DNA from: Shigella phage Sf12 | Reading direction: 5' to 3' (one strand) | DNA length: 47,647 bases | Sequence record: MF158039 | In this document: in pieces, positions 1 through 47,647 of the stretch | Position numbering within the stretch: the stretch's first letter is position 1 | How the letters are laid out: every line of letters starts with the position of its first letter | Notes under the pieces: model-generated | What the model was told of the DNA's origin: nothing | The model's input: only the letters and a program-made list of their open reading frames with translations | Databases searched by the model: none | Made by a program: the position numbers and the translations under genes

Positions 1-257
1 ATATATATATATTAAGGACTTATGGCGTAAGTCATGGCGTAGCTTGGCGTACCTCGCGTAACGATGGCGGCTCAGCTTACATCGCGCTACTGAGGTTACG
101 TGTATATGAAGGAAAAGGCCATGGCGAGCGATAAAACCAACCAACTAGTTGATACACTCCCCTTCATTCCATCCATCCATCAACCATTGCTCAATTCGCA
201 ACAGTCCAGAAAATCATTGCAATCGATGCAATATTGCTATACATGCAATAGTACTGT
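1..257. repeat. Terminal direct repeat, left copy (identical to 47391..47647); true length may be longer because the window ends inside it
   Basis: Exact identity of window start and end read directly; repeat period 47,390 bp. Confidence 0.9.
24..70. repeat. Five GGCGTA-type direct repeats phased at about 10 bp inside the terminal repeat
   Basis: GGCGTA at 24, 36, 46, (G)CGTA at 56, GGCGG at 66; one helical turn apart. Confidence 0.7.
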
Positions 258-280
258 GAATCATTGCAATATCTGCAACA
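185..280. repeat. Cluster of ATTGCAAT / TGCAAT palindromic short repeats inside the terminal repeat
   Basis: cattgcaat at 215 and 262, tgcaat at 227 and 244, tgcaac at 274, attgctcaat at 186. Confidence 0.6.
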
Positions 281-296
281 ATCCATAAATCGAACG

Positions 297-342
297 AATA
301 GCACTTTTTGCTAATGACCATTCAGCCCTGATTGGCTATAGT
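297..342 (+). promoter_or_regulatory. Junction cassette copy: palindrome TAGCA-N5-TGCTA (299..313) then -10-like TATAGT (337..342) and conserved leader
   Basis: aatagcactttttgctaatg; 23-bp gap to TATAGT; leader acaacgaggagagaaagaATG. Confidence 0.55.
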
Positions 343-370
343 TATCACATCAACAACGAGGAGAGAAAGA

Positions 371-589
371 ATGAAAGCGATTATTATCAACAACGAAATC
401 AAGTTTGACGAAGATGCATTGACTCTGGCTGATATGGGTTATGAGATTGGTGAAGAGGTTGAAGTGTTTGAACTTGAAGGTGAGTACTTCATTGATGCAA
501 AGTGCGATGTTGTCATTGATGGCATTGTGGCTATTTACGAAAGTGAGGAGTTCACCGTTACCACAGAAGAAATCGAGGTATTAGCATGA
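371..589 (+). CDS. Hypothetical small acidic protein (ORF 332..589, start refined to ATG 371 behind conserved leader)
   Basis: ORF track; SD gaggag 8 bp upstream of ATG 371. Confidence 0.5.
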   Translation: MKAIIINNEIKFDEDALTLADMGYEIGEEVEVFELEGEYFIDAKCDVVIDGIVAIYESEEFTVTTEEIEVLA

Positions 590-825
590 AGATTCGCTGC
601 GCCAACTGTATAACTAGCACCGACAAGAAGATTGCAACGCCATTCGTAAAAGGCTCTTTATACGACGCTGAGCCGCTAATCATTAACGGCAAGACAATCC
701 CGAACGAGTGGGTGATTAATGGCGCTGAGCGTCCGCACAAGCACGATTCGGGGTGGATTGCTATCGCTGGTTGGAATGTTGGAATGTTTATACCTGGAGT
801 AGCAACTTTTGATGAGGTGAAGTAA
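586..825 (+). CDS. Hypothetical protein, 79 aa (Cys-rich N-terminus CANC)
   Basis: ORF track; ATGA start/stop overlap with previous gene. Confidence 0.45.
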   Translation: MKIRCANCITSTDKKIATPFVKGSLYDAEPLIINGKTIPNEWVINGAERPHKHDSGWIAIAGWNVGMFIPGVATFDEVK

Positions 826-978
826 ATGCTTAAACCATCTGACTTGAACTATTACGATCTAGAAACCATAGCCAAGTACAGCGGAAAGGGCTGGCCTGTT
901 GGTGACTACTTTAAGGAAGACCTTATAGAGAGCTTCGATATTGTTCAGAAAGCAATTGCAAAAGCGGCGAAGAAATAG
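826..978 (+). CDS. Hypothetical small protein, about 50 aa
   Basis: TAAATG coupling to previous gene; stop TAG is embedded in the next junction palindrome. Confidence 0.3.
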   Translation: MLKPSDLNYYDLETIAKYSGKGWPVGDYFKEDLIESFDIVQKAIAKAAKK

Positions 979-1018
979 CATTAATTGTTAAAGCCCTTCG
1001 GGGCTTATCATGTATATT
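975..1018 (+). promoter_or_regulatory. Junction cassette copy: palindrome TAGCA-N5-TGTTA (976..990), GC hairpin aagcccttcggggctt (991..1006) in spacer, -10-like TATATT (1013..1018)
   Basis: Read directly; leader aaacgagaggatttaaccATG. Confidence 0.5.
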
Positions 1019-1047
1019 CAATTAAAAGCAAACGAGAGGATTTAACC

Positions 1048-1401
1048 ATGGCTACTACACTGACTAAGAATTGGGTTAACGCTGAAAACAAACTATTTAA
1101 AGCTCGCGTTAAAGATGAGGTTGAGCAAATTAAGGTCGATGGCAAGTGGGTTAATCTCGAAATTAACGGTCATTACATTAAGACAAAGACACTACTTTGC
1201 ACCAAGGTTGACCACAGCAATCCACTCAAGAAATCATTTACTGAAGGAAAGCGTTATCAGATTTCTATGCATGCTGGATTAGGTCGTAATGCTGGCTACA
1301 TTTATGACAATGAAGGTGATGGCTGGCAACTTACTCGCGATGATGAGGTTGGCTATGATGTTGGTTATGGCATGTATAAATTTGAAGCTCAGTATAAGTA
1401 A
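1048..1401 (+). CDS. Hypothetical protein, about 117 aa (ORF 985..1401, start refined)
   Basis: ORF track; SD gagagga before ATG 1048. Confidence 0.5.
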   Translation: MATTLTKNWVNAENKLFKARVKDEVEQIKVDGKWVNLEINGHYIKTKTLLCTKVDHSNPLKKSFTEGKRYQISMHAGLGRNAGYIYDNEGDGWQLTRDDEVGYDVGYGMYKFEAQYK

Positions 1402-1446
1402 ATAGCACTTTTTGTTAATGACACTACCCGCTTCGGCGGGTATATT
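1400..1446 (+). promoter_or_regulatory. Junction cassette copy: palindrome TAGCA-N5-TGTTA (1403..1417), -35-like ATGACA, hairpin cccgcttcggcggg (1427..1440), -10 TATATT (1441..1446)
   Basis: ATGACA-17 bp-TATATT fits sigma70 spacing; leader ccatcgataacaacgagagagaataagATG. Confidence 0.6.
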
Positions 1447-1478
1447 TATAGCCATCGATAACAACGAGAGAGAATAAG

Positions 1479-3062
1479 ATGTTTGATTTTAACGAAGATA
1501 AGTTATCAGTAGAACAGGTAATGTCTGTAGCTGCAGCTGAGAATCTGCCACCTTTACGAGTTGCTATTAATGCAAATGGCTATCGCCAGAGCGCTTCATT
1601 CTGGAAAGCTCCTGTTGAGATTGATTCAACTGGTGATAAATATCCGGTCATTTCACTTGGAAATGATTGTGATGTCGTTGGTAAGTTATCAAGCAATATC
1701 GCACGCTCAGTTCAGTTCCCTGAGTCATCTGCTTATATGCATTTTCTTGGCTGCATATCAGCAGCAATGCTTGGTCGCTTCACTGTTGAATACCATGGAA
1801 CTCAGCAGCCTACATCCCTGTACGTCGTGACCAGTCAGCCACCATCAACTGGTAAATCTGCTATTAACTCATTATCAATCGCGCCAATGATTGCAGAGAC
1901 TGAACGACTGAATGAATTACGCAAGCGCGACCGTAAGAAGATTATGGCCAAATTGTCAGCGCTAGCCAAAGAGATGAAGCAGGAGAAGTCACCATCAGAG
2001 ATGGCTGGATTATTCGAAGAGAAAGAGGAACTGGAGGAGAAGTTAGAAAAGCTGTGTGACATTGTTTTTCCGGTGTCCGATACCACGCCTGAAGGCCTTG
2101 CTCGAATCAACAGTCGACAGGGTAACTTTTCAGTAATCTCCGATGAAGCAACTAGCGTGAACTCACTGTTAGGCATGACATATGGTGACGGCTCAAAGAA
2201 AACTAACAGCGAGCTGGTACTTAAAGCATGGGATGCTGGCAACGTATCTATCGCGCGTGCGAATGCAGAGAACAACATGAGCTTCATTGCCATGGGTTGT
2301 ATCTCGGTAATTGCGCAGGATGAAACAATCGTGGCCATCATGAATGCCGGCGCGCGTGGTATCGGTGTATCCGAACGTTTCTTGCTTGTGCGTGAAAAAT
2401 CATTCCTTGGTGAGCGTGTGTTCGTCGATGATGATGGCGAGTCAACATATGAACCAATTGATGGAGCTCTGAAGGCTGATTACTTCCGTCTGGTACATGA
2501 AATTATGAATGAGCAAGATGTTAAGCTGACTGTCAGCAATTCGGCAATGAAGCATCTCAATCGCGCGCGGCAGGAAATGGAGCCTCACCTTGCAGATGGC
2601 GGCAAATATTCACATACAATGCTGCGCGGCGCTTTGGGTAAAATGGATAAGCAGGTAATTCGACTTGCAGCAGTTCTTCACACTATCCGTAACTGGTTTA
2701 ACCCTAACGGCGGTAGTCCGCAGAAATCCAGAGAGATTGAACTGGAAACGATGCAGGAGGCTTTATTAATGTTTGAAGAGCTTAGTAAGACTTACTTGTC
2801 TTCCGCTAATGCTGCTGGTCACGCAGGTGATAATGCAGAGATGAATAAGCTAATTGATATCCTGATTAAGCAAGGCAAGAACAGCAAAGGAGTTGTAGGG
2901 TTGCGCTCACTTTATGAGGCTGCGCGTAAGGTTCGACCTTTTGAGGCTCAGACTGGCGTAATGGCTAAGATTAAAGACCATTTACTGCCGATGCTTGATG
3001 AGAAAAACTACACCTGCCTGATTGGTGATAAGGTTTACATTAATCCACGACTGCTGGGGTAA
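1479..3062 (+). CDS. P-loop NTPase-containing protein, 527 aa; N- and C-terminal segments are paralogous to 46060..46605
   Basis: Walker A-like QPPSTGKS; N-term MFDFNEDKL..NLPPLRVAINANGY and C-term KGVVGLRS..CLIGDKVYINPRLL shared with short paralog. Confidence 0.6.
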   Translation: MFDFNEDKLSVEQVMSVAAAENLPPLRVAINANGYRQSASFWKAPVEIDSTGDKYPVISLGNDCDVVGKLSSNIARSVQFPESSAYMHFLGCISAAMLGRFTVEYHGTQQPTSLYVVTSQPPSTGKSAINSLSIAPMIAETERLNELRKRDRKKIMAKLSALAKEMKQEKSPSEMAGLFEEKEELEEKLEKLCDIVFPVSDTTPEGLARINSRQGNFSVISDEATSVNSLLGMTYGDGSKKTNSELVLKAWDAGNVSIARANAENNMSFIAMGCISVIAQDETIVAIMNAGARGIGVSERFLLVREKSFLGERVFVDDDGESTYEPIDGALKADYFRLVHEIMNEQDVKLTVSNSAMKHLNRARQEMEPHLADGGKYSHTMLRGALGKMDKQVIRLAAVLHTIRNWFNPNGGSPQKSREIELETMQEALLMFEELSKTYLSSANAAGHAGDNAEMNKLIDILIKQGKNSKGVVGLRSLYEAARKVRPFEAQTGVMAKIKDHLLPMLDEKNYTCLIGDKVYINPRLLG

Positions 3063-3065
3063 TTT

Positions 3066-3401
3066 ATGTTCATACTGGATGTGTTCAGGTTCTGCGAGAG
3101 TTACGAGCGATTCAACAGACAGCATTTGGCGGTATTCATTTACCGCCACAAGGACTGTGAACGCATGGCCAAATCCGCTAGAGTTACCACAAGGTACTTT
3201 GCATCATCTGCTTCAAAGGAGTTTTTAGCGAGGTGCATGACTGAAGGTTACATCGATGGGGTTAATGGTAATTACTGGAGTAAAGGTAGCACAAAGCGAC
3301 CGTTCGGATTCAGCTTCAGATGCCTTAATGGTGAGAGTGATAAGTACACCAATGAGATGATGACGATAAAAGAAATGACAGACGACCAATTGTTCGCATA
3401 A
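3066..3401 (+). CDS. Hypothetical protein, 111 aa
   Basis: ORF track; followed by bidirectional terminator. Confidence 0.4.
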   Translation: MFILDVFRFCESYERFNRQHLAVFIYRHKDCERMAKSARVTTRYFASSASKEFLARCMTEGYIDGVNGNYWSKGSTKRPFGFSFRCLNGESDKYTNEMMTIKEMTDDQLFA

Positions 3402-3407
3402 AAGAAA

Positions 3408-3429
3408 GGAGCCATTAGGCTCCTTTTTT
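3408..3429. terminator. Bidirectional rho-independent terminator between convergent blocks
   Basis: Hairpin ggagccattaggctcc followed by tttttt; T-rich on the other strand too. Confidence 0.65.
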
Positions 3430-3819
3430 GTTTCCTGCAAATCTTAAAGCGAAGTAAGTTAGCAATCCAGAAACTAATCCGGCCAAGACCCCCCAAACCA
3501 AAGAGTCAAAACCAGAATTTTCAGTGCTATGAATCTCAATCTTTTCAGCCGTTATTGTGTTAGCTGAGAGACCAGTAGCAGCAGTCTTTTTCTGGCTTGA
3601 TGAGTCTACATCTCTGTTTGTTGAGTTTCGCATATCGCTTTCTACAGAGCTAGATTTGTCTGTCTGATTTGATAGTCCAACCCCTGTCTTCTGGTTAGAC
3701 TCACCAACCTGAGCTGTTGCCTCAACTCCGTCCTTTGTTGGTAACAAATCAGAAATGGCTGACATGGCAGAGCAACCAGTCAGTAAGGTAATTGCCAGAA
3801 CTACAACTCCGAGACGCAT
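3415..3819 (-). CDS. Unimolecular spanin-like lysis protein (N-terminal lipoprotein signal plus C-terminal transmembrane helix)
   Basis: Lipobox LLTGC at N-terminus; C-terminal hydrophobic WGVLAGLVSGLLTYFAL then NKKGA; directly downstream of endolysin. Confidence 0.6.
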   Translation of the reverse strand: MRLGVVVLAITLLTGCSAMSAISDLLPTKDGVEATAQVGESNQKTGVGLSNQTDKSSSVESDMRNSTNRDVDSSSQKKTAATGLSANTITAEKIEIHSTENSGFDSLVWGVLAGLVSGLLTYFALRFAGNKKGA

Positions 3820-4286
3820 AACTTAATCTCCGCGTTACGCCTGTTAACCAGGCCTTTGCTCACAACTTTCTTGCCACCAACGCTAATTTTATTCCACATT
3901 GATAGCGCCTCACATCCACCACGAATATCACCACGATTCATGCGCCTGATAACAGTTGAATTGCGCATTGCATTGGTTCCGACATTGAATGAAAAACTAT
4001 ACAGTGCCGCCCTGGTGCTTACCGGAACCTCCACCTTCAGAGCTTTATCTACGGCAGCTCGATGAATTGACAGATGCTTCATAAGAAGTGCGTCACATTC
4101 TCGCTGGGTGTAAACCTTACCACGAATAACGTCAGGACCAGTGATACCAGCACAAACAGTCCATACTCCAGCAATGTCCTTATAAGGCCTGTGCTCAACG
4201 CCTTCATGCTCATTCAGGAATGGAACAGCTAGCGCCATAGCACCAGCGACTGCTGAGCCTATAATCTTATTCTTAAAACTCATCAC
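3801..4286 (-). CDS. SAR endolysin (phage lysozyme, T4-lysozyme/GH24-like catalytic motif)
   Basis: E-x8-D-x5-T motif in EGVEHRPYKDIAGVWT; Gly/Ala-rich N-terminal signal-anchor IIGSAVAGAMALAVPFL. Confidence 0.8.
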   Translation of the reverse strand: MMSFKNKIIGSAVAGAMALAVPFLNEHEGVEHRPYKDIAGVWTVCAGITGPDVIRGKVYTQRECDALLMKHLSIHRAAVDKALKVEVPVSTRAALYSFSFNVGTNAMRNSTVIRRMNRGDIRGGCEALSMWNKISVGGKKVVSKGLVNRRNAEIKLCVSEL

Positions 4287-4498
4287 TTGCTCCTTATCCT
4301 CATTGCCTCGCGAATGTCGCCATCCTCAAGTGCTTTATGGAGCGCCTTACTGTCACGCCAGCGCAGCCATGCGCCAAAAATACCAAAGCATACGGCAATA
4401 ACTAAGCCAATAATGCCGATGATTGTGTTGTCAGATAAACCGCCGCCCATAGCTACTCCGCTACCGGACAAAGCGGCTGCGTCATAGAAATGCTTCAT
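4283..4498 (-). CDS. Holin (probably pinholin partner of the SAR endolysin)
   Basis: 71 aa, hydrophobic IIGIIGLVIAVCFGIFGAWL, charged C-terminus; overlaps endolysin start. Confidence 0.6.
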   Translation of the reverse strand: MKHFYDAAALSGSGVAMGGGLSDNTIIGIIGLVIAVCFGIFGAWLRWRDSKALHKALEDGDIREAMRIRSK

Positions 4499-4612
4499 GT
4501 TGCGGCCTCTTTAAGTTGATTTGGTTAAATAATACCAGACATTAACCTTTGACATAAACGAAAAAAGGCAGCCTTAAAGGCCGCCTGTTTGCAACATGAT
4601 GTTTTATATGGC

Positions 4613-4786
4613 TTAGTCTGCGATAATGAATTCCACCAGTTCTCCATCAATGGGAGCGAAGATCCAAGTCATGTCATCGCCATAAATCTTGTAGTTACCA
4701 TCACCCTGGTACTCACCACTGTATGGATTATTTACAGTAAAAGGCAGTGATTTAGATTTGTTGCTAACGCAGAATAATTTAGTCAT
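4613..4786 (-). CDS. Hypothetical small protein, 57 aa
   Basis: Hand-translated MTKLFCVSNK...; preceded by hairpin plus T-run. Confidence 0.3.
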   Translation of the reverse strand: MTKLFCVSNKSKSLPFTVNNPYSGEYQGDGNYKIYGDDMTWIFAPIDGELVEFIIAD

Positions 4787-4798
4787 TTTGATAATCTC

Positions 4799-4987
4799 TC
4801 AACGGTTTACGCAAATAAGCGTTTTTACATTAATCGGGAAGCAGTTGCCACCCACGGTCTTAATCATTACAAAAGTACAGCTAGGGTAATACTCAAGGAT
4901 TGTAGACTTAACTTTCTGCGGTGGGCAATTTGAGAACAAAACTTCATCACCCACCTTAACCATATCAGCTTTAATTGTTTGCAGCAT
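4799..4987 (-). CDS. Hypothetical protein, 62 aa
   Basis: ORF track. Confidence 0.35.
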   Translation of the reverse strand: MLQTIKADMVKVGDEVLFSNCPPQKVKSTILEYYPSCTFVMIKTVGGNCFPINVKTLICVNR

Positions 4988-5172
4988 TAACGCTCCCCAA
5001 GTGCCGAAAGGATTGCATAAGCGATTTCACGTGCATTCTTAGCGGTAAGGTTAATGGTGTCGACTTTTACATCTTCTTCGCTAGATCCATAAGCCTGCGC
5101 AATCTTAAATGTCTTACCAAAGCCAACATCTTTAACTTCGATTTGTGCATCTGATTGTGTGAACTTAGCCAT
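4987..5172 (-). CDS. Hypothetical protein, about 61 aa (ORF 4987..5238, start refined to ATG 5172 behind conserved leader)
   Basis: Leader ccatcgaaacaaacgagaggataaaaagATG. Confidence 0.45.
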   Translation of the reverse strand: MAKFTQSDAQIEVKDVGFGKTFKIAQAYGSSEEDVKVDTINLTAKNAREIAYAILSALGER

Positions 5173-5204
5173 CTTTTTATCCTCTCGTTTGTTTCGATGG
5201 AGTA

Positions 5205-5250
5205 AATATACGCCATCTTTTGATTTCTGTTTTAGCAATTCGTGCTATTT
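5205..5250 (-). promoter_or_regulatory. Junction cassette copy: palindrome (5233..5247) and -10-like TATATT (complement of 5205..5210)
   Basis: ttagcaattcgtgctattt; stop codon of HNH gene lies in the palindrome. Confidence 0.55.
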
Positions 5251-5703
5251 ACCGTGTCTTTCTGTGAAGCAATGATTTGACTCATAGAAGCTGACTGCTA
5301 GCGCCTTTGCCTCATCAAAACTATCAAATGTTCTATGAATCCTGTGATTGTCCTTTTGCAATTGAACTGTGTATTTACCCTTAGCTTTATTGTAAGAAAC
5401 TCCTGTTTGTCCTGTTTTGTTATCTTTTCTCATCGCTGCGTTTTTGCAGTTTACCAGCCTATCTACACATCTTAAGTTTTCTATTCTGTTGTCGTGCTTT
5501 ATTCCATTCAGGTGATCTATCTCCATACCTTTAGTTATCTCACCATTGTGCATTTCCCATATAACTCGGTGGGCAAAAGTCATTTTGTGACCAACCTTTG
5601 TTCTTACGTAGCCCCTTCTGTCAATATACCCAGCCACTGAATTTGTTGTCTTCCTGATTAGATTGCCTTTGTCGTATATGTAGTGTTTATTCCAATCTTC
5701 CAC
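5245..5703 (-). CDS. HNH homing endonuclease (HNH plus AP2-like C-terminal domain)
   Basis: EIDHLNGIKHDNRIENLRCV motif; paralogous to four other copies in the window. Confidence 0.8.
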   Translation of the reverse strand: MEDWNKHYIYDKGNLIRKTTNSVAGYIDRRGYVRTKVGHKMTFAHRVIWEMHNGEITKGMEIDHLNGIKHDNRIENLRCVDRLVNCKNAAMRKDNKTGQTGVSYNKAKGKYTVQLQKDNHRIHRTFDSFDEAKALAVSFYESNHCFTERHGK

Positions 5704-5745
5704 TATTTTCTCTCTTCAAGTGTTGGGGCCTAAGCCCCTGTTTTA

Positions 5746-6876
5746 TTATTTAAACATTTCTGGTCTGCATGTGAATCGACCAATCTCGCCGTAATCTTTT
5801 GAGTAGATAATAACTGATGCCTGTCGGTATGAGCGGTAACCGCCGTTTGCGCTATAAGCATCTTTAGCACCCAGTTGCCCGTGAGACTCATCAATACCAA
5901 GGTTTCCTTCAGTAATTGTCTGGTGGTGATAGTGGCCGGAATGCGTGTAAACGTATTCAGCATTACCAAATGCTTTTCGATGATCTCTTGCAAGTGTTGA
6001 AAGTCGAGTGTCAGGCTTTCGTAGCTCATGCCCATGACAGTAACCAAGAAGTGTTTTTCCAAACTCAGTCACATGCAATGCGGCTGGAGATGCATCAACA
6101 TTAACTCGGGGCTCATCCATGTAGAATGCTGCCATTGCTGCCCTCAACCAAATCATTCCGCTTAAATCGTGGTTGCCAGGGATAATCTGAACTTCAACCT
6201 CGGCGTGCTTATCAAGCATCTTGCTAATTGCTCGACGAGTAGACCTAACTGCAACGTAAACCAATTTATGATAGCGGCTATCCTGATCTAGCACGTGATG
6301 GCTAGTTGGTGTTACCGCCTCCATGCCGTCAGAATGAAGAAAATCACCGCCAATCAACAACACGGCTTTGCTTGAGTTCGGTGATTTCGCCACAGCGTAA
6401 TCAAAGTAATCATTAAGAACTCGCTCAGCGATTTCTGTGCTATAGTTTTCACCGCATTCGGCATGGTGAGCCATAGCGCCAATGTGCATATCAAAAACAG
6501 GGTAAAGAGCAAGTGTATCTTCATAGCTTGATTCATTTAGCTTCTTCGGTTTCTCGCGAGGCAATTCATCAGTAAGCGCTTTGATTGCAGCCTCCATCAT
6601 TTCTAGCTGCTTCTCTTTATCTTGATCGCTCTTAACCCATTGCTGCTTAATCTCTCCATCTTCACCAATAAGCGTTGAGACACCCTTCACTGCATAGCCA
6701 GTTGGAATGAGGTTACTCACATCACGACCATGACCCTCCCCAGCCTTAGCAAGCTTACCGCGACGCAGTTCTACGTTGCGAATATTCATACCGTACTTCT
6801 CTGCGATTGATTTGTTAGTCATACCGTTAGCCAGTTCTTCTTTAAGTTGTTCGTTCGTAATTTTAGCGATAGCCAT
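5746..6876 (-). CDS. Calcineurin-like metallophosphoesterase with N-terminal HTH-like segment
   Basis: Motifs DMHIG, GGDFLHSDG, GNHD, GHYHH; N-terminus MTNKSIAEKYGMNIRNVELRRGKL. Confidence 0.7.
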   Translation of the reverse strand: MAIAKITNEQLKEELANGMTNKSIAEKYGMNIRNVELRRGKLAKAGEGHGRDVSNLIPTGYAVKGVSTLIGEDGEIKQQWVKSDQDKEKQLEMMEAAIKALTDELPREKPKKLNESSYEDTLALYPVFDMHIGAMAHHAECGENYSTEIAERVLNDYFDYAVAKSPNSSKAVLLIGGDFLHSDGMEAVTPTSHHVLDQDSRYHKLVYVAVRSTRRAISKMLDKHAEVEVQIIPGNHDLSGMIWLRAAMAAFYMDEPRVNVDASPAALHVTEFGKTLLGYCHGHELRKPDTRLSTLARDHRKAFGNAEYVYTHSGHYHHQTITEGNLGIDESHGQLGAKDAYSANGGYRSYRQASVIIYSKDYGEIGRFTCRPEMFK

Positions 6877-6955
6877 TATTTAATTTCCTGTTAGCAGATT
6901 ATGAAGTACATGATTATAAAGGTTAATGGCATAGCCATCAACGGTAGTAATGTTT

Positions 6956-7159
6956 TCATTGAGCAATTGACCAGTCAAGGTATTCCTTGTCAACTAGGTC
7001 TATCGATATAACATCACCAGTATCATCCTCTATGTATACTATGTAGTCGAAGTCGCTATCAACCTTCTTTACATCATAAACCTTGCCAATTGTCAGGAAA
7101 GTTAAGAAGAAGTCGTGAAGGCTTGTACCAAAAGTTACGTCGTTTAATTTTACTTTCAT
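6956..7159 (-). CDS. Hypothetical protein, 67 aa
   Basis: ORF track; junction cassette upstream. Confidence 0.4.
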   Translation of the reverse strand: MKVKLNDVTFGTSLHDFFLTFLTIGKVYDVKKVDSDFDYIVYIEDDTGDVISIDLVDKEYLDWSIAQ

Positions 7160-7194
7160 TGTTTTACTCTCTTATATCTCGTTTCGATGAACAC

Positions 7195-7240
7195 ACTATA
7201 CGCCATCCATGGCGATGTGTTTTAACAAAAAGTGCTATTT
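7195..7240 (-). promoter_or_regulatory. Junction cassette copy: palindrome-like TAGCA-N5-TGTTA (7223..7237), -10-like TATAGT (complement of 7195..7200)
   Basis: 22-bp gap; leader catcgaaacgagatataagagagtaaaacaATG. Confidence 0.5.
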
Positions 7241-7492
7241 CACTTCTTTTAGCCAATAATCAAGAAACTCAGTTTCAAGCGCTGCGATTGCCGGCGAATA
7301 CTCACTAGGCATCATCATATTGCATCCGGGTGAATAGTACATAAGCTCAGCCTTACCAACTTCAATTTGGACCAGCACATCAAGGTAGTCGGGAGGAATC
7401 CAATCAGAGAAAGGAATCTTCCTGTATGGGACCTCACCAAAAAACACAACAGGATATTTACTCTCATCAAAATCAAGACCTGGTAAATTCAT
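7235..7492 (-). CDS. Hypothetical protein, 85 aa
   Basis: ORF track. Confidence 0.4.
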   Translation of the reverse strand: MNLPGLDFDESKYPVVFFGEVPYRKIPFSDWIPPDYLDVLVQIEVGKAELMYYSPGCNMMMPSEYSPAIAALETEFLDYWLKEVK

Positions 7493-7782
7493 TTCTTCGC
7501 ACCTTTCTTAAATATCTTCTTACCTTCCTCTCTATACATTGCAAGGCTTGGCGTTGCTGGAACTCTTACATACTTACGAGGTCGCTGATTCATATAACTA
7601 AACTTCCCATTGAAAACTACAGAGATGTCGTCGATATCAAAATACTTGCTTATCATCTTGATATCATCCTGTAATCCAGCCTCTCCGCAGTGCGCCCAGA
7701 CCTCAGCCCTTCCGGTTTTTAGTATCATAATCCTAACGATTTCTTTAAAAGGTACATAGCCACAGCCCAATCCGTGGAGCAT
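7489..7782 (-). CDS. Hypothetical protein, 97 aa
   Basis: ORF track; 4-bp overlap with downstream gene. Confidence 0.4.
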   Translation of the reverse strand: MLHGLGCGYVPFKEIVRIMILKTGRAEVWAHCGEAGLQDDIKMISKYFDIDDISVVFNGKFSYMNQRPRKYVRVPATPSLAMYREEGKKIFKKGAKK

Positions 7783-7849
7783 CTTTCTTTAACTGCTGAT
7801 TTTGACATTACCTGTGCATCATTAAATGCTTTGAAATCAAAAATCTTCA

Positions 7850-8140
7850 TTATTTAATCTCCGCATGTTTGCGCACCCAAGCTACACGGGCCGGATTGAG
7901 GTGTTTATTGGCGTCTACCTTATACGCTGACAAACAGCGATCGAAAGGATGCTCCCAGTTAAGACCGGCGTCTGTAAACTGCTGCTGCATCTCTTTGAGC
8001 AAAGCGTAGTCGTCATAATCTGAAAATTGCTCTAGTGAGTAACACAAGCCGCGGCTCCGATCGAACGGCCTGTTTTTTGTTGCGCCAGCGTCAAGCCATG
8101 CAGAATATGCTTTATAGAATGCTTTAAGTTTCTCAGTCAC
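7850..8140 (-). CDS. Hypothetical protein, 96 aa
   Basis: ORF track. Confidence 0.4.
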   Translation of the reverse strand: MTEKLKAFYKAYSAWLDAGATKNRPFDRSRGLCYSLEQFSDYDDYALLKEMQQQFTDAGLNWEHPFDRCLSAYKVDANKHLNPARVAWVRKHAEIK

Positions 8141-8367
8141 TATTGAATCTCCGCAAAAAGTTGAGGTGCATCTTCTTTAAACTCTTCAATATCACGTTGC
8201 ATCATATCTTCCCAATCATTTAAATCTGCGTGCATGTAACCTTCCTCAAAGCTCATATCTAAACAGCTAGCCATTTTTAATGGGTCTTGATTAAATCCTT
8301 TATCAACAAGTTTCTTTGCAGCTAAACCCTGGAACAGTTCCCATTTAGTTTCAAAAGTTAATTTCAT
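8140..8367 (-). CDS. Hypothetical acidic protein, 75 aa
   Basis: ORF track; 1-bp overlap with upstream gene. Confidence 0.4.
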   Translation of the reverse strand: MKLTFETKWELFQGLAAKKLVDKGFNQDPLKMASCLDMSFEEGYMHADLNDWEDMMQRDIEEFKEDAPQLFAEIQ

Positions 8368-8370
8368 TAC

Positions 8371-8571
8371 TCAAACCTCAATTAAAAAAGATACGTGATT
8401 ACCATTTTCATCAACACAACCATAGTAGCCATCACCTTCATTTGATAGCTGCCAGATATACCCAGCGTTTGATTTTATGCACGCGAAGTTTTCAAACTTT
8501 GCGATAACTTCATAATCTTCCAATAAGGTGAAGTGGCTTGTCTTATCTTTAACACAGATTGCAGTTTTCAT
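8371..8571 (-). CDS. Hypothetical protein, 66 aa
   Basis: ORF track; junction cassette upstream. Confidence 0.4.
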   Translation of the reverse strand: MKTAICVKDKTSHFTLLEDYEVIAKFENFACIKSNAGYIWQLSNEGDGYYGCVDENGNHVSFLIEV

Positions 8572-8610
8572 TATTATTTCCTTTGTTGATTACTTCGTTT
8601 CGATGAAGTG

Positions 8611-8656
8611 ATAATACAACATCCTTGGTTTTCGTCTTTAGCAATTCGTGCTATTT
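8611..8656 (-). promoter_or_regulatory. Junction cassette copy: palindrome (8639..8653), -10-like TATTAT (complement of 8611..8616)
   Basis: tttagcaattcgtgctattt; palindrome encodes the C-terminal NSTNC and stop of the upstream gene. Confidence 0.55.
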
Positions 8657-9051
8657 GAAAGATAATCCTCAATTGCCAACTTAAACATTTCGAACCCATA
8701 GCAGATTGCCGCGTAACCTCCTGTTTCTGATACCTTTTCAAGAAACTCCTTTTGCTCATTTGAAACCTTGCTATCTGATTTTATTGCTCGCTTAAGCTCT
8801 ATTGCGGCAAAGCCATTAGGCCCAATCAGAAGGATATCTGACACGCCTTTGATAACCCCCTCTTGCTTATCCTTCATAGCAGTACCAATAGACTTCAACC
8901 CCTCATTCTTCACGTGCCATGCGAATATCTCTGGGTGATTATGGCGAACCCATGCGATTGAATTGGTTTGGTGAATGCACTCTTTACTTTTATCTTCTGA
9001 CTTCTTATCTAAGAATATTTTAACGCTCATTTTCTGCTCCGTGGTTTTCAT
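8638..9051 (-). CDS. VRR-NUC-like nuclease
   Basis: GVSDILLIGPNGFAAIELKR resembles the VRR-NUC G-x-P/S-D ... E-x-K core. Confidence 0.55.
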   Translation of the reverse strand: MKTTEQKMSVKIFLDKKSEDKSKECIHQTNSIAWVRHNHPEIFAWHVKNEGLKSIGTAMKDKQEGVIKGVSDILLIGPNGFAAIELKRAIKSDSKVSNEQKEFLEKVSETGGYAAICYGFEMFKLAIEDYLSNSTNC

Positions 9052-9550
9052 GGTACCCGATTTCTTTTTCTAAAGACTTCCTGGCTAACACTGCTGACTT
9101 CAAATCCACAAAGTAACCTATGTGCTTCTCCTTGCCGTTTATGTTTATGTAAGCTCTGAATTTCTGCTCTCTCTTGTTCCAGCTAACACCTGTAACCCCT
9201 GAAGTGTTGTCATTCCTTTTGCTTTGATTTTTTAAATTATCCTGCTTAGATACTAACCTTAGATTTTCAATCCTATTGTCATCTCTTATGTGGTTTATAT
9301 GGTCTATCTCCATTCCTTTAGGGATTTTGCCATTATAAATCTCCCATATTATCCTATGTGCAAGAAATGGTTTTTTATTTAAAATTATCTGAATGTATCC
9401 GATGTTTTTGGTTCCAGCCTCTTTGCCTGCATAGTTTCCATTCCATTGGGGCCTAACATCACCCCTCCATTTCCAAAACAACTTAAAATCATCACTTAAT
9501 GAAAAATAATCCAACCAATCAAAATTGCTTATTACTAATGACATCTTCAC
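9020..9550 (-). CDS. HNH homing endonuclease
   Basis: EIDHINHIRDDNRIENLRLV motif; overlaps both neighbours. Confidence 0.8.
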   Translation of the reverse strand: MKMSLVISNFDWLDYFSLSDDFKLFWKWRGDVRPQWNGNYAGKEAGTKNIGYIQIILNKKPFLAHRIIWEIYNGKIPKGMEIDHINHIRDDNRIENLRLVSKQDNLKNQSKRNDNTSGVTGVSWNKREQKFRAYININGKEKHIGYFVDLKSAVLARKSLEKEIGYHENHGAENER

Positions 9551-11462
9551 CCTTCCCGTTTTTACGATGAGTTAGTTTAGTTGGCGCTTTAATGAGATGC
9601 TTCATTTCAAGGATCTTTCTTGCGTTACGGCATGCTAACAAGAATCTACGCTCATTGTTTACCAAAACGTGCGGTAGTATAGCCTTTTGCTGATAAATTG
9701 TTCTAGCTATCTTGTGCGTTGATTCTGGGAAGAACACCTCACGAGCCTTGAACCTTTCGCCTGAATCATCAATCAGCGTGTAAGTGTAAATCAATCCTGA
9801 TTGGTTCTTTGTCAATCCAACATCAAATTCAACAACATCGTAGTAGTCATTTTTTGTATAGTGACGACCCGTTAGCTTCAGGTTTGGGTCTATAAGTGTA
9901 CAATCACAACCTCTACATATTTTTGCAGCAACATCATTCTGTACTCCACATCCCTTAACCAATACTTTTCCGGTTCTTGTGTCCTTTTGATCATCGCATG
10001 TACGGCTTACCCAGAAGTAAGAGCATCTCTCACCACTCTCATCAACATGCATGCAGCGTCGAGCAAAGAAGCTGTTCTCTGTTCCGCATACTGGACACTG
10101 CTTAGTCTCCTTGCCATTACTCTTTCGTAGCTGATATTGAGCCTGCTCAAGAATTGGATTGAAGTACAATGATGCCATGGAGTCCATCGTTCCTGCGAAG
10201 TCCAGAACAAGGTGATCATTCTTAATCATCCCCTTATCTTCATGGAGCTTCTTAAGCTTACGCATTCCGCGACCAAGTAGCTGAACCAGGAGTGTAAGGC
10301 TGCCAATCTTACGCAATATAACGCTAGTATCCCAAGTTGGAACGTTAACGCCGGTGGTGAGAGCCTGAACCTGGAAGCAATATTTAATCTCTCCAGTGAA
10401 GCACTTATCCAGCAACTCCTTGCGCTGCTTCTCTCCTGTTTTTCCAGTAATTATACAGTAAGTCTCACCTTCAGGTAGGTAGCTTGCAGCCTCCTTGCAG
10501 TGTCGCTCTCCCGCGCAAGTTACAAGAACTCCATTCCGATCTTTTGCTGCCAACCACACCTTCTTCATAATCTCAGCTGTCATTGTGCCTGACTGCTGAA
10601 TCTTCTTCTCCATTGCCTCTAGCTGAGATTTCGTGAAGTCCTGAACACCATCATCTGCTGAAGTGTCAAACTCAGAGAGATCATAGCCAACACCATAAGT
10701 AGACCCAAAATTCGTAGGAACAACAGAGCCAAACTCAACCAGATAGTTGGTATCAATATTAGTCGCCGTTTCACGCCAGAACCCAAGCTCCTTAAGGTTC
10801 TCCACAACAATTGGTGTTGTTCCGCGGAAAGGAGAGCCAGTCAGGCCAAATATCCTAAGTTCACGCCCATACTTAGCGCGGCAGCGTTCCATTAAAGTAA
10901 GGATGATAACGGTGTATTGGCTGCGCCCTCTATCTGACGCCTGCTGCGCAGTTTCGTTGTTATCAATTGCCTCTGCGATATCCTGATCATCAATATGGTG
11001 GCACTCATCAATAGCAACTACCGCAGGGAAAAAATCGCCAAGTGACTTCTTAAGCCCACCAACTACCGTACCCTCAGAACCAACAACTACAGGAAAGTAG
11101 GATGATTTAATACCCAAACCTGAACAATATATAGAGTTAGGCACTCCATAATCAGAGATCTCAGAAGCATTCTGGCTAACGAGTTCAGCCTGGCGAGCAA
11201 GGAGAAGCATAGGTAAGCCAAGCTCAGAACAACGTTTAGCTACCATAGCAAATACAAGAGTCTTACCAGCCGACACTGAAGCCATTGCGATGAAAGGGTG
11301 TTTGTATTTGCCAATACGCTTAGCAATCTCATCATACATTACACACTGGTAGCTGTATGGAATCATGCCATTGGATGATGTAAATTTTTCCTGAATCTCT
11401 TTAATCTTATTTTCGCCTAGTTCTTCAATCTGTTTTTGTATTGATTTCAATCGCATAGTCAT
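9519..11462 (-). CDS. SF2 DExH-type DNA helicase with C-terminal zinc-finger-like region
   Basis: Walker A SAGKT, Walker B DECHH, CPVCG ... RRC. Confidence 0.75.
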   Translation of the reverse strand: MTMRLKSIQKQIEELGENKIKEIQEKFTSSNGMIPYSYQCVMYDEIAKRIGKYKHPFIAMASVSAGKTLVFAMVAKRCSELGLPMLLLARQAELVSQNASEISDYGVPNSIYCSGLGIKSSYFPVVVGSEGTVVGGLKKSLGDFFPAVVAIDECHHIDDQDIAEAIDNNETAQQASDRGRSQYTVIILTLMERCRAKYGRELRIFGLTGSPFRGTTPIVVENLKELGFWRETATNIDTNYLVEFGSVVPTNFGSTYGVGYDLSEFDTSADDGVQDFTKSQLEAMEKKIQQSGTMTAEIMKKVWLAAKDRNGVLVTCAGERHCKEAASYLPEGETYCIITGKTGEKQRKELLDKCFTGEIKYCFQVQALTTGVNVPTWDTSVILRKIGSLTLLVQLLGRGMRKLKKLHEDKGMIKNDHLVLDFAGTMDSMASLYFNPILEQAQYQLRKSNGKETKQCPVCGTENSFFARRCMHVDESGERCSYFWVSRTCDDQKDTRTGKVLVKGCGVQNDVAAKICRGCDCTLIDPNLKLTGRHYTKNDYYDVVEFDVGLTKNQSGLIYTYTLIDDSGERFKAREVFFPESTHKIARTIYQQKAILPHVLVNNERRFLLACRNARKILEMKHLIKAPTKLTHRKNGKGEDVISNKQF

Positions 11463-11499
11463 GTTCTCAAATGCCTTTCATGTTCGTTCGATTGACGTT

Positions 11500-11542
11500 A
11501 TAATAACAGCCATCAAAACCAATGTTTAACAAAAAGTGCTAT
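11500..11542 (-). promoter_or_regulatory. Junction cassette copy upstream of the helicase: palindrome-like TAGCA-N5-TGTTA (11527..11541), -10-like TATTAT (complement of 11500..11505)
   Basis: 21-bp gap; leader caatcgaacgaacatgaaagg. Confidence 0.5.
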
Positions 11543-11546
11543 CGAG

Positions 11547-12029
11547 GTGATAAAAGTGACTGAAATTGATAAGCGTACTCTTAACGGTAATAATGGAACC
11601 ATCCGAACAGAAGATAAGAAACCACGTAAACGGCCTTCAGGTTACTATGTGTTAAAGGATGAAGTAAAGGCTGGGCTGAGGGCAAGACTTGAGATTGTTT
11701 TAGACTTCTACGGCAGCAAGGCGAATATGGCGAAGCAATTAAAGGTTACTCGCCAGGCTGTTGAGGAATGGTTTAATCGCGGCATGATGTCGGCACGTGG
11801 CGCCCAGCTTGCTCACAATCGATACAAGCGAACTGGCGAAGGCTTCCGCGCTACATTTTGTCGACCAGACTTGCAGTTTGACGGTAACGGCAAGCCGCTA
11901 ACTCTGCGTTGCAAAAAGCGCCACATGCTACGCGTGGTCACTGATGCAGAATTAGCCACCAAGCCCGAGTGTCGCTCGTGGCGCAAAATTAAAGCAGCTA
12001 ATGAAGCAGCACGAAAAGCTAAAGAGTAA
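11547..12029 (+). CDS. HTH DNA-binding protein, candidate regulator
   Basis: HTH-like KANMAKQLKVTRQAVEEWFNRG; GTG start; divergent from helicase. Confidence 0.5.
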   Translation: MIKVTEIDKRTLNGNNGTIRTEDKKPRKRPSGYYVLKDEVKAGLRARLEIVLDFYGSKANMAKQLKVTRQAVEEWFNRGMMSARGAQLAHNRYKRTGEGFRATFCRPDLQFDGNGKPLTLRCKKRHMLRVVTDAELATKPECRSWRKIKAANEAARKAKE

Positions 12030-12036
12030 CAATTAA

Positions 12037-12067
12037 GGTTGTGCCATAATCGGTGCAACCTTTTTTA
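12037..12067 (+). terminator. Rho-independent terminator
   Basis: ggttgtgccataatcggtgcaacc followed by tttttt. Confidence 0.6.
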
Positions 12068-12081
12068 TTGGATTAAATAGA

Positions 12082-13005
12082 ATGAACTACGACAAGAAAG
12101 AAGTAATGGCAAGAATGAAAGGATTATGGCCGGATGCTTTAGTTAAGTTATGCGGCGTCAATCCTTCAGTATTTAAAACTAAACGCCATCAACCTTGCAT
12201 ATACTGTGGCGGCACTGACAGGTGGCGCTGGACTGACAAGGTTAGTGAGCATGGGGATGGCGGGGCAATTTGCAACCAATGCGGGGCTGGCGACGGCATA
12301 ATTTGGATACAGAAACTACGAGGGGAGTCTTTTAGCGAGGCGGTAAATACTGTTGGTGAGTGGCTAAACCTGGTTCCAGTTGAGGTGATCAACAAGGCTA
12401 ACAAGTCAGCAAGCAGAGTTCAGCGGTACAAAAATGGCGCTCAATCATCTCCTGATAGGATTAATTTGGTAATGAGTAAAACTGAGCTCGTATATGATAG
12501 TCCAATACTTAGATTTGAGGGCTTGCACACATATGATGGAATGAGAGTTGGCAGAAATGATATTGGAGAGGTAATTCACGCTGAGCCTTGCTTTATGGTG
12601 TATGAGGACGGTTTATCAGATGAGCCTTGTAATGTAAAGTTTATCAATGAAGAGGGTGATGAATCATATCTTGCAAAAGATTATACTCGTGGCTCAGTTA
12701 TTCCGGTCAGTGAATGTAGTGATGGGGCAATCTATCTTACGGTGGGTTGGGTTAACGCATTACACGTATCGGCATGCACAAAAAGGACGACATACGACTG
12801 CCTCACTCATCACAACTTAGAGATGGTGGCTTATGAACTTAGAGGTAAGGAGTGCAGAATAGCTTGTCTTGCTGATGATAAAGAGTCGCTTTATGTTGCT
12901 GACGATAGGGGGCTGAAGGTGGTGATTCCAAATGGTGGAAACTTCAAAATGGGGCTTGAGCGAAAGCTATATAGCCCACAAGATCTGATAGATAAGCATT
13001 CATAA
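12082..13005 (+). CDS. DNA primase (P4-type zinc-ribbon N-terminus, Toprim-like C-terminus)
   Basis: HQPCIYCGGTDRWRW ... GAICNQCGAGDGI zinc-ribbon; LYVADDRG. Confidence 0.7.
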   Translation: MNYDKKEVMARMKGLWPDALVKLCGVNPSVFKTKRHQPCIYCGGTDRWRWTDKVSEHGDGGAICNQCGAGDGIIWIQKLRGESFSEAVNTVGEWLNLVPVEVINKANKSASRVQRYKNGAQSSPDRINLVMSKTELVYDSPILRFEGLHTYDGMRVGRNDIGEVIHAEPCFMVYEDGLSDEPCNVKFINEEGDESYLAKDYTRGSVIPVSECSDGAIYLTVGWVNALHVSACTKRTTYDCLTHHNLEMVAYELRGKECRIACLADDKESLYVADDRGLKVVIPNGGNFKMGLERKLYSPQDLIDKHS

Positions 13006-13008
13006 CAA

Positions 13009-13032
13009 TAACCCTCTTCGGAGGGTTTTTTA
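13009..13032 (+). terminator. Rho-independent terminator
   Basis: aaccctcttcggagggtt followed by tttttat. Confidence 0.6.
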
Positions 13033-13083
13033 TTACAACTAATCTGATACAATAGGTTTCATCTATCAAATAGGAGAAATAAA

Positions 13084-14280
13084 ATGGCAATTTATGACGC
13101 AGGAACAGCATCGCTTGCGGCTGACGGAACTGTAACTGGTGTTGGTACTACCTGGAGGCAGCCGTTAACTCTAATTCGAGTTGGTGCGACGATGATTTTC
13201 AACACCACGCCAGCAAGCATTGTAACTATTGCTGAAATTATCAGCGATACAGAAATTAGAGTTTTTAACGATAAGGGCTTTACCGCGCCAGCAGGAACCC
13301 AGTACTCAATTCTTGCTCATGACGGAATTACTGTTCAGGGATTGGCTCAGGATGTTGCAGAGACACTTAGATATTACCAGTCTAATAACTATGTAACCGC
13401 AGATGAAAATGGAAACGTTGAAATTCAGAATGGAGGTACAGGTGCAAGTAGTGCACCAGATGCACGAGCTAACTTAGGTTTAGGTTCGGCAGCTACATTT
13501 GATACCGTTCCTGTAGCTAACGGCGGCACAGGTGCTAACAACGCATCTGACGCGCGCGATAACCTTGGGTTAGGTCCATTATCTACATCTAATGTGGCAC
13601 CAATAGAGAACGGCGGGACTGGAGTAACAACTCGAGAGGAGCTATGGCCTATCGTTCGACCTTTCGACGTGTACGGTAACGTTGGACGCCGAATGGGTTT
13701 ACCGGACGGTATCACACGAAACCACATCACTATGTGGAACTCGGCAGACACGCCGTCGGCAGGTTTCATGAACTATTTAGAAGGCGGATGGTTCAACGGT
13801 GCATGGCGTATCGGTGGGATACGTGGCGGTGGACAGGATCTGGCAGCATGCCAACTGACAGTTGACAGCGGTCAAGGTATGAATTATGACTATGTGTTCA
13901 ACAATAACGGTACAGCGAGCGCTGCAAACTGGGTCAGCACATCTGACCGACGCGTAAAAAAAGACATCGTTGAAATAGCAGACCCGCTAACTAAGATGCG
14001 CTCGATTCGAGGCGTATCATGGACTATGCGCTTCAAAAATAACCCCCTTAAAGGTTTCGGCTTTGTGGCACAGGAAGTGCAAAAGTATTTTCCTGATGCC
14101 GTTAGTGTGGTAAACAAAAACCCCATGACACTTGAAGACGATACAGTTGTTGAGGGTGTCATGAGCGTTGACACATCTGGAGTGTCCGCTGCACTACATC
14201 ACGAAGCCATACTGACACTGATGGATAAAATTGAAGTTCTTGAGTCACGAATATCTTCTCTTGAGGCTGGAGGGAAATAA
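13084..14280 (+). CDS. Side tail fiber with three NGGTGA..A(R)xNLGLG repeats and C-terminal intramolecular-chaperone (peptidase S74-like) domain
   Basis: Repeats at aa 116-180; C-terminal STSDRRVKKDI ... GFGFVAQEVQKYFPDAV. Confidence 0.7.
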   Translation: MAIYDAGTASLAADGTVTGVGTTWRQPLTLIRVGATMIFNTTPASIVTIAEIISDTEIRVFNDKGFTAPAGTQYSILAHDGITVQGLAQDVAETLRYYQSNNYVTADENGNVEIQNGGTGASSAPDARANLGLGSAATFDTVPVANGGTGANNASDARDNLGLGPLSTSNVAPIENGGTGVTTREELWPIVRPFDVYGNVGRRMGLPDGITRNHITMWNSADTPSAGFMNYLEGGWFNGAWRIGGIRGGGQDLAACQLTVDSGQGMNYDYVFNNNGTASAANWVSTSDRRVKKDIVEIADPLTKMRSIRGVSWTMRFKNNPLKGFGFVAQEVQKYFPDAVSVVNKNPMTLEDDTVVEGVMSVDTSGVSAALHHEAILTLMDKIEVLESRISSLEAGGK

Positions 14281-14376
14281 TTAGCCACTTCATGATGCCA
14301 TAAATTAAGTAACGCAAAATCACTTAATGAAGTTATCATGAATATAGTAACGCATCCAATTTAGATTAATTATCAC

Positions 14377-14410
14377 AAAAAAAAGGCCCCGAAAGGGGCC
14401 TTATCTTTCG
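14377..14410. terminator. Bidirectional terminator between convergent fiber and SSB genes
   Basis: aaaaaaaaggccccgaaaggggcctt. Confidence 0.65.
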
Positions 14411-14414
14411 AATA

Positions 14415-14840
14415 TCAGAACGGAATATCCTCTTCGTCATTGAATCGACTTTGCTGCTGAGGTTGCTGGCGTTGCTGCTGCTGTGGTTGTTGCTGGTATT
14501 GCTGCTGTGGTGCCGATTCACCACCTCGCTGGCTAAACATCAACCGAGGATTCTGCAACTCAAGCGTGATATAAGTCTTGCCGTTATGTTCTCGCTCATT
14601 AATAGCCAATGAATCACCGCTCACAGAGATAACCTTTCCTTCCTGGAAGGCTTCATCATACCAGCTAACCTGAGCCTCGCTTGCAAAAAATGTTACTGAG
14701 TAATTTGTGTATTTCCTTTCACCTTCTTTATTTTTATATGACTCTGAAAGTTCAACCTTATACATCTTCCACTGGCCTTTACTGTTTTCCCCAGTCTTTG
14801 TGAAAGGCGTTTTGCGGATATTTCCAGTTAAAGTATGCAT
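14415..14840 (-). CDS. ssb: Single-stranded DNA-binding protein
   Basis: Gln/Pro-rich linker and acidic tail ending DEEDIPF. Confidence 0.75.
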   Translation of the reverse strand: MHTLTGNIRKTPFTKTGENSKGQWKMYKVELSESYKNKEGERKYTNYSVTFFASEAQVSWYDEAFQEGKVISVSGDSLAINEREHNGKTYITLELQNPRLMFSQRGGESAPQQQYQQQPQQQQRQQPQQQSRFNDEEDIPF

Positions 14841-14887
14841 TTTATATTCTCTTCTCGTTTGATTGTGGGGCCGAAGCCCCGTTTAAT

Positions 14888-15538
14888 TTAGAACTGCTCT
14901 ATTGATTGTGATTCTACAGCTTCACTCGGTGCATTTGCAACAACTTTAGTTACTTCTTTTGGTTTTGCTGGGTTAAAGCCACTTGCAGAAGCCATCTTAA
15001 TCTCTGCTTGCTTTTCGATAATCGCCTTCTCTACGATACACCACGTTGCGGCATCAGCTTGTGATTTACAAGCCTTGTAAACCTCTACAAGTTCATCGCG
15101 AGTCTCTGCTTTCTCTACTTCGCGCTTCCAGTCTTTGACGCTCTTGACTGCAAGATTGCCGTCATCATCAGCCTGACTAAGACCGAGAGCTGCCGTAATA
15201 GCGTATCGCCTAGCATAAGTTAATGATGAGCCAGTTCCCTGACAATCATTTTTAGCTAACGGTACAATTGTCAGGAAAGAAACCCATTCAGCAGACTCAG
15301 CATGATAAATCTTAGTCTCAACCTTAATCTGATTCGAGACTTCTGACTCAAGCATACTCTGGAACATTACCAGTCCACTATCTTCAAGCCCTGGCTCTAC
15401 AGCCGCTAGAACGTCATCAAGTGTTGCGTATTTGTTTTTAAGGTGCGAGTTCTGCTTGGACTTTTCAGCCTTGGCAAACTTGCTCTTAGCTTCAAATAGA
15501 GCCTTTAAAACGTTTGTGTTTTTGTCGCTGGTATTCAT
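14888..15538 (-). CDS. Erf-like single-strand annealing recombinase (ORF 14888..15577, start refined to ATG 15538)
   Basis: Adjacent to exonuclease and SSB; leader catcgacaacgagaggaaaagtATG; family call from overall similarity memory. Confidence 0.5.
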   Translation of the reverse strand: MNTSDKNTNVLKALFEAKSKFAKAEKSKQNSHLKNKYATLDDVLAAVEPGLEDSGLVMFQSMLESEVSNQIKVETKIYHAESAEWVSFLTIVPLAKNDCQGTGSSLTYARRYAITAALGLSQADDDGNLAVKSVKDWKREVEKAETRDELVEVYKACKSQADAATWCIVEKAIIEKQAEIKMASASGFNPAKPKEVTKVVANAPSEAVESQSIEQF

Positions 15539-15565
15539 ACTTTTCCTCTCGTTGTCGATGAGGTA

Positions 15566-15608
15566 ACTATACCTCACCGATTTAATGTTGTTTTAGCTAT
15601 TAGTGCTG
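15566..15608 (-). promoter_or_regulatory. Junction cassette copy (degenerate palindrome 15594..15608, -10-like TATAGT complement of 15566..15571)
   Basis: 22-bp gap; conserved leader. Confidence 0.45.
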
Positions 15609-16570
15609 TTTTCGTATTTTGACATGTAGTATGAAGGAACCTGTAGCTCCATAGAGTCCTCAATCATGTTGTAGCCAGGCCAGCGGTCGTACTTCTTGCA
15701 CTGCTTGTATGTCGCCAGGGCTTCCATGTATTGACGCCGACCTAAGGCAATATGTGCATCTGATAGCGTGTAGCACATTGGTAAGTAGGGAGCCTTTTTT
15801 TCTTGAGCTAAAAGCCGAACTAAAACTTTACGTTTTTCGTTGAAAGCACGAACAAACAAATCTCTTTGCAAAGCCATTTTTAGCAGGTAACCATAATTGG
15901 CAGCTAGCCTACCAAACCCTTCAGGAGATGCGTCTGATGTCGTTTTAAAATCTGTAATTATGACCGTATCACCAACAACATCAACGTGGTCCAGCCTAAC
16001 CTTAACTCCGCACTCATTAATCTCTCCGAAGATTGATAGTTCCCTCTGAGCGGTTTCGCTGTTAACTATAGCGTTGTAAGCGGGAATGCCACACAACACC
16101 TCTCGCATCGCTTGTACGGTGTCAAAGTCCTTAGCTGATACAATCTCGCGGCCTTCGGCTTTAATCTCGCTAGATCGCTGGATATCCCACCATACGTTGA
16201 GTGATTCACCAGTCAGCGTCAGCATCTCCATCAATTCAGGGTAATCCTTGCCAGAAGTTCCCGTGATTCCCATCGCCTTAAGTCTTGCGGCTAATGCAGT
16301 CTTGCTTGTGATAAGGTCTTCAAACTCTTCCTGTGCTGGCTGTCGGTAATAAGTAGAATCGAATATGTCACTTTCCAAAATCATTGTATGTGCTGCGCTA
16401 CCAAATGAAAGCGCCCTGCTTTTCTCACTCTCCTGAAATCTAAATGCAGCAGGGCATGTTGAAAATATCTTAGCAAGACCGCTACCCGATACGTGATCAA
16501 CTTCTGAATGATAAGCATCATTTGTTAGCTCATCTCTCGTAAAGACCTTGAATTTCATTTTTCCCACCAT
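15593..16570 (-). CDS. PD-(D/E)XK recombination exonuclease (YqaJ/RecE-like)
   Basis: LDHVDVVGDTVIITDFKT D...D-x-K core; recombination-module context. Confidence 0.6.
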   Translation of the reverse strand: MVGKMKFKVFTRDELTNDAYHSEVDHVSGSGLAKIFSTCPAAFRFQESEKSRALSFGSAAHTMILESDIFDSTYYRQPAQEEFEDLITSKTALAARLKAMGITGTSGKDYPELMEMLTLTGESLNVWWDIQRSSEIKAEGREIVSAKDFDTVQAMREVLCGIPAYNAIVNSETAQRELSIFGEINECGVKVRLDHVDVVGDTVIITDFKTTSDASPEGFGRLAANYGYLLKMALQRDLFVRAFNEKRKVLVRLLAQEKKAPYLPMCYTLSDAHIALGRRQYMEALATYKQCKKYDRWPGYNMIEDSMELQVPSYYMSKYENSTNS

Positions 16571-17078
16571 GCTCTAATGTGAACTTGTTTTTCTTGTTGA
16601 ACTCTAAGCGAACCTTTATGGCCTCCTCCCTTGTATCGAACCTTCCTAGATTTACTGTCTTACCATTTAATCCGGCCCTTGCTATCCACTTGCTTCTATT
16701 TTTATCCCAACAAACACCACAAAAACCAGAAGTGTTATCATCCCTCATTTTTGAATTTCTATTGTTAACTGACTGAGTTACCACTCTAAGGTTTGATATC
16801 TTATTATCATCTCTAAATCCATTAACGTGGTCTATTTGATGCCCTTCTGGTATCTTTGATTTCAAAATCTCCCAAATAGCCCTATGAGCCATGTACTTCA
16901 CATTGTCAATTGTTATGTATATGTATCCTCTCTTCTCATTCTTAACGCCCGCCCTTTTATTTGCAAACCTTGAATTCCACATTTTACATGTCCTTGATGA
17001 TGGGAAATCTGATTCTGGTCTATTCTTCCATATCAGATAACCATCTTCATGGTATGTGAAGTATCTACTCCAATCCAT
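16530..17078 (-). CDS. HNH homing endonuclease
   Basis: QIDHVNGFRDDNKISNLRVV motif. Confidence 0.8.
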   Translation of the reverse strand: MDWSRYFTYHEDGYLIWKNRPESDFPSSRTCKMWNSRFANKRAGVKNEKRGYIYITIDNVKYMAHRAIWEILKSKIPEGHQIDHVNGFRDDNKISNLRVVTQSVNNRNSKMRDDNTSGFCGVCWDKNRSKWIARAGLNGKTVNLGRFDTREEAIKVRLEFNKKNKFTLEHGGKNEIQGLYER

Positions 17079-17081
17079 GAC

Positions 17082-17276
17082 TTACTCCTTAACCTTAATC
17101 ACCTTAACAATCCCACCCAACTCTTCATCGTTAATGCTACCCCACTCCATAGCCTCAGCTTTCGTATCGAACCGCTTAGCATCAGCTTTGTGGTCGCAGT
17201 AACCTGAACCATCCTCGCAGTAGTAGACCGTGCCGAAAATCGGATTGTTTCGCTCTTGAATAATGAAGTATGCCAT
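17082..17276 (-). CDS. Hypothetical protein, 64 aa
   Basis: ORF track. Confidence 0.4.
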   Translation of the reverse strand: MAYFIIQERNNPIFGTVYYCEDGSGYCDHKADAKRFDTKAEAMEWGSINDEELGGIVKVIKVKE

Positions 17277-17346
17277 TTCTCTATCTCTCTTTGTTTGTGT
17301 GATTTAACTATGCCATCCGTGGCTAAGTTTATCCAATTGGTTTTGC

Positions 17347-17949
17347 CTATTGTTTTTCTTTGTATCCTACAGCTTCAAGCAGAAAGTTGGTTAGATGCGG
17401 GTTGCTTTCTAACGACCTCAAAGCAAGCTTGATGTTTCCTGACTCCCAAAGCATCTTAAATGTACTAACAACCATTGCATTTCTGATGTTCGAATCTTCC
17501 ACATTGACCCCATCAAGGAACCTTTTGTTTTTGACAGCTTTGGCTTGAACCTCAAGAATCCCATGAATAAGCGCATCATGCTTTTTCTTAAGGTCTACAA
17601 TTAAATCATAAACAACCTCACGAACGACCTTACTACTGCGCATTCCCATGATTACCATCTGCTTGTAGCTGAGCTCGTAAACCAAAATTTCTGAACGAGC
17701 GTTGCTACCTTTTCTATCTACCATTTTTTGGTAGATAGACGGACCCGCGCCAATACTGATTTGCTTTGAAAATTCATCTTCAATTTGTTTGATGAACTGG
17801 TTGTGCCTCAACCCATCCTCTCCATTTTCCTTTCGAACCTTATTGATTACTGTGTTAAGAAATTCGTGAGAGTCCATAGTGAACTCGCCAATCTCTCCGA
17901 CTTTATTGATGTTATCTAAGTTTAAAATACTCATTTTATATCCCTTCAA
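17347..17949 (-). CDS. Hypothetical protein, 200 aa
   Basis: ORF track; first gene of leftward operon leaving the control region. Confidence 0.4.
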   Translation of the reverse strand: MKGYKMSILNLDNINKVGEIGEFTMDSHEFLNTVINKVRKENGEDGLRHNQFIKQIEDEFSKQISIGAGPSIYQKMVDRKGSNARSEILVYELSYKQMVIMGMRSSKVVREVVYDLIVDLKKKHDALIHGILEVQAKAVKNKRFLDGVNVEDSNIRNAMVVSTFKMLWESGNIKLALRSLESNPHLTNFLLEAVGYKEKQ

Positions 17950-18348
17950 TTAGTTGTATTGTTTAATGTTTTTTGATTCTTCAATTGCTTCGCAAGTCTC
18001 AATGAATCGATATGAGTCCTCAATGACTCCAATCATAGAGGTCTGTTCTTCAAGATAAACGTCGATAACAGTTATAGTGAAATCGTCAGCATTGATCTTA
18101 GCCAATTCAATCAAGCTATTAACTAGATTATTGGATTGCTCAAACTCACCCTTAACACTCTTTACAGTCGCAAGAACAAATCTGTAGCTTTCATCGTTGA
18201 AGTCTAGTGATTTTATGTATTCACTTGTCTTCGTCATTGATTCAATTCGGCTATTTTTCATCATGTAGCTTTTTGCTTTCTCTGTGTTCATTGTTTTATA
18301 TCTCATTTTTAGCAGCACCATTGCTGCCGATGAGTGCACTATACCCAA
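17950..18348 (-). CDS. Hypothetical protein (probable start at internal Met, about 113 aa)
   Basis: ORF track. Confidence 0.4.
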   Translation of the reverse strand: MGIVHSSAAMVLLKMRYKTMNTEKAKSYMMKNSRIESMTKTSEYIKSLDFNDESYRFVLATVKSVKGEFEQSNNLVNSLIELAKINADDFTITVIDVYLEEQTSMIGVIEDSYRFIETCEAIEESKNIKQYN

Positions 18349-18736
18349 TCAGTATGTATCCGTTTTGATTATTCGTGCTATTTTGTATATCGGTGTAAAC
18401 CTCACCTAAATACGTTTTGATGCTCCGTGCGCCGCATGGATGCTGAGTGTAACTCTTGTAACCAATGTATCCACCAATTTTGCACCCTATCTATATCTAT
18501 ATGCATTTCCTCCTTAACAGGAAATCAAACATAGTCTTTTAGAAAAACATACCAACATAGCAATAGAGAGTAGTTACACTATATACAAACAAATATAGTA
18601 ATAATAATAATTACTCTAAACCCTTATTATATAAGGATTTTATAGTGTAACTAATGCGTATCTGTGCGTAAAAAGCGTATACAATTTTCTGCGGATGAGA
18701 TTGTATACATCGAGTTACATCGGTTACGCGTATATC
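18349..18736. other. AT-rich non-coding control region between divergent operons; candidate origin/regulatory hub
   Basis: tatctatatctatatgcat, (TAA)n at 18598..18613, inverted repeat gtatacaat-N14-attgtatac (18670..18702). Confidence 0.5.
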
Positions 18737-18783
18737 AAATAGCACGATTTGCTAAAGACTCCCGCATCAGCCTTTGCTATAGT
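18737..18783 (+). promoter_or_regulatory. Junction cassette copy: palindrome (18740..18754), -10-like TATAGT (18778..18783)
   Basis: aaatagcacgatttgctaaag; 23-bp gap; leader ccatcgaaacgaaac. Confidence 0.55.
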
Positions 18784-18823
18784 TACTCCATCGAAACGAA
18801 ACATACTCACTAAGGAATACAAA

Positions 18824-18928
18824 ATGACTAACTTCGCAACCAACGTAATGGCCTTCACCTTCGGCGTAGCAACTACTGGTTTCTTCGTGTGGGTACTGCT
18901 GCTGGCTTCAAAATTTAACGGTTTCTAA
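18824..18928 (+). CDS. Small hydrophobic membrane peptide, 34 aa
   Basis: MTNFATNVMAFTFGVATTGFFVWVLLLASKFNGF; tightly coupled to lipoprotein gene. Confidence 0.45.
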   Translation: MTNFATNVMAFTFGVATTGFFVWVLLLASKFNGF

Positions 18929-18938
18929 GGTGAATAAG

Positions 18939-19160
18939 ATGAAAAAATTAATCGTTATCGCAGCAATGATGTTAGGTGGGTGCTCTACGATGCCAGAACG
19001 CACTTGTACGGCGACTTATGAGTCAGGCGGAATGAGTTACTCGGTTTATGTTTTTGGCACGCAGAAGCGCGGTGATGAGCTTTTACTTAGGGCTGGATAT
19101 CCATTCTCGTTCCAGTATGTCTCTGAGCGGAATTTTAAAGACCACGATTGCGGTGGTTGA
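18939..19160 (+). CDS. Small lipoprotein, candidate Cor/Llp-like superinfection-exclusion factor
   Basis: Signal peptide with lipobox MLGGC; convergent on distal tail-tip genes. Confidence 0.55.
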   Translation: MKKLIVIAAMMLGGCSTMPERTCTATYESGGMSYSVYVFGTQKRGDELLLRAGYPFSFQYVSERNFKDHDCGG

Positions 19161-19162
19161 TA

Positions 19163-19190
19163 AAGAAAAAGCCCCGAAAGGGGCTTTAGT
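19163..19190. terminator. Bidirectional terminator
   Basis: aaagccccgaaaggggcttt flanked by A/T runs. Confidence 0.65.
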
Positions 19191-19716
19191 CGTTTGTGAA
19201 TTTTGGTTTGATTACTTCACCATTTGATCCATTCCTTAATTCATAAATCATGTCAAATTCAGAGTTTGTATAAGCATCAACAGTAATCCAATCCTCTGGA
19301 AAAAACTCACCAAATGAACCAGTATACTTGTCATCATCATAGTCACCGATAAACTTACTATAAAAAACCCTTAAATCAGTTCTTGAAAAGTCATAATCAT
19401 CATCACCTAAATCAGACCATGAAATATTGAAGCCCTCTCTCAAGAATGGATCATCTTTAGGCTCCATGACGCCACCTTCATTTAAAACATAATAACCATC
19501 AGAACCATCCTCTGGATTGTACCAATCAAAGTTTCTATAAAGCCTGTATCCATTTAGGATATTAGATAGAATTGAACTAAACTCAGAAAGCCCATACCAT
19601 GAACCGGAAATCTCATCATAACCATACTCAAGATCCCCAATGTCTACATCAAAGTAAAATGGTCCATGATCAACACCACCAACACTCGCCCAAACCAAAG
19701 TTTTTTTAATGCTCAT
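19186..19716 (-). CDS. Hypothetical acidic Trp/Tyr-rich protein at the distal end of the tail module
   Basis: ORF track; position after J. Confidence 0.45.
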   Translation of the reverse strand: MSIKKTLVWASVGGVDHGPFYFDVDIGDLEYGYDEISGSWYGLSEFSSILSNILNGYRLYRNFDWYNPEDGSDGYYVLNEGGVMEPKDDPFLREGFNISWSDLGDDDYDFSRTDLRVFYSKFIGDYDDDKYTGSFGEFFPEDWITVDAYTNSEFDMIYELRNGSNGEVIKPKFTND

Positions 19717-19725
19717 AATTTCCCC

Positions 19726-20442
19726 TTAATCGTAGTTTGATGTATTAATTGCCACAGCAGTAACTCCAGTGTTTATTGAACCAGTCTGAGAGCCAGGTAC
19801 AGTATTGTATCCAGCCGCCCTTATTCTTGTTCTCGAACCGTTGTAGTTAGCTGTTGTGTATAGGTCAATTGTATACCTCTGAGGTATACCTCCAACAATT
19901 TGCTCAGATATTATCGCTCCTAACCTCCTCGGTGATACAGCCCATGATCCAGATAATAATGAGCCGGTATCTATGTTTATACCTCCCCCAGCTTGCCCTG
20001 GTGTTCCAACCGTTCTTAAATCTGAAAGCACCTTCGTTTCGTTAGTTAGTATTAACTTGCCAGCAGCATCCCATATTGCCATGCCCCAATCAGGTAATGT
20101 TTGCGTGAATATCCCGAAAATATATACTGTTGCAGTAAAATTTTCTCCGCTTGAGTTTTGCGCTGTGAAGTAAACATTTCCAGAGTTTGGTCCACTTGTG
20201 AATCTGTAAGCAGCAATTCCCGTACCTGTGTTTGTCTCTGTCGTCTTTGCGAAAACCATGCAAGGTATATCATTTGGAACTGGTATGTAAACTGAACCTG
20301 TCATACCACCACTACCAGAATGGGTTGTTTTTTTGTATAAAGCAAAAGGTGTTGAGTTTGGGGTTATGAATGGATTTCCATTAACATCAATCATTGCACC
20401 ATAAGACATTATTGATTCTCCAGATAAATTACAAGGTAGCAC
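19726..20442 (-). CDS. Hypothetical Gly/Thr/Ser-rich tail-module protein (possible fiber or receptor-binding component)
   Basis: ORF track; composition; position after J. Confidence 0.45.
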   Translation of the reverse strand: MLPCNLSGESIMSYGAMIDVNGNPFITPNSTPFALYKKTTHSGSGGMTGSVYIPVPNDIPCMVFAKTTETNTGTGIAAYRFTSGPNSGNVYFTAQNSSGENFTATVYIFGIFTQTLPDWGMAIWDAAGKLILTNETKVLSDLRTVGTPGQAGGGINIDTGSLLSGSWAVSPRRLGAIISEQIVGGIPQRYTIDLYTTANYNGSRTRIRAAGYNTVPGSQTGSINTGVTAVAINTSNYD

Positions 20443-20714
20443 TCTTCTGCTGGATAAACTCCATCTCCAGGCGTTGTTGTTGCTGATATCGTTATAGCGT
20501 TTCCACTTGCGGTTATCTTTCTGGCTGCCTCATTTCCACCAACACTCAAGCTGACTGTGTAACCTAACTTTGTTCCAGACGGTATTGTGTATGAGTAACT
20601 CCCTGAAGTTTGACCAGTCTCAAGCTTAACAACCGCAACAACCGTGACTGGCTTAATCCCATAGTTATTGTAATTACCATTTGCATCATATGTAGCAATC
20701 CCATATGCAGCCAT
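20409..20714 (-). CDS. Hypothetical tail-module protein, 101 aa
   Basis: ORF track. Confidence 0.45.
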   Translation of the reverse strand: MAAYGIATYDANGNYNNYGIKPVTVVAVVKLETGQTSGSYSYTIPSGTKLGYTVSLSVGGNEAARKITASGNAITISATTTPGDGVYPAEECYLVIYLENQ

Positions 20715-20761
20715 AAATTCCTCCTATTGATAAGGGCAATTCCATTTGCCCATTCTATCAG

Positions 20762-23700
20762 TTAGTAAACTCCAGTCAAACGGCCAATCTGAACACGAAG
20801 CCTTCCGTTAGCGTCAGCAACAGATATTGTCTCATTTGTTTGCTTCATTCTACCCTCTCCAGCCGTAGAGCCGTTATTTTCGAACGTTCCACCCTTGTCA
20901 AGTCTCCATCCGACAGAGCCAAATACGTAGTTGTTAGACTGAATTGCACCACCAATCTTCGCGTTAGTGATTGAACCGTCCTGAATAACCGCGCTTTGTA
21001 TGAATACCTGGTTATTCTCGACAACGAAAGGCAGCGACCACTGACCGGAACCAGAACTAATGCCGTTACTGATTGCAAACCTGTTAGCATCGAAAATGAA
21101 CTGACTACGAACATTTCCACCACTACCGGTTAACTCCATGCTCATGCCAGCACCGTACTCAACTCCATTGTACTTAAGGCCTAGCTTAACGCCGTACTGA
21201 ACACCAACGCCTTCAACTGTAGCGTAAGAGTCGAGCTTCTGATTCAAAGCCGCCTCGTTATCACCAAGCCTTGCGCTGAGAGCCGTATCAGCAGTAGCCC
21301 TCGCTTCCGTCTCGGTTGCTAGCGCTGTTTCGATAGTTGTAATCTGACCAACAATCTCATCATCAATTTGCGCCTTAAGCTGCGTAAGAGCCTCTACACG
21401 AGCCTCAGTTTCGTTGGCTATTAGATTAACAGCCTGACGATACTCAGCCTTCCTGGCTCCATTTTCACGCCTCATAACACGAACATCAGTATCGTTTGCC
21501 AATGCGTTCTCAATTATTGCCTCGGCCTGGTTCTGAATGTCAGCATTTGCATCTATCGCGTTCTGGAGTAGATACTTGTATCCATCTGAGTTTTCAATAT
21601 CAACCTTAATTTCTCCAATGATTGCACTCACGTCATCCGAAGCCATACCCCTGACAAAATCAGTCCATTGCGATACGTTACCAATCCTGTCGATCGTTCT
21701 TCCCCTATACCAGATCACCTTTCCTGCCGGGAGCGTCGTGTGCCAATACTCAAACTGAGGGTAAGGAACGAGAGTTAACAATGAGGCATTCTCAGGGGTG
21801 TATGTCCCATCGCCATTATCAGCAACTTGCTGCAATTCCACATAAGCAGTATCACCACTATTATTGCCAAAACCCCACTTAACACGGATGCCAAATACTT
21901 CATCATCTGAAGCCGTGATGACCTGCAATGGCTCAGGCTCACCAACCTTACCAGTCAAGCTAACTGTTGTAATTTCAGACCATGCCGATACTGATTTTTG
22001 GTCAGTTACAGCACGAACCCTGACGTCGTAAATGCCAGCGTAGATGCCTTCAATATCAACCTCAGTGTTAGCCGTCTCCGGTACATTAATCCAGTTTCCG
22101 TTATTCTTACGCCATTGCACGTTGTATGTTTTCGCATACTGCACCTTGTCGTAACCGATAACCATCGTCTCAACGCTCATGCCCTGAACTACTTTGCTGT
22201 AACTAGTAACCGTAATGTTCTTCGGTGGTAAAATCCTGTCAGGGTCAACTATGCTTGTTGGCCTGTCGTCGATGTTTACTCCGTAGTCAATCTCATCGTA
22301 CTTGTTAGGGTCATACTGAACAGCCGTGATGCTGTACTGGAATGAATCCTCTCCGTCCGTGTTGGCTTTTTGAATCCCGGTCACAACATATTGCTGTAAA
22401 GCAAGATTCTGCTTGTCGATTGCAAATACCGTATCTGGCTGCGGCGTGAAGCTGAATGCTGTATTCAGCTCAAGCGTCAACTTATCGGCAGATACTGAAG
22501 CGATAGTCCTGTACTCCGGGCTTCCATCTGGCTTGTTGATTAAGATTCTGTCGCCAGGGTCAGCATCAATAGCGAACGGAACAAAAACCTGCAAACCAGT
22601 AGCCTCCACGATTCGACCAGAAAGGTTTAACGTGTAATTGCTTGACCAAGCTTGGTCATTAACAGCAATGACATCACCAATCATAGGAATCATACCTTCG
22701 AGTCCGGTGGTGAATGTTATTGTTTCGCTACGCAAGTTCGTTTTAAGGAGCCAACGACCACGACGGTTAGCCTCGCTACGCCTTACGCATCCAATTGCAG
22801 TCAGGTCTACAGGGTTATACCCAAACCTGCGAGTTGCCTCAAGGTCAAACACTGGCTCTACGTCTTGCTGGTAGTTGTTCTCTACATCATCAAACTGAAC
22901 GTTGGCAGTCGTGTACAAACTCTTATCACTAGCAAACGTGCGGTTGAATAAACCATCGACTACGTTATCATTTGTGAATACGTAACTTGGTTGGCGCGGC
23001 CTGTCAACTACAATCCCAATTTGCTCACCATCATAGAAGGTTAATCCACGGAAAATGGAACAGATGTCACGAATAATCTGATACGCTTCCACTTTCTGCT
23101 GAATGACAACGTTACAAGTATATCGCGGCTCCATTCCACCCTTACCATCCGGGACCATCTGGTCGCAGAATTGCGCAGCTTCATACAGACCCCACTTATC
23201 AATCTCAACTCCAAGCTCTCGCTGGTCAAGCCCATACCTCTGACTGACTACCAGGTCATATAAAACCCACGCCGGGTTATCTGACCATGCCATCTTGAAA
23301 GTTCCATCCCAAGTTCCGCTATAAGTCCGCGTTGCTGGGGTGTAGTTTGTTGGGACTCTAATTATCTTCCACCTTTTCTTGATTGCGATAGGCGGCAACC
23401 CGTTAGGAAAAAGGTCTGAACTGAACTCTACATAAACAAGCGCTGTAAGTGGATAACGGAATTTGGCGTCAATTACTTCCTGATAGGTCGTAATCTGCAT
23501 TCCGTTTACCAGAGTGCTGCTTGTTGAGTCTGGCGTTAACTTCCTAATACGAACAAGAGCGCTGCTAAACTCGGCTGGTAAGTTAACCCTGATACTGCGG
23601 TCGTAACCTGTTGTAGTTTTACCGTTAGCCACGCCTCTGGTATATTCAGTGTACGCTGAGCCATTAACTGATAAATCGATTGCATATTCACATGTTGTGC

Positions 23701-24157
23701 CATTTAAATCTCCATTCTCTTCTTGCTTAACGAGTCTAGGCCAGAACAGCTTGACGCGAATTGCTGATAGCTGACTGTTGTTTACTGCTATGATGTAAGG
23801 TGTATCGTTGTTAATCTCGCGGCTAACCTGAATCTCTGATGCTGCACCATCTAGTCCGGCGATATAGTCTTGAGACTGAGTGCCAGGGCGAAATTCTGCG
23901 GTCACTCCTTCGTAGTTGAATGAGTTATCCTGGTTTTGCACGGGAACGTCAGCAAGGTAAAGGTCTTTAAGTGAAAAGCTTGAGTCAACCTCGCCATCAG
24001 CAACGGCCAGTAGCACCTTAATCTTGTTGAGTGAAATCAGGTTATCTTCTTGCTCTACAGGTGTGTGCTGCTTTTGGCTACCACCCTTGCTTCCATAAAT
24101 CTTTGGCAAATCGGCCATATCATATAACCTCGTTGTTTGTTTAACCATTTGTGCCAT
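20762..24157 (-). CDS. Central tail fiber / host-specificity protein (lambda gpJ-like); probable true start at Met 24118
   Basis: YSGTWDGTF ... DKWGLYEAAQFCDQMVPDGKGGMEPRYTCN resembles lambda J conserved core as recalled. Confidence 0.9.
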   Translation of the reverse strand: MAQMVKQTTRLYDMADLPKIYGSKGGSQKQHTPVEQEDNLISLNKIKVLLAVADGEVDSSFSLKDLYLADVPVQNQDNSFNYEGVTAEFRPGTQSQDYIAGLDGAASEIQVSREINNDTPYIIAVNNSQLSAIRVKLFWPRLVKQEENGDLNGTTCEYAIDLSVNGSAYTEYTRGVANGKTTTGYDRSIRVNLPAEFSSALVRIRKLTPDSTSSTLVNGMQITTYQEVIDAKFRYPLTALVYVEFSSDLFPNGLPPIAIKKRWKIIRVPTNYTPATRTYSGTWDGTFKMAWSDNPAWVLYDLVVSQRYGLDQRELGVEIDKWGLYEAAQFCDQMVPDGKGGMEPRYTCNVVIQQKVEAYQIIRDICSIFRGLTFYDGEQIGIVVDRPRQPSYVFTNDNVVDGLFNRTFASDKSLYTTANVQFDDVENNYQQDVEPVFDLEATRRFGYNPVDLTAIGCVRRSEANRRGRWLLKTNLRSETITFTTGLEGMIPMIGDVIAVNDQAWSSNYTLNLSGRIVEATGLQVFVPFAIDADPGDRILINKPDGSPEYRTIASVSADKLTLELNTAFSFTPQPDTVFAIDKQNLALQQYVVTGIQKANTDGEDSFQYSITAVQYDPNKYDEIDYGVNIDDRPTSIVDPDRILPPKNITVTSYSKVVQGMSVETMVIGYDKVQYAKTYNVQWRKNNGNWINVPETANTEVDIEGIYAGIYDVRVRAVTDQKSVSAWSEITTVSLTGKVGEPEPLQVITASDDEVFGIRVKWGFGNNSGDTAYVELQQVADNGDGTYTPENASLLTLVPYPQFEYWHTTLPAGKVIWYRGRTIDRIGNVSQWTDFVRGMASDDVSAIIGEIKVDIENSDGYKYLLQNAIDANADIQNQAEAIIENALANDTDVRVMRRENGARKAEYRQAVNLIANETEARVEALTQLKAQIDDEIVGQITTIETALATETEARATADTALSARLGDNEAALNQKLDSYATVEGVGVQYGVKLGLKYNGVEYGAGMSMELTGSGGNVRSQFIFDANRFAISNGISSGSGQWSLPFVVENNQVFIQSAVIQDGSITNAKIGGAIQSNNYVFGSVGWRLDKGGTFENNGSTAGEGRMKQTNETISVADANGRLRVQIGRLTGVY

Positions 24158-24169
24158 TCTACACTAAAT

Positions 24170-24190
24170 AAAAAACCCGCACTAGGCGGG
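24170..24190 (-). terminator. Hairpin plus T-run between I and J (possible attenuator)
   Basis: cccgcctagtgcggg then tttttt on minus strand. Confidence 0.45.
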
Positions 24191-24198
24191 TTGTGATT

Positions 24199-24774
24199 TT
24201 AAGCAATATCTTCAGCGTACGAGCCTGCACTAAATACAGCGCCACCAACCGTTCGATATCCATATGGTAGGCATACTGGATTTCCAGCCGCAATGGTGTT
24301 TACTGCTGATCCAAATGCGTATGATGCTCTGTTGCTTGTCTGTGATGCCTGGTCATTCAATCCAGTCGCTTGTGGTGCCAATAACTGAGCTACACCACCA
24401 GCAAGAAGGCCTACAGCCACTGGCAAAAGAACAGGAAAGAAGTAAGACGCCACCAGAAGTACACCGCCAAGGATTGTCTGGAATAAGCCGCCAGATTTTC
24501 GACCTTGAGGTATTGGCATAATCCTGATTTCACGAACAGTCTCAAGGTCATTAATCTTGTGCTCGTTGACATTTTTCCCGTCAACGAATACAGCAAACCT
24601 TGTGTTCTGGCCCACATGGCTACGCATGAATTCTTTAAATTCAGGAATGTTTACAGAAAGAGCTCGCATTGCTTCTGGGACTGTTTTCACGCAAAGCTTA
24701 TGTAGCTTTCCAAACTTCCTGCCCAAACCTAATCCCAACTTAACATCAATCACGTTCTGGGTCATAACCCGCAT
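24199..24774 (-). CDS. Tail assembly protein (lambda gpI-like)
   Basis: C-terminal hydrophobic segment with GGVAQLLAP; position between K and J. Confidence 0.7.
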   Translation of the reverse strand: MRVMTQNVIDVKLGLGLGRKFGKLHKLCVKTVPEAMRALSVNIPEFKEFMRSHVGQNTRFAVFVDGKNVNEHKINDLETVREIRIMPIPQGRKSGGLFQTILGGVLLVASYFFPVLLPVAVGLLAGGVAQLLAPQATGLNDQASQTSNRASYAFGSAVNTIAAGNPVCLPYGYRTVGGAVFSAGSYAEDIA

Positions 24775-25522
24775 CCTCCGGTAAATCTTTATGCCTTACG
24801 ATTCGCACTGTCCGCTCACGATAGTAGTCGCCGTACAAATCAACCTTACTCATCTTACCATATAAATGGTGTAGGATTTTATTATCACCAATATAGATGG
24901 CAGCGTGGTTTGTCTTCTCGCTTTGAATCTGCATCATAATCATCGATCCAATTGGGATGTTATTACCGCGAACTAACTCGAACCCCTCTAACTCCCAATT
25001 GTCATCGTAGATATTGTCAGGGTATTCGTTCGTCCACCACTGATAATCAACGCGGTAGTCATTTAGTTTAACGCCGTGTAGCTTGTGAAATTCCATAACC
25101 AAATTCCAACAGTCGAAGCTGCCAAGACCCCATGGGCGACCAGCAAGCGGCATTTTTTCTGGCTGAATAATCCGTAAGTCCCCTTCAGGTATAGAAACAA
25201 TAACATAAGGCAGCTCGCACTCATTGCAGCTGCAAATATCAGCTGCGCTTGGCCTAGTAGTAGCACCATCACCAGTATGTGAATGTACAACATAAACAAC
25301 GTTTTCATTATCTGAAATCTCCATGAATTCTGATGGGTCAAGAATGAATGATTGCTCTGGTGTTTTGGATACGTTGGTAATCCTGTGATACTTCTGAGCC
25401 ATTCCCTTTTGAGTCACAACCCCGCAAGATTCTTGCGGGTAAACCTCGTTGGCATGTCGAAATATTTCGATTTTTACTTTAGGTGTTAGCATTTTATCTC
25501 CCATGATTCTCATGAAAACCAT
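24746..25522 (-). CDS. Tail tip protein (lambda gpK-like: JAMM/MPN plus NlpC/P60 domains)
   Basis: HSHT JAMM-like motif, Cys/His peptidase signature; position. Confidence 0.7.
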   Translation of the reverse strand: MVFMRIMGDKMLTPKVKIEIFRHANEVYPQESCGVVTQKGMAQKYHRITNVSKTPEQSFILDPSEFMEISDNENVVYVVHSHTGDGATTRPSAADICSCNECELPYVIVSIPEGDLRIIQPEKMPLAGRPWGLGSFDCWNLVMEFHKLHGVKLNDYRVDYQWWTNEYPDNIYDDNWELEGFELVRGNNIPIGSMIMMQIQSEKTNHAAIYIGDNKILHHLYGKMSKVDLYGDYYRERTVRIVRHKDLPEDAGYDPERD

Positions 25523-25971
25523 TTAACCTTCTGAATTCATCTACAGCAATTGATGCTGATTCAAATGATTCATGACTTCCTAAGCTGTATTTCTTCCCAT
25601 TGAAGACAACGCTTGCCCTGTAGTTATTTCTGTCCTTTCTAAATGTGACCCCACTTTCACCGGTTGTATTTCTCTTATTCATTTTCATGTTTTTTTTGAT
25701 TTTCAGAGTGACTAACAATCCTTAAATTTTCTACCCTATTGTCGGACCTCGAACCGTTTATGTGATCTATCTCCATACCTTCTGGTATATCACCGTTGTG
25801 CATTTCCCAAACAATCCTATGCACGTAATGATAACTTCCTTTAGCACCAACCCTCAAGTATCCTCCGCTACGCAAAGAACCCGCTAAAGATCCTATTACT
25901 ATATTTCTGTTTGTCTTCTTATTCCAGTAAAGCTTGCCATCTCTGTATTCAAAAATTTCATTCCAGTTCAT
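25494..25971 (-). pseudogene. HNH homing endonuclease split into two ORFs by a frameshift at a T8 homopolymer (25690..25697)
   Basis: ORF 25675..25971 carries the HNH motif EIDHINGSRSDNRVENLRIV; ORF 25494..25718 carries the C-terminal domain. Confidence 0.6.
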
Positions 25972-25992
25972 TTTTAATCTCCAGTTTAATAG

Positions 25993-26040
25993 ATTATAGG
26001 ATAGCGCATTTCTGCGCTACCCAATTAACAAAAAGTGCTT
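25993..26040 (-). promoter_or_regulatory. Variant junction cassette upstream of the HNH gene: palindrome-like (26026..26040), hairpin, consensus -10 TATAAT
   Basis: ttaacaaaaagtgctt; tagcgcatttctgcgcta hairpin; TATAAT complement of 25993..25998. Confidence 0.4.
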
Positions 26041-26806
26041 AAGTCTGTTGGTTGGCTTTAGCTTGCAGGCTTGCGGCTGCACAACCGCCAAAGTCTAATT
26101 GATTGTTAGCTCCAAACCTTAACTTACAGGCGGTCACGGTTCCAGCACAGAAGTCTTGTGATGGGTCAGTCACAGGCGCGTTGTCCTTATCGAAATATCG
26201 AGTACCCATGTAGTTACATCCATTGCCTGAGCGGTAAAGCCCTCGCTGAGCCCAATAACAAACTGACTGAACAAGGCGCGCCGGAATGTAGATACCATCC
26301 ATATCCATCGGGCTGGTTAGTTCAAATGAGGCCGTATTGTAATCAACCTGCTTAGGTCGCTCAATGAAGTAAACCAGCTTGCGGTAATCGCCATCAGCAA
26401 TGGTGCCATCTTCGTTAATATTCTCCCGAAGGGTGATCCAGATAGTAACCTTGGCCTGAACAAGGCCATTGTAGGTGCGGATAAGCGCAGAAATGTTCTG
26501 GTCAACATTAGAGACAACTAGCGTTACTTTGTTTGCCTTGCCATCAGAAGTCATATTAATACCCTGAATACCGAATGGCCTTGCGCCGTACTCTTCACCA
26601 CGGAAAGTAATTGTCTTCGCTGAAATAGGTTGCCCCGTAGACTGAGCAATCATAATTTCTTCTGGTGTGTAGCTGATGTTCTCTCCATGGAAGCGATACA
26701 CCCTCCCGCCAAACTTAGTGCCATCAACCTCGATTAGCGTAACAATCTCGCCAGGGAACAGGCTTTGTAATTGATTCTCAAACTTAGTGCTTAATGGCGT
26801 AGCCAT
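26039..26806 (-). CDS. Minor tail protein (lambda gpL-like)
   Basis: C-terminal Cys cluster C..C..C..C; position between M and K. Confidence 0.7.
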   Translation of the reverse strand: MATPLSTKFENQLQSLFPGEIVTLIEVDGTKFGGRVYRFHGENISYTPEEIMIAQSTGQPISAKTITFRGEEYGARPFGIQGINMTSDGKANKVTLVVSNVDQNISALIRTYNGLVQAKVTIWITLRENINEDGTIADGDYRKLVYFIERPKQVDYNTASFELTSPMDMDGIYIPARLVQSVCYWAQRGLYRSGNGCNYMGTRYFDKDNAPVTDPSQDFCAGTVTACKLRFGANNQLDFGGCAAASLQAKANQQT

Positions 26807-26820
26807 AATATTTCTCCAAT

Positions 26821-26842
26821 AAAAAAGACCCCGTAGGGTCTT
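26821..26842 (-). terminator. Rho-independent terminator after the moron gene
   Basis: gaccctacggggtc then tttttt on minus strand. Confidence 0.6.
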
Positions 26843-26860
26843 AGTTTATCTCAATTTACA

Positions 26861-27055
26861 TCAATCTTCACTAGTAATAACCTTTGATGCATTTTTTGAG
26901 TAGTGAGAAATCTCATCAAAAGACAATTCAACCCACTCATCCAAGCCAATCTCATAGTAAAGAGGTTTATCTCCAGAGTTATCAATTGTTACAGAGAATG
27001 GCTTTCCATTGTGGAAGTGAACCAGTACGAATTGTGATTTAGGGAAGTTTTTCAT
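26861..27055 (-). CDS. Moron: hypothetical 64-aa protein inserted between tail genes M and L
   Basis: Own junction-cassette promoter upstream and own terminator downstream. Confidence 0.5.
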   Translation of the reverse strand: MKNFPKSQFVLVHFHNGKPFSVTIDNSGDKPLYYEIGLDEWVELSFDEISHYSKNASKVITSED

Positions 27056-27103
27056 TTCATTATCCTCGTTTGTTTGTTTTGGTCATTTCGTTTCGATGAA
27101 GTG

Positions 27104-27150
27104 ATAATACACCACTTCACCGATTCGTCTTTAGCAATTCGTGCTATTTA
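27104..27150 (-). promoter_or_regulatory. Junction cassette copy driving the moron: palindrome (27132..27146), -10-like TATTAT (complement of 27104..27109)
   Basis: tttagcaattcgtgctattta; 22-bp gap; leader catcgaaacgaaatgaccaaaacaaacaaacgaggataATG. Confidence 0.55.
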
Positions 27151-27498
27151 CTGCATCGAGGTAAAAACTTCTACAAACTGCATTGATACAGTCTGCACTT
27201 CCCTAGTGTTTGGTGTGACACTGATGCTGTCTTGAGCCACAACAAACAACCTCAGCTCACCCTGCGGAGTTGTCCAGGCGAACGGGGTGATGATATGCGC
27301 AAAACAGAAGTCTAACACTTCCTTCCAGTTGGTGTTGGTGTAGGTCATGTTGTAAGTGCGCTTATTGGTTCTGTAACCTCCAGTACCAATTTGGGTGTAG
27401 CCATTACCGAATGAGACGCTTCTTACATTGCTTGCGTTGGTAAATGAGCCGCCGCCATTTTGAACCTGTGTACAAAAAGTAAAAGTATCTAATGCCAT
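27148..27498 (-). CDS. Minor tail protein (lambda gpM-like)
   Basis: Size, position between tape measure and L, N-terminal similarity as recalled. Confidence 0.6.
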   Translation of the reverse strand: MALDTFTFCTQVQNGGGSFTNASNVRSVSFGNGYTQIGTGGYRTNKRTYNMTYTNTNWKEVLDFCFAHIITPFAWTTPQGELRLFVVAQDSISVTPNTREVQTVSMQFVEVFTSMQ

Positions 27499-27529
27499 TT
27501 AAAATCCTTAGGGGCCGAAGCCCCATTTA

Positions 27530-30271
27530 TTAACTGTAACCGCGCAAGAACTGGTAAGCAGTCCCGCCCTGCTGGAAGGACTGAGTAATCTCTTCCGCGA
27601 TGATAACCCTGATACCAGATTCTAACTGTTTAGCGTCATTACCGCCACCGCCGCCAAGACCTGTCTGAACGGTAACATTCACTCCACCAACGTTAACGTT
27701 GCTTCCACCAACAAGTCCACCAGTCGCATAACCAGGACCAGAACCAACCACTCCGCCGTTGGCGTATCCGCGCATCAACTTGTACAGGTTGTCTACACCA
27801 ATCCTTGACGTTGCCTCCTTCGTAAAGACAAATTCACCACGATGCACTGTACCAGCTGGCTCGTACTTACCACCGTTTCCAGTGTAACCACCTGAAGCGA
27901 AACCAAATGCGCTACCAATGGAGCCAATAGCACCACCGCTACCGCCAAAACTAGAGATGGTTGACTCAATCGCCTTAATCAAAAGTAGCTGCGTTGCAAT
28001 GCGTGCAATCTGCTTCAAAATCGACGCTGTAAACTCGCGGAAGTTAGCCTCTCCAGTTGTTACCAAGTTTGTAATCTGATCAGTCAAGCCATTAAAGGCA
28101 CTCGTTGCCAATTCAGCTCCAATCTGATTGAAATTTGCCAATTCATCAGCTGTCTCGGCGAATGCTGACCTAACGCCAGCCAGCCAGTTACCACGTAATG
28201 CATCTTCCTGATTGTAGAAATTCTGACGAGCCTGAAGTAGCGCCTGAAAGTCAGTATCGTCTACTGAGCCACCTCGATTAACTTGCTGCGCTGTTAATGC
28301 TGCAATTTCACGCTGCCTCTCCTGCTCCCTTCTTGAAAGTCCAGCTCCAAGTGAAAGCGCTTCAGTCTGGGCGTTAATCTGATTGGTCTTCCTGATGTTT
28401 TCATCAAGTAATTTGTTTGCAGCTTCCTGCTGCTGAATCTGGTCACCTAGAATCGCAGACTTCTCACGCTCTGCAAGAATGATATCTCTCTTGGCGAACA
28501 ATTCACGCTGCGCTGCATTTGCAGTGCCTGCGTTAATTCTTTCCTCGATAACTGCAAACCTCGCCTGTTCATCAATTAGCTGCTTGCGCTGCTGACTGAG
28601 AGTTCTTCCTACCAGTTCCTGATCTTTAAGTACCCTGAGTTGAGCCTCCAGTGCTATCACTCCAGCTTCCGCGTCCTGGGTTAAGTCTCTTTGTTGTCTT
28701 GGCTGCCTTTCTGTGGTCCTCCTCCCATTTCTTGGTTTGTTTGCTTCGGCTAGTTCCTCCTTCCTGATTTCAACAATCCTATTGGCTTGTCTAATTGCCT
28801 CGGCATTACCGCTCAGCCTAATCTTGTTTAGCTGGCTTTCCGCTTGCTGTAATGCTCTAGTCGCACCAGCAACTCTATCAGTAGCGAAGTACTCCTTGTC
28901 GATTGCTGCTACAGTCTCAGCTCTTTCCCTCGCACCTTCACGAAGTGCGTTGTTTAGATCCGTTGCTGTTATCGCTATATCATCAATTGATCGCTGAACC
29001 CTTGCGTTGTTACTGACCTGTGAGTTACCAAGCTGCTGTAAAACTCTAGTTAGAAAACCAACCTCTGTTGCTGCCTGCTTGTAGCTATCAGCAATCCCTG
29101 CGACTTGAGCTTTGTGTTCTGCAATCTTTGCGTTAACTGCGGTGAAGTTTGAAGCATCCTTATACTGATCAACAAGCTCCCTCGCCTCTTCATAGCTCAA
29201 ACCAACATCAATAAGAGCAAGTTCAGCTTCTAAAGCGCCATCTGTAGTTGATACGAATGCTTGTGCAATTGACTCAGCAGACTTGCCTGTCTCCTCCGCG
29301 AGATCAGCGACCAGCTGACCAAGCCTTGATGCGGAATCACCAGTCAGGCCAAGTGATTTCTGAACTGCTGCCGTTCCTTCTTCCAGCCTCTTTTGTGAGT
29401 TGAATATTGATACGCCTAGCGTAGTAAATGCAATTGCAAGAACACCAAGAGAAGCCGTTACAGGGTTAATGTAACTAAGTAAGAACCTAAATGTGTTAGC
29501 GACACCTCCGAAGCTATCCTTAATCTGACCACCCTGCTGTATTGCAATAAGCCAAAGTGGTATGCCGCCAGCGATTGATGTCCCGATGTCTGTAATCTGC
29601 GCCGGAAGTTGTGCAATGGCATTTTTATATTGACCAGCGCTTAACCCTGATTTCCTGAACGCCTCGGCTTGACGACCTAGCGCTTCTACGTTAGCGTTCG
29701 TCCTTTGAGAAATTGATTGAATCAATGGTGCCGCCTGATCTGAAACACCAAGCTGGGCCGCTCTAAGTTCAAGAAGTTCTGTAGTTGTCCTTCCAGCTGC
29801 TAGCTCTTGCTGCCTGAGCGACTCAATGAACCTTTGACCAGCAGAGGCAAGCTTTTCTTTCTCTCTTGAGGCAGCTAGTGAAGCCCTACCTTCCTCAGTC
29901 AATGCGGCAGCACTTCTACGCAGTCTATTTTCCTGAGTCTCAAGAACCTCCCCAAGCCTGAAGAACTGCTCATCAGGAACTACACCAGCGGCAAACGCCT
30001 TATCTAAACCCTCCGCAGCTACACGCAACTTCTGTAGTTTTGAAGCCGTTGGGTCAATCGTCTGACTAAGCCTCTGAAAGGCTATCTGCTGTTCCTGCGT
30101 TGCCCTTGCGGTATCTCTGGCTATTGTCCTGGCAACTTGCTCAGCGTTAACAAACTTATCAACACCAGATGCCGCCTGTTCATTGGCACGTTTAAATTCT
30201 TGCAGGGACTTTGTGCCCTGTTCAACTTGGCGAACGTCAACGCCAAGTGTGATACCTGCAAATTCTGCCAT
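27530..30271 (-). CDS. Tail tape measure protein (start refined to Met 30271)
   Basis: About 910 aa, Ala/Gln-rich coiled-coil, Gly-rich C-terminus; follows G/T chaperones. Confidence 0.8.
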   Translation of the reverse strand: MAEFAGITLGVDVRQVEQGTKSLQEFKRANEQAASGVDKFVNAEQVARTIARDTARATQEQQIAFQRLSQTIDPTASKLQKLRVAAEGLDKAFAAGVVPDEQFFRLGEVLETQENRLRRSAAALTEEGRASLAASREKEKLASAGQRFIESLRQQELAAGRTTTELLELRAAQLGVSDQAAPLIQSISQRTNANVEALGRQAEAFRKSGLSAGQYKNAIAQLPAQITDIGTSIAGGIPLWLIAIQQGGQIKDSFGGVANTFRFLLSYINPVTASLGVLAIAFTTLGVSIFNSQKRLEEGTAAVQKSLGLTGDSASRLGQLVADLAEETGKSAESIAQAFVSTTDGALEAELALIDVGLSYEEARELVDQYKDASNFTAVNAKIAEHKAQVAGIADSYKQAATEVGFLTRVLQQLGNSQVSNNARVQRSIDDIAITATDLNNALREGARERAETVAAIDKEYFATDRVAGATRALQQAESQLNKIRLSGNAEAIRQANRIVEIRKEELAEANKPRNGRRTTERQPRQQRDLTQDAEAGVIALEAQLRVLKDQELVGRTLSQQRKQLIDEQARFAVIEERINAGTANAAQRELFAKRDIILAEREKSAILGDQIQQQEAANKLLDENIRKTNQINAQTEALSLGAGLSRREQERQREIAALTAQQVNRGGSVDDTDFQALLQARQNFYNQEDALRGNWLAGVRSAFAETADELANFNQIGAELATSAFNGLTDQITNLVTTGEANFREFTASILKQIARIATQLLLIKAIESTISSFGGSGGAIGSIGSAFGFASGGYTGNGGKYEPAGTVHRGEFVFTKEATSRIGVDNLYKLMRGYANGGVVGSGPGYATGGLVGGSNVNVGGVNVTVQTGLGGGGGNDAKQLESGIRVIIAEEITQSFQQGGTAYQFLRGYS

Positions 30272-30305
30272 GTAACCTCCATAAAAAAACCTCCACAAAG
30301 GGAGG

Positions 30306-30560
30306 TTATTTTTGCCTTACTTGCATCATCTCAAGTGCTTTGCACTCCAGTATTCGCAAGTCATTTAAAGTCATCTCTTTGTCCTTGACATTATACACAT
30401 CAAAGAGGAAAGGGAGTACTGAATAATCTATTCCGGTAGCGCCGTTCATACCTACACGCCATTGAGTTGAAGCAGCCTGATACACAGTCCATGCCAGCAT
30501 CATGTCATCATCGAAGTGTAGTTCTTCAGGCTCTTCATCTTCGTAATCGGAACGCCTCAT
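30306..30560 (-). CDS. Tail assembly chaperone T-like segment (probable -1 frameshift extension of G)
   Basis: Frame is open upstream into the end of G; frame offset consistent with -1 shift. Confidence 0.45.
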   Translation of the reverse strand: MRRSDYEDEEPEELHFDDDMMLAWTVYQAASTQWRVGMNGATGIDYSVLPFLFDVYNVKDKEMTLNDLRILECKALEMMQVRQK

Positions 30561-30622
30561 GCCAATTGCTTCAAGCTCGGATTCCGTTGGCTCTCTTTGG
30601 TATTGTAGATATACTGCGCGCT

Positions 30623-30937
30623 TTAGACCTTTGCGCGTTGGCCCGCCAGAGCTTGCATGTAAGCATTAGTCAGTGCAAGAACGGATGCGGGGAACAGGGA
30701 GACCAGTTCTTCGATGTTCTCGTCGTTAAATTCCTCTTCAAGGTTCCAGCCACTGCAAATCTCTTTCACAAAATCAAAGTCCTTAAGGCCTTCTGTCTGG
30801 AATACTTCCTGAATTTCTTTTGCCTTACGGTGTTTTGCGTTGAAGATAACCTCAGCTTCCTCGCCGTTGATCATCTGGAACTTAACTGGAAGCTTGAAAT
30901 CAGGGAGTGCGCCTAATTTTAATTTGAACTTAGCCAT
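30623..30937 (-). CDS. Tail assembly chaperone (lambda gpG-like)
   Basis: 104-aa acidic protein between major tail protein and tape measure. Confidence 0.55.
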   Translation of the reverse strand: MAKFKLKLGALPDFKLPVKFQMINGEEAEVIFNAKHRKAKEIQEVFQTEGLKDFDFVKEICSGWNLEEEFNDENIEELVSLFPASVLALTNAYMQALAGQRAKV

Positions 30938-30980
30938 TTAAATAATCCTCTCGTGTTTGTTTGAGTTGAAATTATAACAT

Positions 30981-31005
30981 AAAAAAAGCCCCTGTGAAGG
31001 GGCTT
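30981..31005 (-). terminator. Rho-independent terminator after the major tail protein gene
   Basis: aagccccttcacaggggctt then ttttttt on minus strand. Confidence 0.6.
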
Positions 31006-31010
31006 GATTA

Positions 31011-31661
31011 TTATGCTGGCAGGAAGCTGTAGCGTCCACGTACCGTAATTGCTACGGATACAGTTTCGATTTCGTTAACGCTTACGTTTGGAGTTTCGTT
31101 AAAAGCAACGGTACCAGTCCACAGGCGAACTTCGCTAGCCTTTGGTACATATGCACGAATCGCAGTAACCTTGCCACTCTCATCCAGTTCGCGAAGGATT
31201 GGGTAAATGGGGTTGTTGTATTCATGAGCAAAAGTATAGGTCGCGTTTACTGCAGACTTGTAAGTAGGAATCTGCTGTTCACGGTCATCGCTCAGGCACT
31301 GATAGGTAACGAACTGCTGCTCACCACCGTCAGTAGAAACATCCTGAATACAAGGCATTTCAAACCAGGTAAGAACCTTGGCGATAGTTGCCGTGCCGCC
31401 AGCTGGGAACTTCAGGGTTGAAGTGGTATCAATACCTTCAACGGTGATAGTTGTAGCGGTGGTAGACACCACGCGAAGCTGCTTGTCTGCCAGGTTAGAC
31501 CAGGTTGAAGATTCAACAACAACGAAATCGCCGGTAGCGAAGGTTGAAGCGTCAGCAACAGTCATGACCGGCTGAACTGCGTTGGTAATTGCTGTAACAT
31601 CTACTGCGTCAGAGCGTGAGCCCTCAATAAAAATTTGACTGCCATTTGCGAGGTGAGCCAT
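31011..31661 (-). CDS. Major tail protein
   Basis: Position upstream of G/T and tape measure; strong terminator downstream. Confidence 0.55.
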   Translation of the reverse strand: MAHLANGSQIFIEGSRSDAVDVTAITNAVQPVMTVADASTFATGDFVVVESSTWSNLADKQLRVVSTTATTITVEGIDTTSTLKFPAGGTATIAKVLTWFEMPCIQDVSTDGGEQQFVTYQCLSDDREQQIPTYKSAVNATYTFAHEYNNPIYPILRELDESGKVTAIRAYVPKASEVRLWTGTVAFNETPNVSVNEIETVSVAITVRGRYSFLPA

Positions 31662-31675
31662 GTAAATCTCCTTAA

Positions 31676-32062
31676 TTAGTCTAATCTTACGTAAAATCGG
31701 ACAGGAATGAACCAGCCGGACTGTGATTTCACTGGAGGAAATACAGAACCGCCTTCATAAATGTATCCGCTGTCAAGCATTGTACCATCGGCGAAAGCTT
31801 CTGACAATCGCCCAGCCAATTGGCGAGGCCTATCAGTTCCCTCGCCTGGTGAAAAGAATATAGAGACCTGAACCATGCCTACGTAATACCGGCATGTTCG
31901 CTGCAGCCCCCATGTCACACTATCAACCTCCGTGTAATCAAACTTCAGCCATGAACTTCCGTTTTTTGGCGGAGTGAATCCGCAGTTCTCATAAGATACT
32001 GGCAGCCCTCCTGCAATATCAACTGCAGCATCGCTAACCAGCTTTCTTGCTGCTACCATCAT
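31676..32062 (-). CDS. Tail terminator / completion protein (ORF 31676..32191, start refined)
   Basis: Position only. Confidence 0.4.
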   Translation of the reverse strand: MMVAARKLVSDAAVDIAGGLPVSYENCGFTPPKNGSSWLKFDYTEVDSVTWGLQRTCRYYVGMVQVSIFFSPGEGTDRPRQLAGRLSEAFADGTMLDSGYIYEGGSVFPPVKSQSGWFIPVRFYVRLD

Positions 32063-32063
32063 C

Positions 32064-32492
32064 TCATAGTGCACGTTTAGCCTCCTGTACCGCCTCAGCG
32101 AAATATCGACCAAGCCTCTTTTGGACAACACCAAGAACGCCAGAAGGTGCCTGATTGGATGAACCAAACTCAAGACCTTGCGCATAATCAAGGCGGTTGG
32201 TAATGTAAATTACGTTTGTATTGTTATCCCTGGCTAGTGCGTAGATTTGCCTGCGAAGAGAGTTTCGAGTCTCATTACCGTCAGGGTCGTAATTATTCAG
32301 TGACTGCGATGCTGGTGAGTTACCAGTAGCCTGCCAGTTACCTCTAAATCGACCAGTATCAACGGGAGATAGCTTAACGATGTCGTTGGCAGCCTTGGTT
32401 AATGTGCCTTCCACAATCAATTCTACACCCTCCGTGACTCCATCAATCCATGCGTTAATTGAGTTCCTAAAACTAACAACGTCATTAGCCAT
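32064..32492 (-). CDS. Head-tail joining protein (putative)
   Basis: Position only. Confidence 0.4.
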   Translation of the reverse strand: MANDVVSFRNSINAWIDGVTEGVELIVEGTLTKAANDIVKLSPVDTGRFRGNWQATGNSPASQSLNNYDPDGNETRNSLRRQIYALARDNNTNVIYITNRLDYAQGLEFGSSNQAPSGVLGVVQKRLGRYFAEAVQEAKRAL

Positions 32493-32862
32493 AAGTTGCA
32501 GCCCTCCTTAGTACTGGCCTGTAGGCGATTACCGTGCCAGTTGGCTTCACTGGTCGCGGGTCAATGACTGTGTAGGCCTCCTGGTCAATGTAGATTCGGT
32601 CGCCTTCCGATACAACTGAATCAGCAGTAAAAATTCCGCGACGGTCACCGAATTTAATGATGTCACCGTCAATGTCTCGCGCTTTGAATTCACGGATAAC
32701 ACCTCGCACTGTGTATGAAGTTCCAGGGGTGCGCACCTCGTAGCCATTCACGATAGAGATGGTTGGTTGAGTTGTAGCCTCGAAAACGCCATCACCATCT
32801 GACAGGAGGTTAATGCCAGCTTTAATTTGCTGTTGCAAAAGTGCGTGATTCATCGGCAGCAC
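32485..32862 (-). CDS. Head-tail connector / head completion protein (putative)
   Basis: Position only. Confidence 0.4.
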   Translation of the reverse strand: MLPMNHALLQQQIKAGINLLSDGDGVFEATTQPTISIVNGYEVRTPGTSYTVRGVIREFKARDIDGDIIKFGDRRGIFTADSVVSEGDRIYIDQEAYTVIDPRPVKPTGTVIAYRPVLRRAATYG

Positions 32863-33251
32863 CTCGACCCACCAGAAGTAATCAAACCCCAGCGGCCAAC
32901 TTTGCGACGCATTAAATCAATGTAAAGCTTACCCCATGAGGACGCCTCAAGGTTAGACGAGCTTGCAGCAGCTGTGCTTGTATCATAGCTAATAGTGTAC
33001 TCGCCTGAAAGGGAGTAGGACTTAACCCGGTCAGAGGATGTTTGGCTTGAATCATTCTCAGTCTTCAGTGCGATATCCTGGCTAAGCAAGTGAAGCGTGT
33101 AGAATGCCAATGCTGGAACCTGCTTGTCGCCAAACTTATCTAAGCAGATAAACAACTTGGCCACCTCAATCCATGCGTTAATAACATCATCAGGTTGATT
33201 GTTAAGGGGAGGGTAAAGCTGCCTCATATACGCAATTACTTCTTCATTCAT
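32850..33251 (-). CDS. Head-tail adaptor (putative)
   Basis: Position only. Confidence 0.4.
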   Translation of the reverse strand: MNEEVIAYMRQLYPPLNNQPDDVINAWIEVAKLFICLDKFGDKQVPALAFYTLHLLSQDIALKTENDSSQTSSDRVKSYSLSGEYTISYDTSTAAASSSNLEASSWGKLYIDLMRRKVGRWGLITSGGSRCCR

Positions 33252-33295
33252 GTGATATCTCCATACAATAAAGGACGCCGAAGCGCCCTTTTGGT

Positions 33296-33541
33296 TTATT
33301 TGTAGTCGCCGCCGTTCTCAGCTTCGTCAATGTTCTTTGCTTGTTTCTTGGTCTTAGCTTTCGCTTTAACTTCCTGCTCGATTTCTTTCGTTGCCTTATG
33401 GTCATCCTCAATCTCAAGCTTACCTTCAGCCACCAGAATCTTTAAGCCAACTGATAACTCTTCAACCTCAATGCAGTCACCTGGCAGATAATCTTTAGCT
33501 CCAAGACGGATAACACAAGCACCTTTATGTAACAGTTTCAT
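33296..33541 (-). CDS. Hypothetical head-module protein, about 81 aa (ORF 33296..33598, start refined)
   Basis: Consensus -10 TATAAT and conserved leader caatcgaaacaaaggaggaaagaATG upstream. Confidence 0.45.
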   Translation of the reverse strand: MKLLHKGACVIRLGAKDYLPGDCIEVEELSVGLKILVAEGKLEIEDDHKATKEIEQEVKAKAKTKKQAKNIDEAENGGDYK

Positions 33542-33568
33542 TCTTTCCTCCTTTGTTTCGATTGTTTG

Positions 33569-33633
33569 ATTATATAGCCATATAAACAAAAATACCACCC
33601 CGAAGGGTGGTAGGTGATCAGCAATAATTGCTA
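33569..33633 (-). promoter_or_regulatory. Composite junction: palindrome (33619..33633) right after the capsid-gene stop, terminator hairpin (33596..33611), then -10 TATAAT (complement of 33569..33574)
   Basis: gcgTAA-TAGCAATTATTGCTG; ccacccttcggggtgg plus T-run. Confidence 0.55.
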
Positions 33634-34620
33634 TTACGCGAAGGTGATACCCTTCATGACTGCCATCGTTAAAGGCCTATACACGATCAAACCAGTTGCC
33701 TTGGAGGTTACTGGTACGCGGAAATGTAAATCCTTCGGCTGAGCCGGTAGTGCGTTAGTAGCTTCCGGAATCTCGATGGCCATGTTGTTCGGGTCTTTCT
33801 CATAAGCGATAGCTGCAGAGGTGCCAGTGCCATTGTAATCATTCAGGTACTGAACGAACTCAACAGTTACGCCGCTGTTGTTCTGGCGGAAGAATTCACC
33901 ATAGCTAACAGAGGTGCCAGGAACCAGGTTCTGCATGATACGACGAGCGGTAGTAGGCAGAAGAAGGTGCGTAGCGCGGTGCTGACCATTAGTTGAAGTC
34001 TCGATAATATCCAGAAGGCTTGTAATGTCGCTTACCGCTGTGGTAGGTTGAGCCCATGAGCCACCGCTAACAACGTTGTTGATATTTGGGTAGTCGAACA
34101 CGCTAGGGATGCCGTGAACGGTAGAGCCGGACCATACCAGTTTATCAAGCAGCTTGTCGTGAGCTTCGAAAGCCAAGGACTGCTTGCGAGCAGACAGTGA
34201 CTGACCAGTAGCCTGACCAACTTTAATTTCATCAATAGAAATCAGGAACGCGTTACCGAAACGGAAAACTTTACCCTGACGTTCAGTTGCTAAAGCGTCA
34301 ACCAGTGGCAGGTCATCAGTGTAGTCAGCTACGATCTGAGCAATACCAACGCCATCAAATACCGGATACTCAAAGTACTTAGCATAGCCAGGGATTTCAT
34401 TGCTTACAGGGAACAGGTTTACTACGGAGTTCTGATCGTACTCAGTCTCGTAAGCTTTATTCAGGCTTGCAGTGAGTTGCTTCACAGTCCAGATACCAGC
34501 CGCGTCGGCTTTATCAACACCCATCGCGCGCAGGTGGTTAGTAATCTTTTCTTGCTCGAAAGCGTCAAGTTTGATAGTCATATTAAGATGCATCCTTTTG
34601 TTTATGAGTTTACGTGTCAA
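33634..34620 (-). CDS. Major capsid protein (putative)
   Basis: 328 aa, followed by strong terminator; position in head module; no motif-level proof. Confidence 0.5.
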   Translation of the reverse strand: MTRKLINKRMHLNMTIKLDAFEQEKITNHLRAMGVDKADAAGIWTVKQLTASLNKAYETEYDQNSVVNLFPVSNEIPGYAKYFEYPVFDGVGIAQIVADYTDDLPLVDALATERQGKVFRFGNAFLISIDEIKVGQATGQSLSARKQSLAFEAHDKLLDKLVWSGSTVHGIPSVFDYPNINNVVSGGSWAQPTTAVSDITSLLDIIETSTNGQHRATHLLLPTTARRIMQNLVPGTSVSYGEFFRQNNSGVTVEFVQYLNDYNGTGTSAAIAYEKDPNNMAIEIPEATNALPAQPKDLHFRVPVTSKATGLIVYRPLTMAVMKGITFA

Positions 34621-34680
34621 TTATACACGAGATTTTGATTGGAACAATAGGCGATTCCTTTCGCCTTTAACTTTAATCCA

Positions 34681-36156
34681 CTATGCGAGAGGTTCGCTTA
34701 AGTTTTCCACCTTATAAGCGTAAACGCCAGCCAAGGCATCGGATGAGTTCCTTATGCCAACTATTGTAAGCTTGAAGCATTTAGAGTCAGCTGTAGCTCC
34801 TGGTGATGTGGTTACGTAGTGCTCAGATGTGACTCCAAAAACTCCTGGCTTGAACACGCTATTCCAAAGAGCAGTCCCAGGAGGCATGCTTGTTACTATC
34901 GCTGTGTAGTTTTTCAACTTATCAGCTGCAACTGTAGTGAGTGAGTCAATCTGGTATGCAGTGTGCCTTATTGAAGCGATGTTTGATGTACCGGTATTAC
35001 TAACACCAACCCACAGCCCCTTAGCGGCAACTGTCGCATTCTTCTCTCCGGTAAGAGCGAACCTTATTGTTGTCTCTCCAGGTATATCTATAAAGTCAGT
35101 ATCCGTCTGATTGATCAACCCTGACCTTACGCCTGAAGCTACGTTATAAGAGGCTGGACCAGCCACCCCCTGTAAGCCCTGAGGTCCCGTAGGGCCCTGC
35201 AATCCACGCTCACCCTGCGGGCCTGCCGGGCCTTGTGGTCCAACTGCACCAGCTACACCTTGTAAGCCTTGCGGGCCAGCTGGGCCTTGCTCACCTTGCA
35301 GGCCCCTCTCGCCTTGTGGGCCTTGAATACCTGCCGGACCTGTCGGGCCAGTTGGGCCTGCTGGACCAGCGGAACCCTGTGGGCCTGGAGCACCCTGTGC
35401 GGCCAGTAACTCCCAGGAATCGCTAACATCTGGATTTTCTCCGGTCACGGCGGCGGTAGCAAACCAGCTTGAGTTATTGAATGTAACAACGTCATCTTTA
35501 ACGTAAGCTGTCGCTGCGTCGTACATCCCGCGGAATGTTAAGCCTGCCGGACCAACTGGGCCCGCATCACCTTTATCACCTTTAGGGCCAGCAGGACCTG
35601 CTGCGCCAGTTGCACCGATAGGGCCTTGCGGACCAGCCTCGCCAGTTTCACCTTGAGGACCTTGCGGGCCTACGGGGCCAGCTGGACCAGTTTCGCCTTT
35701 AGCACCTGCCGCGCCTGCCGGGCCGGTAGCACCTGTTGGGCCTTGAGGACCCTGTGGACCAATAGCTCCTGCCGGGCCCGCTGGACCCTGTGGACCAACC
35801 GGACCTTGTGGGCCTGCTTCACCTGAGCCTCCTTCTTCATCACTTACAAAATCACCTTTCGCCAGCGCTGAAAGATAAGCACCATCTTCGAAGTGGGCAT
35901 TGCCAAACCTGCGCCAGCCCTGGGCTAGATATCTGTTAACCCTGTTAACTAATCCCTGAATTGTGGTATCGGATGTCACCATGAAGTCTTCAACGTTGTT
36001 TGCTGTTCCCTTCGCCATCTTCATGCCAAAGAGGGTGCCGCTCAGCATCTGCACGTCGCCATATGGCTGGAATCCTGATGAAATCATCATTTTTACGTTT
36101 CTGGCTAAGATTTCAGGTGAATTCCCTACTGCCATAGCAATTTCTGTGTAAGCCAT
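34681..36156 (-). CDS. Collagen-like triple-helix repeat protein (fiber-like structural protein)
   Basis: Two long Gly-X-Y tracts, e.g. [34 protein letters not shown]. Confidence 0.8.
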
Positions 36157-36210
36157 CTCTATCTCCTGATTGGTTAATAATCATTGACAGTCTAACAGAA
36201 AACCAGCAAT

Positions 36211-36232
36211 AAAAAACCTCCCAAAGGAGGTT
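36211..36232 (-). terminator. Rho-independent terminator
   Basis: aacctcctttgggaggtt then tttttt on minus strand. Confidence 0.6.
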
Positions 36233-36237
36233 TGATA

Positions 36238-37530
36238 TTAAACGCGAGAAACTGAAAGGATTTCCACTTGGGCGCCAGTTTGTAAGTATAGCTGGCCAGC
36301 AACGTCATTCTCATCAATAGCATTTACTACGCCAGAGAAGATTCTGACACCAAAACCTTTAGTCAGCCTTGCCACTACGTTAAATCCACGAGGCTTAACT
36401 GGAACCATTAGTGATTTCTGACCTGTAGCCGCCAGAAAAACCTCGCGAGCCATAGCCATACCCCTGAACTCATGACCCAGAGCGCCAGGGTGAACCCTAT
36501 CAGTTCCGGTGTATATTTCAGAGTTTGCTGCCGTTACATAGTTGCTAATGTTGATTACTGGTATCCCGTTATCAGCACAGAAGCCATCAACCAACTCAAC
36601 AACCCTCTGAGTTGTGGCATTCAATCCAATTGGTGTTGCGCAGCTAATCTGGATGATTGGTACATCACTGTAAGTCTTCCTGGTCTCCTCCAGGCACTCC
36701 GACATAGACCTAAGCAGCCACTCAGCCTTGCCAGGGTCATTTATTGAAACTGAGTCATTATAACCAAGCGCCCACGAGATAACGTCAGGTTTTCTATTTA
36801 ACGCTGCGAGCCTTGTCTTTACCCTGTTAATCGGGAACCTGCCCTCCTCTTTTGAAGTCCAGGCCGATCCACCAATCCCTTCGCAGATACCATCGAATCC
36901 AAGCGCTCGACTAAAAGTATAGAAGTCGTTTACTGCAGGGGATGAGCCATAAGACTGAGTCCTAAATCCCGCACCAGTACCAGCTGTGTAGCTATCACCC
37001 ATCTGGTAAATGAATGGCCTTTTAATAGTAATATCCCTGCTAATCGTGTCTAACGGACCGAATGCGAAAGAGCCAAATGCAGTGTTAACGCCATAAATCT
37101 CAATATGCCTTAACTTTCCGCTAACGACTCCATCATTGGCCTTCACTTGAATCCAGCTAACACCCTCAGTGGTTGGTGTCGTGATAGCATCTAGGGTTAC
37201 CAATTTACCGTCAACGAATATTGAGTAAGATGAAAGAGAGCCAATGGTCTTAATTTCAAAAAGCCTTGAATCAGTCATAAACTCAAGTTTCATCTGAAGG
37301 CCATTCGAAGGCTTCTGACCAGTGTAAGACCCGCCTGAAACGTTATCAAATCCGTAGGTTGTCCACATGAGATTGGTCTCATTAAGTCTATTGATAACTT
37401 GAGGGGTGGTAATTGATGTTGCGGCCCTGATTTCCTTGATTGCGGAAAACTCAGTCGATAGCTGAACTGGCTGCATAGTAGCCAAGCCGTTTTCAATATT
37501 TCTTTTTACCAAATCAATAAAGCTTGCCAT
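36238..37530 (-). CDS. SGNH/GDSL-family esterase with about 170-aa N-terminal non-catalytic domain
   Basis: Block I GDSYTAG, block III GYND, block V DRVH. Confidence 0.7.
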   Translation of the reverse strand: MASFIDLVKRNIENGLATMQPVQLSTEFSAIKEIRAATSITTPQVINRLNETNLMWTTYGFDNVSGGSYTGQKPSNGLQMKLEFMTDSRLFEIKTIGSLSSYSIFVDGKLVTLDAITTPTTEGVSWIQVKANDGVVSGKLRHIEIYGVNTAFGSFAFGPLDTISRDITIKRPFIYQMGDSYTAGTGAGFRTQSYGSSPAVNDFYTFSRALGFDGICEGIGGSAWTSKEEGRFPINRVKTRLAALNRKPDVISWALGYNDSVSINDPGKAEWLLRSMSECLEETRKTYSDVPIIQISCATPIGLNATTQRVVELVDGFCADNGIPVINISNYVTAANSEIYTGTDRVHPGALGHEFRGMAMAREVFLAATGQKSLMVPVKPRGFNVVARLTKGFGVRIFSGVVNAIDENDVAGQLYLQTGAQVEILSVSRV

Positions 37531-37580
37531 TTTCTTTCCTCCAATTTTAAGTGAAACTAATTGTACCAGTTTACAGGCAT

Positions 37581-37603
37581 AAAAAAACCTCCCGAAGGAG
37601 GTT
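37581..37603 (-). terminator. Rho-independent terminator
   Basis: aacctccttcgggaggtt then ttttttt on minus strand. Confidence 0.6.
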
Positions 37604-37612
37604 TGATCTGAA

Positions 37613-38137
37613 TTATTCCATTAACTCATAAGTAACAATGGCTCGTCCTGATGTTTTTTTGTTCACTTCAGCAGCTACACCTGCCACGACGATAATCCTG
37701 TGTGCATATGCTTCTGGATCTATAGTCCAGTTGTAATATCCATTATATGGACCACTAAAAACGTATACCGCATCATCATCAAAGTCATTAGCAAGCTTTG
37801 GCTTAGACAGCGGTGTTAGACCCATAGATTCACACATCTCATAACCAATCATCTCATGATCTACAGTTGGTTGCTTTCCCATACCAAGATCAATAACAAT
37901 CAATTTAATGCTTGAAAATTTAACCCCAGAACTAACAGTCTCAGAGTAAGGTAATGATGTGGCACTTGATTTTTTATACGTCTCCTTTGAGGTTGCGCTT
38001 AAGTTGAATCCCTTGTATGAAGCGACCTCTAGGTATGGGAATGATCCGATAAATGAAACCTCTTTCTCGCTGAAATTATCTGCAATTGCAGCAGATAGTT
38101 CATCTAAAGTAATCAAGTCTAAGTTTAGCTTCTTCAT
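37613..38137 (-). CDS. Hypothetical structural-module protein (ORF 37613..38200, start refined to Met 38137)
   Basis: ORF track; upstream extension would cover a terminator hairpin. Confidence 0.4.
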   Translation of the reverse strand: MKKLNLDLITLDELSAAIADNFSEKEVSFIGSFPYLEVASYKGFNLSATSKETYKKSSATSLPYSETVSSGVKFSSIKLIVIDLGMGKQPTVDHEMIGYEMCESMGLTPLSKPKLANDFDDDAVYVFSGPYNGYYNWTIDPEAYAHRIIVVAGVAAEVNKKTSGRAIVTYELME

Positions 38138-38174
38138 ATAAACCCCTATTAAAAAGGCCCCGAAGGGCCATTTA

Positions 38175-38648
38175 TTATTTCTGAATAACCTGAACTTCAA
38201 CGAGCGCTGGGTCAGTTAATGCATCAGCTCCAGCTGCCTGGAAGCCACCTGCGAATGTCCAGTTAGTAGTGATTGCACCACCGCTTGTTGCGGAGCCATC
38301 AGTACCAATGGTAACCGCGCTGCCAAATGCCGGAGCGGCAGAAAGACCGGTAACCATCCAGATGCGACCGTGAGTCATTACGTTAGCGACCTGGAAGTTA
38401 TCAATATTACCAACAACGCCACCGTAAGAGCCGCGCGGGCTTTCGTAGTGTGACTTCACCAGAACGCCATATACGTTATCAGCAACAGCGGAAACCAGAA
38501 CTTTGTGACCATCAGCATCAACAGAACCGACACCAACAGCATAACCGACACCCTGAACTACTCCGGTAGACATTATACATGCACCATCAATATTGTACAG
38601 AGAGGTATCTGCAACCATACCAGCAGTAGCTTGACGACGAATTGCCAT
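38175..38648 (-). CDS. Gly/Ala/Val-rich structural protein (possible decoration or minor head protein)
   Basis: Composition and position after scaffold-like gene. Confidence 0.4.
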   Translation of the reverse strand: MAIRRQATAGMVADTSLYNIDGACIMSTGVVQGVGYAVGVGSVDADGHKVLVSAVADNVYGVLVKSHYESPRGSYGGVVGNIDNFQVANVMTHGRIWMVTGLSAAPAFGSAVTIGTDGSATSGGAITTNWTFAGGFQAAGADALTDPALVEVQVIQK

Positions 38649-38659
38649 ATTAAGACTCC

Positions 38660-39769
38660 TTATTTTTTCAATTTAGCGAGGCGAGCGCGCGGGTTAAGAG
38701 TCTTAACTTCCGGTGCTGCATCAGATTTTTCCGCGCCAGCAACTGCTACACGGGCTTCAGCCATTTTATCAGAAGATTTGGCGATATCAAAGGCCGCATC
38801 GATGTACGCATCAGATTTCTCAGCAACTTCAATACCAGATACTTCTTTAACGTAAGCAACTTTAATTGCTTTAGCGTCCAGGCCATCACATTTAACGCCA
38901 GCTTCTGCAGCAACGGCGACCAGAGCAGCCAGTTCATCAGCATCAGCTTTAGCTTTCGCTACAGCAGCTTCGATTTCAGCAGGAATGCCATCAACTTTAG
39001 CTTTCAGTGCGTCACGCTCAGCTTCAAGGGTGTCAGCTTTGGCCTTGGCCTGTTCTGCATCAGCTTTAACGGCCTCGATATGCTTAGCAACTTCCGGGGC
39101 GATTTCGAACTCCTGCTCGCCATCCAGTTTAATCTTAATCATCAATTTATCCTCTTTATTTGATTGAACGGTATCAGTATACGGGTTTTCCTGTTCCGCG
39201 TCCAGATTCAGTTTAGCCACTTGCGCACGGCCTTTATATACCAGAGCAATGTGGTTCACAACGATGTTTGTTTGCAGAGCATCAAAGCGTACCCAATCAG
39301 CAGGAATCTCATCCTGACTTGAGTATTCTCCATCAAGCTTATACTCACCAGTTTCATTGCTGCCCCAGCCAGGAGACTCAATATCAACAGTGTTGTAGCC
39401 AACCGAAAGCTCACCAGCAACGCCAGACCTAGCCTTCTCGATTGCTTGCTTGTCGTAAACGGTAAGAGGAACGACAACTGTAGAATCCTGGCGCATCGCC
39501 GTACCGGATACTGCGCCAACTACGACATCCTTGGCGTTATCTGAGTTAACTACAACGTGACCTAAGGTAAGCGGCTTGCCCTGATAACTTTGCAGAGAGT
39601 CAGCTTTAAAGACCTCTGATGCTGGTCGGAACTCTCGGCGCTCCGAACCATCTGGCAGATGGTAAGTTTGCACGCCTACACGCGCAACCACTGGAGTGTC
39701 TACGAGAAACCCGTTTTCATCGAAATGGGCCTTTACTTTGGCGCTATCATAACGCATCTTACTCTTCAT
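38660..39769 (-). CDS. Head morphogenesis protein: N-terminal globular domain plus Ala/Lys/Glu-rich coiled-coil scaffold-like C-terminus
   Basis: C-terminal low-complexity AKADAEQAKAKADTLEAERDALKAK; position after portal. Confidence 0.5.
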   Translation of the reverse strand: MKSKMRYDSAKVKAHFDENGFLVDTPVVARVGVQTYHLPDGSERREFRPASEVFKADSLQSYQGKPLTLGHVVVNSDNAKDVVVGAVSGTAMRQDSTVVVPLTVYDKQAIEKARSGVAGELSVGYNTVDIESPGWGSNETGEYKLDGEYSSQDEIPADWVRFDALQTNIVVNHIALVYKGRAQVAKLNLDAEQENPYTDTVQSNKEDKLMIKIKLDGEQEFEIAPEVAKHIEAVKADAEQAKAKADTLEAERDALKAKVDGIPAEIEAAVAKAKADADELAALVAVAAEAGVKCDGLDAKAIKVAYVKEVSGIEVAEKSDAYIDAAFDIAKSSDKMAEARVAVAGAEKSDAAPEVKTLNPRARLAKLKK

Positions 39770-41036
39770 TAATCACCACCTCCTCTACTAATTCTTCCTG
39801 AGCGGGTTGCTCTGGCAAGTTAACATCGCCATCCTGAAGCTTAACTTCCGTCGCAATGGTACGTAGTGTATCACGAGCTTCTTCGGTATTCATCACGCCA
39901 GCAGCAATCAATGCGGCGACTGAGTTAACGTTCTTCTCAAGAATCTCAGACTTATCTTTATCGCTAACCTGAGATAGGGGGTTAAATTCCACTGACCACT
40001 CTTGCTTAGTTACGATGAACGGTAACAGAAACTCAAGAAGAGGCAGCAATTCAGCCTTTCGCTTGCGGTCAACGTACCCGTAAAACGTCTCTAAAGCAGT
40101 ATTCTGGCTTGCTGATACGCCGCCAACGTTCTTGCCTTTAAGGATAATCTCGTGAATACCGCTCAGAGCAACGATTCGGTCAAACTTCTGACTCAAAAAC
40201 GTATCAATACCGCCAATATCCGAGTTAAGTACGTTATATTCCTCGCTCTCTGCGTCAATGCCGATTGCCTGGCCAACTCCACTGTTATTATCAACCTGTG
40301 CCAGGCGCAATCGAGCCGCGCCAAATCCATCTGAATCATCGCACAGGTCAGCTAAACCCTTGGCTTTCCAAACCGCCTGCTGTTTACGACGCAGTAACTG
40401 AGTAGCCAGTCGCTCACAGTTCTGATAGTCGTCAATAGCGTCGATTAAGTCACCAGTTAGTACGCTTGCGCCCCAGCCATCGTTGTTGCGACGTAAATTG
40501 TTAGGCACTCGCTCGCCATCAATGATATGGCAGCGTGTATAATGCACATCGTAGAACGTTGCCGCACCATTTGGCGTAATGCGGTAAGTTAATGGCTTAC
40601 CAAATCTAGCGTTACGTGGATTCTCCTCGCGAGTCTGGACCTTAACTTGCTGCCGGTCGTATACGCGAACAGTTTCGAGCTCCGCGCCTTCACGAATCGG
40701 GCTGGTTAGTGCTCTGCCATCCTTAACGATTGCCACTACAGCGGCGCCACCGTATAACCTCGCCCACGCCAGAGCGTCGATTACACTATCTGAAAGGTCT
40801 AAATCATCCCAGCGCGACCAGAAAGCGCCCTCATCATCAATGCCTTCAATGTTGAAGCCTGCGCCAAGCGCTACCTCTGGCACGATATCAATGATTCGGC
40901 GAACCAACGCGCTGCTGACGTAAAGCTGCTCAAGCTGCGCTGGCGCTGTTAAACCAAGGCTGCCAAACTTTCCGTAAATCTCGCTACCATCACTCCCGTT
41001 AAGAAAGATGTTTGCGTAGCTGTCTGCTTTTACCAT
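39759..41036 (-). CDS. Portal protein (putative)
   Basis: 425 aa directly downstream of the large terminase; position-based. Confidence 0.5.
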   Translation of the reverse strand: MVKADSYANIFLNGSDGSEIYGKFGSLGLTAPAQLEQLYVSSALVRRIIDIVPEVALGAGFNIEGIDDEGAFWSRWDDLDLSDSVIDALAWARLYGGAAVVAIVKDGRALTSPIREGAELETVRVYDRQQVKVQTREENPRNARFGKPLTYRITPNGAATFYDVHYTRCHIIDGERVPNNLRRNNDGWGASVLTGDLIDAIDDYQNCERLATQLLRRKQQAVWKAKGLADLCDDSDGFGAARLRLAQVDNNSGVGQAIGIDAESEEYNVLNSDIGGIDTFLSQKFDRIVALSGIHEIILKGKNVGGVSASQNTALETFYGYVDRKRKAELLPLLEFLLPFIVTKQEWSVEFNPLSQVSDKDKSEILEKNVNSVAALIAAGVMNTEEARDTLRTIATEVKLQDGDVNLPEQPAQEELVEEVVINEE

Positions 41037-41049
41037 GTAATTTCTCCAA

Positions 41050-41072
41050 TAAAAAAGCCCCTGAGTAAGGGG
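41050..41072 (-). terminator. Hairpin plus T-run between large terminase and portal
   Basis: gcccc-ttactcag-gggc then ttttttatt on minus strand. Confidence 0.5.
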
Positions 41073-41085
41073 CAGTTTATCATGA

Positions 41086-42654
41086 TTACTTGACTCCAGC
41101 TAGTCGCATTAAGCGGGCTCTTGGGTCGTCACTCAAGTTCAATTCACAGTTGATTGCCATCGTTGTTGTATCCACAATGTCATCATGAGGGTGTGAATCG
41201 TCCGCAGTGAACGCTGAGAACTCAGTTAACAGCGATGTAAGCCACGGTGCAGAGTCTGGCAGAACTACGTTACCAGCCTTAATCTGTGGCAATGCGCTCA
41301 TCACTCTGGTTAGTTTATCCGTATCTGGAACAAATGGTTCGATAGGTGTTCTCATGGTTCGACCTGCTGACTGGATAAGGCCGATACCAGATGCCTTTTT
41401 CTCGATAATAACCTTGCGTAAGATACCATCCGTTTTACTGGTTGCCCTATGCTTGCTCTCAAAATCCAGCAGAGTTTGCTCAAGCTCTGGAGCCTCCCAT
41501 TTCCCCCTCACCATATCCAGAAGGTAGAGCTTGTTATCCTTACGCCCCCAGAGCTGGAATACTGAGTAGTCGCTATAACTCTTCGTAGTCATGGCAGTAT
41601 CAGCCGTAATGAAGCGGTAGTCATACTTGACTGGCGGCCTGTTGTTCTCATCAAGCCTTACGAACCAATCTACGTTAATCAGGTTTCCACCCAGAGCTAC
41701 TGGCTCCTGCTGGTACTGGCTTAGGAATGTATACGGGTCTGAGTCCCACATCGCCATCAGGTCGTGCACAGATTCCTTTTGTGGAAAGTAGCTATAGTAT
41801 TTCACGCCGTCACGCTCAACTGATTCGGATGACAGGACATCCTTCTCGAACTGCTCACGAATCCAGTCAGGAAGCTCATTCGCATAGTCTTCAGTAACCA
41901 GCGCTGGTATCTTTACCACATCAAAGTCGATACCCATACCGCCAGAAGTCATGAACCACGTTGAATCCTGCGTATGTAGCCTTTGCTGGATTGATATAAT
42001 TGGCGTTGATTTACCCTTGACGCTACTTGCCCTACGCGAGCGGATGGTGTTTTTTAGCAACATGTGAACAGACTCGCGCTTCACCTTACTAAACATATCA
42101 TCAGCTTTATCGATATCGTCCAGCATCAGGCATCCGCTATAGGTGTCCGTGATATACCCACCACGACTGCCCGTAATCTGAGAGCCAATTGCCTTGGATA
42201 TGGATTCAAACTTAACCTTCCCAGAATCATCTAGCACCTGAATCTCATCATCCTTACAGGTTCCAAACTTGCACGGGAAAAGACTTTGAAACTCAACTGA
42301 CTTGATAAGGTCACGCACTCGCTTTGAGTTACGCTTCACAAGGCTATCAGAGAACGAGAGGTTAAGGTTCCTTACTTTCTTCAGCTTAAGCATCGAATAA
42401 ACCGGAAAGTGGATCGATGTAATCTCGGTTTTTCCGGCCCCCGGCGAAATATTTATAATCGTATCCTTCCTCTCGCCAGAAACTATCTCATCAATGATTC
42501 TGCATAGGTATTTATGGTGCCAGTTAGGAATGTATCGCTCTGATTGAGATAGCTGGAACCATACACGAAGGAATGCCTCGAAACTGTGAGTGGATAGTGC
42601 CTTAACTGCCAGCTTTTCAGCTGGCGTCATCTCTTCCCAAACTAATGTCTTCAT
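41086..42654 (-). CDS. Terminase large subunit
   Basis: Walker A-like SPGAGKT near N-terminus; acidic nuclease-like C-terminal half; overlaps TerS by 4 bp. Confidence 0.8.
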   Translation of the reverse strand: MKTLVWEEMTPAEKLAVKALSTHSFEAFLRVWFQLSQSERYIPNWHHKYLCRIIDEIVSGERKDTIINISPGAGKTEITSIHFPVYSMLKLKKVRNLNLSFSDSLVKRNSKRVRDLIKSVEFQSLFPCKFGTCKDDEIQVLDDSGKVKFESISKAIGSQITGSRGGYITDTYSGCLMLDDIDKADDMFSKVKRESVHMLLKNTIRSRRASSVKGKSTPIISIQQRLHTQDSTWFMTSGGMGIDFDVVKIPALVTEDYANELPDWIREQFEKDVLSSESVERDGVKYYSYFPQKESVHDLMAMWDSDPYTFLSQYQQEPVALGGNLINVDWFVRLDENNRPPVKYDYRFITADTAMTTKSYSDYSVFQLWGRKDNKLYLLDMVRGKWEAPELEQTLLDFESKHRATSKTDGILRKVIIEKKASGIGLIQSAGRTMRTPIEPFVPDTDKLTRVMSALPQIKAGNVVLPDSAPWLTSLLTEFSAFTADDSHPHDDIVDTTTMAINCELNLSDDPRARLMRLAGVK

Positions 42655-43166
42655 AGTTTATCCATTACCGAGGCCAGAGCTGCCTTCATTGCTTCCTCAT
42701 CGTTTACTACTGCATTAGAAGCGTTGTTGATGTTAACCTCTTGCGGCTTGTCGATGCCAAGGTCTTTGCCAATCAGTCCAGGGTTGACGATATTGTTAAC
42801 GCCAAGCTGATACTTCTGCTCAAAGATGACTGAATCCACGAACTCCATAACCTCATCGAACCCAGGTGATGAACGCCATTTGGCGATTGCATTGGGGCCT
42901 ACGCCGCAGAACAACTGGAATCCAGTTATCGTAAATACTCGCGGCTTGTGCACAAGGTTCTCAGTGACTACGCCCCGAAAGCTAGCGGTTTCAATTGCTT
43001 TAATTACTTGCTCTTCAGCCCAGCTGAAATACCTGACGGCCATATCGAAGACCTGTTCTGGCGTATATCTATGGTTAATCTTCAGGTTGGCAATGTCGCC
43101 ATACTTCTTATTGTAAAGTTCTTTGAAGTTTCCAATCTTCTGGTGAATCTTTTTCTCTTCTGACAT
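42651..43166 (-). CDS. Terminase small subunit (putative)
   Basis: 171 aa immediately upstream of and overlapping the large subunit. Confidence 0.5.
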   Translation of the reverse strand: MSEEKKIHQKIGNFKELYNKKYGDIANLKINHRYTPEQVFDMAVRYFSWAEEQVIKAIETASFRGVVTENLVHKPRVFTITGFQLFCGVGPNAIAKWRSSPGFDEVMEFVDSVIFEQKYQLGVNNIVNPGLIGKDLGIDKPQEVNINNASNAVVNDEEAMKAALASVMDKL

Positions 43167-43213
43167 GTGATATTCCTCCTGTTTTAAAAGTCATTGTATC
43201 ATGAGTACGCACG

Positions 43214-43238
43214 AAAAAAAGCCCTCACGAGGAGGGCC
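43214..43238 (-). terminator. Rho-independent terminator
   Basis: ggccctcctcgtgagggc then ttttttt on minus strand. Confidence 0.6.
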
Positions 43239-43265
43239 AAGTACTACATTGCGAGATTACCAATC

Positions 43266-43451
43266 TCAAACGAGGGATATTTTATCAACGCTGACTTTGT
43301 GAACTGTCAGGTCAATCTTAAATGCTGCCTTTGCGGCTGCAACTGCTTCTTCAGGGCTACTGGCAAGGAACCTACCTTCGTATGATTGCTGGCAAGATTT
43401 GCATTGTCGACCCATTAGGCGGGAAGTTAAACGTACTTCGTAGTTATTCAC
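43266..43451 (-). CDS. Hypothetical Cys-containing small protein, 61 aa
   Basis: ORF track. Confidence 0.4.
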   Translation of the reverse strand: MNNYEVRLTSRLMGRQCKSCQQSYEGRFLASSPEEAVAAAKAAFKIDLTVHKVSVDKISLV

Positions 43452-43467
43452 CAGGATGCTCCATGAT

Positions 43468-43543
43468 TGGTGTTCCGCGCTGGACTCGAACCAGCAACTG
43501 AGACTTAGGAGGTCTCTGCGTTATCCTGTTACGCCAGCAGAAC
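43468..43543 (-). tRNA. tRNA-Arg (anticodon CCU, decodes AGG)
   Basis: Hand-folded cloverleaf: acceptor GTTCTGC/GCGGAAC, D stem GCGT/ACGC with GG in loop, anticodon stem GAGAC/GTCTC loop CTCCTAA, T arm GCTGG-TTCGAGT-CCAGC, encoded CCA. Confidence 0.85.
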
Positions 43544-43795
43544 TAGAATAGGTGCCGGTTACGGAATCCGGCGAGCTTTCACAATGCTCCGCGTTTGCGA
43601 CTTATACTTTGCTTTTGGCGATGCGCTATTGCCTCGTATCTTTACCCAGCCCGGCTATCGGCTTGCATCTCCGCGATGCGCGTTACGGTCATTGCCGCCT
43701 ACGTGGTTAATACTAACCACATTTAACATTTGAGTCAAGCCATGACGACGAAATAAATCCATGTCAGTATGCCCGCCAGGAACCAGATTGATAAC

Positions 43796-44035
43796 TCAGT
43801 CATAAAGTGACTCTCCAGTTTCGGTTTTACCACATCTTCCCGCCAGGTAACCTGCAACCCAAACGAAACGCATCTTCTCGATGATTGCGCTGATCGGGCT
43901 ATGGAACTCACAGATAACTGCCTTCATGATGTCATTATCCTGCTTCTGCTTTGCTGTAAGTTTATCAACCGCCTCGTTTAGCTTCTTGGCCTGGGCGCGT
44001 ACTGCGTTGAATTGTGATTGGGTAAGTCCGAACAT
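43796..44035 (-). CDS. Hypothetical protein, 79 aa
   Basis: ORF track. Confidence 0.4.
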   Translation of the reverse strand: MFGLTQSQFNAVRAQAKKLNEAVDKLTAKQKQDNDIMKAVICEFHSPISAIIEKMRFVWVAGYLAGRCGKTETGESLYD

Positions 44036-44303
44036 TTTAAATTGCCTTATCGACTAAAGTAATACTGCACAGTCCCGCCAAGGACGGCCTGCTGAGCGTA
44101 CGCTGATTCAGAACTGTCGTGGACTCTTCTGTGCATAACGCTGTTAAACTTTCCAGTGTAGTATGTGTGAATCCAGATCATCTCTTGCTCCACATGTGAA
44201 TTGCTAGCTTACCGTCTCCAGCCTCAGAATCGTTTGCTGCCCATAAGTTGCCAGTGAATACGTAAATCTTCATTTCTTCTCCTCGTTTCGTCTTGATGTG
44301 GTA

Positions 44304-44350
44304 ATCATATCAACTACCCATTCTGGCGTATTAGCAATTAGTGCTATTTG
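44304..44350 (-). promoter_or_regulatory. Junction cassette copy: palindrome (44332..44346), -10-like TATGAT (complement of 44304..44309); no long ORF downstream
   Basis: attagcaattagtgctatttg; leader catcaagacgaaacgaggagaagaaATG precedes only a 22-codon ORF. Confidence 0.5.
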
Positions 44351-44820
44351 CCGTGATTATCATGAAATACGTATTTTAAGTTCGCTTCCTGCCTTGCCTT
44401 AATTGCCTCATTCATGTCGGAATAAGTTCCCAGGTGAATATCCTTTCCGGAGACTTTAATCTTTGCGGCCCACTTACCTGAAGCTTTGTGCCAGCCTACT
44501 CCAATGAAACCACTTAAGCTAGATGGTCTTATTGATTGGTTCCTCTGATTTCCTGCGTTTGTAACAAGCCTTAGGTTTTCAATCCTGTTATCTTTCCTAT
44601 TATGGTTTATGTGATCAATCATCATACCTTCGGGCTTTTCCCTACCATGCATGAACCAAACTATATTGTGCACAAGTGCGGTTCCGTCTATGAAATGTCA
44701 CTGCAGATAACCTTTAGAATCAGGACTTCCAGTAACTCGTCCATTTGACAATCTGGTTATCGTTCCATCTTTATTATAGCTAAAGTGGCATTTTATATAC
44801 TCTTTATTTCTCACTACCAT
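44344..44820 (-). pseudogene. HNH homing endonuclease interrupted by an in-frame TGA (complement of 44698..44700)
   Basis: Hand translation MVVRNKEY...SKGYLQ*HFIDGTALVHNIVWFMHG...IDHINHNRKDNRIENLRLV aligns across the stop with intact paralogs. Confidence 0.6.
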
Positions 44821-44953
44821 CTACCTCCCTAGACCCCCACATATTCATCAGCTCAAAGTAAGCCATTGCCTCATCGCCGTCCTTTGCCTCATCCATCATC
44901 TTCTTACACCAGTCAGAAGGATTCATTTCCTTCTTCTTCATAATCAGGTCCAT
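44804..44953 (-). CDS. Hypothetical small acidic protein (ORF 44804..44998, start refined)
   Basis: Conserved leader tatcgaaacgagaggagacaaggcagtgATG. Confidence 0.4.
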   Translation of the reverse strand: MDLIMKKKEMNPSDWCKKMMDEAKDGDEAMAYFELMNMWGSREVDGSEK

Positions 44954-44986
44954 CACTGCCTTGTCTCCTCTCGTTTCGATAAAGTA

Positions 44987-45033
44987 ATAGTATCGCATCC
45001 TTGCGATTGATGTTTAGCAATTCGTGCTATTTA
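44987..45033 (-). promoter_or_regulatory. Junction cassette copy: palindrome (45015..45029), -10-like TACTAT
   Basis: tgtttagcaattcgtgctattta; palindrome encodes C-terminal NSTNC of the upstream gene. Confidence 0.5.
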
Positions 45034-45277
45034 TCTTCTTATGACCGTAAAGTTCCTTAGCTTTCTGAAGTGACTCAATTGAGTCATCAATGTCGGTTAG
45101 GTAGTCTTTGTGCCCACGAAGCCCTGTACACAGCATTTTCTTGATTGCGTGCTGAGTTGCCGGGTCAGTTACCTTGAAAGCATCCAGAACACGATATACA
45201 TCGATTGCCGTTACTGTGCCATCCAGGCCGATAATCTCACGGTTGTACTTACTCATAATCATCGCCCTCATTAACAA
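45014..45277 (-). CDS. Hypothetical protein (C-terminus KINSTNC encoded by the junction palindrome)
   Basis: ORF track. Confidence 0.4.
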   Translation of the reverse strand: MLMRAMIMSKYNREIIGLDGTVTAIDVYRVLDAFKVTDPATQHAIKKMLCTGLRGHKDYLTDIDDSIESLQKAKELYGHKKINSTNC

Positions 45278-45657
45278 TAATCACGCCATGGTTGTCGCCA
45301 TCACAAACCGTTAGATTGCCAAACCTCTCGTAAAACTCAATGCATTCGCCGACTGGAGTGTATTGGTACTGGTCATTAACATTGTTGTTCATATCTCAAT
45401 CCTCGTTATTGTGCCGCCATGCGTCTTCTGCATTAACATGGCGTATCTCTCGTCTACATAATGCAGGAGCATATCGATGCCCCTGCTACTGAATCTGTGT
45501 TCGTAGATGGTCATTGGTCTAATGCGATAATATCAACAAAGCCACCAATTGAATTTGCATATTCACTGGCCTTATCTTCATCAATAAAGCATTTAATTGC
45601 GTGATTGTCTTTTTTTACAATGAATAAATAACCAACAATATTAATCATTCTTAATCC

Positions 45658-45894
45658 TCACTTATATTGACTAGCCAGCTGGCAACCTGATAGCGCCGTG
45701 CAAATCTGCTCGTATCGACTCCATGCGGTATCGGCATCCCATGGGAGTTCATTTTCGTCGAACTCTTGGTTGCGAATCTGATTTAAAACCTCCGCGATGA
45801 CGCCTGAATCCTGGAACATTCCTTTTGAGTCGAAGTACTGAAGTGCTACTTTCAGTGCAAATGCGTGCTCTTCTGACAGGTTAATAGTAATCAT
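45658..45894 (-). CDS. Hypothetical protein, 78 aa
   Basis: ORF track; ATGA coupling to a 30-codon ORF upstream. Confidence 0.4.
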
Positions 45895-46019
45895 TTTCCA
45901 AGTACCCCTTTGGTTTTTAGGTTTTTGCGGTAGAATTGCATAATGTGCTGATTGTAATAATTACTTGATGGATACTCTTTCATCTTTTTACCCTCTCCTC
46001 CCGTTTGGTTGATAGGGTA

Positions 46020-46066
46020 ATCATAGCTGACTACCCGATTTATTGTTTAGCAATTCGTGCTATTTA
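46020..46066 (-). promoter_or_regulatory. Junction cassette copy: palindrome (46048..46062), -10-like TATGAT (complement of 46020..46025)
   Basis: ttgtttagcaattcgtgctattta; 22-bp gap. Confidence 0.55.
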
Positions 46067-46605
46067 CCAGTCAGGGGATATTTCTTCTTCCTCTTAAGCC
46101 TCTCGATCTGCTCATCAATAGCCTTGATAGTAATCTCGTCAACAATCTTCTCGCAATCCTCGATGTTGAAGTCATCTTCCAGTGGCTTAACCTTGTAAGT
46201 CCAGTCCTGGTCGCCATCCAGCAGTCTAGGGTTGATGTAAATCTTATCGCCGATTAGACATGTATAACAAAGTTTATCCAGGCTTGGGATGATGACGTCC
46301 TTAATCTCCCGCATCACTCCACTCCGACCTTCGAATGGCTTAACTTTACGTGCCGACTCATATATTGACCTAAGGCCAACGACACCTTTACTGTTCATGC
46401 CCTGTTTAATGAGGATATCTATAGCCTTTAATGTGTCACGGTTAAGCTCAAAATCTTTCACCGCAGAAAGCTCTGGCCAGTAGTCCAGAGACTGCTTATA
46501 TCCGTTAGCATTGATTGCCACTCGCAACGGCGGCAAATTGTCTGCCGACGCTATCAACAACACTTGTTCGCTAGTTAGCTTATCTTCGTTGAAATCAAAC
46601 ATCAT
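46060..46605 (-). CDS. Short paralog (181 aa) of the 527-aa P-loop protein, lacking the central ATPase segment
   Basis: MMFDFNEDKLTSEQV..NLPPLRVAINANGY and KGVVGLRSIYESARKVKPFE..CLIGDKIYINPRLL match 1479..3062 ends. Confidence 0.6.
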   Translation of the reverse strand: MMFDFNEDKLTSEQVLLIASADNLPPLRVAINANGYKQSLDYWPELSAVKDFELNRDTLKAIDILIKQGMNSKGVVGLRSIYESARKVKPFEGRSGVMREIKDVIIPSLDKLCYTCLIGDKIYINPRLLDGDQDWTYKVKPLEDDFNIEDCEKIVDEITIKAIDEQIERLKRKKKYPLTGK

Positions 46606-47087
46606 TTAATATCCTCAATAATTAAACGGTAATCTTTAATCGCTTTCATCGCTGCTGCAAGAGCATCTCCTTCATACTCTGATAAGTCTGGCATAACCTT
46701 TGAGATCTTGGTCTTAAACTCGGCAATCGCCCCATCTTTTACTGCGTCGTTAGTCTTCTTTCTGATTCCAATGTTCACTTCGCCAGGGATTAACTTGATG
46801 ACTAATTTTCTTTCACCAGCTATCTCAGTTAAACCGAATTCAGTGTTACCCTCATCATCATCGTAGAAATGAGTTGCTTTGAGGCCAGCGTCCCTCAGCT
46901 CAGTCATGCGCGCAGTTGTATTGTAAATGTATGAGCTCTTAAGTTTTGACATTGATTCACCATCATCCCCTATAAGGCTCTCAATCTTATTCAATGACAC
47001 GCTGAATGTCTTATCTTCAGACTTTAGTGCTTGCCTTGTCATTTCTCGAATTACCTGGCCAAGCGTCACTTTTTCTTTCATCTTCAT
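46602..47087 (-). CDS. Hypothetical protein, 161 aa; first gene of the leftward right-end operon
   Basis: ORF track; consensus sigma70-like promoter upstream. Confidence 0.5.
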   Translation of the reverse strand: MKMKEKVTLGQVIREMTRQALKSEDKTFSVSLNKIESLIGDDGESMSKLKSSYIYNTTARMTELRDAGLKATHFYDDDEGNTEFGLTEIAGERKLVIKLIPGEVNIGIRKKTNDAVKDGAIAEFKTKISKVMPDLSEYEGDALAAAMKAIKDYRLIIEDIK

Positions 47088-47112
47088 ATCTCCTCTCGTT
47101 TAAGTTGAGTAA

Positions 47113-47141
47113 ATCATATACCGACTTACGCATGTAGTCAA
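47113..47141 (-). promoter_or_regulatory. Consensus-like sigma70 promoter (TTGACT-17 bp-TATGAT) reading leftward from the right end
   Basis: Minus strand cTTGACTacatgcgtaagtcggtaTATGATttactcaacttaaacgagaggagatATG. Confidence 0.55.
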
Positions 47142-47331
47142 GCGTAATTCTTGGTAAATTTTAGGGGGTCTTACGCCAAATGGCACCTTAGCTCAGTCAT
47201 GGCTTAATGTAGTTCGTGGTAACGCCTGTAACGAAGCAAATGGTCGGTTAGACCCCCGCACTGTCGTAATGTGTCCATAGATAGCAATTATGTATTCTGA
47301 TAGGAAAAAACACACAGATACCCGTGGAACC

Positions 47332-47380
47332 CCAGTTACACTAGTTACATACAATAATATTAATAATAATAATAATAATA
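47332..47380. repeat. AGTTACACTA plus (TAA)n low-complexity element, also present at 18572..18613
   Basis: agttacactagttacatacaataatattaataataataataataata versus agttacactatatacaaacaaatatagtaataataataatta. Confidence 0.6.
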
Positions 47381-47390
47381 GAAAGAAGAT

Positions 47391-47647
47391 ATATATATAT
47401 ATTAAGGACTTATGGCGTAAGTCATGGCGTAGCTTGGCGTACCTCGCGTAACGATGGCGGCTCAGCTTACATCGCGCTACTGAGGTTACGTGTATATGAA
47501 GGAAAAGGCCATGGCGAGCGATAAAACCAACCAACTAGTTGATACACTCCCCTTCATTCCATCCATCCATCAACCATTGCTCAATTCGCAACAGTCCAGA
47601 AAATCATTGCAATCGATGCAATATTGCTATACATGCAATAGTACTGT
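47391..47647. repeat. Terminal direct repeat, right copy (identical to 1..257)
   Basis: Exact identity read directly. Confidence 0.9.

Follow-up and report, generated by a model that had tools for sequence, protein, structure and literature searches.

The collagen-like protein gp12 of the Bacillus phage SPP1 forms trimers that bind to expanded capsids and is encoded directly upstream of the gene of the major capsid protein (MCP) (PMC6316719). It is a non-essential surface decoration, which attaches after capsid expansion. In the phage T1, the protein gp48 has been placed on the surface of the capsid by cryo-EM, from which it projects a flexible Ig-like domain that was proposed to aid adsorption (PMC11945409). 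The anchor of this protein is a β-tulip paralogue of the cement protein, which occupies one subunit of a heterotrimer and displays its outward BIG2/Ig domain in 60 copies. The proteins gp8.5 of phi29 and Hoc of T4 are likewise non-essential capsid-anchored projections, which are thought to aid the reversible attachment to the cell surface. Collagen helices are also a property of the trimeric phage fibres EPclA-D, which derive from EHEC prophages, and lambda Stf, whose genes are located in tail modules. The EPcl family is defined by the domains PfN, Pf2 and PfC (PMC3368898). In EPclB, two collagen domains are split by a small globular repeat, resulting in an arrangement of three beads and two stalks.

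T1-like phages are abundant coliphages of gut and sewage and serve as a genetic model via the BASEL collection. The window analysed in this study is a stretch of 47,647 nucleotides from Shigella phage Sf12 (sequence record MF158039), which constitutes a complete Rogunavirinae (T1-like) genome and shares about 93% identity with Shigella phage Sd1. This coliphage carries a genuine gene for a collagen-like fibre protein, which has an exact copy in the protein library (P0002) and shows the following organization:

34681 to 36156, minus strand: collagen-like fibre gene, 491 aa, ATG to TAG, contained in the list of open reading frames
36163 to 36167, minus strand: Shine-Dalgarno motif AGGAG of the fibre gene, 6 nt 5' of the ATG, as read from the sequence
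35833 to 36156, minus strand: N-terminal domain, aa 1-108, presumed anchor on the virion (capsid), built of two tandem β-α-β-β units that resemble DUF1737
35536 to 35832, minus strand: collagen tract 1, aa 109-207, 33 unbroken Gly-X-Y triplets
35395 to 35535, minus strand: inter-collagen knob of 47 aa, aa 208-254, CBM5/12-like
35152 to 35394, minus strand: collagen tract 2, aa 255-335, 27 unbroken Gly-X-Y triplets
34684 to 35151, minus strand: C-terminal distal domain of 156 aa, aa 336-491, all-β sandwich, exchangeable among relatives
34683 to 34681, minus strand: TAG stop of the fibre gene

The initial annotation had described two uninterrupted Gly-X-Y tracts of about 75 triplets flanked by globular domains. 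The two unbroken tracts are present, but their total amounts to 60 triplets (33+27). With glycine at every third position 33 and 27 times in succession, the tracts are not due to chance, and the protein matches the Pfam Collagen family (PF01391) with an E-value of 8.8e-27 and 93 bits compared to a cutoff of 27.2. Proline is found at the X position in 19 of the 33 triplets of the first tract and in 33 of 60 overall, a preference that is shared by EPcl proteins. Established collagen chemistry and the trimeric organization of EPclA and SPP1 gp12 suggest that the protein would assemble as a homotrimer. The globular character of both flanks is borne out by AF2 models of the N- and C-terminal domains (pLDDT 87 and 68, respectively, the latter reflecting moderate confidence only), and the C-terminal domain is a putative trimerisation nucleus and ligand-binding head. 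A third non-collagen element, which was overlooked initially, is the 47-residue knob between the two tracts. In six divergent knobs of the family, CBM5/12 (PF02839) is the top match in five and ranks first or second in all six, with E-values of 2e-4 to 0.29 and scores of 11.6–21.6 bits that are all below the Pfam cutoff of 26.2 bits; the annotators of Sd1 have recorded IPR003610. The N-terminal domain is modelled by AF2 as an α/β fold consisting of two β-α-β-β units, a duplication that is visible only in this model and in a GW/GF motif, since a BLAST comparison of one half with the other detects no similarity. A putative relationship to DUF1737 (PF08410) is reflected in a match of 20.4 bits, which is under the Pfam cutoff of 24, in a precomputed PF08410 match of a relative (P0012) and in the structural resemblance of half of the domain to DUF1737 proteins in BFVD, albeit with weak E-values. 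A comparison with known capsid-binding domains provides no match for the N-terminal fold, which counts against a location on the head. Searches of the full-length protein against sequences in the PDB return collagen and BclA repeats alone and are thus uninformative.

Word-indexed searches for homologues yielded one match for the N-terminal domain, none for the C-terminal domain and four for an N-terminal alignment, and a search of viral contigs with the single N-terminal sequence gave no matches besides the window itself, Sd1 and phiKP26. An exhaustive phmmer search recovered a small fibre family. Additional multi-stretch phmmer matches to RTX, FG-GAP and Kelch proteins proved to be spurious in a Pfam scan. 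Rogue1 gp21, Sd1 gp45, JK06 JK_26 and the 'collagen repeat protein' bas01_0010 of Bas01 are true homologues, which share the same order of anchor, collagen, knob, collagen and β-domain. Sd1 gp45 (HOR98_gp44) is 98% identical over aligned pieces that cover 81% of the query. In the N-terminal domain (about 105 aa), the identity is 97–99% to Sd1, Rogue1 and JK06, with 98% for Rogue1 gp21, and drops to about 30–40% to the types of Bas01, e4/1c and Phagiculus, with values of 30–38% measured for other members. Its BFVD comparison with the models of Rogue1 and JK06 gives a TM-score of 0.97. In contrast, the C-terminal type of the window and Sd1 differs from the one of Rogue1 and JK06 (about 35% identity in short local alignments), and the collagen part ranges from 10 triplets in JK06 to 76 in Phagiculus. 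C-terminal domains and collagen length have been shuffled among relatives, the C-terminal domains independently of the N-terminal type. The annotations of these homologues disagree and include tail fiber, DNA polymerase and hypothetical protein. A search of the literature on Drexlerviridae and Rogunavirinae for collagen or cryo-EM decoration found nothing, and the BASEL paper contains no discussion of the collagen-like gene.

The initial annotation had staked its proposal on the presence of the protein in phage particles, where a close homologue is indeed found. Rogue1 gp21 constitutes the 52.7-kDa band of CsCl-purified virions and was detected by MALDI mass spectrometry with 59.5% coverage and with peptides from the N-terminal as well as the C-terminal domain (PMC3496638). 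One of the N-terminal peptides (aa 76-83, YLAQGWR(R)) is the same in the window protein, which, in light of the near identity of its N-terminal domain to that of gp21, is presumably also incorporated into virions. The visibility of the band does not prove a high copy number; in similar gels of AHS24-type phages, bands of gpJ and the portal are visible. No fibres on the head were described for Rogue1 by negative-stain EM, which counts against a head location, although a triple helix about 1.5 nm wide is easily overlooked. The detection in virions also bears on the label 'DNA polymerase (I)', which is attached to the proteins of JK06, phiJLA23, phiKP26, C119, to AHS24 gp08 and to phrog_22681 and which would turn the gene into a fragment of DNA polymerase I. 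Another non-structural reading is a spurious open reading frame arising from GC-rich repeat DNA. Such a non-structural origin is refuted by the absence of a polymerase domain in Pfam and NCBIfam scans of the fibre protein, by the mass spectrometry of gp21 and by the conservation of the open reading frame with its Shine-Dalgarno motif, and it can for practical purposes be dismissed. The Rogue1 authors themselves call the polymerase annotation incorrect (PMC3496638). The label is an old JK06 annotation that was propagated in phrog_22681.

The genomic surrounding of the fibre gene is defined by the following features:

38175 to 38648, minus strand: cement (decoration) protein gene, upstream bound of an accessory slot, PF22758 with E=2e-21
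36238 to 37530, minus strand: SGNH/GDSL hydrolase gene, 430 aa, neighbouring accessory gene, PF13472 with E=1e-13, phrog_9703 'head decoration'
36214 to 36233, minus strand: terminator-like hairpin AAACCTCCTTTGGGAGGTTT with a run of T behind it, separating the collagen-like gene from the SGNH gene
33634 to 34620, minus strand: MCP gene, downstream bound of the slot, PF09950 with E=3.5e-41

The Pfam matches to PF13472 and PF09950 bear out the earlier placement of the gene between those of an SGNH esterase and the capsid protein. The cement protein is homologous to T1 cement gp49 (PDB 9KZJ/9KMG, E=2e-27). We have investigated the conservation of this organization in 13 genomes or contigs with available flanks, which comprise the window, Sd1, Rogue1, JK06, phiEB49, AHS24, e4/1c, Phagiculus, Opt-719, Bas01/AugustePiccard and the contigs L004, L005 and L006. 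The fibre gene was found in all 13 of these and, where both flanks are available, it is always located between the genes matching PF22758 and PF09950, a position that is kept although the identity of the N-terminal domain drops to about 30%. The type of the N-terminal domain co-segregates with the types of MCP and cement protein and not with the protease, as illustrated in the comparison of e4/1c with the window, where the identity is 95% for the protease, 54% for the cement protein, 36% for the N-terminal domain and 67% for the MCP. The compared pairs are phylogenetically dependent and Spearman values are for that reason not read as probabilities. Plain genetic linkage could be the source of both synteny and co-segregation with the MCP.

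The equivalent slot in T1 has the order ST49 (cement), terminator, ST48 (gp48) and ST47 (MCP). The fibre thus resembles gp48 in its genomic position within the same virus family and next to homologous MCP and cement proteins. The two proteins differ in that the fibre shows no match to PF22758 or PF23982, is modelled by AF2 with an α/β anchor and, given the collagen tracts, would form a homotrimer instead of a subunit of a heterotrimer. SPP1 gp12 shares the Gly-X-Y motif, and its gene likewise belongs to the capsid module and lies just upstream of that of the MCP (genes 11-12-13). However, with 64 residues and 8 triplets compared to 491 residues and 60 triplets, it is much smaller than the fibre and is devoid of a globular anchor, a knob and a distal domain, and SPP1 contains no cement protein. 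Since a BLASTP comparison with gp12 detects similarity in the Gly-X-Y repeats alone, we regard the protein as an analogue and not as a homologue. The likeness to phi29 gp8.5, a helix-turn-helix supercoil, and to the Ig domains of T4 Hoc, which both show other folds and no collagen, is functional only.

The initial annotation had suggested a head fibre or decoration. This is favoured by the indirect evidence from the conserved slot, the resemblance to T1 gp48, the co-segregation with MCP and cement types, the detection of the Rogue1 homologue in virions and the separate genes for tail proteins, with gpJ (20762-24157) and a lateral tail fibre (13084-14280) being encoded elsewhere. Most likely, the fibre is an additional adhesin located on the head of the phage, and we place slightly more than even confidence in its description as a homotrimeric, beaded, collagen-like head fibre that serves as accessory adhesin. 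The protein could instead be a whisker or accessory side fibre attached to the tail or neck, whose gene resides in the head module by chance, with the N-terminal domain docking on the connector, the tail tube or the tail tip. Presence in the virion by itself cannot tell head from tail. The match to phrog_5073 'tail fiber protein' (E=2.7e-158), together with many collagen-bearing tail-fibre PHROGs, and the RefSeq label 'tail fiber protein' in Sd1, Rogue1, e4/1c and Phagiculus would agree with a tail location, as would the beaded layout, which is similar to the Col-Pf2-Col arrangement of EPclB side-tail-fibre proteins, and phiEB49 gp53, which combines the same anchor with a shaft containing the tail-fibre-type motif GKPSTF. 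However, PHROG matches beyond the fibre family are driven by the collagen repeats, and a hmmscan at E<=0.01 detected none of the lambda-Stf/EPcl domains PfN (PF08400), Pf2 (PF03406) and PfC (PF06820) in the fibre protein, which counts in favour of the head and, besides the lack of a PCoil domain, distinguishes it from EPcl and Stf proteins. Moreover, the lateral tail fibre encoded by the same phage has an N-terminal anchor that is unrelated to the fibre protein, the position between cement and MCP genes is strictly kept across relatives of about 30% identity and occupied by a capsid protein in T1, and the N-terminal type follows MCP and cement types. On balance, we consider attachment to the tail unlikely, while still giving it appreciable weight.

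We infer that the fibre attaches to the capsid, functions as adhesin and is non-essential. The conserved N-terminal domain of 108 residues with its tandem DUF1737-like units would anchor the protein outside the mature T=7 capsid, either at a local three-fold position on or beside the cement trimers or at the center of hexamers. It would be followed by a 33-triplet helix of about 28 nm, the 47-residue CBM5/12-like knob, a 27-triplet helix of about 23 nm and the 156-residue β-sandwich head, amounting to a predicted length of the whole fibre of about 55–60 nm, which corresponds to about one capsid diameter. The knob and the exchangeable distal domain would in this way be held far out from the shell, where they may reversibly bind surface glycans, such as host LPS or capsule, or glycans of the gut environment. 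The fibre would thereby widen the capture radius and gather particles on cells before the tail proteins, gpJ and the lateral tail fibre, commit the phage to infection. As an accessory and probably non-essential decoration, it would be functionally analogous to SPP1 gp12, T1 gp48, T4 Hoc and the head fibres of phi29. A capsid-bound fibre might also act mainly in a mechanical or physico-chemical manner by stabilising or spacing particles or by preventing their aggregation, with no specific ligand. This would be consistent with the location next to the cement gene, with a C-terminal domain in which no specific ligand-binding fold was identified, and with decoration proteins that often stabilise capsids or, in case of Hoc, whose loss affects the aggregation of T4 (PMC7602432). 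However, the phage already contains a β-tulip cement protein, the CBM5/12-like knob is conserved, and the fast exchange of C-terminal domains combined with a collagen length of 10–76 triplets is the pattern of recognition modules and not of a structural brace. The role proposed for SPP1 gp12 and phi29 gp8.5 is host adhesion and not stability (PMC7602432). A primarily mechanical role thus appears quite improbable.

The initial annotation had also considered the protein as partner stalk of the adjacent esterase, which would carry or position the SGNH enzyme on the virion as part of an obligate two-gene module. Both genes adjoin in the window, in Sd1, the Opt-719 group, Bas01 and contig L004, and the label given by annotators to the family of SGNH proteins is 'head decoration' or 'Hoc'. 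However, the fibre gene is found without its neighbour in Rogue1, JK06, AHS24, e4/1c, Phagiculus, phiEB49 and contig L005, and the SGNH gene occurs without the fibre gene in IME542. With either gene found in the absence of its neighbour, the assumed partnership is unsupported, and it is largely refuted by this distribution. In addition, gp21 is part of Rogue1 virions although this phage has no SGNH gene, the terminator-like hairpin divides the two genes, and a comparison of the fibre with the SGNH, cement and lateral tail fibre proteins reveals no common domain. A stalk for the esterase is thus very unlikely. The label 'Hoc / head decoration' was discarded as a sign of capsid display, as it is annotation only; a homologue of the SGNH protein in the Karamvirus Pet-CM3-4 is located near topoisomerase and dexA genes and contains no Hoc or Ig domain according to Pfam.

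Tentatively, and with somewhat less than even confidence, we propose that some T1-like coliphages, namely the Rogunavirinae together with part of the Braunvirinae, among them the K-12 model phage Bas01, cover their capsids with collagen triple-helix fibres of up to about 65 nm held by tandem DUF1737-like anchors of a hitherto undescribed kind. The slot between cement and MCP genes would then be a hot spot for the swapping of glycan-interacting modules displayed on the capsid, comprising collagen fibres with exchangeable heads, the SGNH esterase, the Ig domains of T1 and orphan open reading frames, and the head would be a modular organ acting besides the tail in the binding of host or gut-mucus glycans. 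A location on the head would define a new type of capsid anchor with a plug-in distal domain, which bears on the adherence to host or mucus beyond tail receptors and on the engineering of capsid display, and it would correct a long-propagated misannotation as 'DNA polymerase I' or 'tail fiber'. Were the fibre located on the tail, it would be just one more accessory fibre. With respect to the MCP at the downstream bound of the slot, the alignment with PDB 9N01 (E=1.5e-155) begins at query residue 14, and the true start of this protein is probably the ATG at 34581.

The open reading frame that the initial annotation had assigned to a collagen-like protein was recovered exactly at 34681-36156 on the minus strand, running from ATG to TAG and specifying 491 amino acids, and its neighbours are an SGNH/GDSL hydrolase and a major capsid protein (MCP), as had been described. 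The two long uninterrupted Gly-X-Y tracts seen at that stage are present, although a direct count gives 60 triplets in total instead of about 75, and a third non-collagen element besides the flanking domains, a knob of 47 residues located between the tracts, had been overlooked. Of the 60 X positions, 33 are proline, the Y positions are mostly Gln, Ala and Thr, and the Pfam Collagen model matches the protein with 93 bits (cutoff 27). At 35-36 kb, where the collagen tracts lie, the local GC content rises to 0.58, which would be expected from Gly and Pro codons. The window is a complete phage genome of 47,647 bp (IMGVR_UViG_2974508497_000001) assigned to the Drexlerviridae, subfamily Rogunavirinae, and its structural region is about 93% identical in nucleotide sequence to Shigella phage Sd1.

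Head module, tail and fibre genes of the window, with the parts of the collagen-like protein
39759-41036, minus strand, portal, first in the order of the head module
38660-39769, minus strand, protease/scaffold
38175-38648, minus strand, cement (decoration) protein, PF22758
37613-38137, minus strand, orphan ORF of about 174 aa
36238-37530, minus strand, SGNH/GDSL hydrolase
6 nt upstream of the ATG of the collagen-like gene, minus strand, AGGAG ribosome-binding site
34681-36156, minus strand, collagen-like gene
aa 109-207 of its product, collagen tract 1, 33 Gly-X-Y triplets
aa 208-254, knob, non-collagen
aa 255-335, collagen tract 2, 27 Gly-X-Y triplets
33634-34620, minus strand, MCP, PF09950, directly after the collagen-like gene
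downstream of the MCP gene, minus strand, connector and tail genes (tail tube at 31011-31661), then tape measure
20762-24157, gpJ, conventional central tail fibre
13084-14280, plus strand, lateral tail fibre, adjoining the primase gene in the usual Drexlerviridae position (compare ST26 in T1)

The lateral tail fibre (398 aa) matches phrog_1980 and many other tail-fibre PHROGs, and its comparison with the collagen-like protein revealed no similarity. With about 100 conserved N-terminal residues and a variable C-terminus, it has the logic of an anchor with a variable tip in common with the collagen fibre.

Presence in the particle is established for a close homologue, the product of gene 21 of phage Rogue1, which corresponds to the window gene by position and sequence. 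Kropinski et al. identified three SDS-PAGE bands of CsCl-purified Rogue1 virions by MALDI (PMC3496638), two of which were the major capsid and major tail proteins, while a band of 52.7 kDa was gp21 (48.5 kDa, 481 aa) with a coverage of 59.5%. Among the supplementary peptides are some from the C-terminal domain as well as YLAQGWR(R), an N-terminal-domain peptide that the window protein shares without change (PMC3496638), so that the virion band contained both ends of the chain. Since the family was recognised as a collagen-like virion protein already in 2012, and a protein 98% identical to that of the window over an aligned 81% of its length has been deposited as gp45 of Sd1, we are dealing with a known family and not with the discovery of a new system. 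The identification of its N-terminal domain as 'DNA polymerase (I)' was rejected, the Rogue1 authors having called the label 'DNA polymerase I' in JK06 wrong (PMC3496638). This label has propagated from JK06 (L007, 3001-3837) into phrog_22681 and several RefSeq/GenBank records and is also found in AHS24 (L021, 4965-5417).

An exhaustive phmmer search of 1.84 billion representatives with the N-terminal 108 residues identified about 10 true relatives, with collagen repeats following this domain in each one long enough to show it; other matches were spurious hits to repeat proteins and were discarded. In tblastn searches of 50,697 phage records, the domain was confined to T1-like coliphages, and the different queries recovered 20 to 29 records. 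The common layout consists of five segments, namely an N-terminal domain of about 100-108 residues, a first collagen tract, a knob of about 47 residues, a second collagen tract and a beta-rich C-terminal domain of 132-156 residues, and the number of triplets ranges from 10 in JK06, which is devoid of the knob, and 29 in the related contig L005 to 60 in the window and Sd1, 62 in Rogue1, 66 in Bas01 and 75-76 in e4/1c and Phagiculus. In gp53 of phiEB49 (229 aa; L016, 2992-3681), the same N-terminal anchor precedes a non-collagen shaft; the anchor is thus modular and can bear more than one kind of shaft. Within this shaft are a C-terminal helix and a 'WGDVTGKPSTF' motif of the kind usual in tail-fibre repeats. 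Among the C-terminal domains of the family there are several types that can hardly be aligned with one another and have a mosaic distribution, one found in Rogue1 and JK06, another in e4/1c and Bas01 (to which the related contig L004 is 62% identical) and a third in the window and Sd1, distantly related to that of L005, and this mosaic differs from the pattern of the N-terminal domain. Recognition fibres anchored to the virion are classically built this way, with a proximal domain that is conserved and a distal one that can be exchanged. In AHS24 (L021, 4532-5417) and in the Opt-719/Phleasolo/Sadiya group (Opt-719: L010, 3501-5012), annotation divides the fibre gene into two ORFs with a break inside the repeats, which could reflect slippage, a genuine frameshift or an error in sequencing the repeats; in AHS24, the split may account for the absence of the fibre among seven structural proteins identified by mass spectrometry for this phage type.

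The N-terminal domain was modelled confidently by AF2 from an alignment of nine sequences (pLDDT 87, pTM 0.79) as two tandem beta-alpha-beta-beta units, each with a G(W/F)xx(Y/F)(G/D) motif; the anchor that they form is tentatively DUF1737-like. BFVD entry A0A2Z5HAH8, a protein of 262 aa from Pseudomonas phage phCDa, outside the enterobacterial T1-like group, resembles both units together in structure (TM 0.71, 20% identity), and its genomic context could reveal whether this kind of anchor is tied to one type of capsid. For the knob, CBM_5_12 is the best (in five) or second-best Pfam match in six of six divergent members, with all scores below threshold. A collagen helix rises by 0.286 nm per residue, which predicts spans of about 28 nm for tract 1 and 23 nm for tract 2 and, with three globular parts, a fibre of roughly 55-60 nm, about equal to the Rogue1 head diameter of 53 nm.

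Indirect evidence leads us to favour, with modest confidence, the initial proposal that the fibre is attached to the head. Its gene resides in the head-morphogenesis module in all 13 genomes or contigs with available flanks and, wherever both flanks are present, between the cement and MCP genes, a position retained in two subfamilies and where N-terminal identity has dropped to about 30%. The MCP and cement proteins of the window are homologous to those of T1, where the same interval reads ST49 (cement), a terminator, ST48 and ST47 (MCP). Cryo-EM located the ST48 product gp48 on the surface of the capsid, where it and the cement protein form 60 heterotrimers, and the flexible, outward Ig-like domain of gp48 was proposed to aid adsorption (PMC11945409). 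The N-terminal type also co-segregates with the MCP and cement types, whereas the neighbouring protease gene follows another mosaic pattern (identities between e4/1c and the window are 95% for protease, 54% for cement, 36% for the N-terminal domain and 67% for MCP), which is compatible with either co-adaptation or simple linkage. A precedent is found in SPP1 gp12, a collagen-like trimer that attaches to capsids after their expansion and whose gene directly precedes the MCP gene (PMC6316719); this non-essential protein resembles the window protein only in the repeats and is hence an analogue and not a homologue. Attachment to the tail or neck, which we consider unlikely, would fit the database label 'tail fiber', the tail-fibre-like shaft in phiEB49 and a negative-stain EM report of Rogue1 that does not mention head fibres, and a visible gel band is no proof of high copy number, since bands of gpJ and portal are visible in comparable gels. 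Against this location stand the features that favour the head, and a Pfam scan of the window protein found none of the side-tail-fibre anchor domains PfN, Pf2 and PfC.

In a head-attached fibre, assembly of the three chains would probably start at the C-terminal beta domain, as it usually does in collagens (PMC11923368), and the triple helix would zip from there towards the N-terminus, with the knob re-registering the chains between the tracts. The mature T=7 shell could then receive the three N-terminal domains at a site of local three-fold symmetry, while the distal domain and the knob might contact surface polysaccharide weakly and multivalently, making encounters more frequent ahead of receptor engagement by gpJ and the lateral fibre; such a fibre may be dispensable. 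If correct, these phages would carry long collagen head fibres with swappable heads, and as Bas01 carries the gene, the location in the particle is directly testable in E. coli K-12.

The other role initially suggested, a stalk for the adjacent SGNH esterase, finds no support in the distribution of the genes. Both are found together in the window, Sd1, the Opt-719 group, Bas01 and L004, but the fibre occurs without the esterase in Rogue1, JK06, AHS24, e4/1c, Phagiculus, phiEB49 and L005, and the esterase without the fibre in IME542; moreover, no domain common to both proteins was found and a terminator-like hairpin separates their genes. The hydrolase, whose N-terminal 170 or so residues have no domain assignment, shows 51-99% identity to its counterparts in other Drexlerviridae. 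More distant matches (31-37% over about 300 aa) come from several other phages, chiefly Karamvirus (T4-like), whose version bears the annotation 'Hoc (c-part SGNH hydrolase)'. As the Karamvirus homologue has no detectable Hoc or Ig domain and lies outside a head-gene neighbourhood, the 'head decoration / Hoc' label was not counted as evidence.

As for the MCP, its mechanically called ORF begins at TTG 34620, and an ATG at 34581 is preceded by AAGGA. PDB 9N01 (ZL19 MCP) and the Rogue1 mass spectrometry sequence both start with 'MTIKLDAF', equivalent to ATG 34581, and the window MCP therefore probably starts there and comprises 315 aa.

The orphan ORF, listed with 195 aa from TTG 38200 and likely starting at the ATG of 'MKKLNLDL', is absent from Sd1 and found no match in Pfam, PHROG, NCBIfam or a tblastn search of 50,697 phage records; apparently, it is an orphan cassette. 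On either side of the SGNH gene, at 37585-37604 and 36214-36233 (minus strand), lie two terminator-like hairpins that are nearly identical, AAACCTCCTTCGGGAGGTTT and AAACCTCCTTTGGGAGGTTT, and others follow the cement and MCP genes at 38156-38169 and 33593-33612. The emerging picture is that of an interval between cement and MCP genes accumulating independent accessory cassettes, in the window the orphan ORF, the esterase and the fibre gene, each with its own hairpin behind it, and these repeated hairpins could be recombination points for the gain and loss of genes.

What the first reader, a model, noticed from the sequence alone, without database searches (positions are those of the whole stretch)
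36238..37530. SGNH/GDSL esterase encoded inside the head module next to a collagen-like protein
Catalytic blocks GDSYTAG, GYND and DRVH are all present behind a non-catalytic N-terminal domain of about 170 aa. Phage SGNH esterases are normally receptor-modifying tail-spike or fiber enzymes (O-antigen or capsule deacetylases). This one lies between portal/scaffold and capsid genes, adjacent to a 491-aa collagen-repeat protein. That suggests a virion-displayed enzymatic fiber, possibly capsid-anchored, or a misplaced tail-spike module.
Basis: partly seen in the sequence, partly recalled or inferred. Interest (0 to 1): 0.7.

Follow-up and report, generated by a model that had tools for sequence, protein, structure and literature searches.

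The report
Probable capsid-displayed sugar esterase, phage Sf12
A T1-like Shigella phage carries an intact sugar-deacetylating enzyme in the genome slot its relatives use for head-surface proteins, and relatives of the enzyme in T4-like phages are fused to known capsid-binding modules, so it is probably displayed on the phage head, which nobody has tested.

Summary
The window is Shigella phage Sf12 (Drexlerviridae), and 36238-37530(-) encodes gp58, 430 aa. It has the SGNH blocks GDS (S180), GIGGS, GYND (N258) and DRVH (D344/H347). These residues are 97-100% conserved in about 165 homologues.

The N-terminal domain and the SGNH domain together have the fold of family-2 carbohydrate esterases (CE2). 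There is also a third domain, a 50-aa C-terminal beta-beta-alpha-beta module found only in Drexlerviridae copies.

The gene is a self-contained cassette flanked by a duplicated terminator hairpin. It sits in a hotspot between the cement gene and the major capsid gene. In 71 related loci, every other occupant of this slot is a capsid-surface protein: a second cement paralogue with or without Ig domains, or a fibre whose Rogue1 homologue is a major virion band.

In T4-like phages the same esterase core is fused to the Hoc capsid-binding domain (already noted by Fokine 2023) or to a Soc-like domain.

Capsid display is therefore the best reading (about 0.5), but no proteomic or structural evidence exists. 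The tail-spike reading and dependence on the collagen protein are not supported. This is a new variant of a known kind, of moderate interest.

The parts
36238..37530 (-). Sf12 gp58: a 430-aa, three-domain SGNH/GDSL esterase gene (stop codon included)
   Evidence: ORF. 100% identity to Sf12_gp58. Pfam Lipase_GDSL_2 E=1.1e-13. PHROG 9703 E=1.2e-149. AF2 model pLDDT 84, pTM 0.82.
37036..37485 (-). N-terminal beta-sandwich domain (aa ~16-165), with a low-confidence loop at aa 63-76
   Evidence: All-beta secondary structure in the model. Foldseek alignments of 356-407 columns to 325-375-residue two-domain CE2 esterases 2wab, 2wao, 3u37, 4xvh and to SsfX3 3skv, E 7e-15 to 1e-11. Homologous to CC31p007 aa 189-330.
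36436..37023 (-). SGNH catalytic domain (aa 170-365): S180 nucleophile, G220 and N258 oxyanion hole, D344/H347
   Evidence: Pfam match. Invariant columns. Conservation counts.
36241..36393 (-). C-terminal beta-beta-alpha-beta domain (aa 380-430). It is specific to Drexlerviridae-type copies and is the candidate capsid anchor (inferred).
37585..37604 (-). Upstream copy of the terminator-like hairpin AAACCTCCTTCGGGAGGTTT followed by a T-run
   Evidence: The same hairpin follows the cement gene in Sd1 and Rogue1.
37531..37584 (-). Cassette leader. It contains TGgTACAAT (37568-37560), which looks like an extended -10 element, and a GGAGG Shine-Dalgarno 8 nt before the ATG.
   Evidence: Read from the sequence. 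The leader is the same in Sd1 except one base in the T-run after the hairpin. Promoter function is inferred, not shown.
36214..36233 (-). Downstream copy of the hairpin AAACCTCCTTTGGGAGGTTT followed by a T-run
   Evidence: 2 matches in the window against 0 expected. It is followed by the same leader that precedes the collagen gene in Rogue1.
38175..38648 (-). Context: cement/decoration protein gene, the upstream border of the slot
   Evidence: Pfam PF22758 Phage_cement E=2e-21.
34681..36156 (-). Context: collagen-repeat fibre gene, an independent cassette in the same slot
   Evidence: Pfam Collagen E=9e-27. The Rogue1 homologue gp21 is one of three virion bands identified by mass spectrometry (PMC3496638). 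The N-terminal 111 aa are 93-97% conserved while the tip varies.
33634..34620 (-). Context: major capsid protein gene, the downstream border of the slot
   Evidence: Pfam PF09950 E=3.5e-41 and PHROG 264.

Best explanation
gp58 is a catalytically competent carbohydrate O-acetylesterase, and it is most likely displayed on the outside of the Sf12 capsid as an accessory decoration.

Anatomy (shown):
- A CE2-like beta-sandwich plus SGNH core with an intact Ser-Asp-His triad and oxyanion-hole residues.
- No signal peptide.
- A lineage-specific 50-aa C-terminal domain.
- The gene is an autonomous cassette (own leader, Shine-Dalgarno and terminator hairpin) inserted at the terminator that follows the cement gene, in the late head operon.

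Mechanism (inferred):
- The protein is made late together with the head proteins.
- It binds the mature capsid surface, most plausibly through the C-terminal domain. This would be the counterpart of the Hoc- or Soc-derived N-terminal modules that its T4-like homologues carry.
- It removes O-acetyl groups from a surface or environmental polysaccharide that the particle meets. Candidates are O-antigen, enterobacterial common antigen, capsule or mucus glycans.
- This would ease passage through, or release from, the glycan layer. Receptor recognition stays with the tail (J fibre and side fibre).

My step-by-step confidence: active esterase about 0.85; virion or capsid association about 0.5; anchoring through the C-terminal domain about 0.35; a specific substrate cannot be called.
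For: Enzyme:
- Pfam GDSL E=1e-13.
- Catalytic residues are 97-100% conserved in about 165 homologues.
- Confident model, pLDDT 84.
- Two-domain Foldseek matches to CE2 esterases and SsfX3 (E down to 7e-15; TM normalised to the target mostly 0.51-0.66).

Display, by homology of architecture:
- gp58 aa 27-357 is 32% identical (E=1e-43) to the C-terminal 310 aa of CC31p007.
- The first 85 aa of CC31p007 match Hoc-like PHROGs (E=2.5e-41). They align to RB5 Hoc aa ~294-360 of 376, which is the capsid-binding domain.
- Fokine et al. 2023 describe the identical PG7 protein as a Hoc capsid-binding domain plus a GDSL domain that may functionalise the capsid (PMC10385173).
- A second, independent fusion exists. 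The CIP9 protein starts with a Soc domain (Pfam E=1.2e-9; 39% identity to its own Soc, E=2e-14) and is encoded directly after soc.
- Most homologues put the core at the extreme C-terminus behind variable N-terminal modules. These include tail-fibre, Mtd_N, Soc and Hoc types. The core therefore behaves as a virion-display cargo.

Display, by locus:
- In 71 loci the cement|MCP slot holds a second cement paralogue with Big_2 (25), a second cement paralogue alone (25), nothing (11), a fibre (6), the esterase plus a fibre (3) or the esterase alone (1).
- The fibre's Rogue1 homologue is a major virion protein.
- Copies only 35-47% identical to gp58 still sit immediately after the cement gene.
Against: - No proteomic, EM or biochemical data exist for gp58 or any close homologue. 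Rogue1 and the AHP24-type phages that were analysed by mass spectrometry lack the gene.
- The linker to the C-terminal domain is predicted with pLDDT of about 90 and the overall pTM is 0.82. The domain may therefore be packed onto the enzyme rather than act as a free anchor.
- The T7-like homologue in phage Peggy lies next to lysis genes. Late expression and the lack of a signal peptide fit a lysis-released soluble enzyme equally well.
- The RefSeq 'head decoration' label is inherited from PHROG 9703. Its Hoc-like part (profile positions 1-166) is exactly the part gp58 lacks.
Confidence: 0.5

Rival explanations
1. gp58 is a soluble accessory enzyme. It is made late in the cytoplasm, is not assembled into particles, and is released at lysis. 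It then deacetylates glycans on neighbouring cells, on debris or in mucus. This would work as a shared benefit to progeny phage or as a receptor-destroying function, comparable to the NanS-p esterases of Stx prophages.
For: - The first 28 residues show no hydrophobic signal-like stretch (read from the translation).
- The gene is bracketed by terminator-like hairpins and has its own leader, so it can be expressed as a separate unit.
- The Peggy homologue sits beside the spanin and endolysin genes.
- The C-terminal domain has no recognisable capsid-binding homology.
- The gene is dispensable: most relatives lack it.
Against: - Homologues are repeatedly fused to virion modules (Hoc capsid-binding domain, Soc, tail-fibre N-termini), which suggests the core works attached to particles.
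- The position directly after the cement gene is strictly conserved down to 35% identity.
- All other occupants of the slot are capsid-surface proteins.
- A conserved, confidently folded extra domain of unknown role is present only in this lineage.
Confidence: 0.3
2. gp58 rides on the collagen-like fibre encoded next to it, and the two form one 'enzymatic head fibre' complex.
For: The two genes are adjacent in Sf12, Sd1, AugustePiccard, L010 and L072. The fibre homologue is a virion protein in Rogue1.
Against: The esterase occurs without the fibre in IME542 and L011. The fibre occurs without the esterase in Rogue1, phiKP26 and L014/L018/L019. No domain is shared between the two proteins.
Confidence: 0.08
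3. gp58 is a tail-associated receptor-modifying enzyme (tail spike or fibre) whose gene has been displaced into the head module.
For: Many distant homologues carry tail-fibre-type N-terminal modules. PhiPsa374 gp053, a 44.7-kDa SGNH hydrolase annotated as a tail fibre protein in that paper, is abundant in virions (PMC9796965).
Against: gp58 has no N-terminal extension at all. The PDB fold matches are CE2-type and other SGNH esterases, with no tail-spike structures. The tail module, including J and a side fibre with the conserved fibre N-terminus, is complete elsewhere. The gene position in the head slot is conserved across subfamilies.
Confidence: 0.05
4. gp58 is an enzymatically dead structural or lectin-like decoration that only binds glycans.
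For: In CE2 enzymes the active site can double as a carbohydrate-binding site (title of PDB entry 2w9x).
Against: All catalytic and oxyanion residues are retained and near-invariant across the family.
Confidence: 0.03

Closest known systems
The 511-aa Hoc-like/GDSL protein of Enterobacter phages PG7 and CC31 (CC31p007), noted by Fokine et al. 2023 (PMC10385173)
   Same: It has a homologous beta-sandwich+SGNH core: 32% identity over 333 aligned positions, E=1e-43. It belongs to the same PHROG 9703. All catalytic residues are conserved.
   Different: CC31p007 carries an N-terminal Hoc capsid-binding domain and a GGxGYxVGD linker domain (phrog_32129), and it ends right after the SGNH domain. gp58 lacks both and instead has a C-terminal 50-aa domain. 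CC31p007 is encoded among early or middle genes of a myovirus, whereas gp58 lies in the head operon of a siphovirus.
Soc-SGNH fusion of Kanagawavirus CIP9, annotated 'hoc' (also found in IME523, Q7622, Entb_45 and ZX14)
   Same: The same core: 36-37% identity to gp58 aa 62-361.
   Different: The N-terminus is a Soc domain (Pfam E=1.2e-9) and the gene lies directly downstream of soc. gp58 has no Soc-like part.
Carbohydrate esterase family 2 (CtCE2 2wab/2wao, CjCE2 2waa/2w9x, Est2A 3u37/4dev, fungal CE2 4xvh)
   Same: Both have an N-terminal beta-sandwich followed by an SGNH domain. Foldseek E ranges from 7e-14 to 6e-11 and TM (normalised to the target) from 0.51 to 0.66.
   Different: Sequence identity is only 12-16%. 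gp58 has no Pfam CE2_N hit. gp58 keeps the Asp of the triad, which many CE2 enzymes lack (my own knowledge). gp58 also has an extra C-terminal domain and a phage origin.
Tail-spike and tail-fibre SGNH deacetylases of phages (for example the Possum tail fibre, PMC9569702; PhiPsa374 gp053, PMC9796965)
   Same: These are virion-borne SGNH esterases that act on host polysaccharide.
   Different: They are attached to the tail through N-terminal adaptor domains and serve in receptor recognition. gp58 has no such domain and is encoded in the capsid-surface slot.
Non-enzymatic capsid display proteins: T4 Hoc, and the Big_2-bearing second cement paralogues of other Drexlerviridae
   Same: These are dispensable proteins that put a glycan- or surface-interacting module on the outside of the head. 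In Drexlerviridae they occupy the same genomic slot.
   Different: Their cargo is an Ig-like binding domain, not an enzyme. The way they are anchored (a cement fold or the Hoc capsid-binding domain) is known or evident, whereas for gp58 it is not.
NanS-p sialate O-acetylesterases of Stx prophages
   Same: These are phage-encoded, signal-less accessory O-acetylesterases expressed late.
   Different: My own knowledge: NanS-p proteins carry an N-terminal DUF1737 and a different esterase family, and they are not known to be virion components. In Sf12 a weak DUF1737-like signal is found in the neighbouring collagen protein, not in gp58.

Membership tests
SGNH/GDSL hydrolase superfamily | Block I GDS with the nucleophile Ser | tested here: met
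   GDSYTAG at aa 178-184. S180 is conserved 167/167 and D179 167/167.
SGNH/GDSL hydrolase superfamily | Block II Gly and block III GxND Asn (oxyanion hole) | tested here: met
   GIGGS at 218-222 (G220 in 144/165). GYND at 256-259 (N258 in 158/163).
SGNH/GDSL hydrolase superfamily | Block V DxxH (Asp-His of the triad) | tested here: met
   DRVH at 344-347. D344 is conserved 149/152 and H347 153/153.
SGNH/GDSL hydrolase superfamily | Profile match and alpha/beta/alpha fold | tested here: met
   Pfam PF13472 scores 52.5 bits against a cut-off of 32.9. Foldseek finds many SGNH esterases at probability 1.00.
Carbohydrate esterase family 2 (CE2) | Two-domain architecture: an N-terminal beta-sandwich followed by a C-terminal SGNH domain | tested here: met
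   Foldseek alignments of 356-407 columns to 2wab, 2wao, 3u37, 4xvh and 2waa, E 7e-14 to 6e-11.
Carbohydrate esterase family 2 (CE2) | Sequence-level membership (Pfam CE2_N PF17996 or a CAZy-type match) | tested here: not met
   The gp58 N-terminal domain gives no CE2_N hit at E<=1. The CC31 homologue gives only E=0.063. Identity to CE2 structures is 12-16%.
Carbohydrate esterase family 2 (CE2) | Deacetylation of acetylated glycans (the 6-O preference reported for CE2) | not testable with these tools
   This needs enzyme assays.
PHROG 9703 'head decoration' | Match to the esterase core of the profile (positions ~167-500) | tested here: met
   E=1.2e-149; gp58 aa 16-367 align to profile positions 167-500.
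PHROG 9703 'head decoration' | The part that justifies the family name: the Hoc-like capsid-binding N-terminus and the linker (profile positions 1-166) | tested here: not met
   This part is absent from gp58. It is present in CC31p007.
Hoc family (T4 head outer capsid protein) | Conserved capsid-binding domain plus Ig-like domains | tested here: not met
   gp58 gives no Hoc-like PHROG or Pfam hit. phmmer with the CC31 N-terminal 90 aa hits RB5 Hoc but no gp58-type protein.
Phage tail spike / tail fibre | N-terminal tail-attachment module, a trimeric fibre or beta-helix body, and a gene in the tail module | tested here: not met
   There is no N-terminal extension. The fold is CE2-like. The tail genes lie at 13084-14280 and 20762-30298.
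Capsid decoration protein (functional class) | Gene in the head module or capsid-surface slot | tested here: met
   It lies between the cement and MCP genes. Slot survey.
Capsid decoration protein (functional class) | Physical presence on mature capsids | not testable with these tools
   No proteomics or structure was found for Sf12, Sd1, AugustePiccard or IME542 in the searchable literature.

The most novel reading that the evidence does not exclude
Drexlerviridae have a modular 'capsid display slot' between the cement and capsid genes. Into this slot they load interchangeable surface cargos: Ig domains on a second cement paralogue, collagen or other fibres on a DUF1737-like anchor, or a CE2-like esterase. 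In Sf12 the slot yields a capsid that is itself enzymatically active. About 50 residues of a previously undescribed C-terminal domain tether an O-acetylesterase to the head, and the enzyme strips acetyl groups from a glycan common to Enterobacterales, for example 6-O-acetyl-GlcNAc of ECA or of O-antigen. Together with the independent Hoc- and Soc-fused versions in T4-like phages, this would be the first family of catalytic capsid decorations.
Probability: 0.3. Interest if true: 0.7.

Novelty: new variant of a known kind. Interest (0 to 1): 0.5.

Why it matters
Capsid decorations are known as stabilisers (cement, Soc, gpD) or as adhesins (Hoc Ig domains). An enzyme on the head would add a third role, in which the whole particle surface modifies the glycan layer it moves through.

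The family provides three natural, independent anchoring solutions for the same cargo: the Hoc capsid-binding domain, a Soc domain, and the Drexlerviridae C-terminal domain. This makes it a ready-made test of the idea of capsid 'functionalisation' raised by Fokine et al. 2023. It is also a possible source of small anchor tags for phage display on T1-like capsids.

It also bears on annotation. The current labels 'head decoration' and 'head outer capsid protein' for gp58-type proteins are transferred from a domain these proteins do not have. AugustePiccard (Bas01) is in the BASEL collection, so the experiments are straightforward.

Tried and rejected
- Literature searches for Drexlerviridae+SGNH, Rogue1+collagen, Sf12/Sd1, 'head outer capsid'+SGNH, and Drexlerviridae cryo-EM found no study of this protein. 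The Doore 2018 Sf12/Sd1 paper is not held.
- tblastn with the domain found only the six closest phages.
- A profile search of 5.8 billion proteins returned nothing, not even the source proteins, so that null result is uninformative.
- An HMM of the domain scanned against all six-frame ORFs of the window found no paralogue. This rejects the idea that gp58 and the collagen protein share an anchor.
- Sequence search of PDB found only generic acetyl esterases.
- The consensus promoter scan was at chance level (13 found, 12.9 expected), so no promoter claim rests on it.
- The first related-loci run, with a single protein, reached only three close relatives. It was repeated with an alignment.
- Model coordinates are not exposed. 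I therefore could not check domain packing or active-site geometry.
Full report
IDENTITY AND OBSERVATION

The window is the complete 47,647-bp genome of Shigella phage Sf12. The target protein is 100% identical to 'Sf12_gp58' on a contig of exactly that length. The closest record is Shigella phage Sd1 (Drexlerviridae, Rogunavirinae, Wilsonroadvirus), with 98.6% amino-acid identity.

The ORF 36238-37530(-) encodes 430 aa. Block II, GIGGS, lies at 218-222. Pfam Lipase_GDSL_2 matches aa 177-354 at E=1.1e-13, well above its cut-off.

In a local alignment of the query with about 165 homologues drawn from a 1.84-billion-protein library:
- S180 is conserved 167/167.
- D179 is conserved 167/167.
- N258 is conserved 158/163.
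- D344 is conserved 149/152.
- H347 is conserved 153/153.

ANATOMY OF THE PROTEIN

An AlphaFold2 model built on 18 homologues is confident (pLDDT 84, pTM 0.82). It shows three parts:
- an all-beta N-terminal domain (aa ~16-165, with a disordered loop at 63-76);
- the SGNH domain (aa 170-365);

Foldseek against the PDB aligns the first two domains together (356-407 columns) to two-domain enzymes. These are the CE2 carbohydrate esterases CtCE2 (2wab, 2wao), CjCE2 (2waa, 2w9x), Est2A (3u37, 4dev) and a fungal CE2 (4xvh), and the acyltransferase SsfX3 (3skv). E-values range from 7e-15 to 6e-11 and TM normalised to the target from 0.51 to 0.66.

At the sequence level CE2 membership fails. gp58 has no CE2_N Pfam hit, and the CC31 homologue reaches only E=0.063. 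So gp58 works like a CE2-type glycan esterase, but I do not file it as a CE2 member. Its first 28 residues show no hydrophobic signal-like stretch.

GENOMIC CONTEXT

On the minus strand the order is:
- TerL, 41086-42654
- portal, 39759-41036
- DUF2213 protease/scaffold, 38660-39769
- cement protein PF22758, 38175-38648
- orphan ORF, 37613-38137
- gp58
- collagen-repeat protein, 34681-36156
- major capsid protein, 33634-34620
- head-tail connector genes, tail tube and tape measure

The tail-tip genes, the J-like central fibre (20762-24157) and a side fibre (13084-14280, + strand) lie elsewhere.

gp58 is bracketed by two copies of one hairpin followed by a T-run: AAACCTCCTT[C/T]GGGAGGTTT at 37604-37585 and 36233-36214. 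There are 2 matches in the window against 0 expected by chance.

In Rogue1, which lacks the esterase, a single copy of this hairpin follows the cement gene. It runs straight into the leader that in Sf12 precedes the collagen gene. In Sd1 the same hairpin follows the cement gene and is followed by the gp58 leader. The esterase gene is therefore a self-contained cassette of leader, Shine-Dalgarno, ORF and terminator copy, inserted at that terminator.

THE SLOT IS RESERVED FOR CAPSID-SURFACE GENES

I collected 74 IMG/VR loci using a cement-protein alignment. In the 71 loci that also contain the capsid gene, I classified what lies between the cement gene and the capsid gene:

| Slot content | Loci |
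|---|---|
| Second cement paralogue with C-terminal Big_2 Ig-like domain(s) | 25 |
| Second cement paralogue alone | 25 |
| Empty | 11 |
| Collagen fibre | 3 |
| Non-collagen fibre with the same N-terminal domain | 3 |
| Esterase plus collagen fibre (Sf12, Sd1, L072) | 3 |
| Esterase alone (IME542) | 1 |

Pfam confirmed the Big_2 and cement assignments on example proteins.

The Rogue1 homologue of the fibre (gp21) is one of three virion bands identified by mass spectrometry, at 59.5% coverage (PMC3496638). Its N-terminal 111 aa are 93-97% conserved while the distal part changes, which is the pattern of a conserved anchor with a variable tip.

The esterase and the fibre are independent. IME542 and L011 have the esterase without a fibre. 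Rogue1 and phiKP26 have a fibre without the esterase. An HMM of the gp58 C-terminal domain finds nothing else in the window.

The esterase keeps its position directly after the cement gene in copies that have diverged to 47% (L011) and 35% (L010, L072) identity.

HOMOLOGUES ELSEWHERE ARE BOLTED TO KNOWN CAPSID ANCHORS

PHROG 9703 ('head decoration') matches gp58 at E=1e-149, but only over profile positions 167-500. The family name comes from the other end of the profile.

CC31p007 (511 aa) shares 32% identity with gp58 over its last 310 residues (E=1e-43). Its first 85 residues hit Hoc-like PHROGs (E=2.5e-41). They align to residues ~294-360 of the 376-aa RB5 Hoc. Fokine et al. [quoted passage not shown] The same paper explicitly notes that the PG7 511-residue protein has the capsid-binding domain at its N-terminus and a GDSL domain at its C-terminus, as a possible way to functionalise the capsid surface (PMC10385173). 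PG7's first 90 residues are identical to those of CC31p007.

I found a second, independent fusion. The CIP9 protein annotated 'hoc' (504 aa) begins with a Soc domain (Pfam PF16855, E=1.2e-9, 39 bits against a cut-off of 27). It is 39% identical to the phage's own Soc (E=2e-14) and is encoded immediately downstream of soc.

More broadly, most of the 150 listed representatives end 3-9 residues after the SGNH domain and carry variable N-terminal extensions of up to about 570 aa. Among 52 such extensions:
- 24 contain a GGxGYxVGD linker domain (phrog_32129);
- the modules ahead of it include tail-fibre, tail-spike, hyaluronidase-type and Mtd_N modules, as well as Soc and Hoc types.

The core thus behaves as a cargo that phages attach to virions, on tails or on heads.

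Only the Drexlerviridae lineage inverts the layout. It has no N-terminal module and about 65 extra C-terminal residues. That domain is the most divergent part of the protein: 18-29% identity, against 57-61% for the catalytic domain between Sf12 and AugustePiccard or L011. By analogy it is the candidate anchor, but this is inference.

WHAT WEAKENS THE CAPSID-DISPLAY READING

No virion proteomics or structure exists for any phage carrying a gp58-type gene in the literature I could search. The T1-like phages that were analysed lack the gene.

The linker is predicted with high confidence, so the domain may be packed on the enzyme rather than act as a free tether.

A T7-like homologue (Cronobacter phage Peggy) lies between the terminase and lysis genes. 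Late expression without a signal peptide would suit a lysis-released soluble enzyme just as well.

VERDICT

The esterase is real, intact and almost certainly active (about 0.85).

It rests on locus logic and on two independent capsid-anchor fusions in homologues, not on direct evidence.

The main rival is a soluble, lysis-released esterase (about 0.3). Coupling to the collagen fibre (about 0.08) and a misplaced tail spike (about 0.05) are disfavoured.

The substrate cannot be called. Candidates are O-acetylated O-antigen, ECA or capsule of Enterobacterales, or mucus glycans. I raise these because the closest homologues are nearly all in phages of Enterobacterales, but that link is speculation.

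NOVELTY

Databases already label the gene 'SGNH/GDSL hydrolase', 'head decoration' or 'putative head outer capsid protein'. The T4-like Hoc-domain fusion has been remarked on in print.

I did not find the following described elsewhere:
- the CE2-like two-domain fold;
- the Drexlerviridae-specific C-terminal domain;
- the cassette structure with the duplicated terminator;
- the Soc fusion;
- the view of the cement|MCP interval as an exchangeable capsid-display slot.

I rate it a new variant of a known kind, with moderate interest (0.5).

Noticed in passing
window 37613-38137 (-), ORF callable from TTG 38200: An orphan ORF of 174-195 aa lies between the cement gene and gp58. It is absent from Sd1, gives no Pfam or PHROG hit, and has no tblastn match in 50,697 phage records. 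A GGCCCTTCGGGGCC hairpin with a T-run (38169-38156) lies inside the long form, so ATG 38137 is the likelier start.
   Followed up: partly
L008:4359-5873 (Enterobacter phage CIP9, gene annotated 'hoc'): This protein is a Soc-domain/SGNH-esterase fusion, not a Hoc. Pfam Soc matches aa 10-58 (E=1.2e-9), it is 39% identical to the phage's own Soc, and it is encoded immediately after soc. I did not see this fusion described in the papers searched.
   Followed up: yes
L025:6501-7283, L031:6507-7523, L035, L046 and others (IMG/VR Drexlerviridae-like loci): 50 of 71 related loci carry a second cement-protein paralogue directly before the capsid gene. In 25 of them it is extended by one or two Big_2 Ig-like domains, giving a Hoc-like display built on a cement fold. 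These paralogues never co-occur with the esterase or the fibres.
   Followed up: partly
window 34681-36156 (-); L005:4864-5361; L021:6619-7308; L085:6606-7280; L024:7139-7828: The collagen protein's N-terminal ~110 aa look like two DUF1737-like repeats (weak Pfam hit, E=4.8e-4). This part also occurs alone: the JK06 and JLA23 stubs are misannotated 'DNA polymerase'. It also occurs on a non-collagen Ala/Gly-rich fibre. It therefore looks like the virion anchor of a fibre family. DUF1737 also heads the NanS-p esterases of Stx prophages (my own knowledge).
   Followed up: partly
window 34681-36156 (-), aa 212-248: A weak CBM_5_12 carbohydrate-binding signal (E=4.8e-3, below the cut-off) lies between the two collagen stretches. 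Sd1's annotators made the same call (IPR003610). After about residue 250 the protein no longer matches Rogue1 (tblastn coverage stops at aa 251), so the distal part differs between Sf12/Sd1 and Rogue1.
   Followed up: no
window 38660-41036 (-) compared with L004:8144-8908 and L005:7033-7776: In Sf12, Sd1 and AugustePiccard the protease gene follows the portal gene directly. Rogue1, JLA23 and L011 have a ~250-aa 'head morphogenesis' gene between them. I did not check whether Sf12 encodes it elsewhere.
   Followed up: no
L007:4998-5230 (phage IME542): The IME542 esterase reading frame is intact from the position of the normal start, but that codon is ATT instead of ATG. The record therefore annotates the gene from an internal Met equivalent to M80. 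Two database proteins, P0015 and P0016, also start at that Met.
   Followed up: partly
CC31p007 aa 96-175, CIP9 aa 80-159, and about 35 of the 150 listed representatives (for example P0021, P0029): A conserved ~85-aa linker domain with the motif GGxGYxVGD...G.YT..P (phrog_32129, function unknown) sits between the variable N-terminal anchor and the esterase core in many homologues. gp58 lacks it.
   Followed up: partly
L018:6392-7277: In one IMG/VR relative the collagen-fibre gene is split into two ORFs of 150 and 151 aa. This is probably a frameshift or an assembly error.
   Followed up: no
window 33593-33612, 38156-38169, 41057-41073 (-): Head-region genes are individually followed by GC-rich hairpins with T-runs: after TerL, after the cement gene, after the orphan ORF, after gp58 and after the MCP gene. 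The scan found 13 terminator-like sites against 8.4 +/- 2.7 expected. These may set the stoichiometry of expression within the late operon.
   Followed up: no

Follow-up and report, generated by a model that had tools for sequence, protein, structure and literature searches.

Codon compensation is the standard model for tRNAs carried by phages, and the same logic of supply underlies the tRNA sets of T4 and T5 and the argU and argW plasmids used in the laboratory for rare codons. T4 and T5 carry large tRNA batteries, whereas the phage analyzed here has a single tRNA, directed at its most mismatched codon, in a genome of 47.6 kb. The codon-compensation model of Bailly-Bechet et al. (2007) is cited here as described in PMC10264068. 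Closer to our locus, a gene in the phages Rogue1 and JK06 was reported in 2012 as an arginyl-tRNA 'recognizing the rare codon AGG' (Kropinski et al. 2012, PMC3496638), and a 2014 paper lists the tRNA in four more relatives (PMC4070988). Since it was published for Rogue1 in 2012, the existence of this tRNA and its reading of a rare codon were already known. Carriers of tRNA-Arg(CCU) in Rogunavirinae include Rogue1, JK06, AHP24, AHS24, AHP42, AKS96, phiEB49 and Sd1, and their genes are orthologous and 96-99% identical to that in the window (the whole 47,647-base stretch of DNA analyzed here). They share the anticodon, the position upstream of the terminase small subunit gene (terS), the leader and the downstream open reading frame (ORF), and differ from the window tRNA by one to three point changes. 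The window has neither the additional tRNA-Trp of Sd1 nor the additional Val-like tRNA of phiEB49, and no remnant of them.

A second group of relatives, comprising Rtp, IME253, CEB_EC3a and SU57 (Braunvirinae), carries a tRNA-Arg(UCU), which occupies the same slot behind a leader of the same kind; the terminase large subunit gene (terL) of the Rtp, IME253 and CEB_EC3a group is about 80% identical to that of the window. The UCU and CCU tRNAs have the acceptor stem and T arm in common in three of the loci compared (L014-L016; 76-78% identity), while a fourth copy (L013) is 69% identical. In the anticodon arm the UCU tRNA matches E. coli argU exactly, and in the D arm it resembles argU. It also has an extra base, giving a length of 77-78 nt in most copies, and the genomes that carry it favour AGA over AGG; in SU57 it was suggested to help decode AGA (PMC7718038). 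A search of IMG/VR with a T-arm/acceptor pattern returned only the same Drexlerviridae tRNAs, together with generic T arms in multi-tRNA phages. What our analysis adds to the earlier genome papers is quantitative codon evidence and the anatomy of the tRNA slot.

The window, which is the contig IMGVR_UViG_2974508497_000001, is a complete genome of the Rogunavirinae (Drexlerviridae, T1-like siphophages), approximately 90% identical to Shigella phage Sd1 and 87-88% identical to Rogue1, JK06 and phiKP26. The features of the tRNA locus, in order of transcription, were as follows.

43710 to 43738, minus strand: putative sigma-70-like promoter, TTGACT, 17 nt, TAGTAT (consensus scan).
43544 to 43709, minus strand: structured, untranslated leader between the promoter and the tRNA (alignments).
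43468 to 43543, minus strand: tRNA-Arg with anticodon CCU (reads AGG), 76 nt with the encoded CCA (ARAGORN, Rfam).
43266 to 43451, minus strand: small conserved ORF, 61 aa from a GTG or 49 aa from an ATG at 43415.
43213 to 43238, minus strand: intrinsic-terminator-like hairpin, GGCCCTCC-loop-GAGGGC followed by seven T residues (scan).
43193 to 43201, minus strand: extended -10-like motif TGaTACAAT, after the terminator and ahead of the terS ribosome-binding site (read from the sequence).
42651 to 43166, minus strand: terS, terminase small subunit (ORFs; annotated homologues in relatives).
41086 to 42654, minus strand: terL, terminase large subunit (ORFs; annotated homologues in relatives).

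Analysis of the 47,647 bases with ARAGORN revealed exactly one tRNA, a tRNA-Arg with anticodon cct at 43468..43543 (-). The first-pass annotation had described a single phage tRNA-Arg(CCU) with a clean cloverleaf at these positions next to the terminase genes, and was correct in coordinates and anticodon; it gave no strand, which is minus. Rfam family RF00005 matched 43471..43543 (-) over the full length of the model (positions 1-71 of 71), with E = 4.5e-10 and 58.1 bits, the gathering score being 29. The gene also encodes the 3' CCA, as tgg on the plus strand at 43468-43470, outside the Rfam match. When the RNA was folded alone, the minimum free energy structure, at -26.9 kcal/mol and with 63% of the ensemble, was the cloverleaf. 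Its stems of 7, 4, 5 and 5 bp and its anticodon loop of 7 nt are those of a canonical elongator tRNA. The conserved tertiary nucleotides U8, A14, G18 G19, U33, A37, G53 T54 T55 C56 and A58 were all present in GUUCUGCUGGCGUAACAGGAUAACGCAGAGACCUCCUAAGUCUCAGUUGCUGGUUCGAGUCCAGCGCGGAACACCA. Thus, the check by tRNA predictors that had been proposed for this gene was borne out, with ARAGORN and Rfam both accepting the fold and assigning CCU, and the cloverleaf was further upheld by the minimum free energy fold and by the covariation described below. The terS gene, encoded on the same strand, starts 301 nt downstream of the tRNA 3' end, in keeping with the reported adjacency to the terminase genes; the 61-aa ORF and the terminator-like hairpin lie in between, and an AGG-rich late block, 19186-43166 (-), begins at the terminase genes.

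The identity elements used by E. coli arginyl-tRNA synthetase are A20, C35, U36 or G36, and A73 or G73. In the window tRNA the anticodon is C34 C35 U36, the discriminator is A73 (relatives have A73 or G73), and the D loop AACAGGAUA places A20 after G18 G19. The tRNA carries the identity elements of an E. coli-type substrate for this enzyme, and would be predicted to be charged by it.

The tRNA was found in 39 phage records, all from Drexlerviridae, many of which annotate a tRNA-Arg; identity was 93-99% in 35 of the 39 records and 79% in the Opt-79 group. In an alignment of 13 phage homologues, 98.5% of stem cells were paired and 11 of the 21 stem pairs had changes on both sides. Such values were reached in none of 500 shuffles, and the covariation signal was lost when partner columns were slid. 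Pair 49-65, for example, is G-C in the window, G-U in Rogue1 and A-U in phiKP26, and pair 27-43 is G-C in the window versus A-U in the phage IMM-001. The tRNA-Arg(CCU) is therefore real and under purifying selection.

Comparison with the host genes revealed 70% identity of the tRNA to E. coli K-12 argW (CCU) and 62% identity to argU (UCU), and the tRNA had no blastn match among 5,426 E. coli genomes. Recent capture of host argW was rejected on both counts. The phage tRNA and argW have the same CCU anticodon, an identical 7-nt anticodon loop (CUCCUAA), G39 and the same 38/39 junction, as well as the ArgRS identity nucleotides and the GGAUA D-loop motif, but they differ in the sequence of all four stems. 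Overlap with a tRNA gene is common among phage attachment sites. Prophages integrate at E. coli argW itself, and in K-12 the gene directly adjoins the cryptic prophage CPS-53 and the integrase of that prophage. The gene could on these grounds be the remnant of an attP or integration site, or of a temperate past. However, the phage tRNA is full length and, at 70% identity, has no shared block with argW, and the collinear Sd1, Rogue1, T1 and TLS records have no annotated integrase. A megablast search with the 2-kb tRNA region gave 0 matches in 5,426 complete E. coli genomes, and the region is therefore not seen as a prophage. The family is also described as virulent (PMC7718038). With neither prophage copies nor an annotated integrase in collinear relatives, we regard an attP or prophage origin as effectively refuted.

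The putative promoter is located approximately 165 nt upstream of the tRNA 5' end. Its position and near-consensus hexamers are kept in Rogunavirinae, the Rtp group, T1 and TLS, and the SU57 record annotates a promoter at the corresponding place. Because it resembles the ordinary host-polymerase type, expression of the tRNA may be early and continuing. After 16 nt the tRNA is followed by the GGAG ribosome-binding site of the GTG start and the small ORF itself, which is probably co-transcribed; the ORF is a homologue of T1 ST56 and TLS gp27 (tblastn), is annotated in Rogue1 and Sd1, and the 61-aa product had no Pfam match. The terminator-like hairpin closes the tRNA unit just before terS. Among relatives its stem is kept and its loop varies, and the T1 record annotates an equivalent terminator at 8322-8344. 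The extended -10-like motif that follows is TGgTACAAT in relatives, with a similar TGgTAAAAT in T1, and might possibly, on a tentative reading, be a separate promoter for the packaging and morphogenesis genes. An AGGAGG site precedes the terS start codon. The whole series of promoter, leader, tRNA, ORF, terminator, motif and terS site is kept in relatives.

T1 and TLS have the same promoter, a similar leader and the same final hairpin, running directly into the next small ORF without a tRNA. Since the unit exists in these phages without it, the tRNA represents an insertion into an older transcription unit. T1 and TLS are tRNA-less and infect E. coli. The contents of the slot vary across the family: it is empty in T1 and TLS, and elsewhere holds Arg-CCU, Arg-UCU, Trp plus Arg (Sd1), or Arg plus an odd Val(AAC) (phiEB49). 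A further phage (L018) has Asp and Ser tRNAs at a similar position upstream of terL. No remnant of a second tRNA comparable to the tRNA-Trp of Sd1 was detected upstream in the window by a permissive Rfam scan of 43150-44100 and ARAGORN, and alignment with relatives revealed a clean absence of tRNA-Trp.

We then compared codon usage between the phage, its tRNA-less relatives and E. coli. AGG was the top arginine codon of the phage, accounting for 197 of 732 Arg codons (13.5-14.3 per 1000 codons; 27-28% of Arg). In E. coli K-12, represented by one 50-kb region put through the same analysis (the host being assigned from the relatives of the phage), AGG was found at 2.2-2.8 per 1000, or 4-5% of Arg codons. 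The rarity of this codon in many enterobacterial hosts, which the first-pass annotation had put forward, was evident in this E. coli sample and accords with the Rogue1 paper, which likewise terms AGG rare (PMC3496638). The relative synonymous codon usage of AGG was 1.67 in the phage versus 0.27 in the host, the largest phage-minus-host excess among all codons, and the per-thousand ratio of 5.1-fold (14.3 versus 2.8) was also the largest. AGG ranked first again for the excess of the window over T1. In T1 and TLS, which have no tRNA, AGG was found at approximately 5 per 1000, or 10% of Arg codons. When measured against position-specific base composition, the observed/expected ratio of AGG was 1.17 in the window versus 0.40 in T1; AGG is thus avoided in T1, and this avoidance is lifted in the window. 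At 251 conserved Arg sites in 33 window-T1 ortholog pairs, AGG was used 57 times in the window versus 18 times in T1. In-frame tandem AGG-AGG occurred five times in the called ORFs of the window (four without a spurious ORF) and was absent from T1 and TLS. AGG did not cluster at gene starts in the window (13.3 versus 14.0 per 1000). Genes were called by a greedy longest-ORF, non-overlap heuristic, which included at least one spurious ORF (43194-43385, plus strand), and the main results were therefore repeated with cut-offs from 40 to 200 aa and with ortholog-only sites.

Late genes were then compared with the other genes, the morphogenesis block at 19186-43166 (minus strand) being taken as the late genes of the window. 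AGG made up 34% of Arg codons in these late genes and 21% in the other genes (Fisher, P = 6e-5). A similar late excess was observed in Sd1, which carries the Arg(CCU) and Trp tRNAs (33% late, 15% other; P = 9e-9). No such excess was observed in the tRNA-less phages T1 (11% late, 10% other; P = 0.9) and TLS (11% late, 9% other; P = 0.54). Within the window, the tape measure gene had 31 AGG and 17 AGA among its 67 Arg codons, and AGG was found 21 times in the gene for the J-like tip protein and 15 times in that for a GDSL-type esterase. It was nearly absent from the genes of abundant virion proteins (major capsid 2, tail tube 0, portal 1, protease/scaffold 1), which use CGT and CGC for Arg. Because the most abundant structural proteins avoid AGG, the highest translational demand is independent of the tRNA. 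AGG density was highest of all ORFs in five HNH(-AP2) homing-endonuclease genes, where the codon reached 41 per 1000 and 52% of Arg; together these genes, which are mobile and possibly of foreign origin, hold 32 of the 197 AGG codons. When they were removed, AGG was 33% of Arg in late genes versus 16% in others. The suggestion that the tRNA tunes translation of late genes is in line with these codon statistics, with the qualification that the abundant virion genes avoid AGG.

Taken together, the data favour a functional phage tRNA-Arg(CCU) that supplements a scarce host AGG-reading tRNA, chiefly for the late tail genes and the homing endonucleases, and we place the probability of this reading at about 0.72. 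Host RNA polymerase would start at the conserved sigma-70-type promoter (43738-43710), and the transcript would comprise the structured leader, the tRNA and the small ORF, and end at the terminator that immediately precedes terS. The tRNA would be released by host RNase P and 3' processing and charged, through A20, C35, U36 and A73, by host arginyl-tRNA synthetase. The added tRNA would then allow AGG to be read at a useful rate in the late tail and homing-endonuclease genes. Historically, the Braunvirinae/Rogunavirinae branch of Drexlerviridae may have gained the tRNA by insertion into a transcription unit that already existed, and the presence of the tRNA would have removed the selection against AGG that is still seen in T1 and TLS.

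To examine the relationship between tRNA and codon across Drexlerviridae, we compared the same six orthologous late genes, with approximately 90 Arg codons per set. Phages with the CCU tRNA had 13-20 AGG and 4-11 AGA codons, those with the UCU tRNA 4-9 AGG and 10-19 AGA, and the tRNA-less T1 and TLS 4-5 AGG and 7-8 AGA. The anticodon of the tRNA thus tracks the preferred codon, CCU with AGG and UCU with AGA. Two carriers of the CCU tRNA outside Rogunavirinae were also analyzed: IMM-001, an independent carrier, was AGG-rich (16 per 1000, 37% of Arg), whereas BUCT-XGG-1 was not (5 per 1000, 11% of Arg). In the BASEL study (PMC8594841), Drexlerviridae fall into two major clades, one of Braunvirinae and Rogunavirinae and the other of Tunavirinae and Tempevirinae. 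This split fits a tRNA slot that is filled only in the Braunvirinae/Rogunavirinae clade. Since the tRNA-bearing phages are essentially one clade, few independent events lie behind the correlation, which leaves the direction undecided between demand selecting the tRNA and the tRNA permitting drift toward AGG.

The tRNA could also be a mobile cassette of little selective value, a hitchhiker in a recombination-prone slot that perhaps moved with homing endonucleases, with the rise of AGG as permitted neutral drift. The slot is variable among relatives, and an HNH gene is located approximately 800 bp upstream of the tRNA. The CCU tRNAs of IMM-001 and BUCT-XGG-1 were 94-95% identical to that of the window, although their terL genes were just 78% and 52% identical; the tRNA tree conflicts with the genome tree, and the cassette has therefore moved between phages. 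BUCT-XGG-1 also carries the tRNA without AGG enrichment, and the AGG content of the window is about the level expected from base composition (the observed/expected ratio of 1.17 given above). However, purifying selection on the tRNA is strong: across about 35 genomes the anticodon loop is invariant and changes in the stems are compensatory. A structurally impaired copy, with a U5-U68 mismatch in the acceptor stem and an additional base in the D arm, was found only in the AGG-poor BUCT-XGG-1 (94% identical). An AGG enrichment specific to late genes would be hard to obtain by uniform drift, and with AGG at 27% of Arg codons a need for the tRNA is very likely whatever its origin. We consider a selectively unimportant cassette unlikely as the explanation of the locus.

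A further possibility is that the tRNA serves in anti-defence or replenishment, the phage copy replacing host tRNA-Arg destroyed by anticodon nucleases or by host shut-off. Colicin D-type toxins cut tRNA-Arg and there are further tRNases of defence, and genes of tRNA conflict are present in the family: T1 and TLS encode a polynucleotide kinase, TLS has an stp-like PrrC activator, and a weak stp-like match was detected in the window at 45915-45965 (tblastn). We know of no defence nuclease specific for tRNA-Arg(CCU). An anti-defence role is an established hypothesis for other phage tRNAs (van den Berg et al. 2023, PMC10264068), and the same paper names colicin D among the E. coli tRNases. The anti-nuclease model rests on anticodon-loop differences from the host tRNA (PMC10264068), but in the window tRNA the anticodon loop CUCCUAA, G39 and the 38/39 junction are identical to those of argW. 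Since the body of the phage tRNA shares only 70% identity with argW, it could escape a nuclease that recognizes the body. No polynucleotide kinase was detected in the window by tblastn with the T1 and TLS kinases, and no ligase was found. Relatives that lack the tRNA infect the same host species. The codon statistics agree closely with compensation, in that AGG ranks first and the anticodon tracks the codon, and anti-defence is in our judgement quite improbable as the main role of this tRNA.

In this phage one tRNA is matched to the one codon that differs most from host usage, in a family where the late excess of this codon is found in tRNA carriers and not in T1 or TLS. Drexlerviridae are thus a handy test case in the debate over codon compensation and anti-defence as roles of phage tRNAs, and the match could bear on the choice or engineering of T1-like phages for hosts with other tRNA pools. 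A more ambitious proposal, doubtful when its three parts are taken jointly, combines a translational gate, an anticodon swap slot and a new leader RNA. In this proposal the tail, tape-measure and homing-endonuclease genes would be poorly translated until the phage tRNA accumulates; the tRNA would be made from the host-type promoter and amplified by replication, and codon choice would help to set late timing or stoichiometry. The anticodon of the occupant of the slot (none, UCU or CCU) would have driven a family-wide recoding between AGA and AGG, and the locus would then offer a compact natural system in which to study how codon and anticodon coevolve. The leader, in turn, would be an undescribed cis-acting RNA, conserved across both Drexlerviridae clades and absent from Rfam, which might, for instance, shield the untranslated transcript from Rho or aid read-through into the late operon with its many terminators.

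The conserved structured leader is a separate, minor lead. It had no Rfam family at E <= 10 beyond chance-level matches (Trp_leader on the terminator, mir-344 and Yar_2). A boxA-like sequence, UGCUCAUUAA, occurs in the Rtp-type leader and not in that of the window, and we make no claim of a boxA-like or put-like antiterminator identity; a literature search on antitermination in T1 found nothing relevant. The leader comprises a near-invariant 5' domain (43632-43706), a variable middle and two hairpins, designated Y (43573-43589) and Z (43554-43572, with loop AUUCCGUAA). A MAFFT alignment of the leaders across groups was structurally inconsistent, and covariation was therefore read by eye and within groups only. 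On this reading, compensatory changes in hairpins Y and Z were observed at three pairs in the Rogunavirus group and at 10 of 24 pairs in the Rtp group. The final hairpin of the leader is GCCGC-AGACCCGUAA-GCGGC in T1 and GCGGG-AGCCGUAA-CCCGC in TLS.

Genes rich in the codon read by the tRNA-Arg(CCU) were analyzed, the tape-measure gene together with its T1 counterpart. The five homing-endonuclease genes and the tape-measure gene, all on the minus strand, are located as follows.

16530-17078, minus strand, HNH_3(+AP2) homing endonuclease
9020-9550, minus strand, HNH_3(+AP2) homing endonuclease
44344-44673, minus strand, HNH_3(+AP2) homing endonuclease
5245-5703, minus strand, HNH_3(+AP2) homing endonuclease
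25675-25971 plus 25494-25718, minus strand, HNH_3(+AP2) homing endonuclease in two overlapping ORFs
27530-30298, minus strand, tape-measure gene

The homing-endonuclease genes were the densest in AGG and AGA in the genome, with AGG accounting for 52% of their arginine codons. Because its HNH and AP2 parts lie in separate overlapping ORFs, the last of them (25494-25971) is either frameshifted or decaying. In the tape-measure gene, 48 of the 67 arginine codons were AGG or AGA (31 AGG alone), compared with 12 of 39 in the T1 homologue; this was the most extreme such shift from T1 among all genes. Phages of the Rtp / IME253 / CEB_EC3a group (L013-L016) carry a tRNA on a homologous scaffold with the anticodon UCU (e.g. 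L014 8767-8844), the anticodon arm of which is identical to that of E. coli argU, and comparison over the same late genes revealed a preference for AGA over AGG in their genomes. Within one phage family, codon usage and tRNA anticodon have shifted together.

The tRNA occupies a slot between a leader hairpin and the first small ORF, and this slot was compared among relatives. Its occupant differed by relative, being Arg-CCU, Arg-UCU or another tRNA set.

43468-43553, tRNA slot, bounded by hairpin Z on one side and the first small ORF on the other
Sd1 (L010) 8633-8787, equivalent slot, Trp and Arg tRNAs
phiEB49 (L012) 3198-3351, equivalent slot, Arg tRNA and an odd 'Val(AAC)'
L018 6915-7270, comparable position upstream of terL, Asp and Ser tRNA pair
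T1 (L006) about 7740-7755, equivalent slot, no tRNA (likewise empty in TLS)

The T arm and acceptor of the phiEB49 'Val(AAC)' resemble those of the Arg tRNA, which suggests a diverged duplicate. T1 and TLS retain the promoter, leader and hairpin Z as in Sf12, but lack the tRNA. The elements surrounding the tRNA are listed below.

43735-43803, minus strand, conserved ORF for a 22-aa hydrophobic peptide, MTELSIWFLAGILTWIYFVVMA
43710-43738, minus strand, promoter-like site of the tRNA unit
43544-43709, minus strand, structured untranslated leader 5' of the tRNA
43573-43589, minus strand, leader hairpin Y, with compensatory changes
43554-43572, minus strand, leader hairpin Z, loop ..CGUAA, with compensatory changes
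43266-43451, minus strand, small conserved ORF 3' of the tRNA, homologue of T1 ST56 and TLS gp27
43193-43238, minus strand, terminator followed directly by an extended -10-like TGaTACAAT

The first ~75 nt of the leader (43632-43706) were near-invariant across phages that are ~88% identical in other regions, and no Rfam family matched 43544-43709; the leader may be a cis-acting RNA. In the tRNA promoter, the -35 element shares bases with the stop codon of the 22-aa ORF, and a similar peptide, MSELTIWFIAGLITWGYFLIA, is found at the matching position in the Rtp group. The ORF at 43266-43451 has a single CxxC motif, no Pfam family match and a conserved internal AGG codon, which is AAG instead in phiEB49. 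A strong AGGAGG site follows TGaTACAAT ahead of terS; in the T1 record, many terminators are annotated along the late operon.

Genes linked to tRNA conflict were also searched by tblastn. No homologue of the T1/TLS polynucleotide kinase was identified anywhere in the window. At 45915-45965 on the minus strand, there was a weak match to 'stp' of TLS, a peptide that by its annotation activates the host's PrrC tRNA-Lys nuclease; identity was 53% across 17 aa, and the E value of 2e-4 applies to a very small search space.

A CCU tRNA 94% identical to that of Sf12 is present in Escherichia phage BUCT-XGG-1 (Nouzillyvirus; L089 701-777 and L093), despite proteins only about 50-68% identical. AGG is not abundant in that genome, and in its copy of the tRNA U5 and U68 are mismatched and the D arm contains an additional base. 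These data suggest a recent horizontal transfer or else a decaying copy. In Klebsiella phage Opt-79, ARAGORN reported a 93-nt 'tRNA-???' (L088 791-883), whose anticodon comprises two bases, directly after the diverged tRNA-Arg(CCU); this may be a degenerate second tRNA.

What the first reader, a model, noticed from the sequence alone, without database searches (positions are those of the whole stretch)
43544..43795. About 250 bp with no ORF between the tRNA and the next gene
No ORF of 60 aa or more and no tRNA-like T-loop. There is a 22-codon hydrophobic ORF overlapping the upstream stop (ATGA) and a sigma70-like TTGACT ... TAGTAT. This could be a small RNA, a degraded tRNA, or a micro-peptide gene.
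Basis: inference. Interest (0 to 1): 0.4.

Follow-up and report, generated by a model that had tools for sequence, protein, structure and literature searches.

The report
Unannotated structured RNA family of T1-like phages
The "empty" 250 bp hold a tiny membrane-peptide gene, a conserved promoter and a ~160-nt folded non-coding RNA that sits in the same place in about 600 sequenced T1-like phages, including T1 itself, matches no catalogued RNA family, and has no known function.

Summary
43544-43795 has no ORF of 60 aa or more and no tRNA, and it contains the 22-codon ORF and the TTGACT-17-TAGTAT promoter, all on the minus strand.

The gap has three parts:
1. A 22-aa hydrophobic micro-gene (43735-43803). 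Its variation among relatives is mostly synonymous.
2. A sigma70 promoter (43710-43738), conserved in 51 distinct relatives.
3. A ~160-nt RNA running from the predicted start (~43703) to the 5' end of tRNA-Arg (43544).

The RNA has a 5' domain (hairpins Pa, Pb) and a 3' domain (adjacent hairpins H1, H2). All four stems covary strongly: 91-100% of cells paired against 18-52% in slid controls.

Covariance models find exactly one sense-strand copy upstream of the small terminase gene in 71 of 78 Drexlerviridae loci. BLAST finds the four sequence types in 46, 74, 125 and 352 phage records. Rfam has no match, it is not a decayed tRNA, and it is not homologous to HK022 put.

It heads a self-contained unit: promoter, RNA, optional tRNA(s), small protein (phrog_2919), terminator.

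Function is not shown. My best guess (~35-40%) is a cis-acting regulatory leader recognised by a protein or by RNA polymerase. Rivals are a released trans-acting RNA and a put-like antiterminator.

The parts
43735..43803 (-). 22-codon micro-ORF (MTELSIWFLAGILTWIYFVVMA), one predicted transmembrane helix. Its ATG overlaps the end of the upstream 79-aa ORF and its TGA stop overlaps the -35 hexamer.
   Evidence: 5 distinct alleles with 12 variable sites, 8 at codon position 3, 3 at position 1 (2 of them synonymous Leu) and 1 at position 2. The only replacements are F/L, G/A and I/M. The ORF is kept even where the upstream gene differs. No PHROG hit; weak Pfam DUF6341 match below cutoff.
43710..43738 (-). 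Sigma70 promoter: -35 TTGACT (43733-43738), 17-nt spacer, -10 TAGTAT (43710-43715). Predicted start at about 43702-43704.
   Evidence: 9 of 12 match; both hexamers are invariant in four relatives; in 51 distinct upstream regions, -35 is TTGACN in 46, the spacer is 17 nt in 39, and the RNA model starts 3-6 nt after the -10 in 50.
43544..43704 (-). The whole ~160-nt non-coding RNA, from the predicted start to the base before tRNA-Arg (the expected RNase P cut).
   Evidence: Inference from the promoter position and the tRNA 5' end. Conservation. No Rfam match.
43658..43705 (-). 5' domain: single-stranded CGUAGGC, hairpin Pa, linker AACGC, hairpin Pb, AAGCC.
   Evidence: Hit of model R1, which was built without this clade (17.2 bits, E=2.7e-3, the only hit in the 47.6-kb window). 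Covariation.
43685..43698 (-). Hairpin Pa (GCGG-CAAUGA-CCGU). It is weak in this clade and 4-5 bp elsewhere.
   Evidence: Sequence read. All 5 Pa pairs show two-sided changes across the family.
43665..43679 (-). Hairpin Pb (GCAUC-GCGGA-GAUGC), with a conserved RCGR loop.
   Evidence: 4 of 5 pairs compensatory, 98-99% of cells paired.
43604..43657 (-). Variable middle segment. Its length and sequence differ between lineages, with 22-37-nt indels even among close relatives.
43573..43589 (-). Hairpin H1 (GAGC-AUUGUGAAA-GCUC).
   Evidence: Stem variants seen: GAGC/GCUC, GAGG/CCUC, AGGC/GCCU, GGGC/GCCC, GUUGC/GCAAC.
43554..43572 (-). Hairpin H2 (GCCGG-AUUCCGUAA-CCGGC), directly abutting H1. The loop ends in the near-universal GUAA. 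Possible 2-bp pseudoknot: C43591/G43590 with G43562/C43563.
   Evidence: (R2 hit 43548-43603, 72 bits). The pseudoknot rests on one compensatory event in the Rogue1 clade (CG:CG to CC:GG), so it is tentative.
43468..43543 (-). tRNA-Arg(CCU), starting 10 nt after the H2 stem.
   Evidence: in relatives, tRNAs of five kinds start 3-6 nt after the end of the R2 hit. The second tRNA of phiEB49 (Val) follows its tRNA-Arg directly.
43266..43451 (-). 61-aa protein with one CxxC motif (phrog_2919), the conserved coding partner in the unit.
   Evidence: E=1.8e-28; homologue in 74 of 78 loci. AlphaFold pLDDT 74, beta-beta-alpha-beta fold, no significant structural match.
43220..43238 (-). Intrinsic terminator that closes the unit.
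   Evidence: An equivalent terminator is present in all 17 lineages inspected.
43193..43201 (-). Extended -10 promoter (TGATACAAT) for the small terminase gene, just after the terminator.
   Evidence: Sequence read. TGnTATAAT-type in 16 of the 17 lineages inspected, right after the terminator.

Best explanation
On the minus strand the gap holds three parts: a real 22-codon membrane micro-gene, a conserved sigma70 promoter whose -35 overlaps that gene's stop codon, and a ~160-nt structured non-coding RNA that begins at the promoter's +1 and ends at tRNA-Arg. The RNA belongs to a family that I found in neither Rfam nor the papers searched. It lies at the same position, upstream of the small terminase gene, in every Drexlerviridae lineage sampled, T1 included. 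It is the 5' leader of a short insulated unit: promoter, RNA, optional tRNA(s), small phrog_2919 protein, terminator. Shown: the family, its fixed place and strand, the four covarying helices, the conserved promoter, and the unit's boundaries. Inferred: transcription itself, and that RNase P cutting at tRNA-Arg frees the RNA in this phage. Mechanism, as inference at about 35-40%: it is a cis-acting regulatory leader. Its conserved unpaired nucleotides (5' CGUAGAC..AAGAG, AACG, the RCGR loop, the GUAA bulge) are held by short helices and recognised during transcription by a protein or by RNA polymerase. The co-encoded phrog_2919 protein is the obvious protein candidate. This recognition would set how much transcription or translation passes the terminal hairpin into the tRNA and small-protein genes.
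For: One sense-strand hit per genome with models that left the tested clades out. Covariation: 5' domain 92.9% and 90.7% of cells paired against 18-52% when partners are slid, 9 of 10 pairs with two-sided changes; 3' domain 99-100% paired, 6 of 9 to 6 of 11 pairs compensatory. G-U pairs occur on the sense strand, where the opposite strand would give C-A mismatches. The RNA model starts 3-6 nt after the -10 in 50 of 51 distinct relatives. The layout is like a riboswitch or leader: a constant 5' domain with a variable 3' end. In tRNA-less phages the last hairpin sits 8-10 nt before the Shine-Dalgarno sequence. In Tempevirinae it is a 9-bp covarying stem followed by 4-8 U, a terminator that the conserved downstream genes must get past. 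phrog_2919 co-occurs in 74 of 78 loci. The unit is closed by a terminator in all 17 lineages inspected, followed by a separate terminase promoter in 16 of them. It is widespread: 46 + 74 + 125 + 352 phage records by BLAST, mostly with nothing annotated under the match.
Against: No expression data exist, so transcription is inferred. In this phage and 11 other loci one or two tRNAs lie between the leader and the ORF. RNase P would then cut the leader off, which argues against control of translation in cis. The window's RNA has no U-tract terminator. The two domains can occur separately: Webervirus has only the 5' domain, and Sauletekiovirus has H1-H2 with a different 5' part. That fits two independent binding modules better than one switch. 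The window's own fold energy is unremarkable (z = -0.27). Its 5' domain is a weak hit (17 bits) and lacks the ACAnAAGAG stretch. The phrog_2919 model has no significant structural match (best E=0.12).
Confidence: 0.55

Rival explanations
1. A stable trans-acting RNA. It would be released by RNase P (this phage), by its own terminator (Tempevirinae) or by RNase E. It would then bind and titrate a host or phage protein through its repeated loop motifs, or base-pair with a target through its conserved single-stranded 5' end.
For: The conserved ~15-nt unpaired 5' end begins at +1, as in many seed-first sRNAs. YCGUAR occurs 49 times in 25 family members against 11.4 expected from shuffles, mostly on the 3' side of loops. 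Tempevirinae copies end in a terminator-like hairpin with a U-tract. tRNA insertion directly after H2 gives a clean 3' end. The two domains are separable modules.
Against: In T1, Webervirus, Sauletekiovirus and others the RNA runs straight into the next ORF with no defined 3' end. No complementary target turned up in the phage genome, and there is no similarity to anything in E. coli genomes. The putative seed is truncated in the window's clade. The motif counts are not independent, because the sequences are related.
Confidence: 0.25
2. A put-like processive antiterminator. The nascent 5' domain would bind the RNA polymerase that made it and let it read through the terminal hairpin, the terminator before the terminase genes, and the many terminators inside the late operon.
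For: The position is the same as HK022 putL, directly after a sigma70 promoter with the structure starting within a few nt of +1 (PMC9378689). put also has two stem-loops and needs no tether to the transcript, so tRNA insertion would be tolerated. Eight strong minus-strand terminators lie downstream between 30.3 and 43.2 kb. In Tempevirinae a terminator-like hairpin precedes conserved genes. There is a single copy per genome, in front of the structural genes.
Against: No homology to put: R1 with filters off on the HK022 region 24000-36000 gives at best 7 bits, E=0.32. The put sites are not annotated in that record, so their presence in the stretch is assumed. put has two long stems (~70 nt, V-shaped, with a triplex), whereas these helices are 4-5 bp. 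In 16 of the 17 lineages inspected the terminase genes have their own conserved extended -10 promoter right after the terminator, which suggests the terminator is meant to stop this unit.
Confidence: 0.12
3. No RNA-level function. The region would be only a promoter plus a spacer or tRNA leader, conserved through recent common descent.
For: The window's fold energy is no better than shuffles. Close relatives are 90-95% identical anyway.
Against: The helices are kept by two-sided compensatory changes across lineages whose terminase proteins are only 45-65% identical. Loops and indels vary freely while the stems stay paired.
Confidence: 0.04
4. A decayed tRNA gene, or a DNA-level element read as single-stranded DNA such as a replication origin, priming site or packaging site.
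For: In T1 the H1 loop AUAGUGGUUAA resembles a D-loop, and a 4-bp stem followed by a 5-bp stem recalls the D and anticodon arms. tRNAs insert next to it. It lies next to the terminase genes.
Against: No tRNA-model or ARAGORN hit over the element anywhere, and no T arm or acceptor stem. No GC-skew change at 43.6 kb. The conserved promoter places +1 exactly at the element's 5' edge, and the G-U pairs are on the sense strand.
Confidence: 0.04

Closest known systems
HK022 put RNAs (putL, putR)
   Same: A phage RNA made directly downstream of a sigma70 promoter, consisting of stem-loops with conserved unpaired bases, upstream of terminators (PMC9378689).
   Different: No sequence or structure homology. 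The helices are 4-5 bp rather than two long stems with a triplex. There is one copy per genome rather than two. Antitermination has not been tested. The terminase operon has its own promoter.
Stable RNAs co-transcribed with phage tRNAs (T4 species 1 and 2, i.e. RNA C and D) and RNase P-processed phage RNAs (P1/P7 C4, phi80 M3) - recalled from my own knowledge, not checked here
   Same: A small structured RNA in one transcript with tRNA genes, expected to be released by tRNA-processing enzymes, with function unknown or regulatory.
   Different: No Rfam match, and I believe C4 is in Rfam. Most members of this family have no tRNA, so tRNA linkage is secondary.
Riboswitches and protein-binding mRNA leaders (ribosomal-protein leaders, attenuators)
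   Same: A conserved 5' sensor-like domain with a variable 3' end. That end is a terminator in some lineages and lies next to the ribosome-binding site in others. A small conserved protein is always encoded downstream.
   Different: No ligand or binding protein is known. No alternative (anti-terminator) pairing was found. tRNA genes interrupt the leader-ORF link in some lineages.
Lambda PR' leader (6S transcript) ahead of the late genes - recalled from my own knowledge
   Same: A strong constitutive promoter, a short leader and a terminator placed just before the terminase and late genes.
   Different: The lambda mechanism uses DNA sites (Q-binding element and a -10-like pause signal). No -10-like TANNNT hexamer is conserved in the first transcribed bases here (read), and here it is the RNA structure that is conserved.

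Membership tests
tRNA or decayed tRNA | Cloverleaf with a T arm (GTTCRA) and acceptor stem; score against the tRNA covariance model or ARAGORN | tested here: not met
   Only tRNA-Arg 43468-43543 is found. Nothing in 43544-43795 at E<=10. No hit over the element in relatives.
Any Rfam 15 family | Covariance-model match at or near the gathering score | tested here: not met
   The best non-tRNA hits score 17-30 bits, all below their gathering thresholds of 41-70 bits, and none lies on the element's sense strand.
HK022 put antiterminator RNA | Lies just downstream of a sigma70 promoter | tested here: met
HK022 put antiterminator RNA | Homologous sequence and structure (~70 nt, two long stems, triplex) | tested here: not met
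   R1 on HK022 24000-36000 with filters off: best 7.1 bits, E=0.32. The put sites are not annotated in that record, so their presence in the stretch is assumed. Helices here are 4-5 bp.
HK022 put antiterminator RNA | Makes RNA polymerase resistant to terminators without protein factors | not testable with these tools
   Needs in vitro transcription or reporter assays.
Terminator-ended (Hfq-type) small RNA | Own Rho-independent terminator at the 3' end | tested here: not met
   Window: no minus-strand terminator between 43704 and 43238. It is met only in Tempevirinae-type relatives.
Riboswitch or cis-regulatory leader | Conserved structured domain in the 5' untranslated region of the regulated gene | tested here: met
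Riboswitch or cis-regulatory leader | Expression platform with mutually exclusive structures; a known ligand | tested here: inconclusive
   A terminator-like or RBS-proximal last hairpin exists. I found no convincing alternative pairing by inspection, and no ligand is known.
Sigma70 promoter | -35 and -10 hexamers with 16-18 nt spacing, conserved in position | tested here: met
   Activity was not tested.
Protein-coding micro-gene (small membrane protein) | Start codon with a Shine-Dalgarno sequence, intact frame in relatives, excess of synonymous change | tested here: met
   8 of 12 variable sites at codon position 3 and only 3 conservative replacements. GGAG-like motifs lie 8-9 nt upstream in 4 of 5 alleles. 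Only 5 alleles were available, and translation was not tested.

The most novel reading that the evidence does not exclude
The 5' domain (about 57 nt, beginning at +1) is a new class of autonomous regulatory RNA that is core to T1-like phages. It would be either a second, structurally unrelated example of a protein-independent, polymerase-modifying antiterminator after put, or a new riboswitch or protein-sensing leader that times expression next to the packaging genes. The H1-H2 pseudoknotted module would be a separate functional RNA that also marks a tRNA insertion hot spot.
Probability: 0.2. Interest if true: 0.85.

Novelty: new variant of a known kind. Interest (0 to 1): 0.62.

Why it matters
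T1-like phages (Drexlerviridae) are among the most often isolated coliphages and Klebsiella phages. They are used in therapy and in defence-system screens, yet how they control transcription is little described. A covarying RNA that starts at a conserved promoter and recurs in about 600 sequenced genomes, T1 included, is more conserved than most of their proteins. It is unannotated, or in several GenBank records covered by CDS calls that look spurious. It gives a concrete target for deletion, reporter and pull-down experiments in T1. It should be added to RNA family databases so that annotation pipelines stop calling ORFs over it. It also marks the site where these phages repeatedly acquire tRNA genes.

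Tried and rejected
- Rfam at permissive thresholds on the window and seven relatives: only tRNAs.
- Thermodynamic fold of the window RNA: z = -0.27, uninformative.
- blastn of the RNA against 5,426 E. coli genomes: no match, so it is not a mimic or a capture of a host RNA at the sequence level.
- Targets complementary to the loops or the 5' end within the phage genome: none convincing.
- Upstream ORF or leader peptide: ESCO41 has GUG..UAA (6 codons), but nothing equivalent in T1 or vojen. Rejected by reading.
- A 5'-terminal hairpin formed by CUCGU..ACGAG: no covariation between the two sides. Rejected.
- RfaH ops element, lambda boxA/boxB, a -10-like pause element, CRISPR-repeat mimicry, and anticodon-loop mimicry (UUGUGAA for His, UUCGUAA for Thr): resemblances by eye and from memory only, and not conserved across the family. 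Rejected as explanations.
- Replication origin: no GC-skew switch.
- HK022 put homology: none.
- phrog_2919 protein: no Pfam or PDB sequence match. AlphaFold pLDDT 74. Foldseek gives no hit at E<=1e-3; the top weak hits are small beta-beta-alpha-beta proteins, including the rRNA-binding LX/eL20, PurS and phi29 p6. This is a hint only.
I used a terminase-based locus search instead.
- Literature searches found no description of this RNA.

Full report
**Context.** The window is a complete genome of a Rogunavirinae (T1-like, Drexlerviridae) coliphage. Its nearest relatives are phiEB49, Sd1 and Rogue1 at 88-92% identity, and its length equals IMG/VR contig 2974508497. Around the finding all genes are on the minus strand. 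Read 5' to 3' on that strand the order is: a 79-aa ORF (43796-44035), the gap, tRNA-Arg(CCU) (43468-43543), a 61-aa ORF (43266-43451), a terminator, then the small and large terminase genes.

**Observation.** It is correct. No ORF of 60 aa or more lies in the gap, and no tRNA-like hit appears even at E<=10. The 22-codon hydrophobic ORF (43803..43735) and TTGACT-17-TAGTAT (43738..43710) are both present. One detail differs: the ORF's ATG overlaps the upstream gene by 8 nt (ATGACTGA), and the ORF starts 8 nt beyond the stated end of the finding.

**The micro-ORF.** Five distinct alleles in relatives differ at 12 sites. Eight are at codon position 3, three at position 1 (two of those are synonymous Leu changes) and one at position 2. 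The only amino-acid changes are F/L, G/A and I/M. The ORF and its overlapping start are kept even where the upstream gene is a different one. This is the signature of a translated gene, although it rests on few alleles. I saw it only in the window's clade.

**The promoter.**
- By itself the match is at chance level.
- In 51 distinct upstream regions from relatives, the -35 is TTGACN in 46 and the spacer is 17 nt in 39.
- The conserved RNA begins 3-6 nt after the -10 in 50 of 51.
- The predicted start therefore falls at the 5' edge of the conserved RNA, window ~43702-43704.

**The RNA is a family.**
- The ~160 nt between promoter and tRNA are the best-conserved stretch in an alignment with three relatives, and Rogue1 carries compensatory changes in two hairpins.
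- blastn showed that the 3' part recurs in other Drexlerviridae genera, including Pantoea phage AAS23, which has no tRNA.
- Inspection showed that T1 itself has a homologue.
- The common plan is: 5' CGUAGAC(A)nA(A/C)GAG, hairpin Pa, AACGn, hairpin Pb (loop RCGR..), a variable middle, then two abutting hairpins H1 and H2. The H2 loop ends in (C)GUAA.

**Covariance-model tests.**
- R1 models the 5' domain and was built from 10 sequences that excluded the window's clade. It found one sense-strand hit in each of 22 of the 25 sources searched and nothing else at E<=1. The three Sauletekiovirus-type loci (L005, L016, L018) had no hit. The window hit is 43658-43705 (E=2.7e-3). Held-out ECH1, Phagiculus, Rao1 and Webervirus were also found.
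- R2 models H1-H2. It hits 43548-43603 at 72 bits and held-out T1 at E=3.5e-12.
- In 78 IMG/VR loci fetched through a terminase alignment, R1 hit 71, always once, always on the terminase strand, 500-1200 nt upstream. R2 hit 31.

**Covariation.**

| Alignment | Cells paired | Slid controls | Pairs with two-sided change |
|---|---|---|---|
| 5' domain, 20 distinct sequences | 92.9% | 18-47% | 9 of 10 |
| 5' domain, 52 distinct sequences | 90.7% | 19-52% | 9 of 10 |
| H1/H2 + pseudoknot, MAFFT only | 99.2% | 20-42% | 6 of 11 |
| H1/H2, 19 distinct sequences | 100% | 22-41% | 6 of 9 |

- G-U pairs lie on the sense strand.
- A 2-bp pseudoknot, between the CG just 5' of H1 and the CG in the H2 loop, is supported by a single compensatory event (Rogue1 clade, CC with GG). 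It is tentative.
- In Tempevirinae-type phages the last hairpin is a 9-bp stem followed by 4-8 U. Seven of its 12 predicted pairs are compensatory, and the GUAAG lies on its 3' side.

**Spread.** By blastn alone the four sequence types occur in 46, 74, 125 and 352 GenBank phage records. Each record has one copy, mostly with nothing annotated under it. Several records carry apparently spurious CDS over it.

**Transcription unit.**
- After the RNA come zero to two tRNAs, then one to three small ORFs. These include a phrog_2919 homologue in 74 of 78 loci.
- Next comes a strong intrinsic terminator. It is followed within ~10 nt by a conserved extended -10 promoter (TGGTATAAT-type) for the terminase gene in 16 of the 17 lineages inspected. 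In the window these are at 43220-43238 and 43193-43201.
- The RNA therefore heads a small insulated unit.
- tRNAs occur in 12 of 60 loci (Arg-CCU, Arg-UCU, Ser-GCU, Trp, Val). They start 3-6 nt after the R2 hit, except the second tRNA of phiEB49 (Val), which follows its tRNA-Arg directly.
- The linker that precedes the ribosome-binding site in tRNA-less phages (AAUUCNAGG) is still recognisable in front of the tRNA here.
- The ancestral state is thus a 5' untranslated leader, and the tRNA is a later insertion at a hot spot.

**What it is not.**
- Not a tRNA remnant.
- Not any Rfam family.
- Not derived from E. coli sequence.
- Not homologous to HK022 put.
- Not marked by a GC-skew switch.

**How it may work.** Nothing here shows function. 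Short helices present invariant unpaired nucleotides, which points to recognition by a macromolecule or to a tertiary fold. It does not look like generic stabilisation, because a 15-nt unpaired 5' end would not protect against RNase E (established knowledge). Three readings remain.

- **Cis-acting leader (preferred, ~35-40%).** A constant 5' domain with lineage-specific 3' ends resembles riboswitches and protein-binding leaders. The 3' end is a terminator in Tempevirinae and a hairpin next to the ribosome-binding site elsewhere. Conserved genes lie behind the Tempevirinae terminator, so some read-through mechanism is needed. The co-encoded phrog_2919 protein is a candidate partner, but its model gives only weak matches.
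- **Released trans-acting RNA (~25%).** Support: the conserved 5' end, the fourfold-enriched YCGUAR motif, the separable modules, and clean release by RNase P in this phage.
- **put-like antiterminator (~12%).** Support: its position and the eight terminators in the late region. Against: its dissimilarity to put, and the terminase genes' own promoter.

tRNA insertion argues against translational control in cis. The lack of a defined 3' end in many lineages argues against a free small RNA. Neither reading is excluded.

**Verdict.** It marks an unannotated, strongly covarying RNA family that is core to T1-like phages, together with a probable micro-protein gene. The identity is well supported; the mechanism is open.

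Noticed in passing
L040-L053 (e.g. L040 1624, L047 1476, L053 1346); window 43543: tRNAs of five kinds (Arg-CCU, Arg-UCU, Ser-GCU, Trp, Val) start 3-6 nt after the H1-H2 module, except phiEB49's second tRNA (Val), which follows its tRNA-Arg. This is a tRNA insertion hot spot between the RNA and the old ribosome-binding-site linker.
   Followed up: partly
window 43193-43238 (-); L040-L116 positions ~1900-1990: Across Drexlerviridae a strong intrinsic terminator precedes the small terminase gene in all 17 lineages inspected. In 16 of them a conserved extended -10 promoter (TGGTATAAT-type) follows within ~10 nt.
   Followed up: partly
window 30288-43238, minus strand: Eight strong GC-hairpin plus U-tract terminators lie inside the co-directional late gene block (27 terminator-like sites against 16.8 +/- 4.5 in shuffles). 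How late transcription passes them is unknown.
   Followed up: no
L003 1860-1982; L004 1098-1286; L006 1060-1233: GenBank records annotate hypothetical-protein CDS over the RNA (Rogue1_0013, ESCO41_00044 on the opposite strand, Phagiculus CDS0021). These are probably spurious.
   Followed up: no
L033 ~700-830 / L114 (Shigella phage vB_SsoS_008): The 3' strand of H2 is replaced (GCCGC AGACCCGUAA AUAAC) and Pb is weakened. This is either a decaying copy or a sequence error.
   Followed up: no
promoter spacers in L004, L025, L029, L031, L032, L082 and others: Most lineages share a CTGAnnGG motif in the spacer between -35 and -10. That is unusual for sigma70 promoters and might be a factor-binding site. 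It is absent in the window's clade.
   Followed up: no
window 43670-43674 and 43561-43565; family-wide: The Pb loop RCG is complementary to the CGU of the H2 or terminal-hairpin loop (GCGGA:UCCGU, 5 bp in the window). Webervirus lacks both. The pairing is conserved but shows no covariation, so a loop-loop contact is possible but unproven.
   Followed up: partly
window 43266-43451 (-): phrog_2919 is a ~60-aa protein with one invariant CxxC motif, present in 74 of 78 loci. AlphaFold predicts a beta-beta-alpha-beta fold (pLDDT 74). There is no significant structural match; the top weak hits include the small rRNA-binding proteins LX/eL20.
   Followed up: partly
window 44344-44673 (-): An HNH homing-endonuclease gene lies among the small early ORFs just upstream. 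Relatives differ in gene content here (for example, an extra 64-aa gene in Rogue1).
   Followed up: no
one search hit list: Twenty records named 'Campylobacter phage' (e.g. MG065657 C4) carry the vojen-type element at 93-96% identity. These are probably coliphage-like Drexlerviridae mislabelled, or contaminants.
   Followed up: no

What the first reader, a model, noticed from the sequence alone, without database searches (positions are those of the whole stretch)
44344..44820. HNH homing endonuclease gene with an in-frame opal stop
Hand translation gives an N-terminal 40 codons, a TGA at the complement of 44698..44700, then the HNH domain. The two halves align without gaps to intact paralogs. 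It is either a recent nonsense pseudogene, a sequencing error, or stop-codon readthrough or recoding.
Basis: seen in the sequence. Interest (0 to 1): 0.5.

Follow-up and report, generated by a model that had tools for sequence, protein, structure and literature searches.

The report
Broken selfish nuclease gene in phage
A mobile "selfish" nuclease gene in Shigella phage Sf12 carries a single-base change that turns a cysteine codon into a stop codon, while every other known copy of the gene is intact, so it is most likely an ordinary, recently inactivated gene and not an example of unusual decoding.

Summary
On the minus strand, ATG 44820 is followed by 40 sense codons, TGA at 44700..44698, then 117 more codons to TAG 44346..44344. 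The joined protein is an HNH_3 + AP2 endonuclease with an I-HmuI-like fold. The window is the complete genome of Shigella phage Sf12, where GenBank annotates only the 102-aa C-terminal fragment. Three intact orthologous alleles from 11 independent assemblies (96–98.5% DNA identity) all read TGC (Cys) at this codon, so Sf12 carries a derived C→A change (+ strand G→T at 44698). The gene lies in a ~550-bp cassette that is absent from e4/1c, and it is far better conserved than its flanks, which is typical of a freestanding homing endonuclease gene. Nothing supports recoding: TGA ends 13 of 51 confirmed Sf12 genes, there is no suppressor tRNA or tRNA-Trp, there is no SECIS-like structure, and the stop is not conserved. 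The stop falls inside a conserved, well-folded N-terminal domain. Best reading: a recent nonsense mutation in a dispensable selfish gene, possibly slightly leaky because UGA-C is a weak terminator. A base-call error cannot be excluded without reads. A second HNH gene (25971..25497) is split at an A8 run. The finding is ordinary and of low interest.

The parts
44344..44820 (-). Full extent of the interrupted HNH-AP2 homing endonuclease gene, from ATG 44820 (or more likely GTG 44814) to TAG 44346..44344
   Evidence: Translation. Pfam HNH_3 1.9e-16 and AP2 1e-4. PHROG phrog_99 'HNH endonuclease' 4e-56 for the ortholog. 97%-identical intact ortholog P0001.
44698..44700 (-). In-frame opal codon TGA. 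The orthologs have TGC (Cys), so the derived change is C>A on the coding strand, which is G>T at + strand position 44698
   Evidence: DNA alignment A1. Codon table over 4 distinct alleles from 12 sequences.
44701..44820 (-). N-terminal segment upstream of the stop (40 codons from ATG, 38 from GTG). It encodes part of a conserved helix and beta-sheet N-terminal domain
   Evidence: Y36 is invariant and Y13, G17, G29, G35 are >=90% conserved in 62 homologs. AlphaFold pLDDT is 92-94 for residues 11-40, and the stop lies in strand 37-41. The segment aligns to the I-HmuI N-terminal domain.
44344..44673 (-). Downstream ORF (109 aa from GTG 44673; GenBank annotates 102 aa from ATG 44652). It holds the HNH catalytic core and the AP2 DNA-binding domain
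   Evidence: ORF list. Pfam on the 109-aa ORF. The exact 102-aa sequence equals ATE85793.1 / YP_009792038.1 'HNH homing endonuclease [Shigella phage Sf12]'.
44286..44836 (-). Mobile cassette of about 550 bp (gene plus short flanks). It is absent from phage e4/1c, where the two flanks are 8 bp apart
   Evidence: blastn junctions are window 44837 = L013 801 and window 44285 = L013 810. Junction alignment A2. Gene identity is 96-98.5% against 44-89% for the flanks.
44804..44998 (-). Upstream small gene (64 aa, DUF8272-type in the orthologous contigs). Its 3' end overlaps the HNH start, so the HNH gene is probably translated from the same early transcript
   Evidence: ORF list. Gene order and Pfam in L001, L002 and L004.
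44328..44350 (-). Copy of a 23-nt intergenic repeat (TAAATAGCACGAATTGCTAAACA type) that begins within the HNH stop codon. Other copies lie at 45011-45033 and 46044-46066
   Evidence: the repeat finder family D1. An identical copy follows the HNH gene in L004.

Best explanation
The locus is a freestanding homing endonuclease gene with an I-HmuI-like N-terminal domain, an HNH nuclease core and a C-terminal AP2 DNA-binding domain. It sits in a ~550-bp cassette inserted between two small early genes of the T1-like (Rogunavirinae-type) Shigella phage Sf12. In the Sf12 lineage a single third-position transversion changed codon 41 from TGC (Cys) to TGA. Translation by the host therefore normally ends after 38-40 residues, in the middle of a beta-strand of the N-terminal domain, and the endonuclease is inactivated or strongly attenuated. 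This is the degeneration step of the usual invasion-fixation-decay cycle of selfish endonuclease genes. Shown here: the stop codon, the ancestral Cys codon, the insertion polymorphism, the domain architecture, and standard use of TGA as a stop in this genome. Inferred: that the change is real and not a base-call error, that the gene was an active homing endonuclease, and that the truncation abolishes activity. Because UGA followed by C is the weakest bacterial terminator, a few percent of ribosomes may insert Trp and make full-length protein. That would be passive leakage, not an evolved mechanism.
For: Ancestral state: three intact alleles (P0001, P0010, P0011) in 11 independent ENA/Logan assemblies all have TGC at this codon, and no other TGA-bearing or truncated allele exists in the 15-billion-protein collection, IMG/VR or JGI metagenomes. 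Recency: Sf12 differs from P0001's gene at 7 of 477 nt, and five changes within the 471-nt GTG-start frame are unique to Sf12: the nonsense change, three missense (K>R, T>I, G>V) and one synonymous. Selection: intact alleles show pN/pS of 0.13-0.17, while the Sf12 branch has 3 missense to 1 synonymous (omega about 0.8), consistent with relaxed constraint. Mobility: there is an empty site in e4/1c, and the gene is 96-98.5% identical across contigs whose flanks are 44-89% identical. Importance of the lost part: conserved residues lie upstream of the stop, the stop lies in strand 37-41 of a confidently modelled N-terminal domain, and the fold matches I-HmuI from residue 10. Against random error: every non-HNH Sd1 gene with a match in the window (about 55) is intact there, and the only two disruptions fall in HNH genes, which occupy about 5% of the genome. 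Against recoding: TGA terminates 13 of 51 confirmed genes, the only tRNA is Arg-CCT, tRNA-Trp is present in Sd1 but absent here, and no downstream structure or Rfam match was found.
Against: No reads or independent sequence of Sf12 are available; the IMG/VR copy has the same length and contains the same TGA-bearing sequence, and I assume, without having checked, that it derives from the GenBank record. A single-base error therefore cannot be excluded. The relaxed-selection signal is not significant (Fisher test, N:S 4:1 against 6:9, p = 0.30). The downstream ORF still contains both Pfam-defined domains with all catalytic-motif residues intact. UGA-C is leaky (PMC5289835), with about 2-4% UGA readthrough in E. 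coli reporters (PMC10570021). Residual activity is therefore possible, and 'pseudogene' may overstate the loss.
Confidence: 0.75

Rival explanations
1. Sequencing or assembly error: the real Sf12 genome has TGC (Cys) and the gene is intact.
For: The difference is a single base, and every other copy of the gene reads TGC. The only other disrupted gene is broken at a homopolymer (A8), which is a classic error-prone context. That hints that the record might contain uncorrected errors. The sequencing platform could not be verified because PMC5874400 is not held.
Against: Substitution errors in a consensus assembly are rare. The site is not in a homopolymer or repeat. Every non-HNH Sd1 gene with a match in the window (about 55) aligns full-length in one frame without stops. 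If two errors were placed at random, both landing in the ~5% of the genome occupied by HNH genes has a probability of about 0.0025. The Sf12 copy also carries three unique missense changes away from the family consensus, as expected for a real decaying copy.
Confidence: 0.17
2. Split-gene expression: ribosomes terminate at the TGA and reinitiate at GTG 44673 or ATG 44652, giving a shorter HNH+AP2 protein that is still an active nuclease.
For: The 109-aa ORF retains HNH_3 (model positions 4-46 of 46) and AP2. GTG 44673 lies only 24 nt after the stop. A PHROG of short HNH endonucleases (phrog_4578, 130 positions) matches residues 48-156.
Against: There is no recognisable Shine-Dalgarno sequence before GTG 44673 or ATG 44652 (sequence reading). 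The lost N-terminal 47 residues form a conserved, confidently folded domain with one invariant and four nearly invariant residues, equivalent to the N-terminal domain of I-HmuI. In I-HmuI that domain contacts DNA (own knowledge of PDB 1U3E). No ortholog has this arrangement.
Confidence: 0.05
3. Programmed recoding of the UGA: selected readthrough, selenocysteine insertion (UGA aligned with Cys in homologs), or a phage-specific genetic code.
For: UGA aligned with Cys in orthologs is the classic selenoprotein signature. UGA-C is the weakest terminator context (PMC5289835). None of Sf12's 13 genuine TGA stops is followed by C. Low expression could suit a toxic nuclease.
Against: The stop is not conserved in any ortholog. 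The +4 C and the downstream sequence are the same in the TGC alleles, so nothing has evolved around the stop. The downstream RNA folds no better than shuffles (z = 0.06), and there is no Rfam match. The Cys is not a conserved functional residue, since the family has V/I/T/F at that column. TGA is a regular terminator in this genome. There is no suppressor tRNA, and even the tRNA-Trp of the sister phage Sd1 is missing.
Confidence: 0.03

Closest known systems
I-HmuI (intron-encoded HNH homing endonuclease of Bacillus phage SPO1; PDB 1U3E)
   Same: It is the best structural match (Foldseek E 4e-5, probability 1.0) and the only nuclease found by sequence in the PDB (E 0.004, residues 10-96 against 12-103). 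Both have an N-terminal beta domain followed by an HNH (beta-beta-alpha-metal) core with the DH...N...N motif.
   Different: Identity is only about 20%. The C-terminal DNA-binding module here is an AP2 domain, not the helical/HTH domains of I-HmuI. This gene is freestanding between genes, not inside an intron. The Sf12 copy is interrupted by a stop codon.
Freestanding HNH_3 + AP2 endonucleases of tailed phages (PHROG phrog_99; e.g. Rtp gp40, Sd1 gp29 and gp43, and the many copies in T1-like, T5-like and Klebsiella siphophages)
   Same: They share the domain order, size (about 155-180 aa) and conserved motifs (GY...HR..W...DH.N..R.DNR.ENLR...N..N...SG.TGV.W...GFH.NHG). Their number and positions vary between related genomes. 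Sf12 has five, two of them broken.
   Different: The nearest phage-record homolog is below 60% identical. This ortholog group is otherwise known only from metagenome assemblies. The Sf12 copy has the nonsense codon.
Degenerate homing endonuclease genes in the invasion-fixation-decay cycle (Goddard and Burt 1999, cited from my own knowledge)
   Same: It is a selfish endonuclease gene that is fixed in its genome, has no empty target left to cut, and accumulates inactivating mutations. Here there are one nonsense and three missense changes unique to Sf12. A separate frameshift allele (P0011) and a second frameshifted HNH in the same genome fit the same pattern.
   Different: Decay is at a very early stage, with only 5 unique changes in 471 nt. 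The catalytic and DNA-binding domains are still intact in the downstream ORF.
Leaky UGA readthrough by tRNA-Trp (the Q-beta A1 readthrough protein, from my own knowledge; E. coli reporters, PMC10570021; the UGA-C context, PMC5289835)
   Same: It is a UGA codon in a weak +4 C context in an enterobacterial host, so a few percent readthrough with Trp insertion is expected on general grounds.
   Different: In Q-beta the stop is conserved and the extension is essential. Here the stop is unique to one genome and replaces an ancestral sense codon, and no stimulatory element is present.
Terminase-associated HNH proteins of cos/HK97-like phages (gp74 type; Kala et al. 2014, from my own knowledge)
   Same: It is an HNH protein encoded upstream of the terminase genes on the same strand.
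   Different: This gene lies about 1.2 kb from the small terminase gene, separated by several small genes and a tRNA. It has the HNH_3 + AP2 homing-type architecture. It is absent from close relatives, so it cannot be a required packaging factor.

Membership tests
HNH_3 endonuclease domain (Pfam PF13392) | Profile match above the curated gathering score | tested here: met
   The score is 59.8 bits against a cut-off of 24.8 for the joined protein, and 57.6 bits for the 109-aa downstream ORF.
HNH_3 endonuclease domain (Pfam PF13392) | Conserved catalytic/metal motif residues (DH ... N ... N) retained | tested here: met
   H68, N76, N80, N89 and N92 are invariant or >=90% conserved in 62 homologs. 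All are present in the Sf12 sequence IDHINHNRKDNRIENLRLVTNAGNQRN.
I-HmuI-like fold | Structural similarity of the N-terminal domain plus HNH core to PDB 1U3E | tested here: met
   The model has pLDDT 88.4. Foldseek ranks 1u3e_M first with E 4.1e-5, probability 1.0 and TM 0.48/0.43. The high rmsd of 14.9 A is probably due to different domain orientation in an extended protein (inferred, not tested).
AP2 DNA-binding domain (Pfam PF00847) | Profile match above the gathering score, or a fold match to solved AP2 domains | tested here: met
   The sequence match is below the cut-off (22.9 bits against 33.3). The fold matches WRI1 7WQ5 and AtERF1 1GCC at rmsd 1.3 A over 48-50 columns with probability 1.0, and phmmer against WRI1 gives E 3e-4.
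Freestanding homing endonuclease gene (functional class) | Presence/absence polymorphism at a fixed site between otherwise collinear related genomes | tested here: met
   In e4/1c the flanks are 8 bp apart where Sf12 has about 550 bp. The same slot is occupied in L001, L002, L004-L010 and L012.
Freestanding homing endonuclease gene (functional class) | The gene is more conserved than, and phylogenetically uncoupled from, its genomic backbone | tested here: met
   The HNH gene is 98.5, 96.0 and 98.3% identical, against flanks of 44-89%.
Freestanding homing endonuclease gene (functional class) | Site-specific cleavage of the endonuclease-free allele, and gene conversion in co-infection | not testable with these tools
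   This needs a purified protein cleavage assay on the e4/1c-type junction and mixed-infection crosses.
Intact, expressible gene | Uninterrupted reading frame over the full family length | tested here: not met
   TGA sits at codon 41 of 158, while the orthologs are uninterrupted at 156 aa.
Programmed stop-codon readthrough | The stop codon is conserved among orthologs | tested here: not met
   All 11 other assemblies (3 alleles) carry TGC. No other truncated allele is in the protein collection.
Programmed stop-codon readthrough | A stimulatory context or structure specific to the stop-bearing allele | tested here: not met
   The 3' context is identical in the sense-codon alleles. The fold z-score is 0.06, and there is no Rfam match. 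The weak +4 C is pre-existing.
Bacterial selenoprotein (Sec at UGA) | A SECIS hairpin immediately 3' of UGA, and a functionally conserved Cys/Sec position | tested here: not met
   There is no significant structure and no Rfam match. The column is V/I/T/F in the family, with Cys only in this ortholog group.
Alternative genetic code / suppressor-tRNA phage | TGA avoided as a terminator, and a suppressor tRNA encoded | tested here: not met
   13 of 51 confirmed genes end in TGA. The single tRNA is Arg-CCT. tRNA-Trp is absent, unlike in Sd1.
Terminase-associated HNH packaging factor (HK97 gp74 type) | Directly adjacent to the terminase genes and conserved in all related phages | tested here: not met
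   It is separated from the small terminase gene (42651..43166) by a tRNA and several ORFs, and it is absent from e4/1c and Sd1 at this position.

The most novel reading that the evidence does not exclude
The opal codon is real and is kept because it is useful. In its weak UGA-C context it would let through only a few percent of full-length, Trp-substituted endonuclease, turning a potentially toxic homing endonuclease into a low-dose, condition-dependent one. UGA readthrough in E. coli varies with temperature and cAMP (PMC10570021). This would be a natural 'leaky-stop attenuator' of a selfish nuclease.
Probability: 0.04. Interest if true: 0.45.

Novelty: new member of a known kind. Interest (0 to 1): 0.12.

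Why it matters
The main value is for annotation. The GenBank/RefSeq record of Sf12 lists a 102-aa "HNH homing endonuclease" that is really the tail of a 156–158-aa gene broken by one nonsense codon. It also lists a 98-aa one that is the head of a frameshifted gene. Both would be better marked as disrupted genes. The locus is also a clean, datable snapshot of the earliest step of homing-endonuclease decay. One nonsense change lies on an otherwise 98.5%-identical background, intact alleles still circulate in other phage backbones, and an empty site is known. That makes it a convenient natural pair (TGA against TGC) for testing homing in T1-like phages, or for measuring UGA-C leakiness during infection. 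It does not point to new biology.

Tried and rejected
- Suppressor or helper tRNA: ARAGORN and Rfam find only tRNA-Arg(CCT). The tRNA-Trp of sister phage Sd1 is cleanly absent.
- Selenocysteine: considered because UGA aligns with Cys in the orthologs. Rejected because there is no SECIS-like fold (z = 0.06), no Rfam hit, and the column is not conserved.
- Genome-wide TGA reassignment: rejected, since 13 of 51 confirmed genes stop at TGA.
- More alleles: exact-pattern scans of IMG/VR and JGI metagenomes returned only Sf12 itself or nothing. The phage GenBank collection has no homolog above 60% identity.
- Relaxed-selection test: the Sf12 branch against the other branches points the right way but is not significant (p = 0.30).
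- Sequencing platform of Sf12: the isolation paper (PMC5874400) is not held, and the Sf12 record itself does not appear among the phage-collection hits.
- Terminase-associated HNH role: rejected on position, architecture and absence from relatives.
- Close orthologs of the second broken HNH, to see the ancestral A-run length: none exist.
- A 'stop' flagged in the tail-chaperone gene: it turned out to lie upstream of that gene's own start codon.

Full report
**What is in the sequence**

On the minus strand an ATG at 44820 opens a frame of 40 sense codons. It then meets TGA at 44700..44698 (context CTG CAG TGA CAT) and stays open for another 117 codons to TAG at 44346..44344. With the stop bridged, the 158-residue product matches Pfam HNH_3 at residues 49–93 (59.8 bits, cut-off 24.8). 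It also matches AP2 more weakly at residues 103–146.

The "intact paralogs" claim also holds. tblastn finds four more HNH-AP2 genes in the window, at about 5245–5703, 9020–9550, 16530–17078 and 25497–25971. Two of them align across the stop position without gaps. There is one refinement. GGAGG lies 9 nt before GTG 44814, and this is the start called in the orthologs, so the real N-terminal piece is probably 38 codons.

**Where the window comes from**

An exact-sequence look-up shows that the 102-aa C-terminal piece (MHGREKPEG…) is ATE85793.1 / YP_009792038.1, "HNH homing endonuclease [Shigella phage Sf12]". It sits on a 47,647-bp contig, the same length as the window. The window is therefore the complete Sf12 genome. 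Sf12 is a T1-like siphophage about 88–90% identical in its structural genes to Sd1, Rogue1, Jk06 and phiKP26 (Drexlerviridae, Rogunavirinae). The public annotation hides the interruption by calling only the tail of the gene.

**Orthologs settle the ancestral state**

The large protein collection holds one close cluster with three uninterrupted alleles.
- P0001 (156 aa) lies on a 46-kb ENA contig and a 27-kb Logan contig.
- P0010 (156 aa) was traced to eight ENA/Logan assemblies.
- P0011 (160 aa) lies on one Logan contig and has its own 1-nt deletion near the 3′ end.

All three read Cys at the stop position (…GYLQCHFIDG…). At the DNA level all 11 sequences have TGC where Sf12 has TGA. The Sf12 state is therefore a derived C→A transversion at the third codon position, which is G→T at + strand 44698. 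No other truncated or TGA-bearing allele was found in the protein collection, in IMG/VR or in JGI metagenomes.

**It is a mobile cassette**

DNA matches of relatives stop at window 44837 and resume at 44285. In phage e4/1c these two points are 8 bp apart, and there the upstream small gene runs straight into the next one (…GAGGAGAAGAAATGAAG…). Sf12 thus carries an insertion of about 550 bp.

The HNH gene is 98.5%, 96.0% and 98.3% identical to the copies in L001, L004 and L012. The adjoining flanks are only 44–89% identical. Such a gene, much better conserved than its backbone and polymorphic for presence at a fixed site, is what a freestanding homing endonuclease gene looks like. Cleavage activity itself was not testable here.

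**What the stop removes**

An alignment of 62 family members shows one invariant residue (Y36) and four nearly invariant residues (Y13, G17, G29, G35) upstream of the stop. An AlphaFold model of the intact ortholog (mean pLDDT 88.4) places residues 1–47 in a well-ordered helix and β-sheet domain, with the stop in the middle of strand 37–41.

The model's best structural match is the HNH homing endonuclease I-HmuI (1U3E, E 4e-5, probability 1.0). Its C-terminal domain superposes on plant AP2/ERF domains at 1.3 Å (sequence-level support). Termination at the TGA therefore gives a 38–40-residue fragment of a domain. A product restarted at GTG 44673 or ATG 44652 would keep the HNH core and AP2 but lose the whole N-terminal domain. 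I see no Shine-Dalgarno sequence ahead of either candidate start.

**Recoding was tested and not supported**

- The genome's only tRNA is Arg-CCT.
- The tRNA-Trp(CCA) that sister phage Sd1 carries beside it is cleanly missing in Sf12.
- TGA is the genuine terminator of 13 of 51 confirmed genes, including the small terminase subunit, helicase and holin.
- UGA aligned with Cys is the classic selenoprotein pattern. However, the 83 nt around and after the UGA fold no better than shuffled sequence (z = 0.06), and nothing in Rfam matches.
- The column is V/I/T/F in the family, with Cys only in this ortholog group.
- The sequence 3′ of the codon is the same in the TGC alleles, so nothing has evolved around the stop.

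What remains is passive leakage. UGA followed by C is a documented weak terminator in bacteria (PMC5289835). E. coli reporters show about 2% UGA readthrough at 37 °C and about 4% at 25 °C through tRNA-Trp (PMC10570021). None of the 13 genuine TGA stops in Sf12 has +4 C. A few percent of full-length, Trp41 protein is therefore plausible, but it would be incidental.

**Real mutation or sequencing error?**

No reads are available, and the isolation paper could not be read, so this cannot be closed. Two indirect arguments favour a real mutation.

First, I aligned every annotated Sd1 protein to the window. All of the non-HNH genes that find a match are full-length, in a single frame and free of stops. 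The one flagged case lies upstream of that gene's own ATG. The only disruptions in the genome are this TGA and a frameshift in another HNH gene. HNH genes occupy about 5% of the genome, so two random errors would both land there with probability about 0.0025.

Second, the Sf12 copy carries three unique missense changes (K→R, T→I, G→V). The K→R and T→I changes replace residues that are commoner among the few homologs I compared by eye; the G→V site is a common but not invariant Gly. It carries only one unique synonymous change. Intact alleles evolve at pN/pS of 0.13–0.17. This fits relaxed constraint, although the counts are too small for significance (p = 0.30).

**Verdict**

The best-supported explanation is a recent nonsense mutation in a dispensable, selfish HNH-AP2 homing endonuclease gene (confidence about 0.75). 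Record error is the main rival (about 0.17). Functional reinitiation (about 0.05) and programmed recoding (about 0.03) are remote.

This is the expected degeneration stage of a homing endonuclease gene, and several observations fit that picture:
- a second broken HNH gene in the same genome;
- an independently frameshifted allele in a metagenome;
- intact copies still circulating in other phage backbones.

The finding is ordinary. Its practical consequence is that two Sf12 "HNH homing endonuclease" annotations should be recorded as disrupted genes.

Noticed in passing
window 25497..25971 (minus strand); homopolymer at 25690-25697: A second HNH-AP2 gene is split into two frames at an A8 run (CAAAAAAAAC in mRNA sense). 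With A7 it would encode a 158-aa protein that covers 100% of intact homologs (about 50-53% identity). GenBank annotates only the 98-aa head (P0012). It is inserted between the K-like and L-like tail genes, where Sd1 has 11 bp. It could be real decay, a homopolymer sequencing error, or a frame partly rescued by transcriptional slippage. No close ortholog exists to show the ancestral run length.
   Followed up: partly
L012 657-1139 (Logan SRR23593196 contig): The P0011 allele of the main HNH gene keeps Cys at the stop position. It has its own 1-nt deletion in TTAAAATAC, which frameshifts the last ~12 codons. This is either an independent disruption of the same gene or an assembly error.
   Followed up: partly
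window ~43544-43560, compared with L015 (Sd1) 39552-39635: Sister phage Sd1 encodes tRNA-Trp(CCA) directly next to tRNA-Arg(CCT). Sf12 has only tRNA-Arg, with about 79 bp cleanly absent.
   Followed up: yes
window ~43625-43738 (minus strand): A non-coding stretch lies downstream of a promoter-like site (TTGACT-17-TAGTAT, 43738..43710) and upstream of the tRNA. It is almost identical between Sf12 and Sd1 while the neighbouring sequence diverges. It may be the leader of the tRNA transcription unit or a small RNA. It has no Rfam match.
   Followed up: no
window 44328-44350, 45011-45033, 46044-46066: A 23-nt intergenic repeat (TAAATAGCACGAATTGCTAAACA in minus-strand sense) contains the short palindrome TAGCA…TGCTA. 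One copy starts within the HNH stop codon. In contig L004 the copy after the HNH gene is identical to the 45012-45032 copy. It may be a regulatory site, or the sequence at which the cassette recombines.
   Followed up: partly
whole window (stop codons of 51 genes confirmed against Sd1): Stop usage is TAA 35, TGA 13 and TAG 3. None of the 13 genuine TGA terminators is followed by C (T 5, G 5, A 3), so the weak UGA-C context occurs only at the internal stop.
   Followed up: yes
window 5245-5703, 9020-9550, 16530-17078, 25497-25971, 44344-44820: Sf12 carries five HNH-AP2 endonuclease genes (about 5% of the genome), all on the minus strand. The three intact ones are 34-44% identical to the interrupted copy. 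The closest relative, Sd1, has two annotated HNH endonuclease genes, both at different positions.
   Followed up: partly
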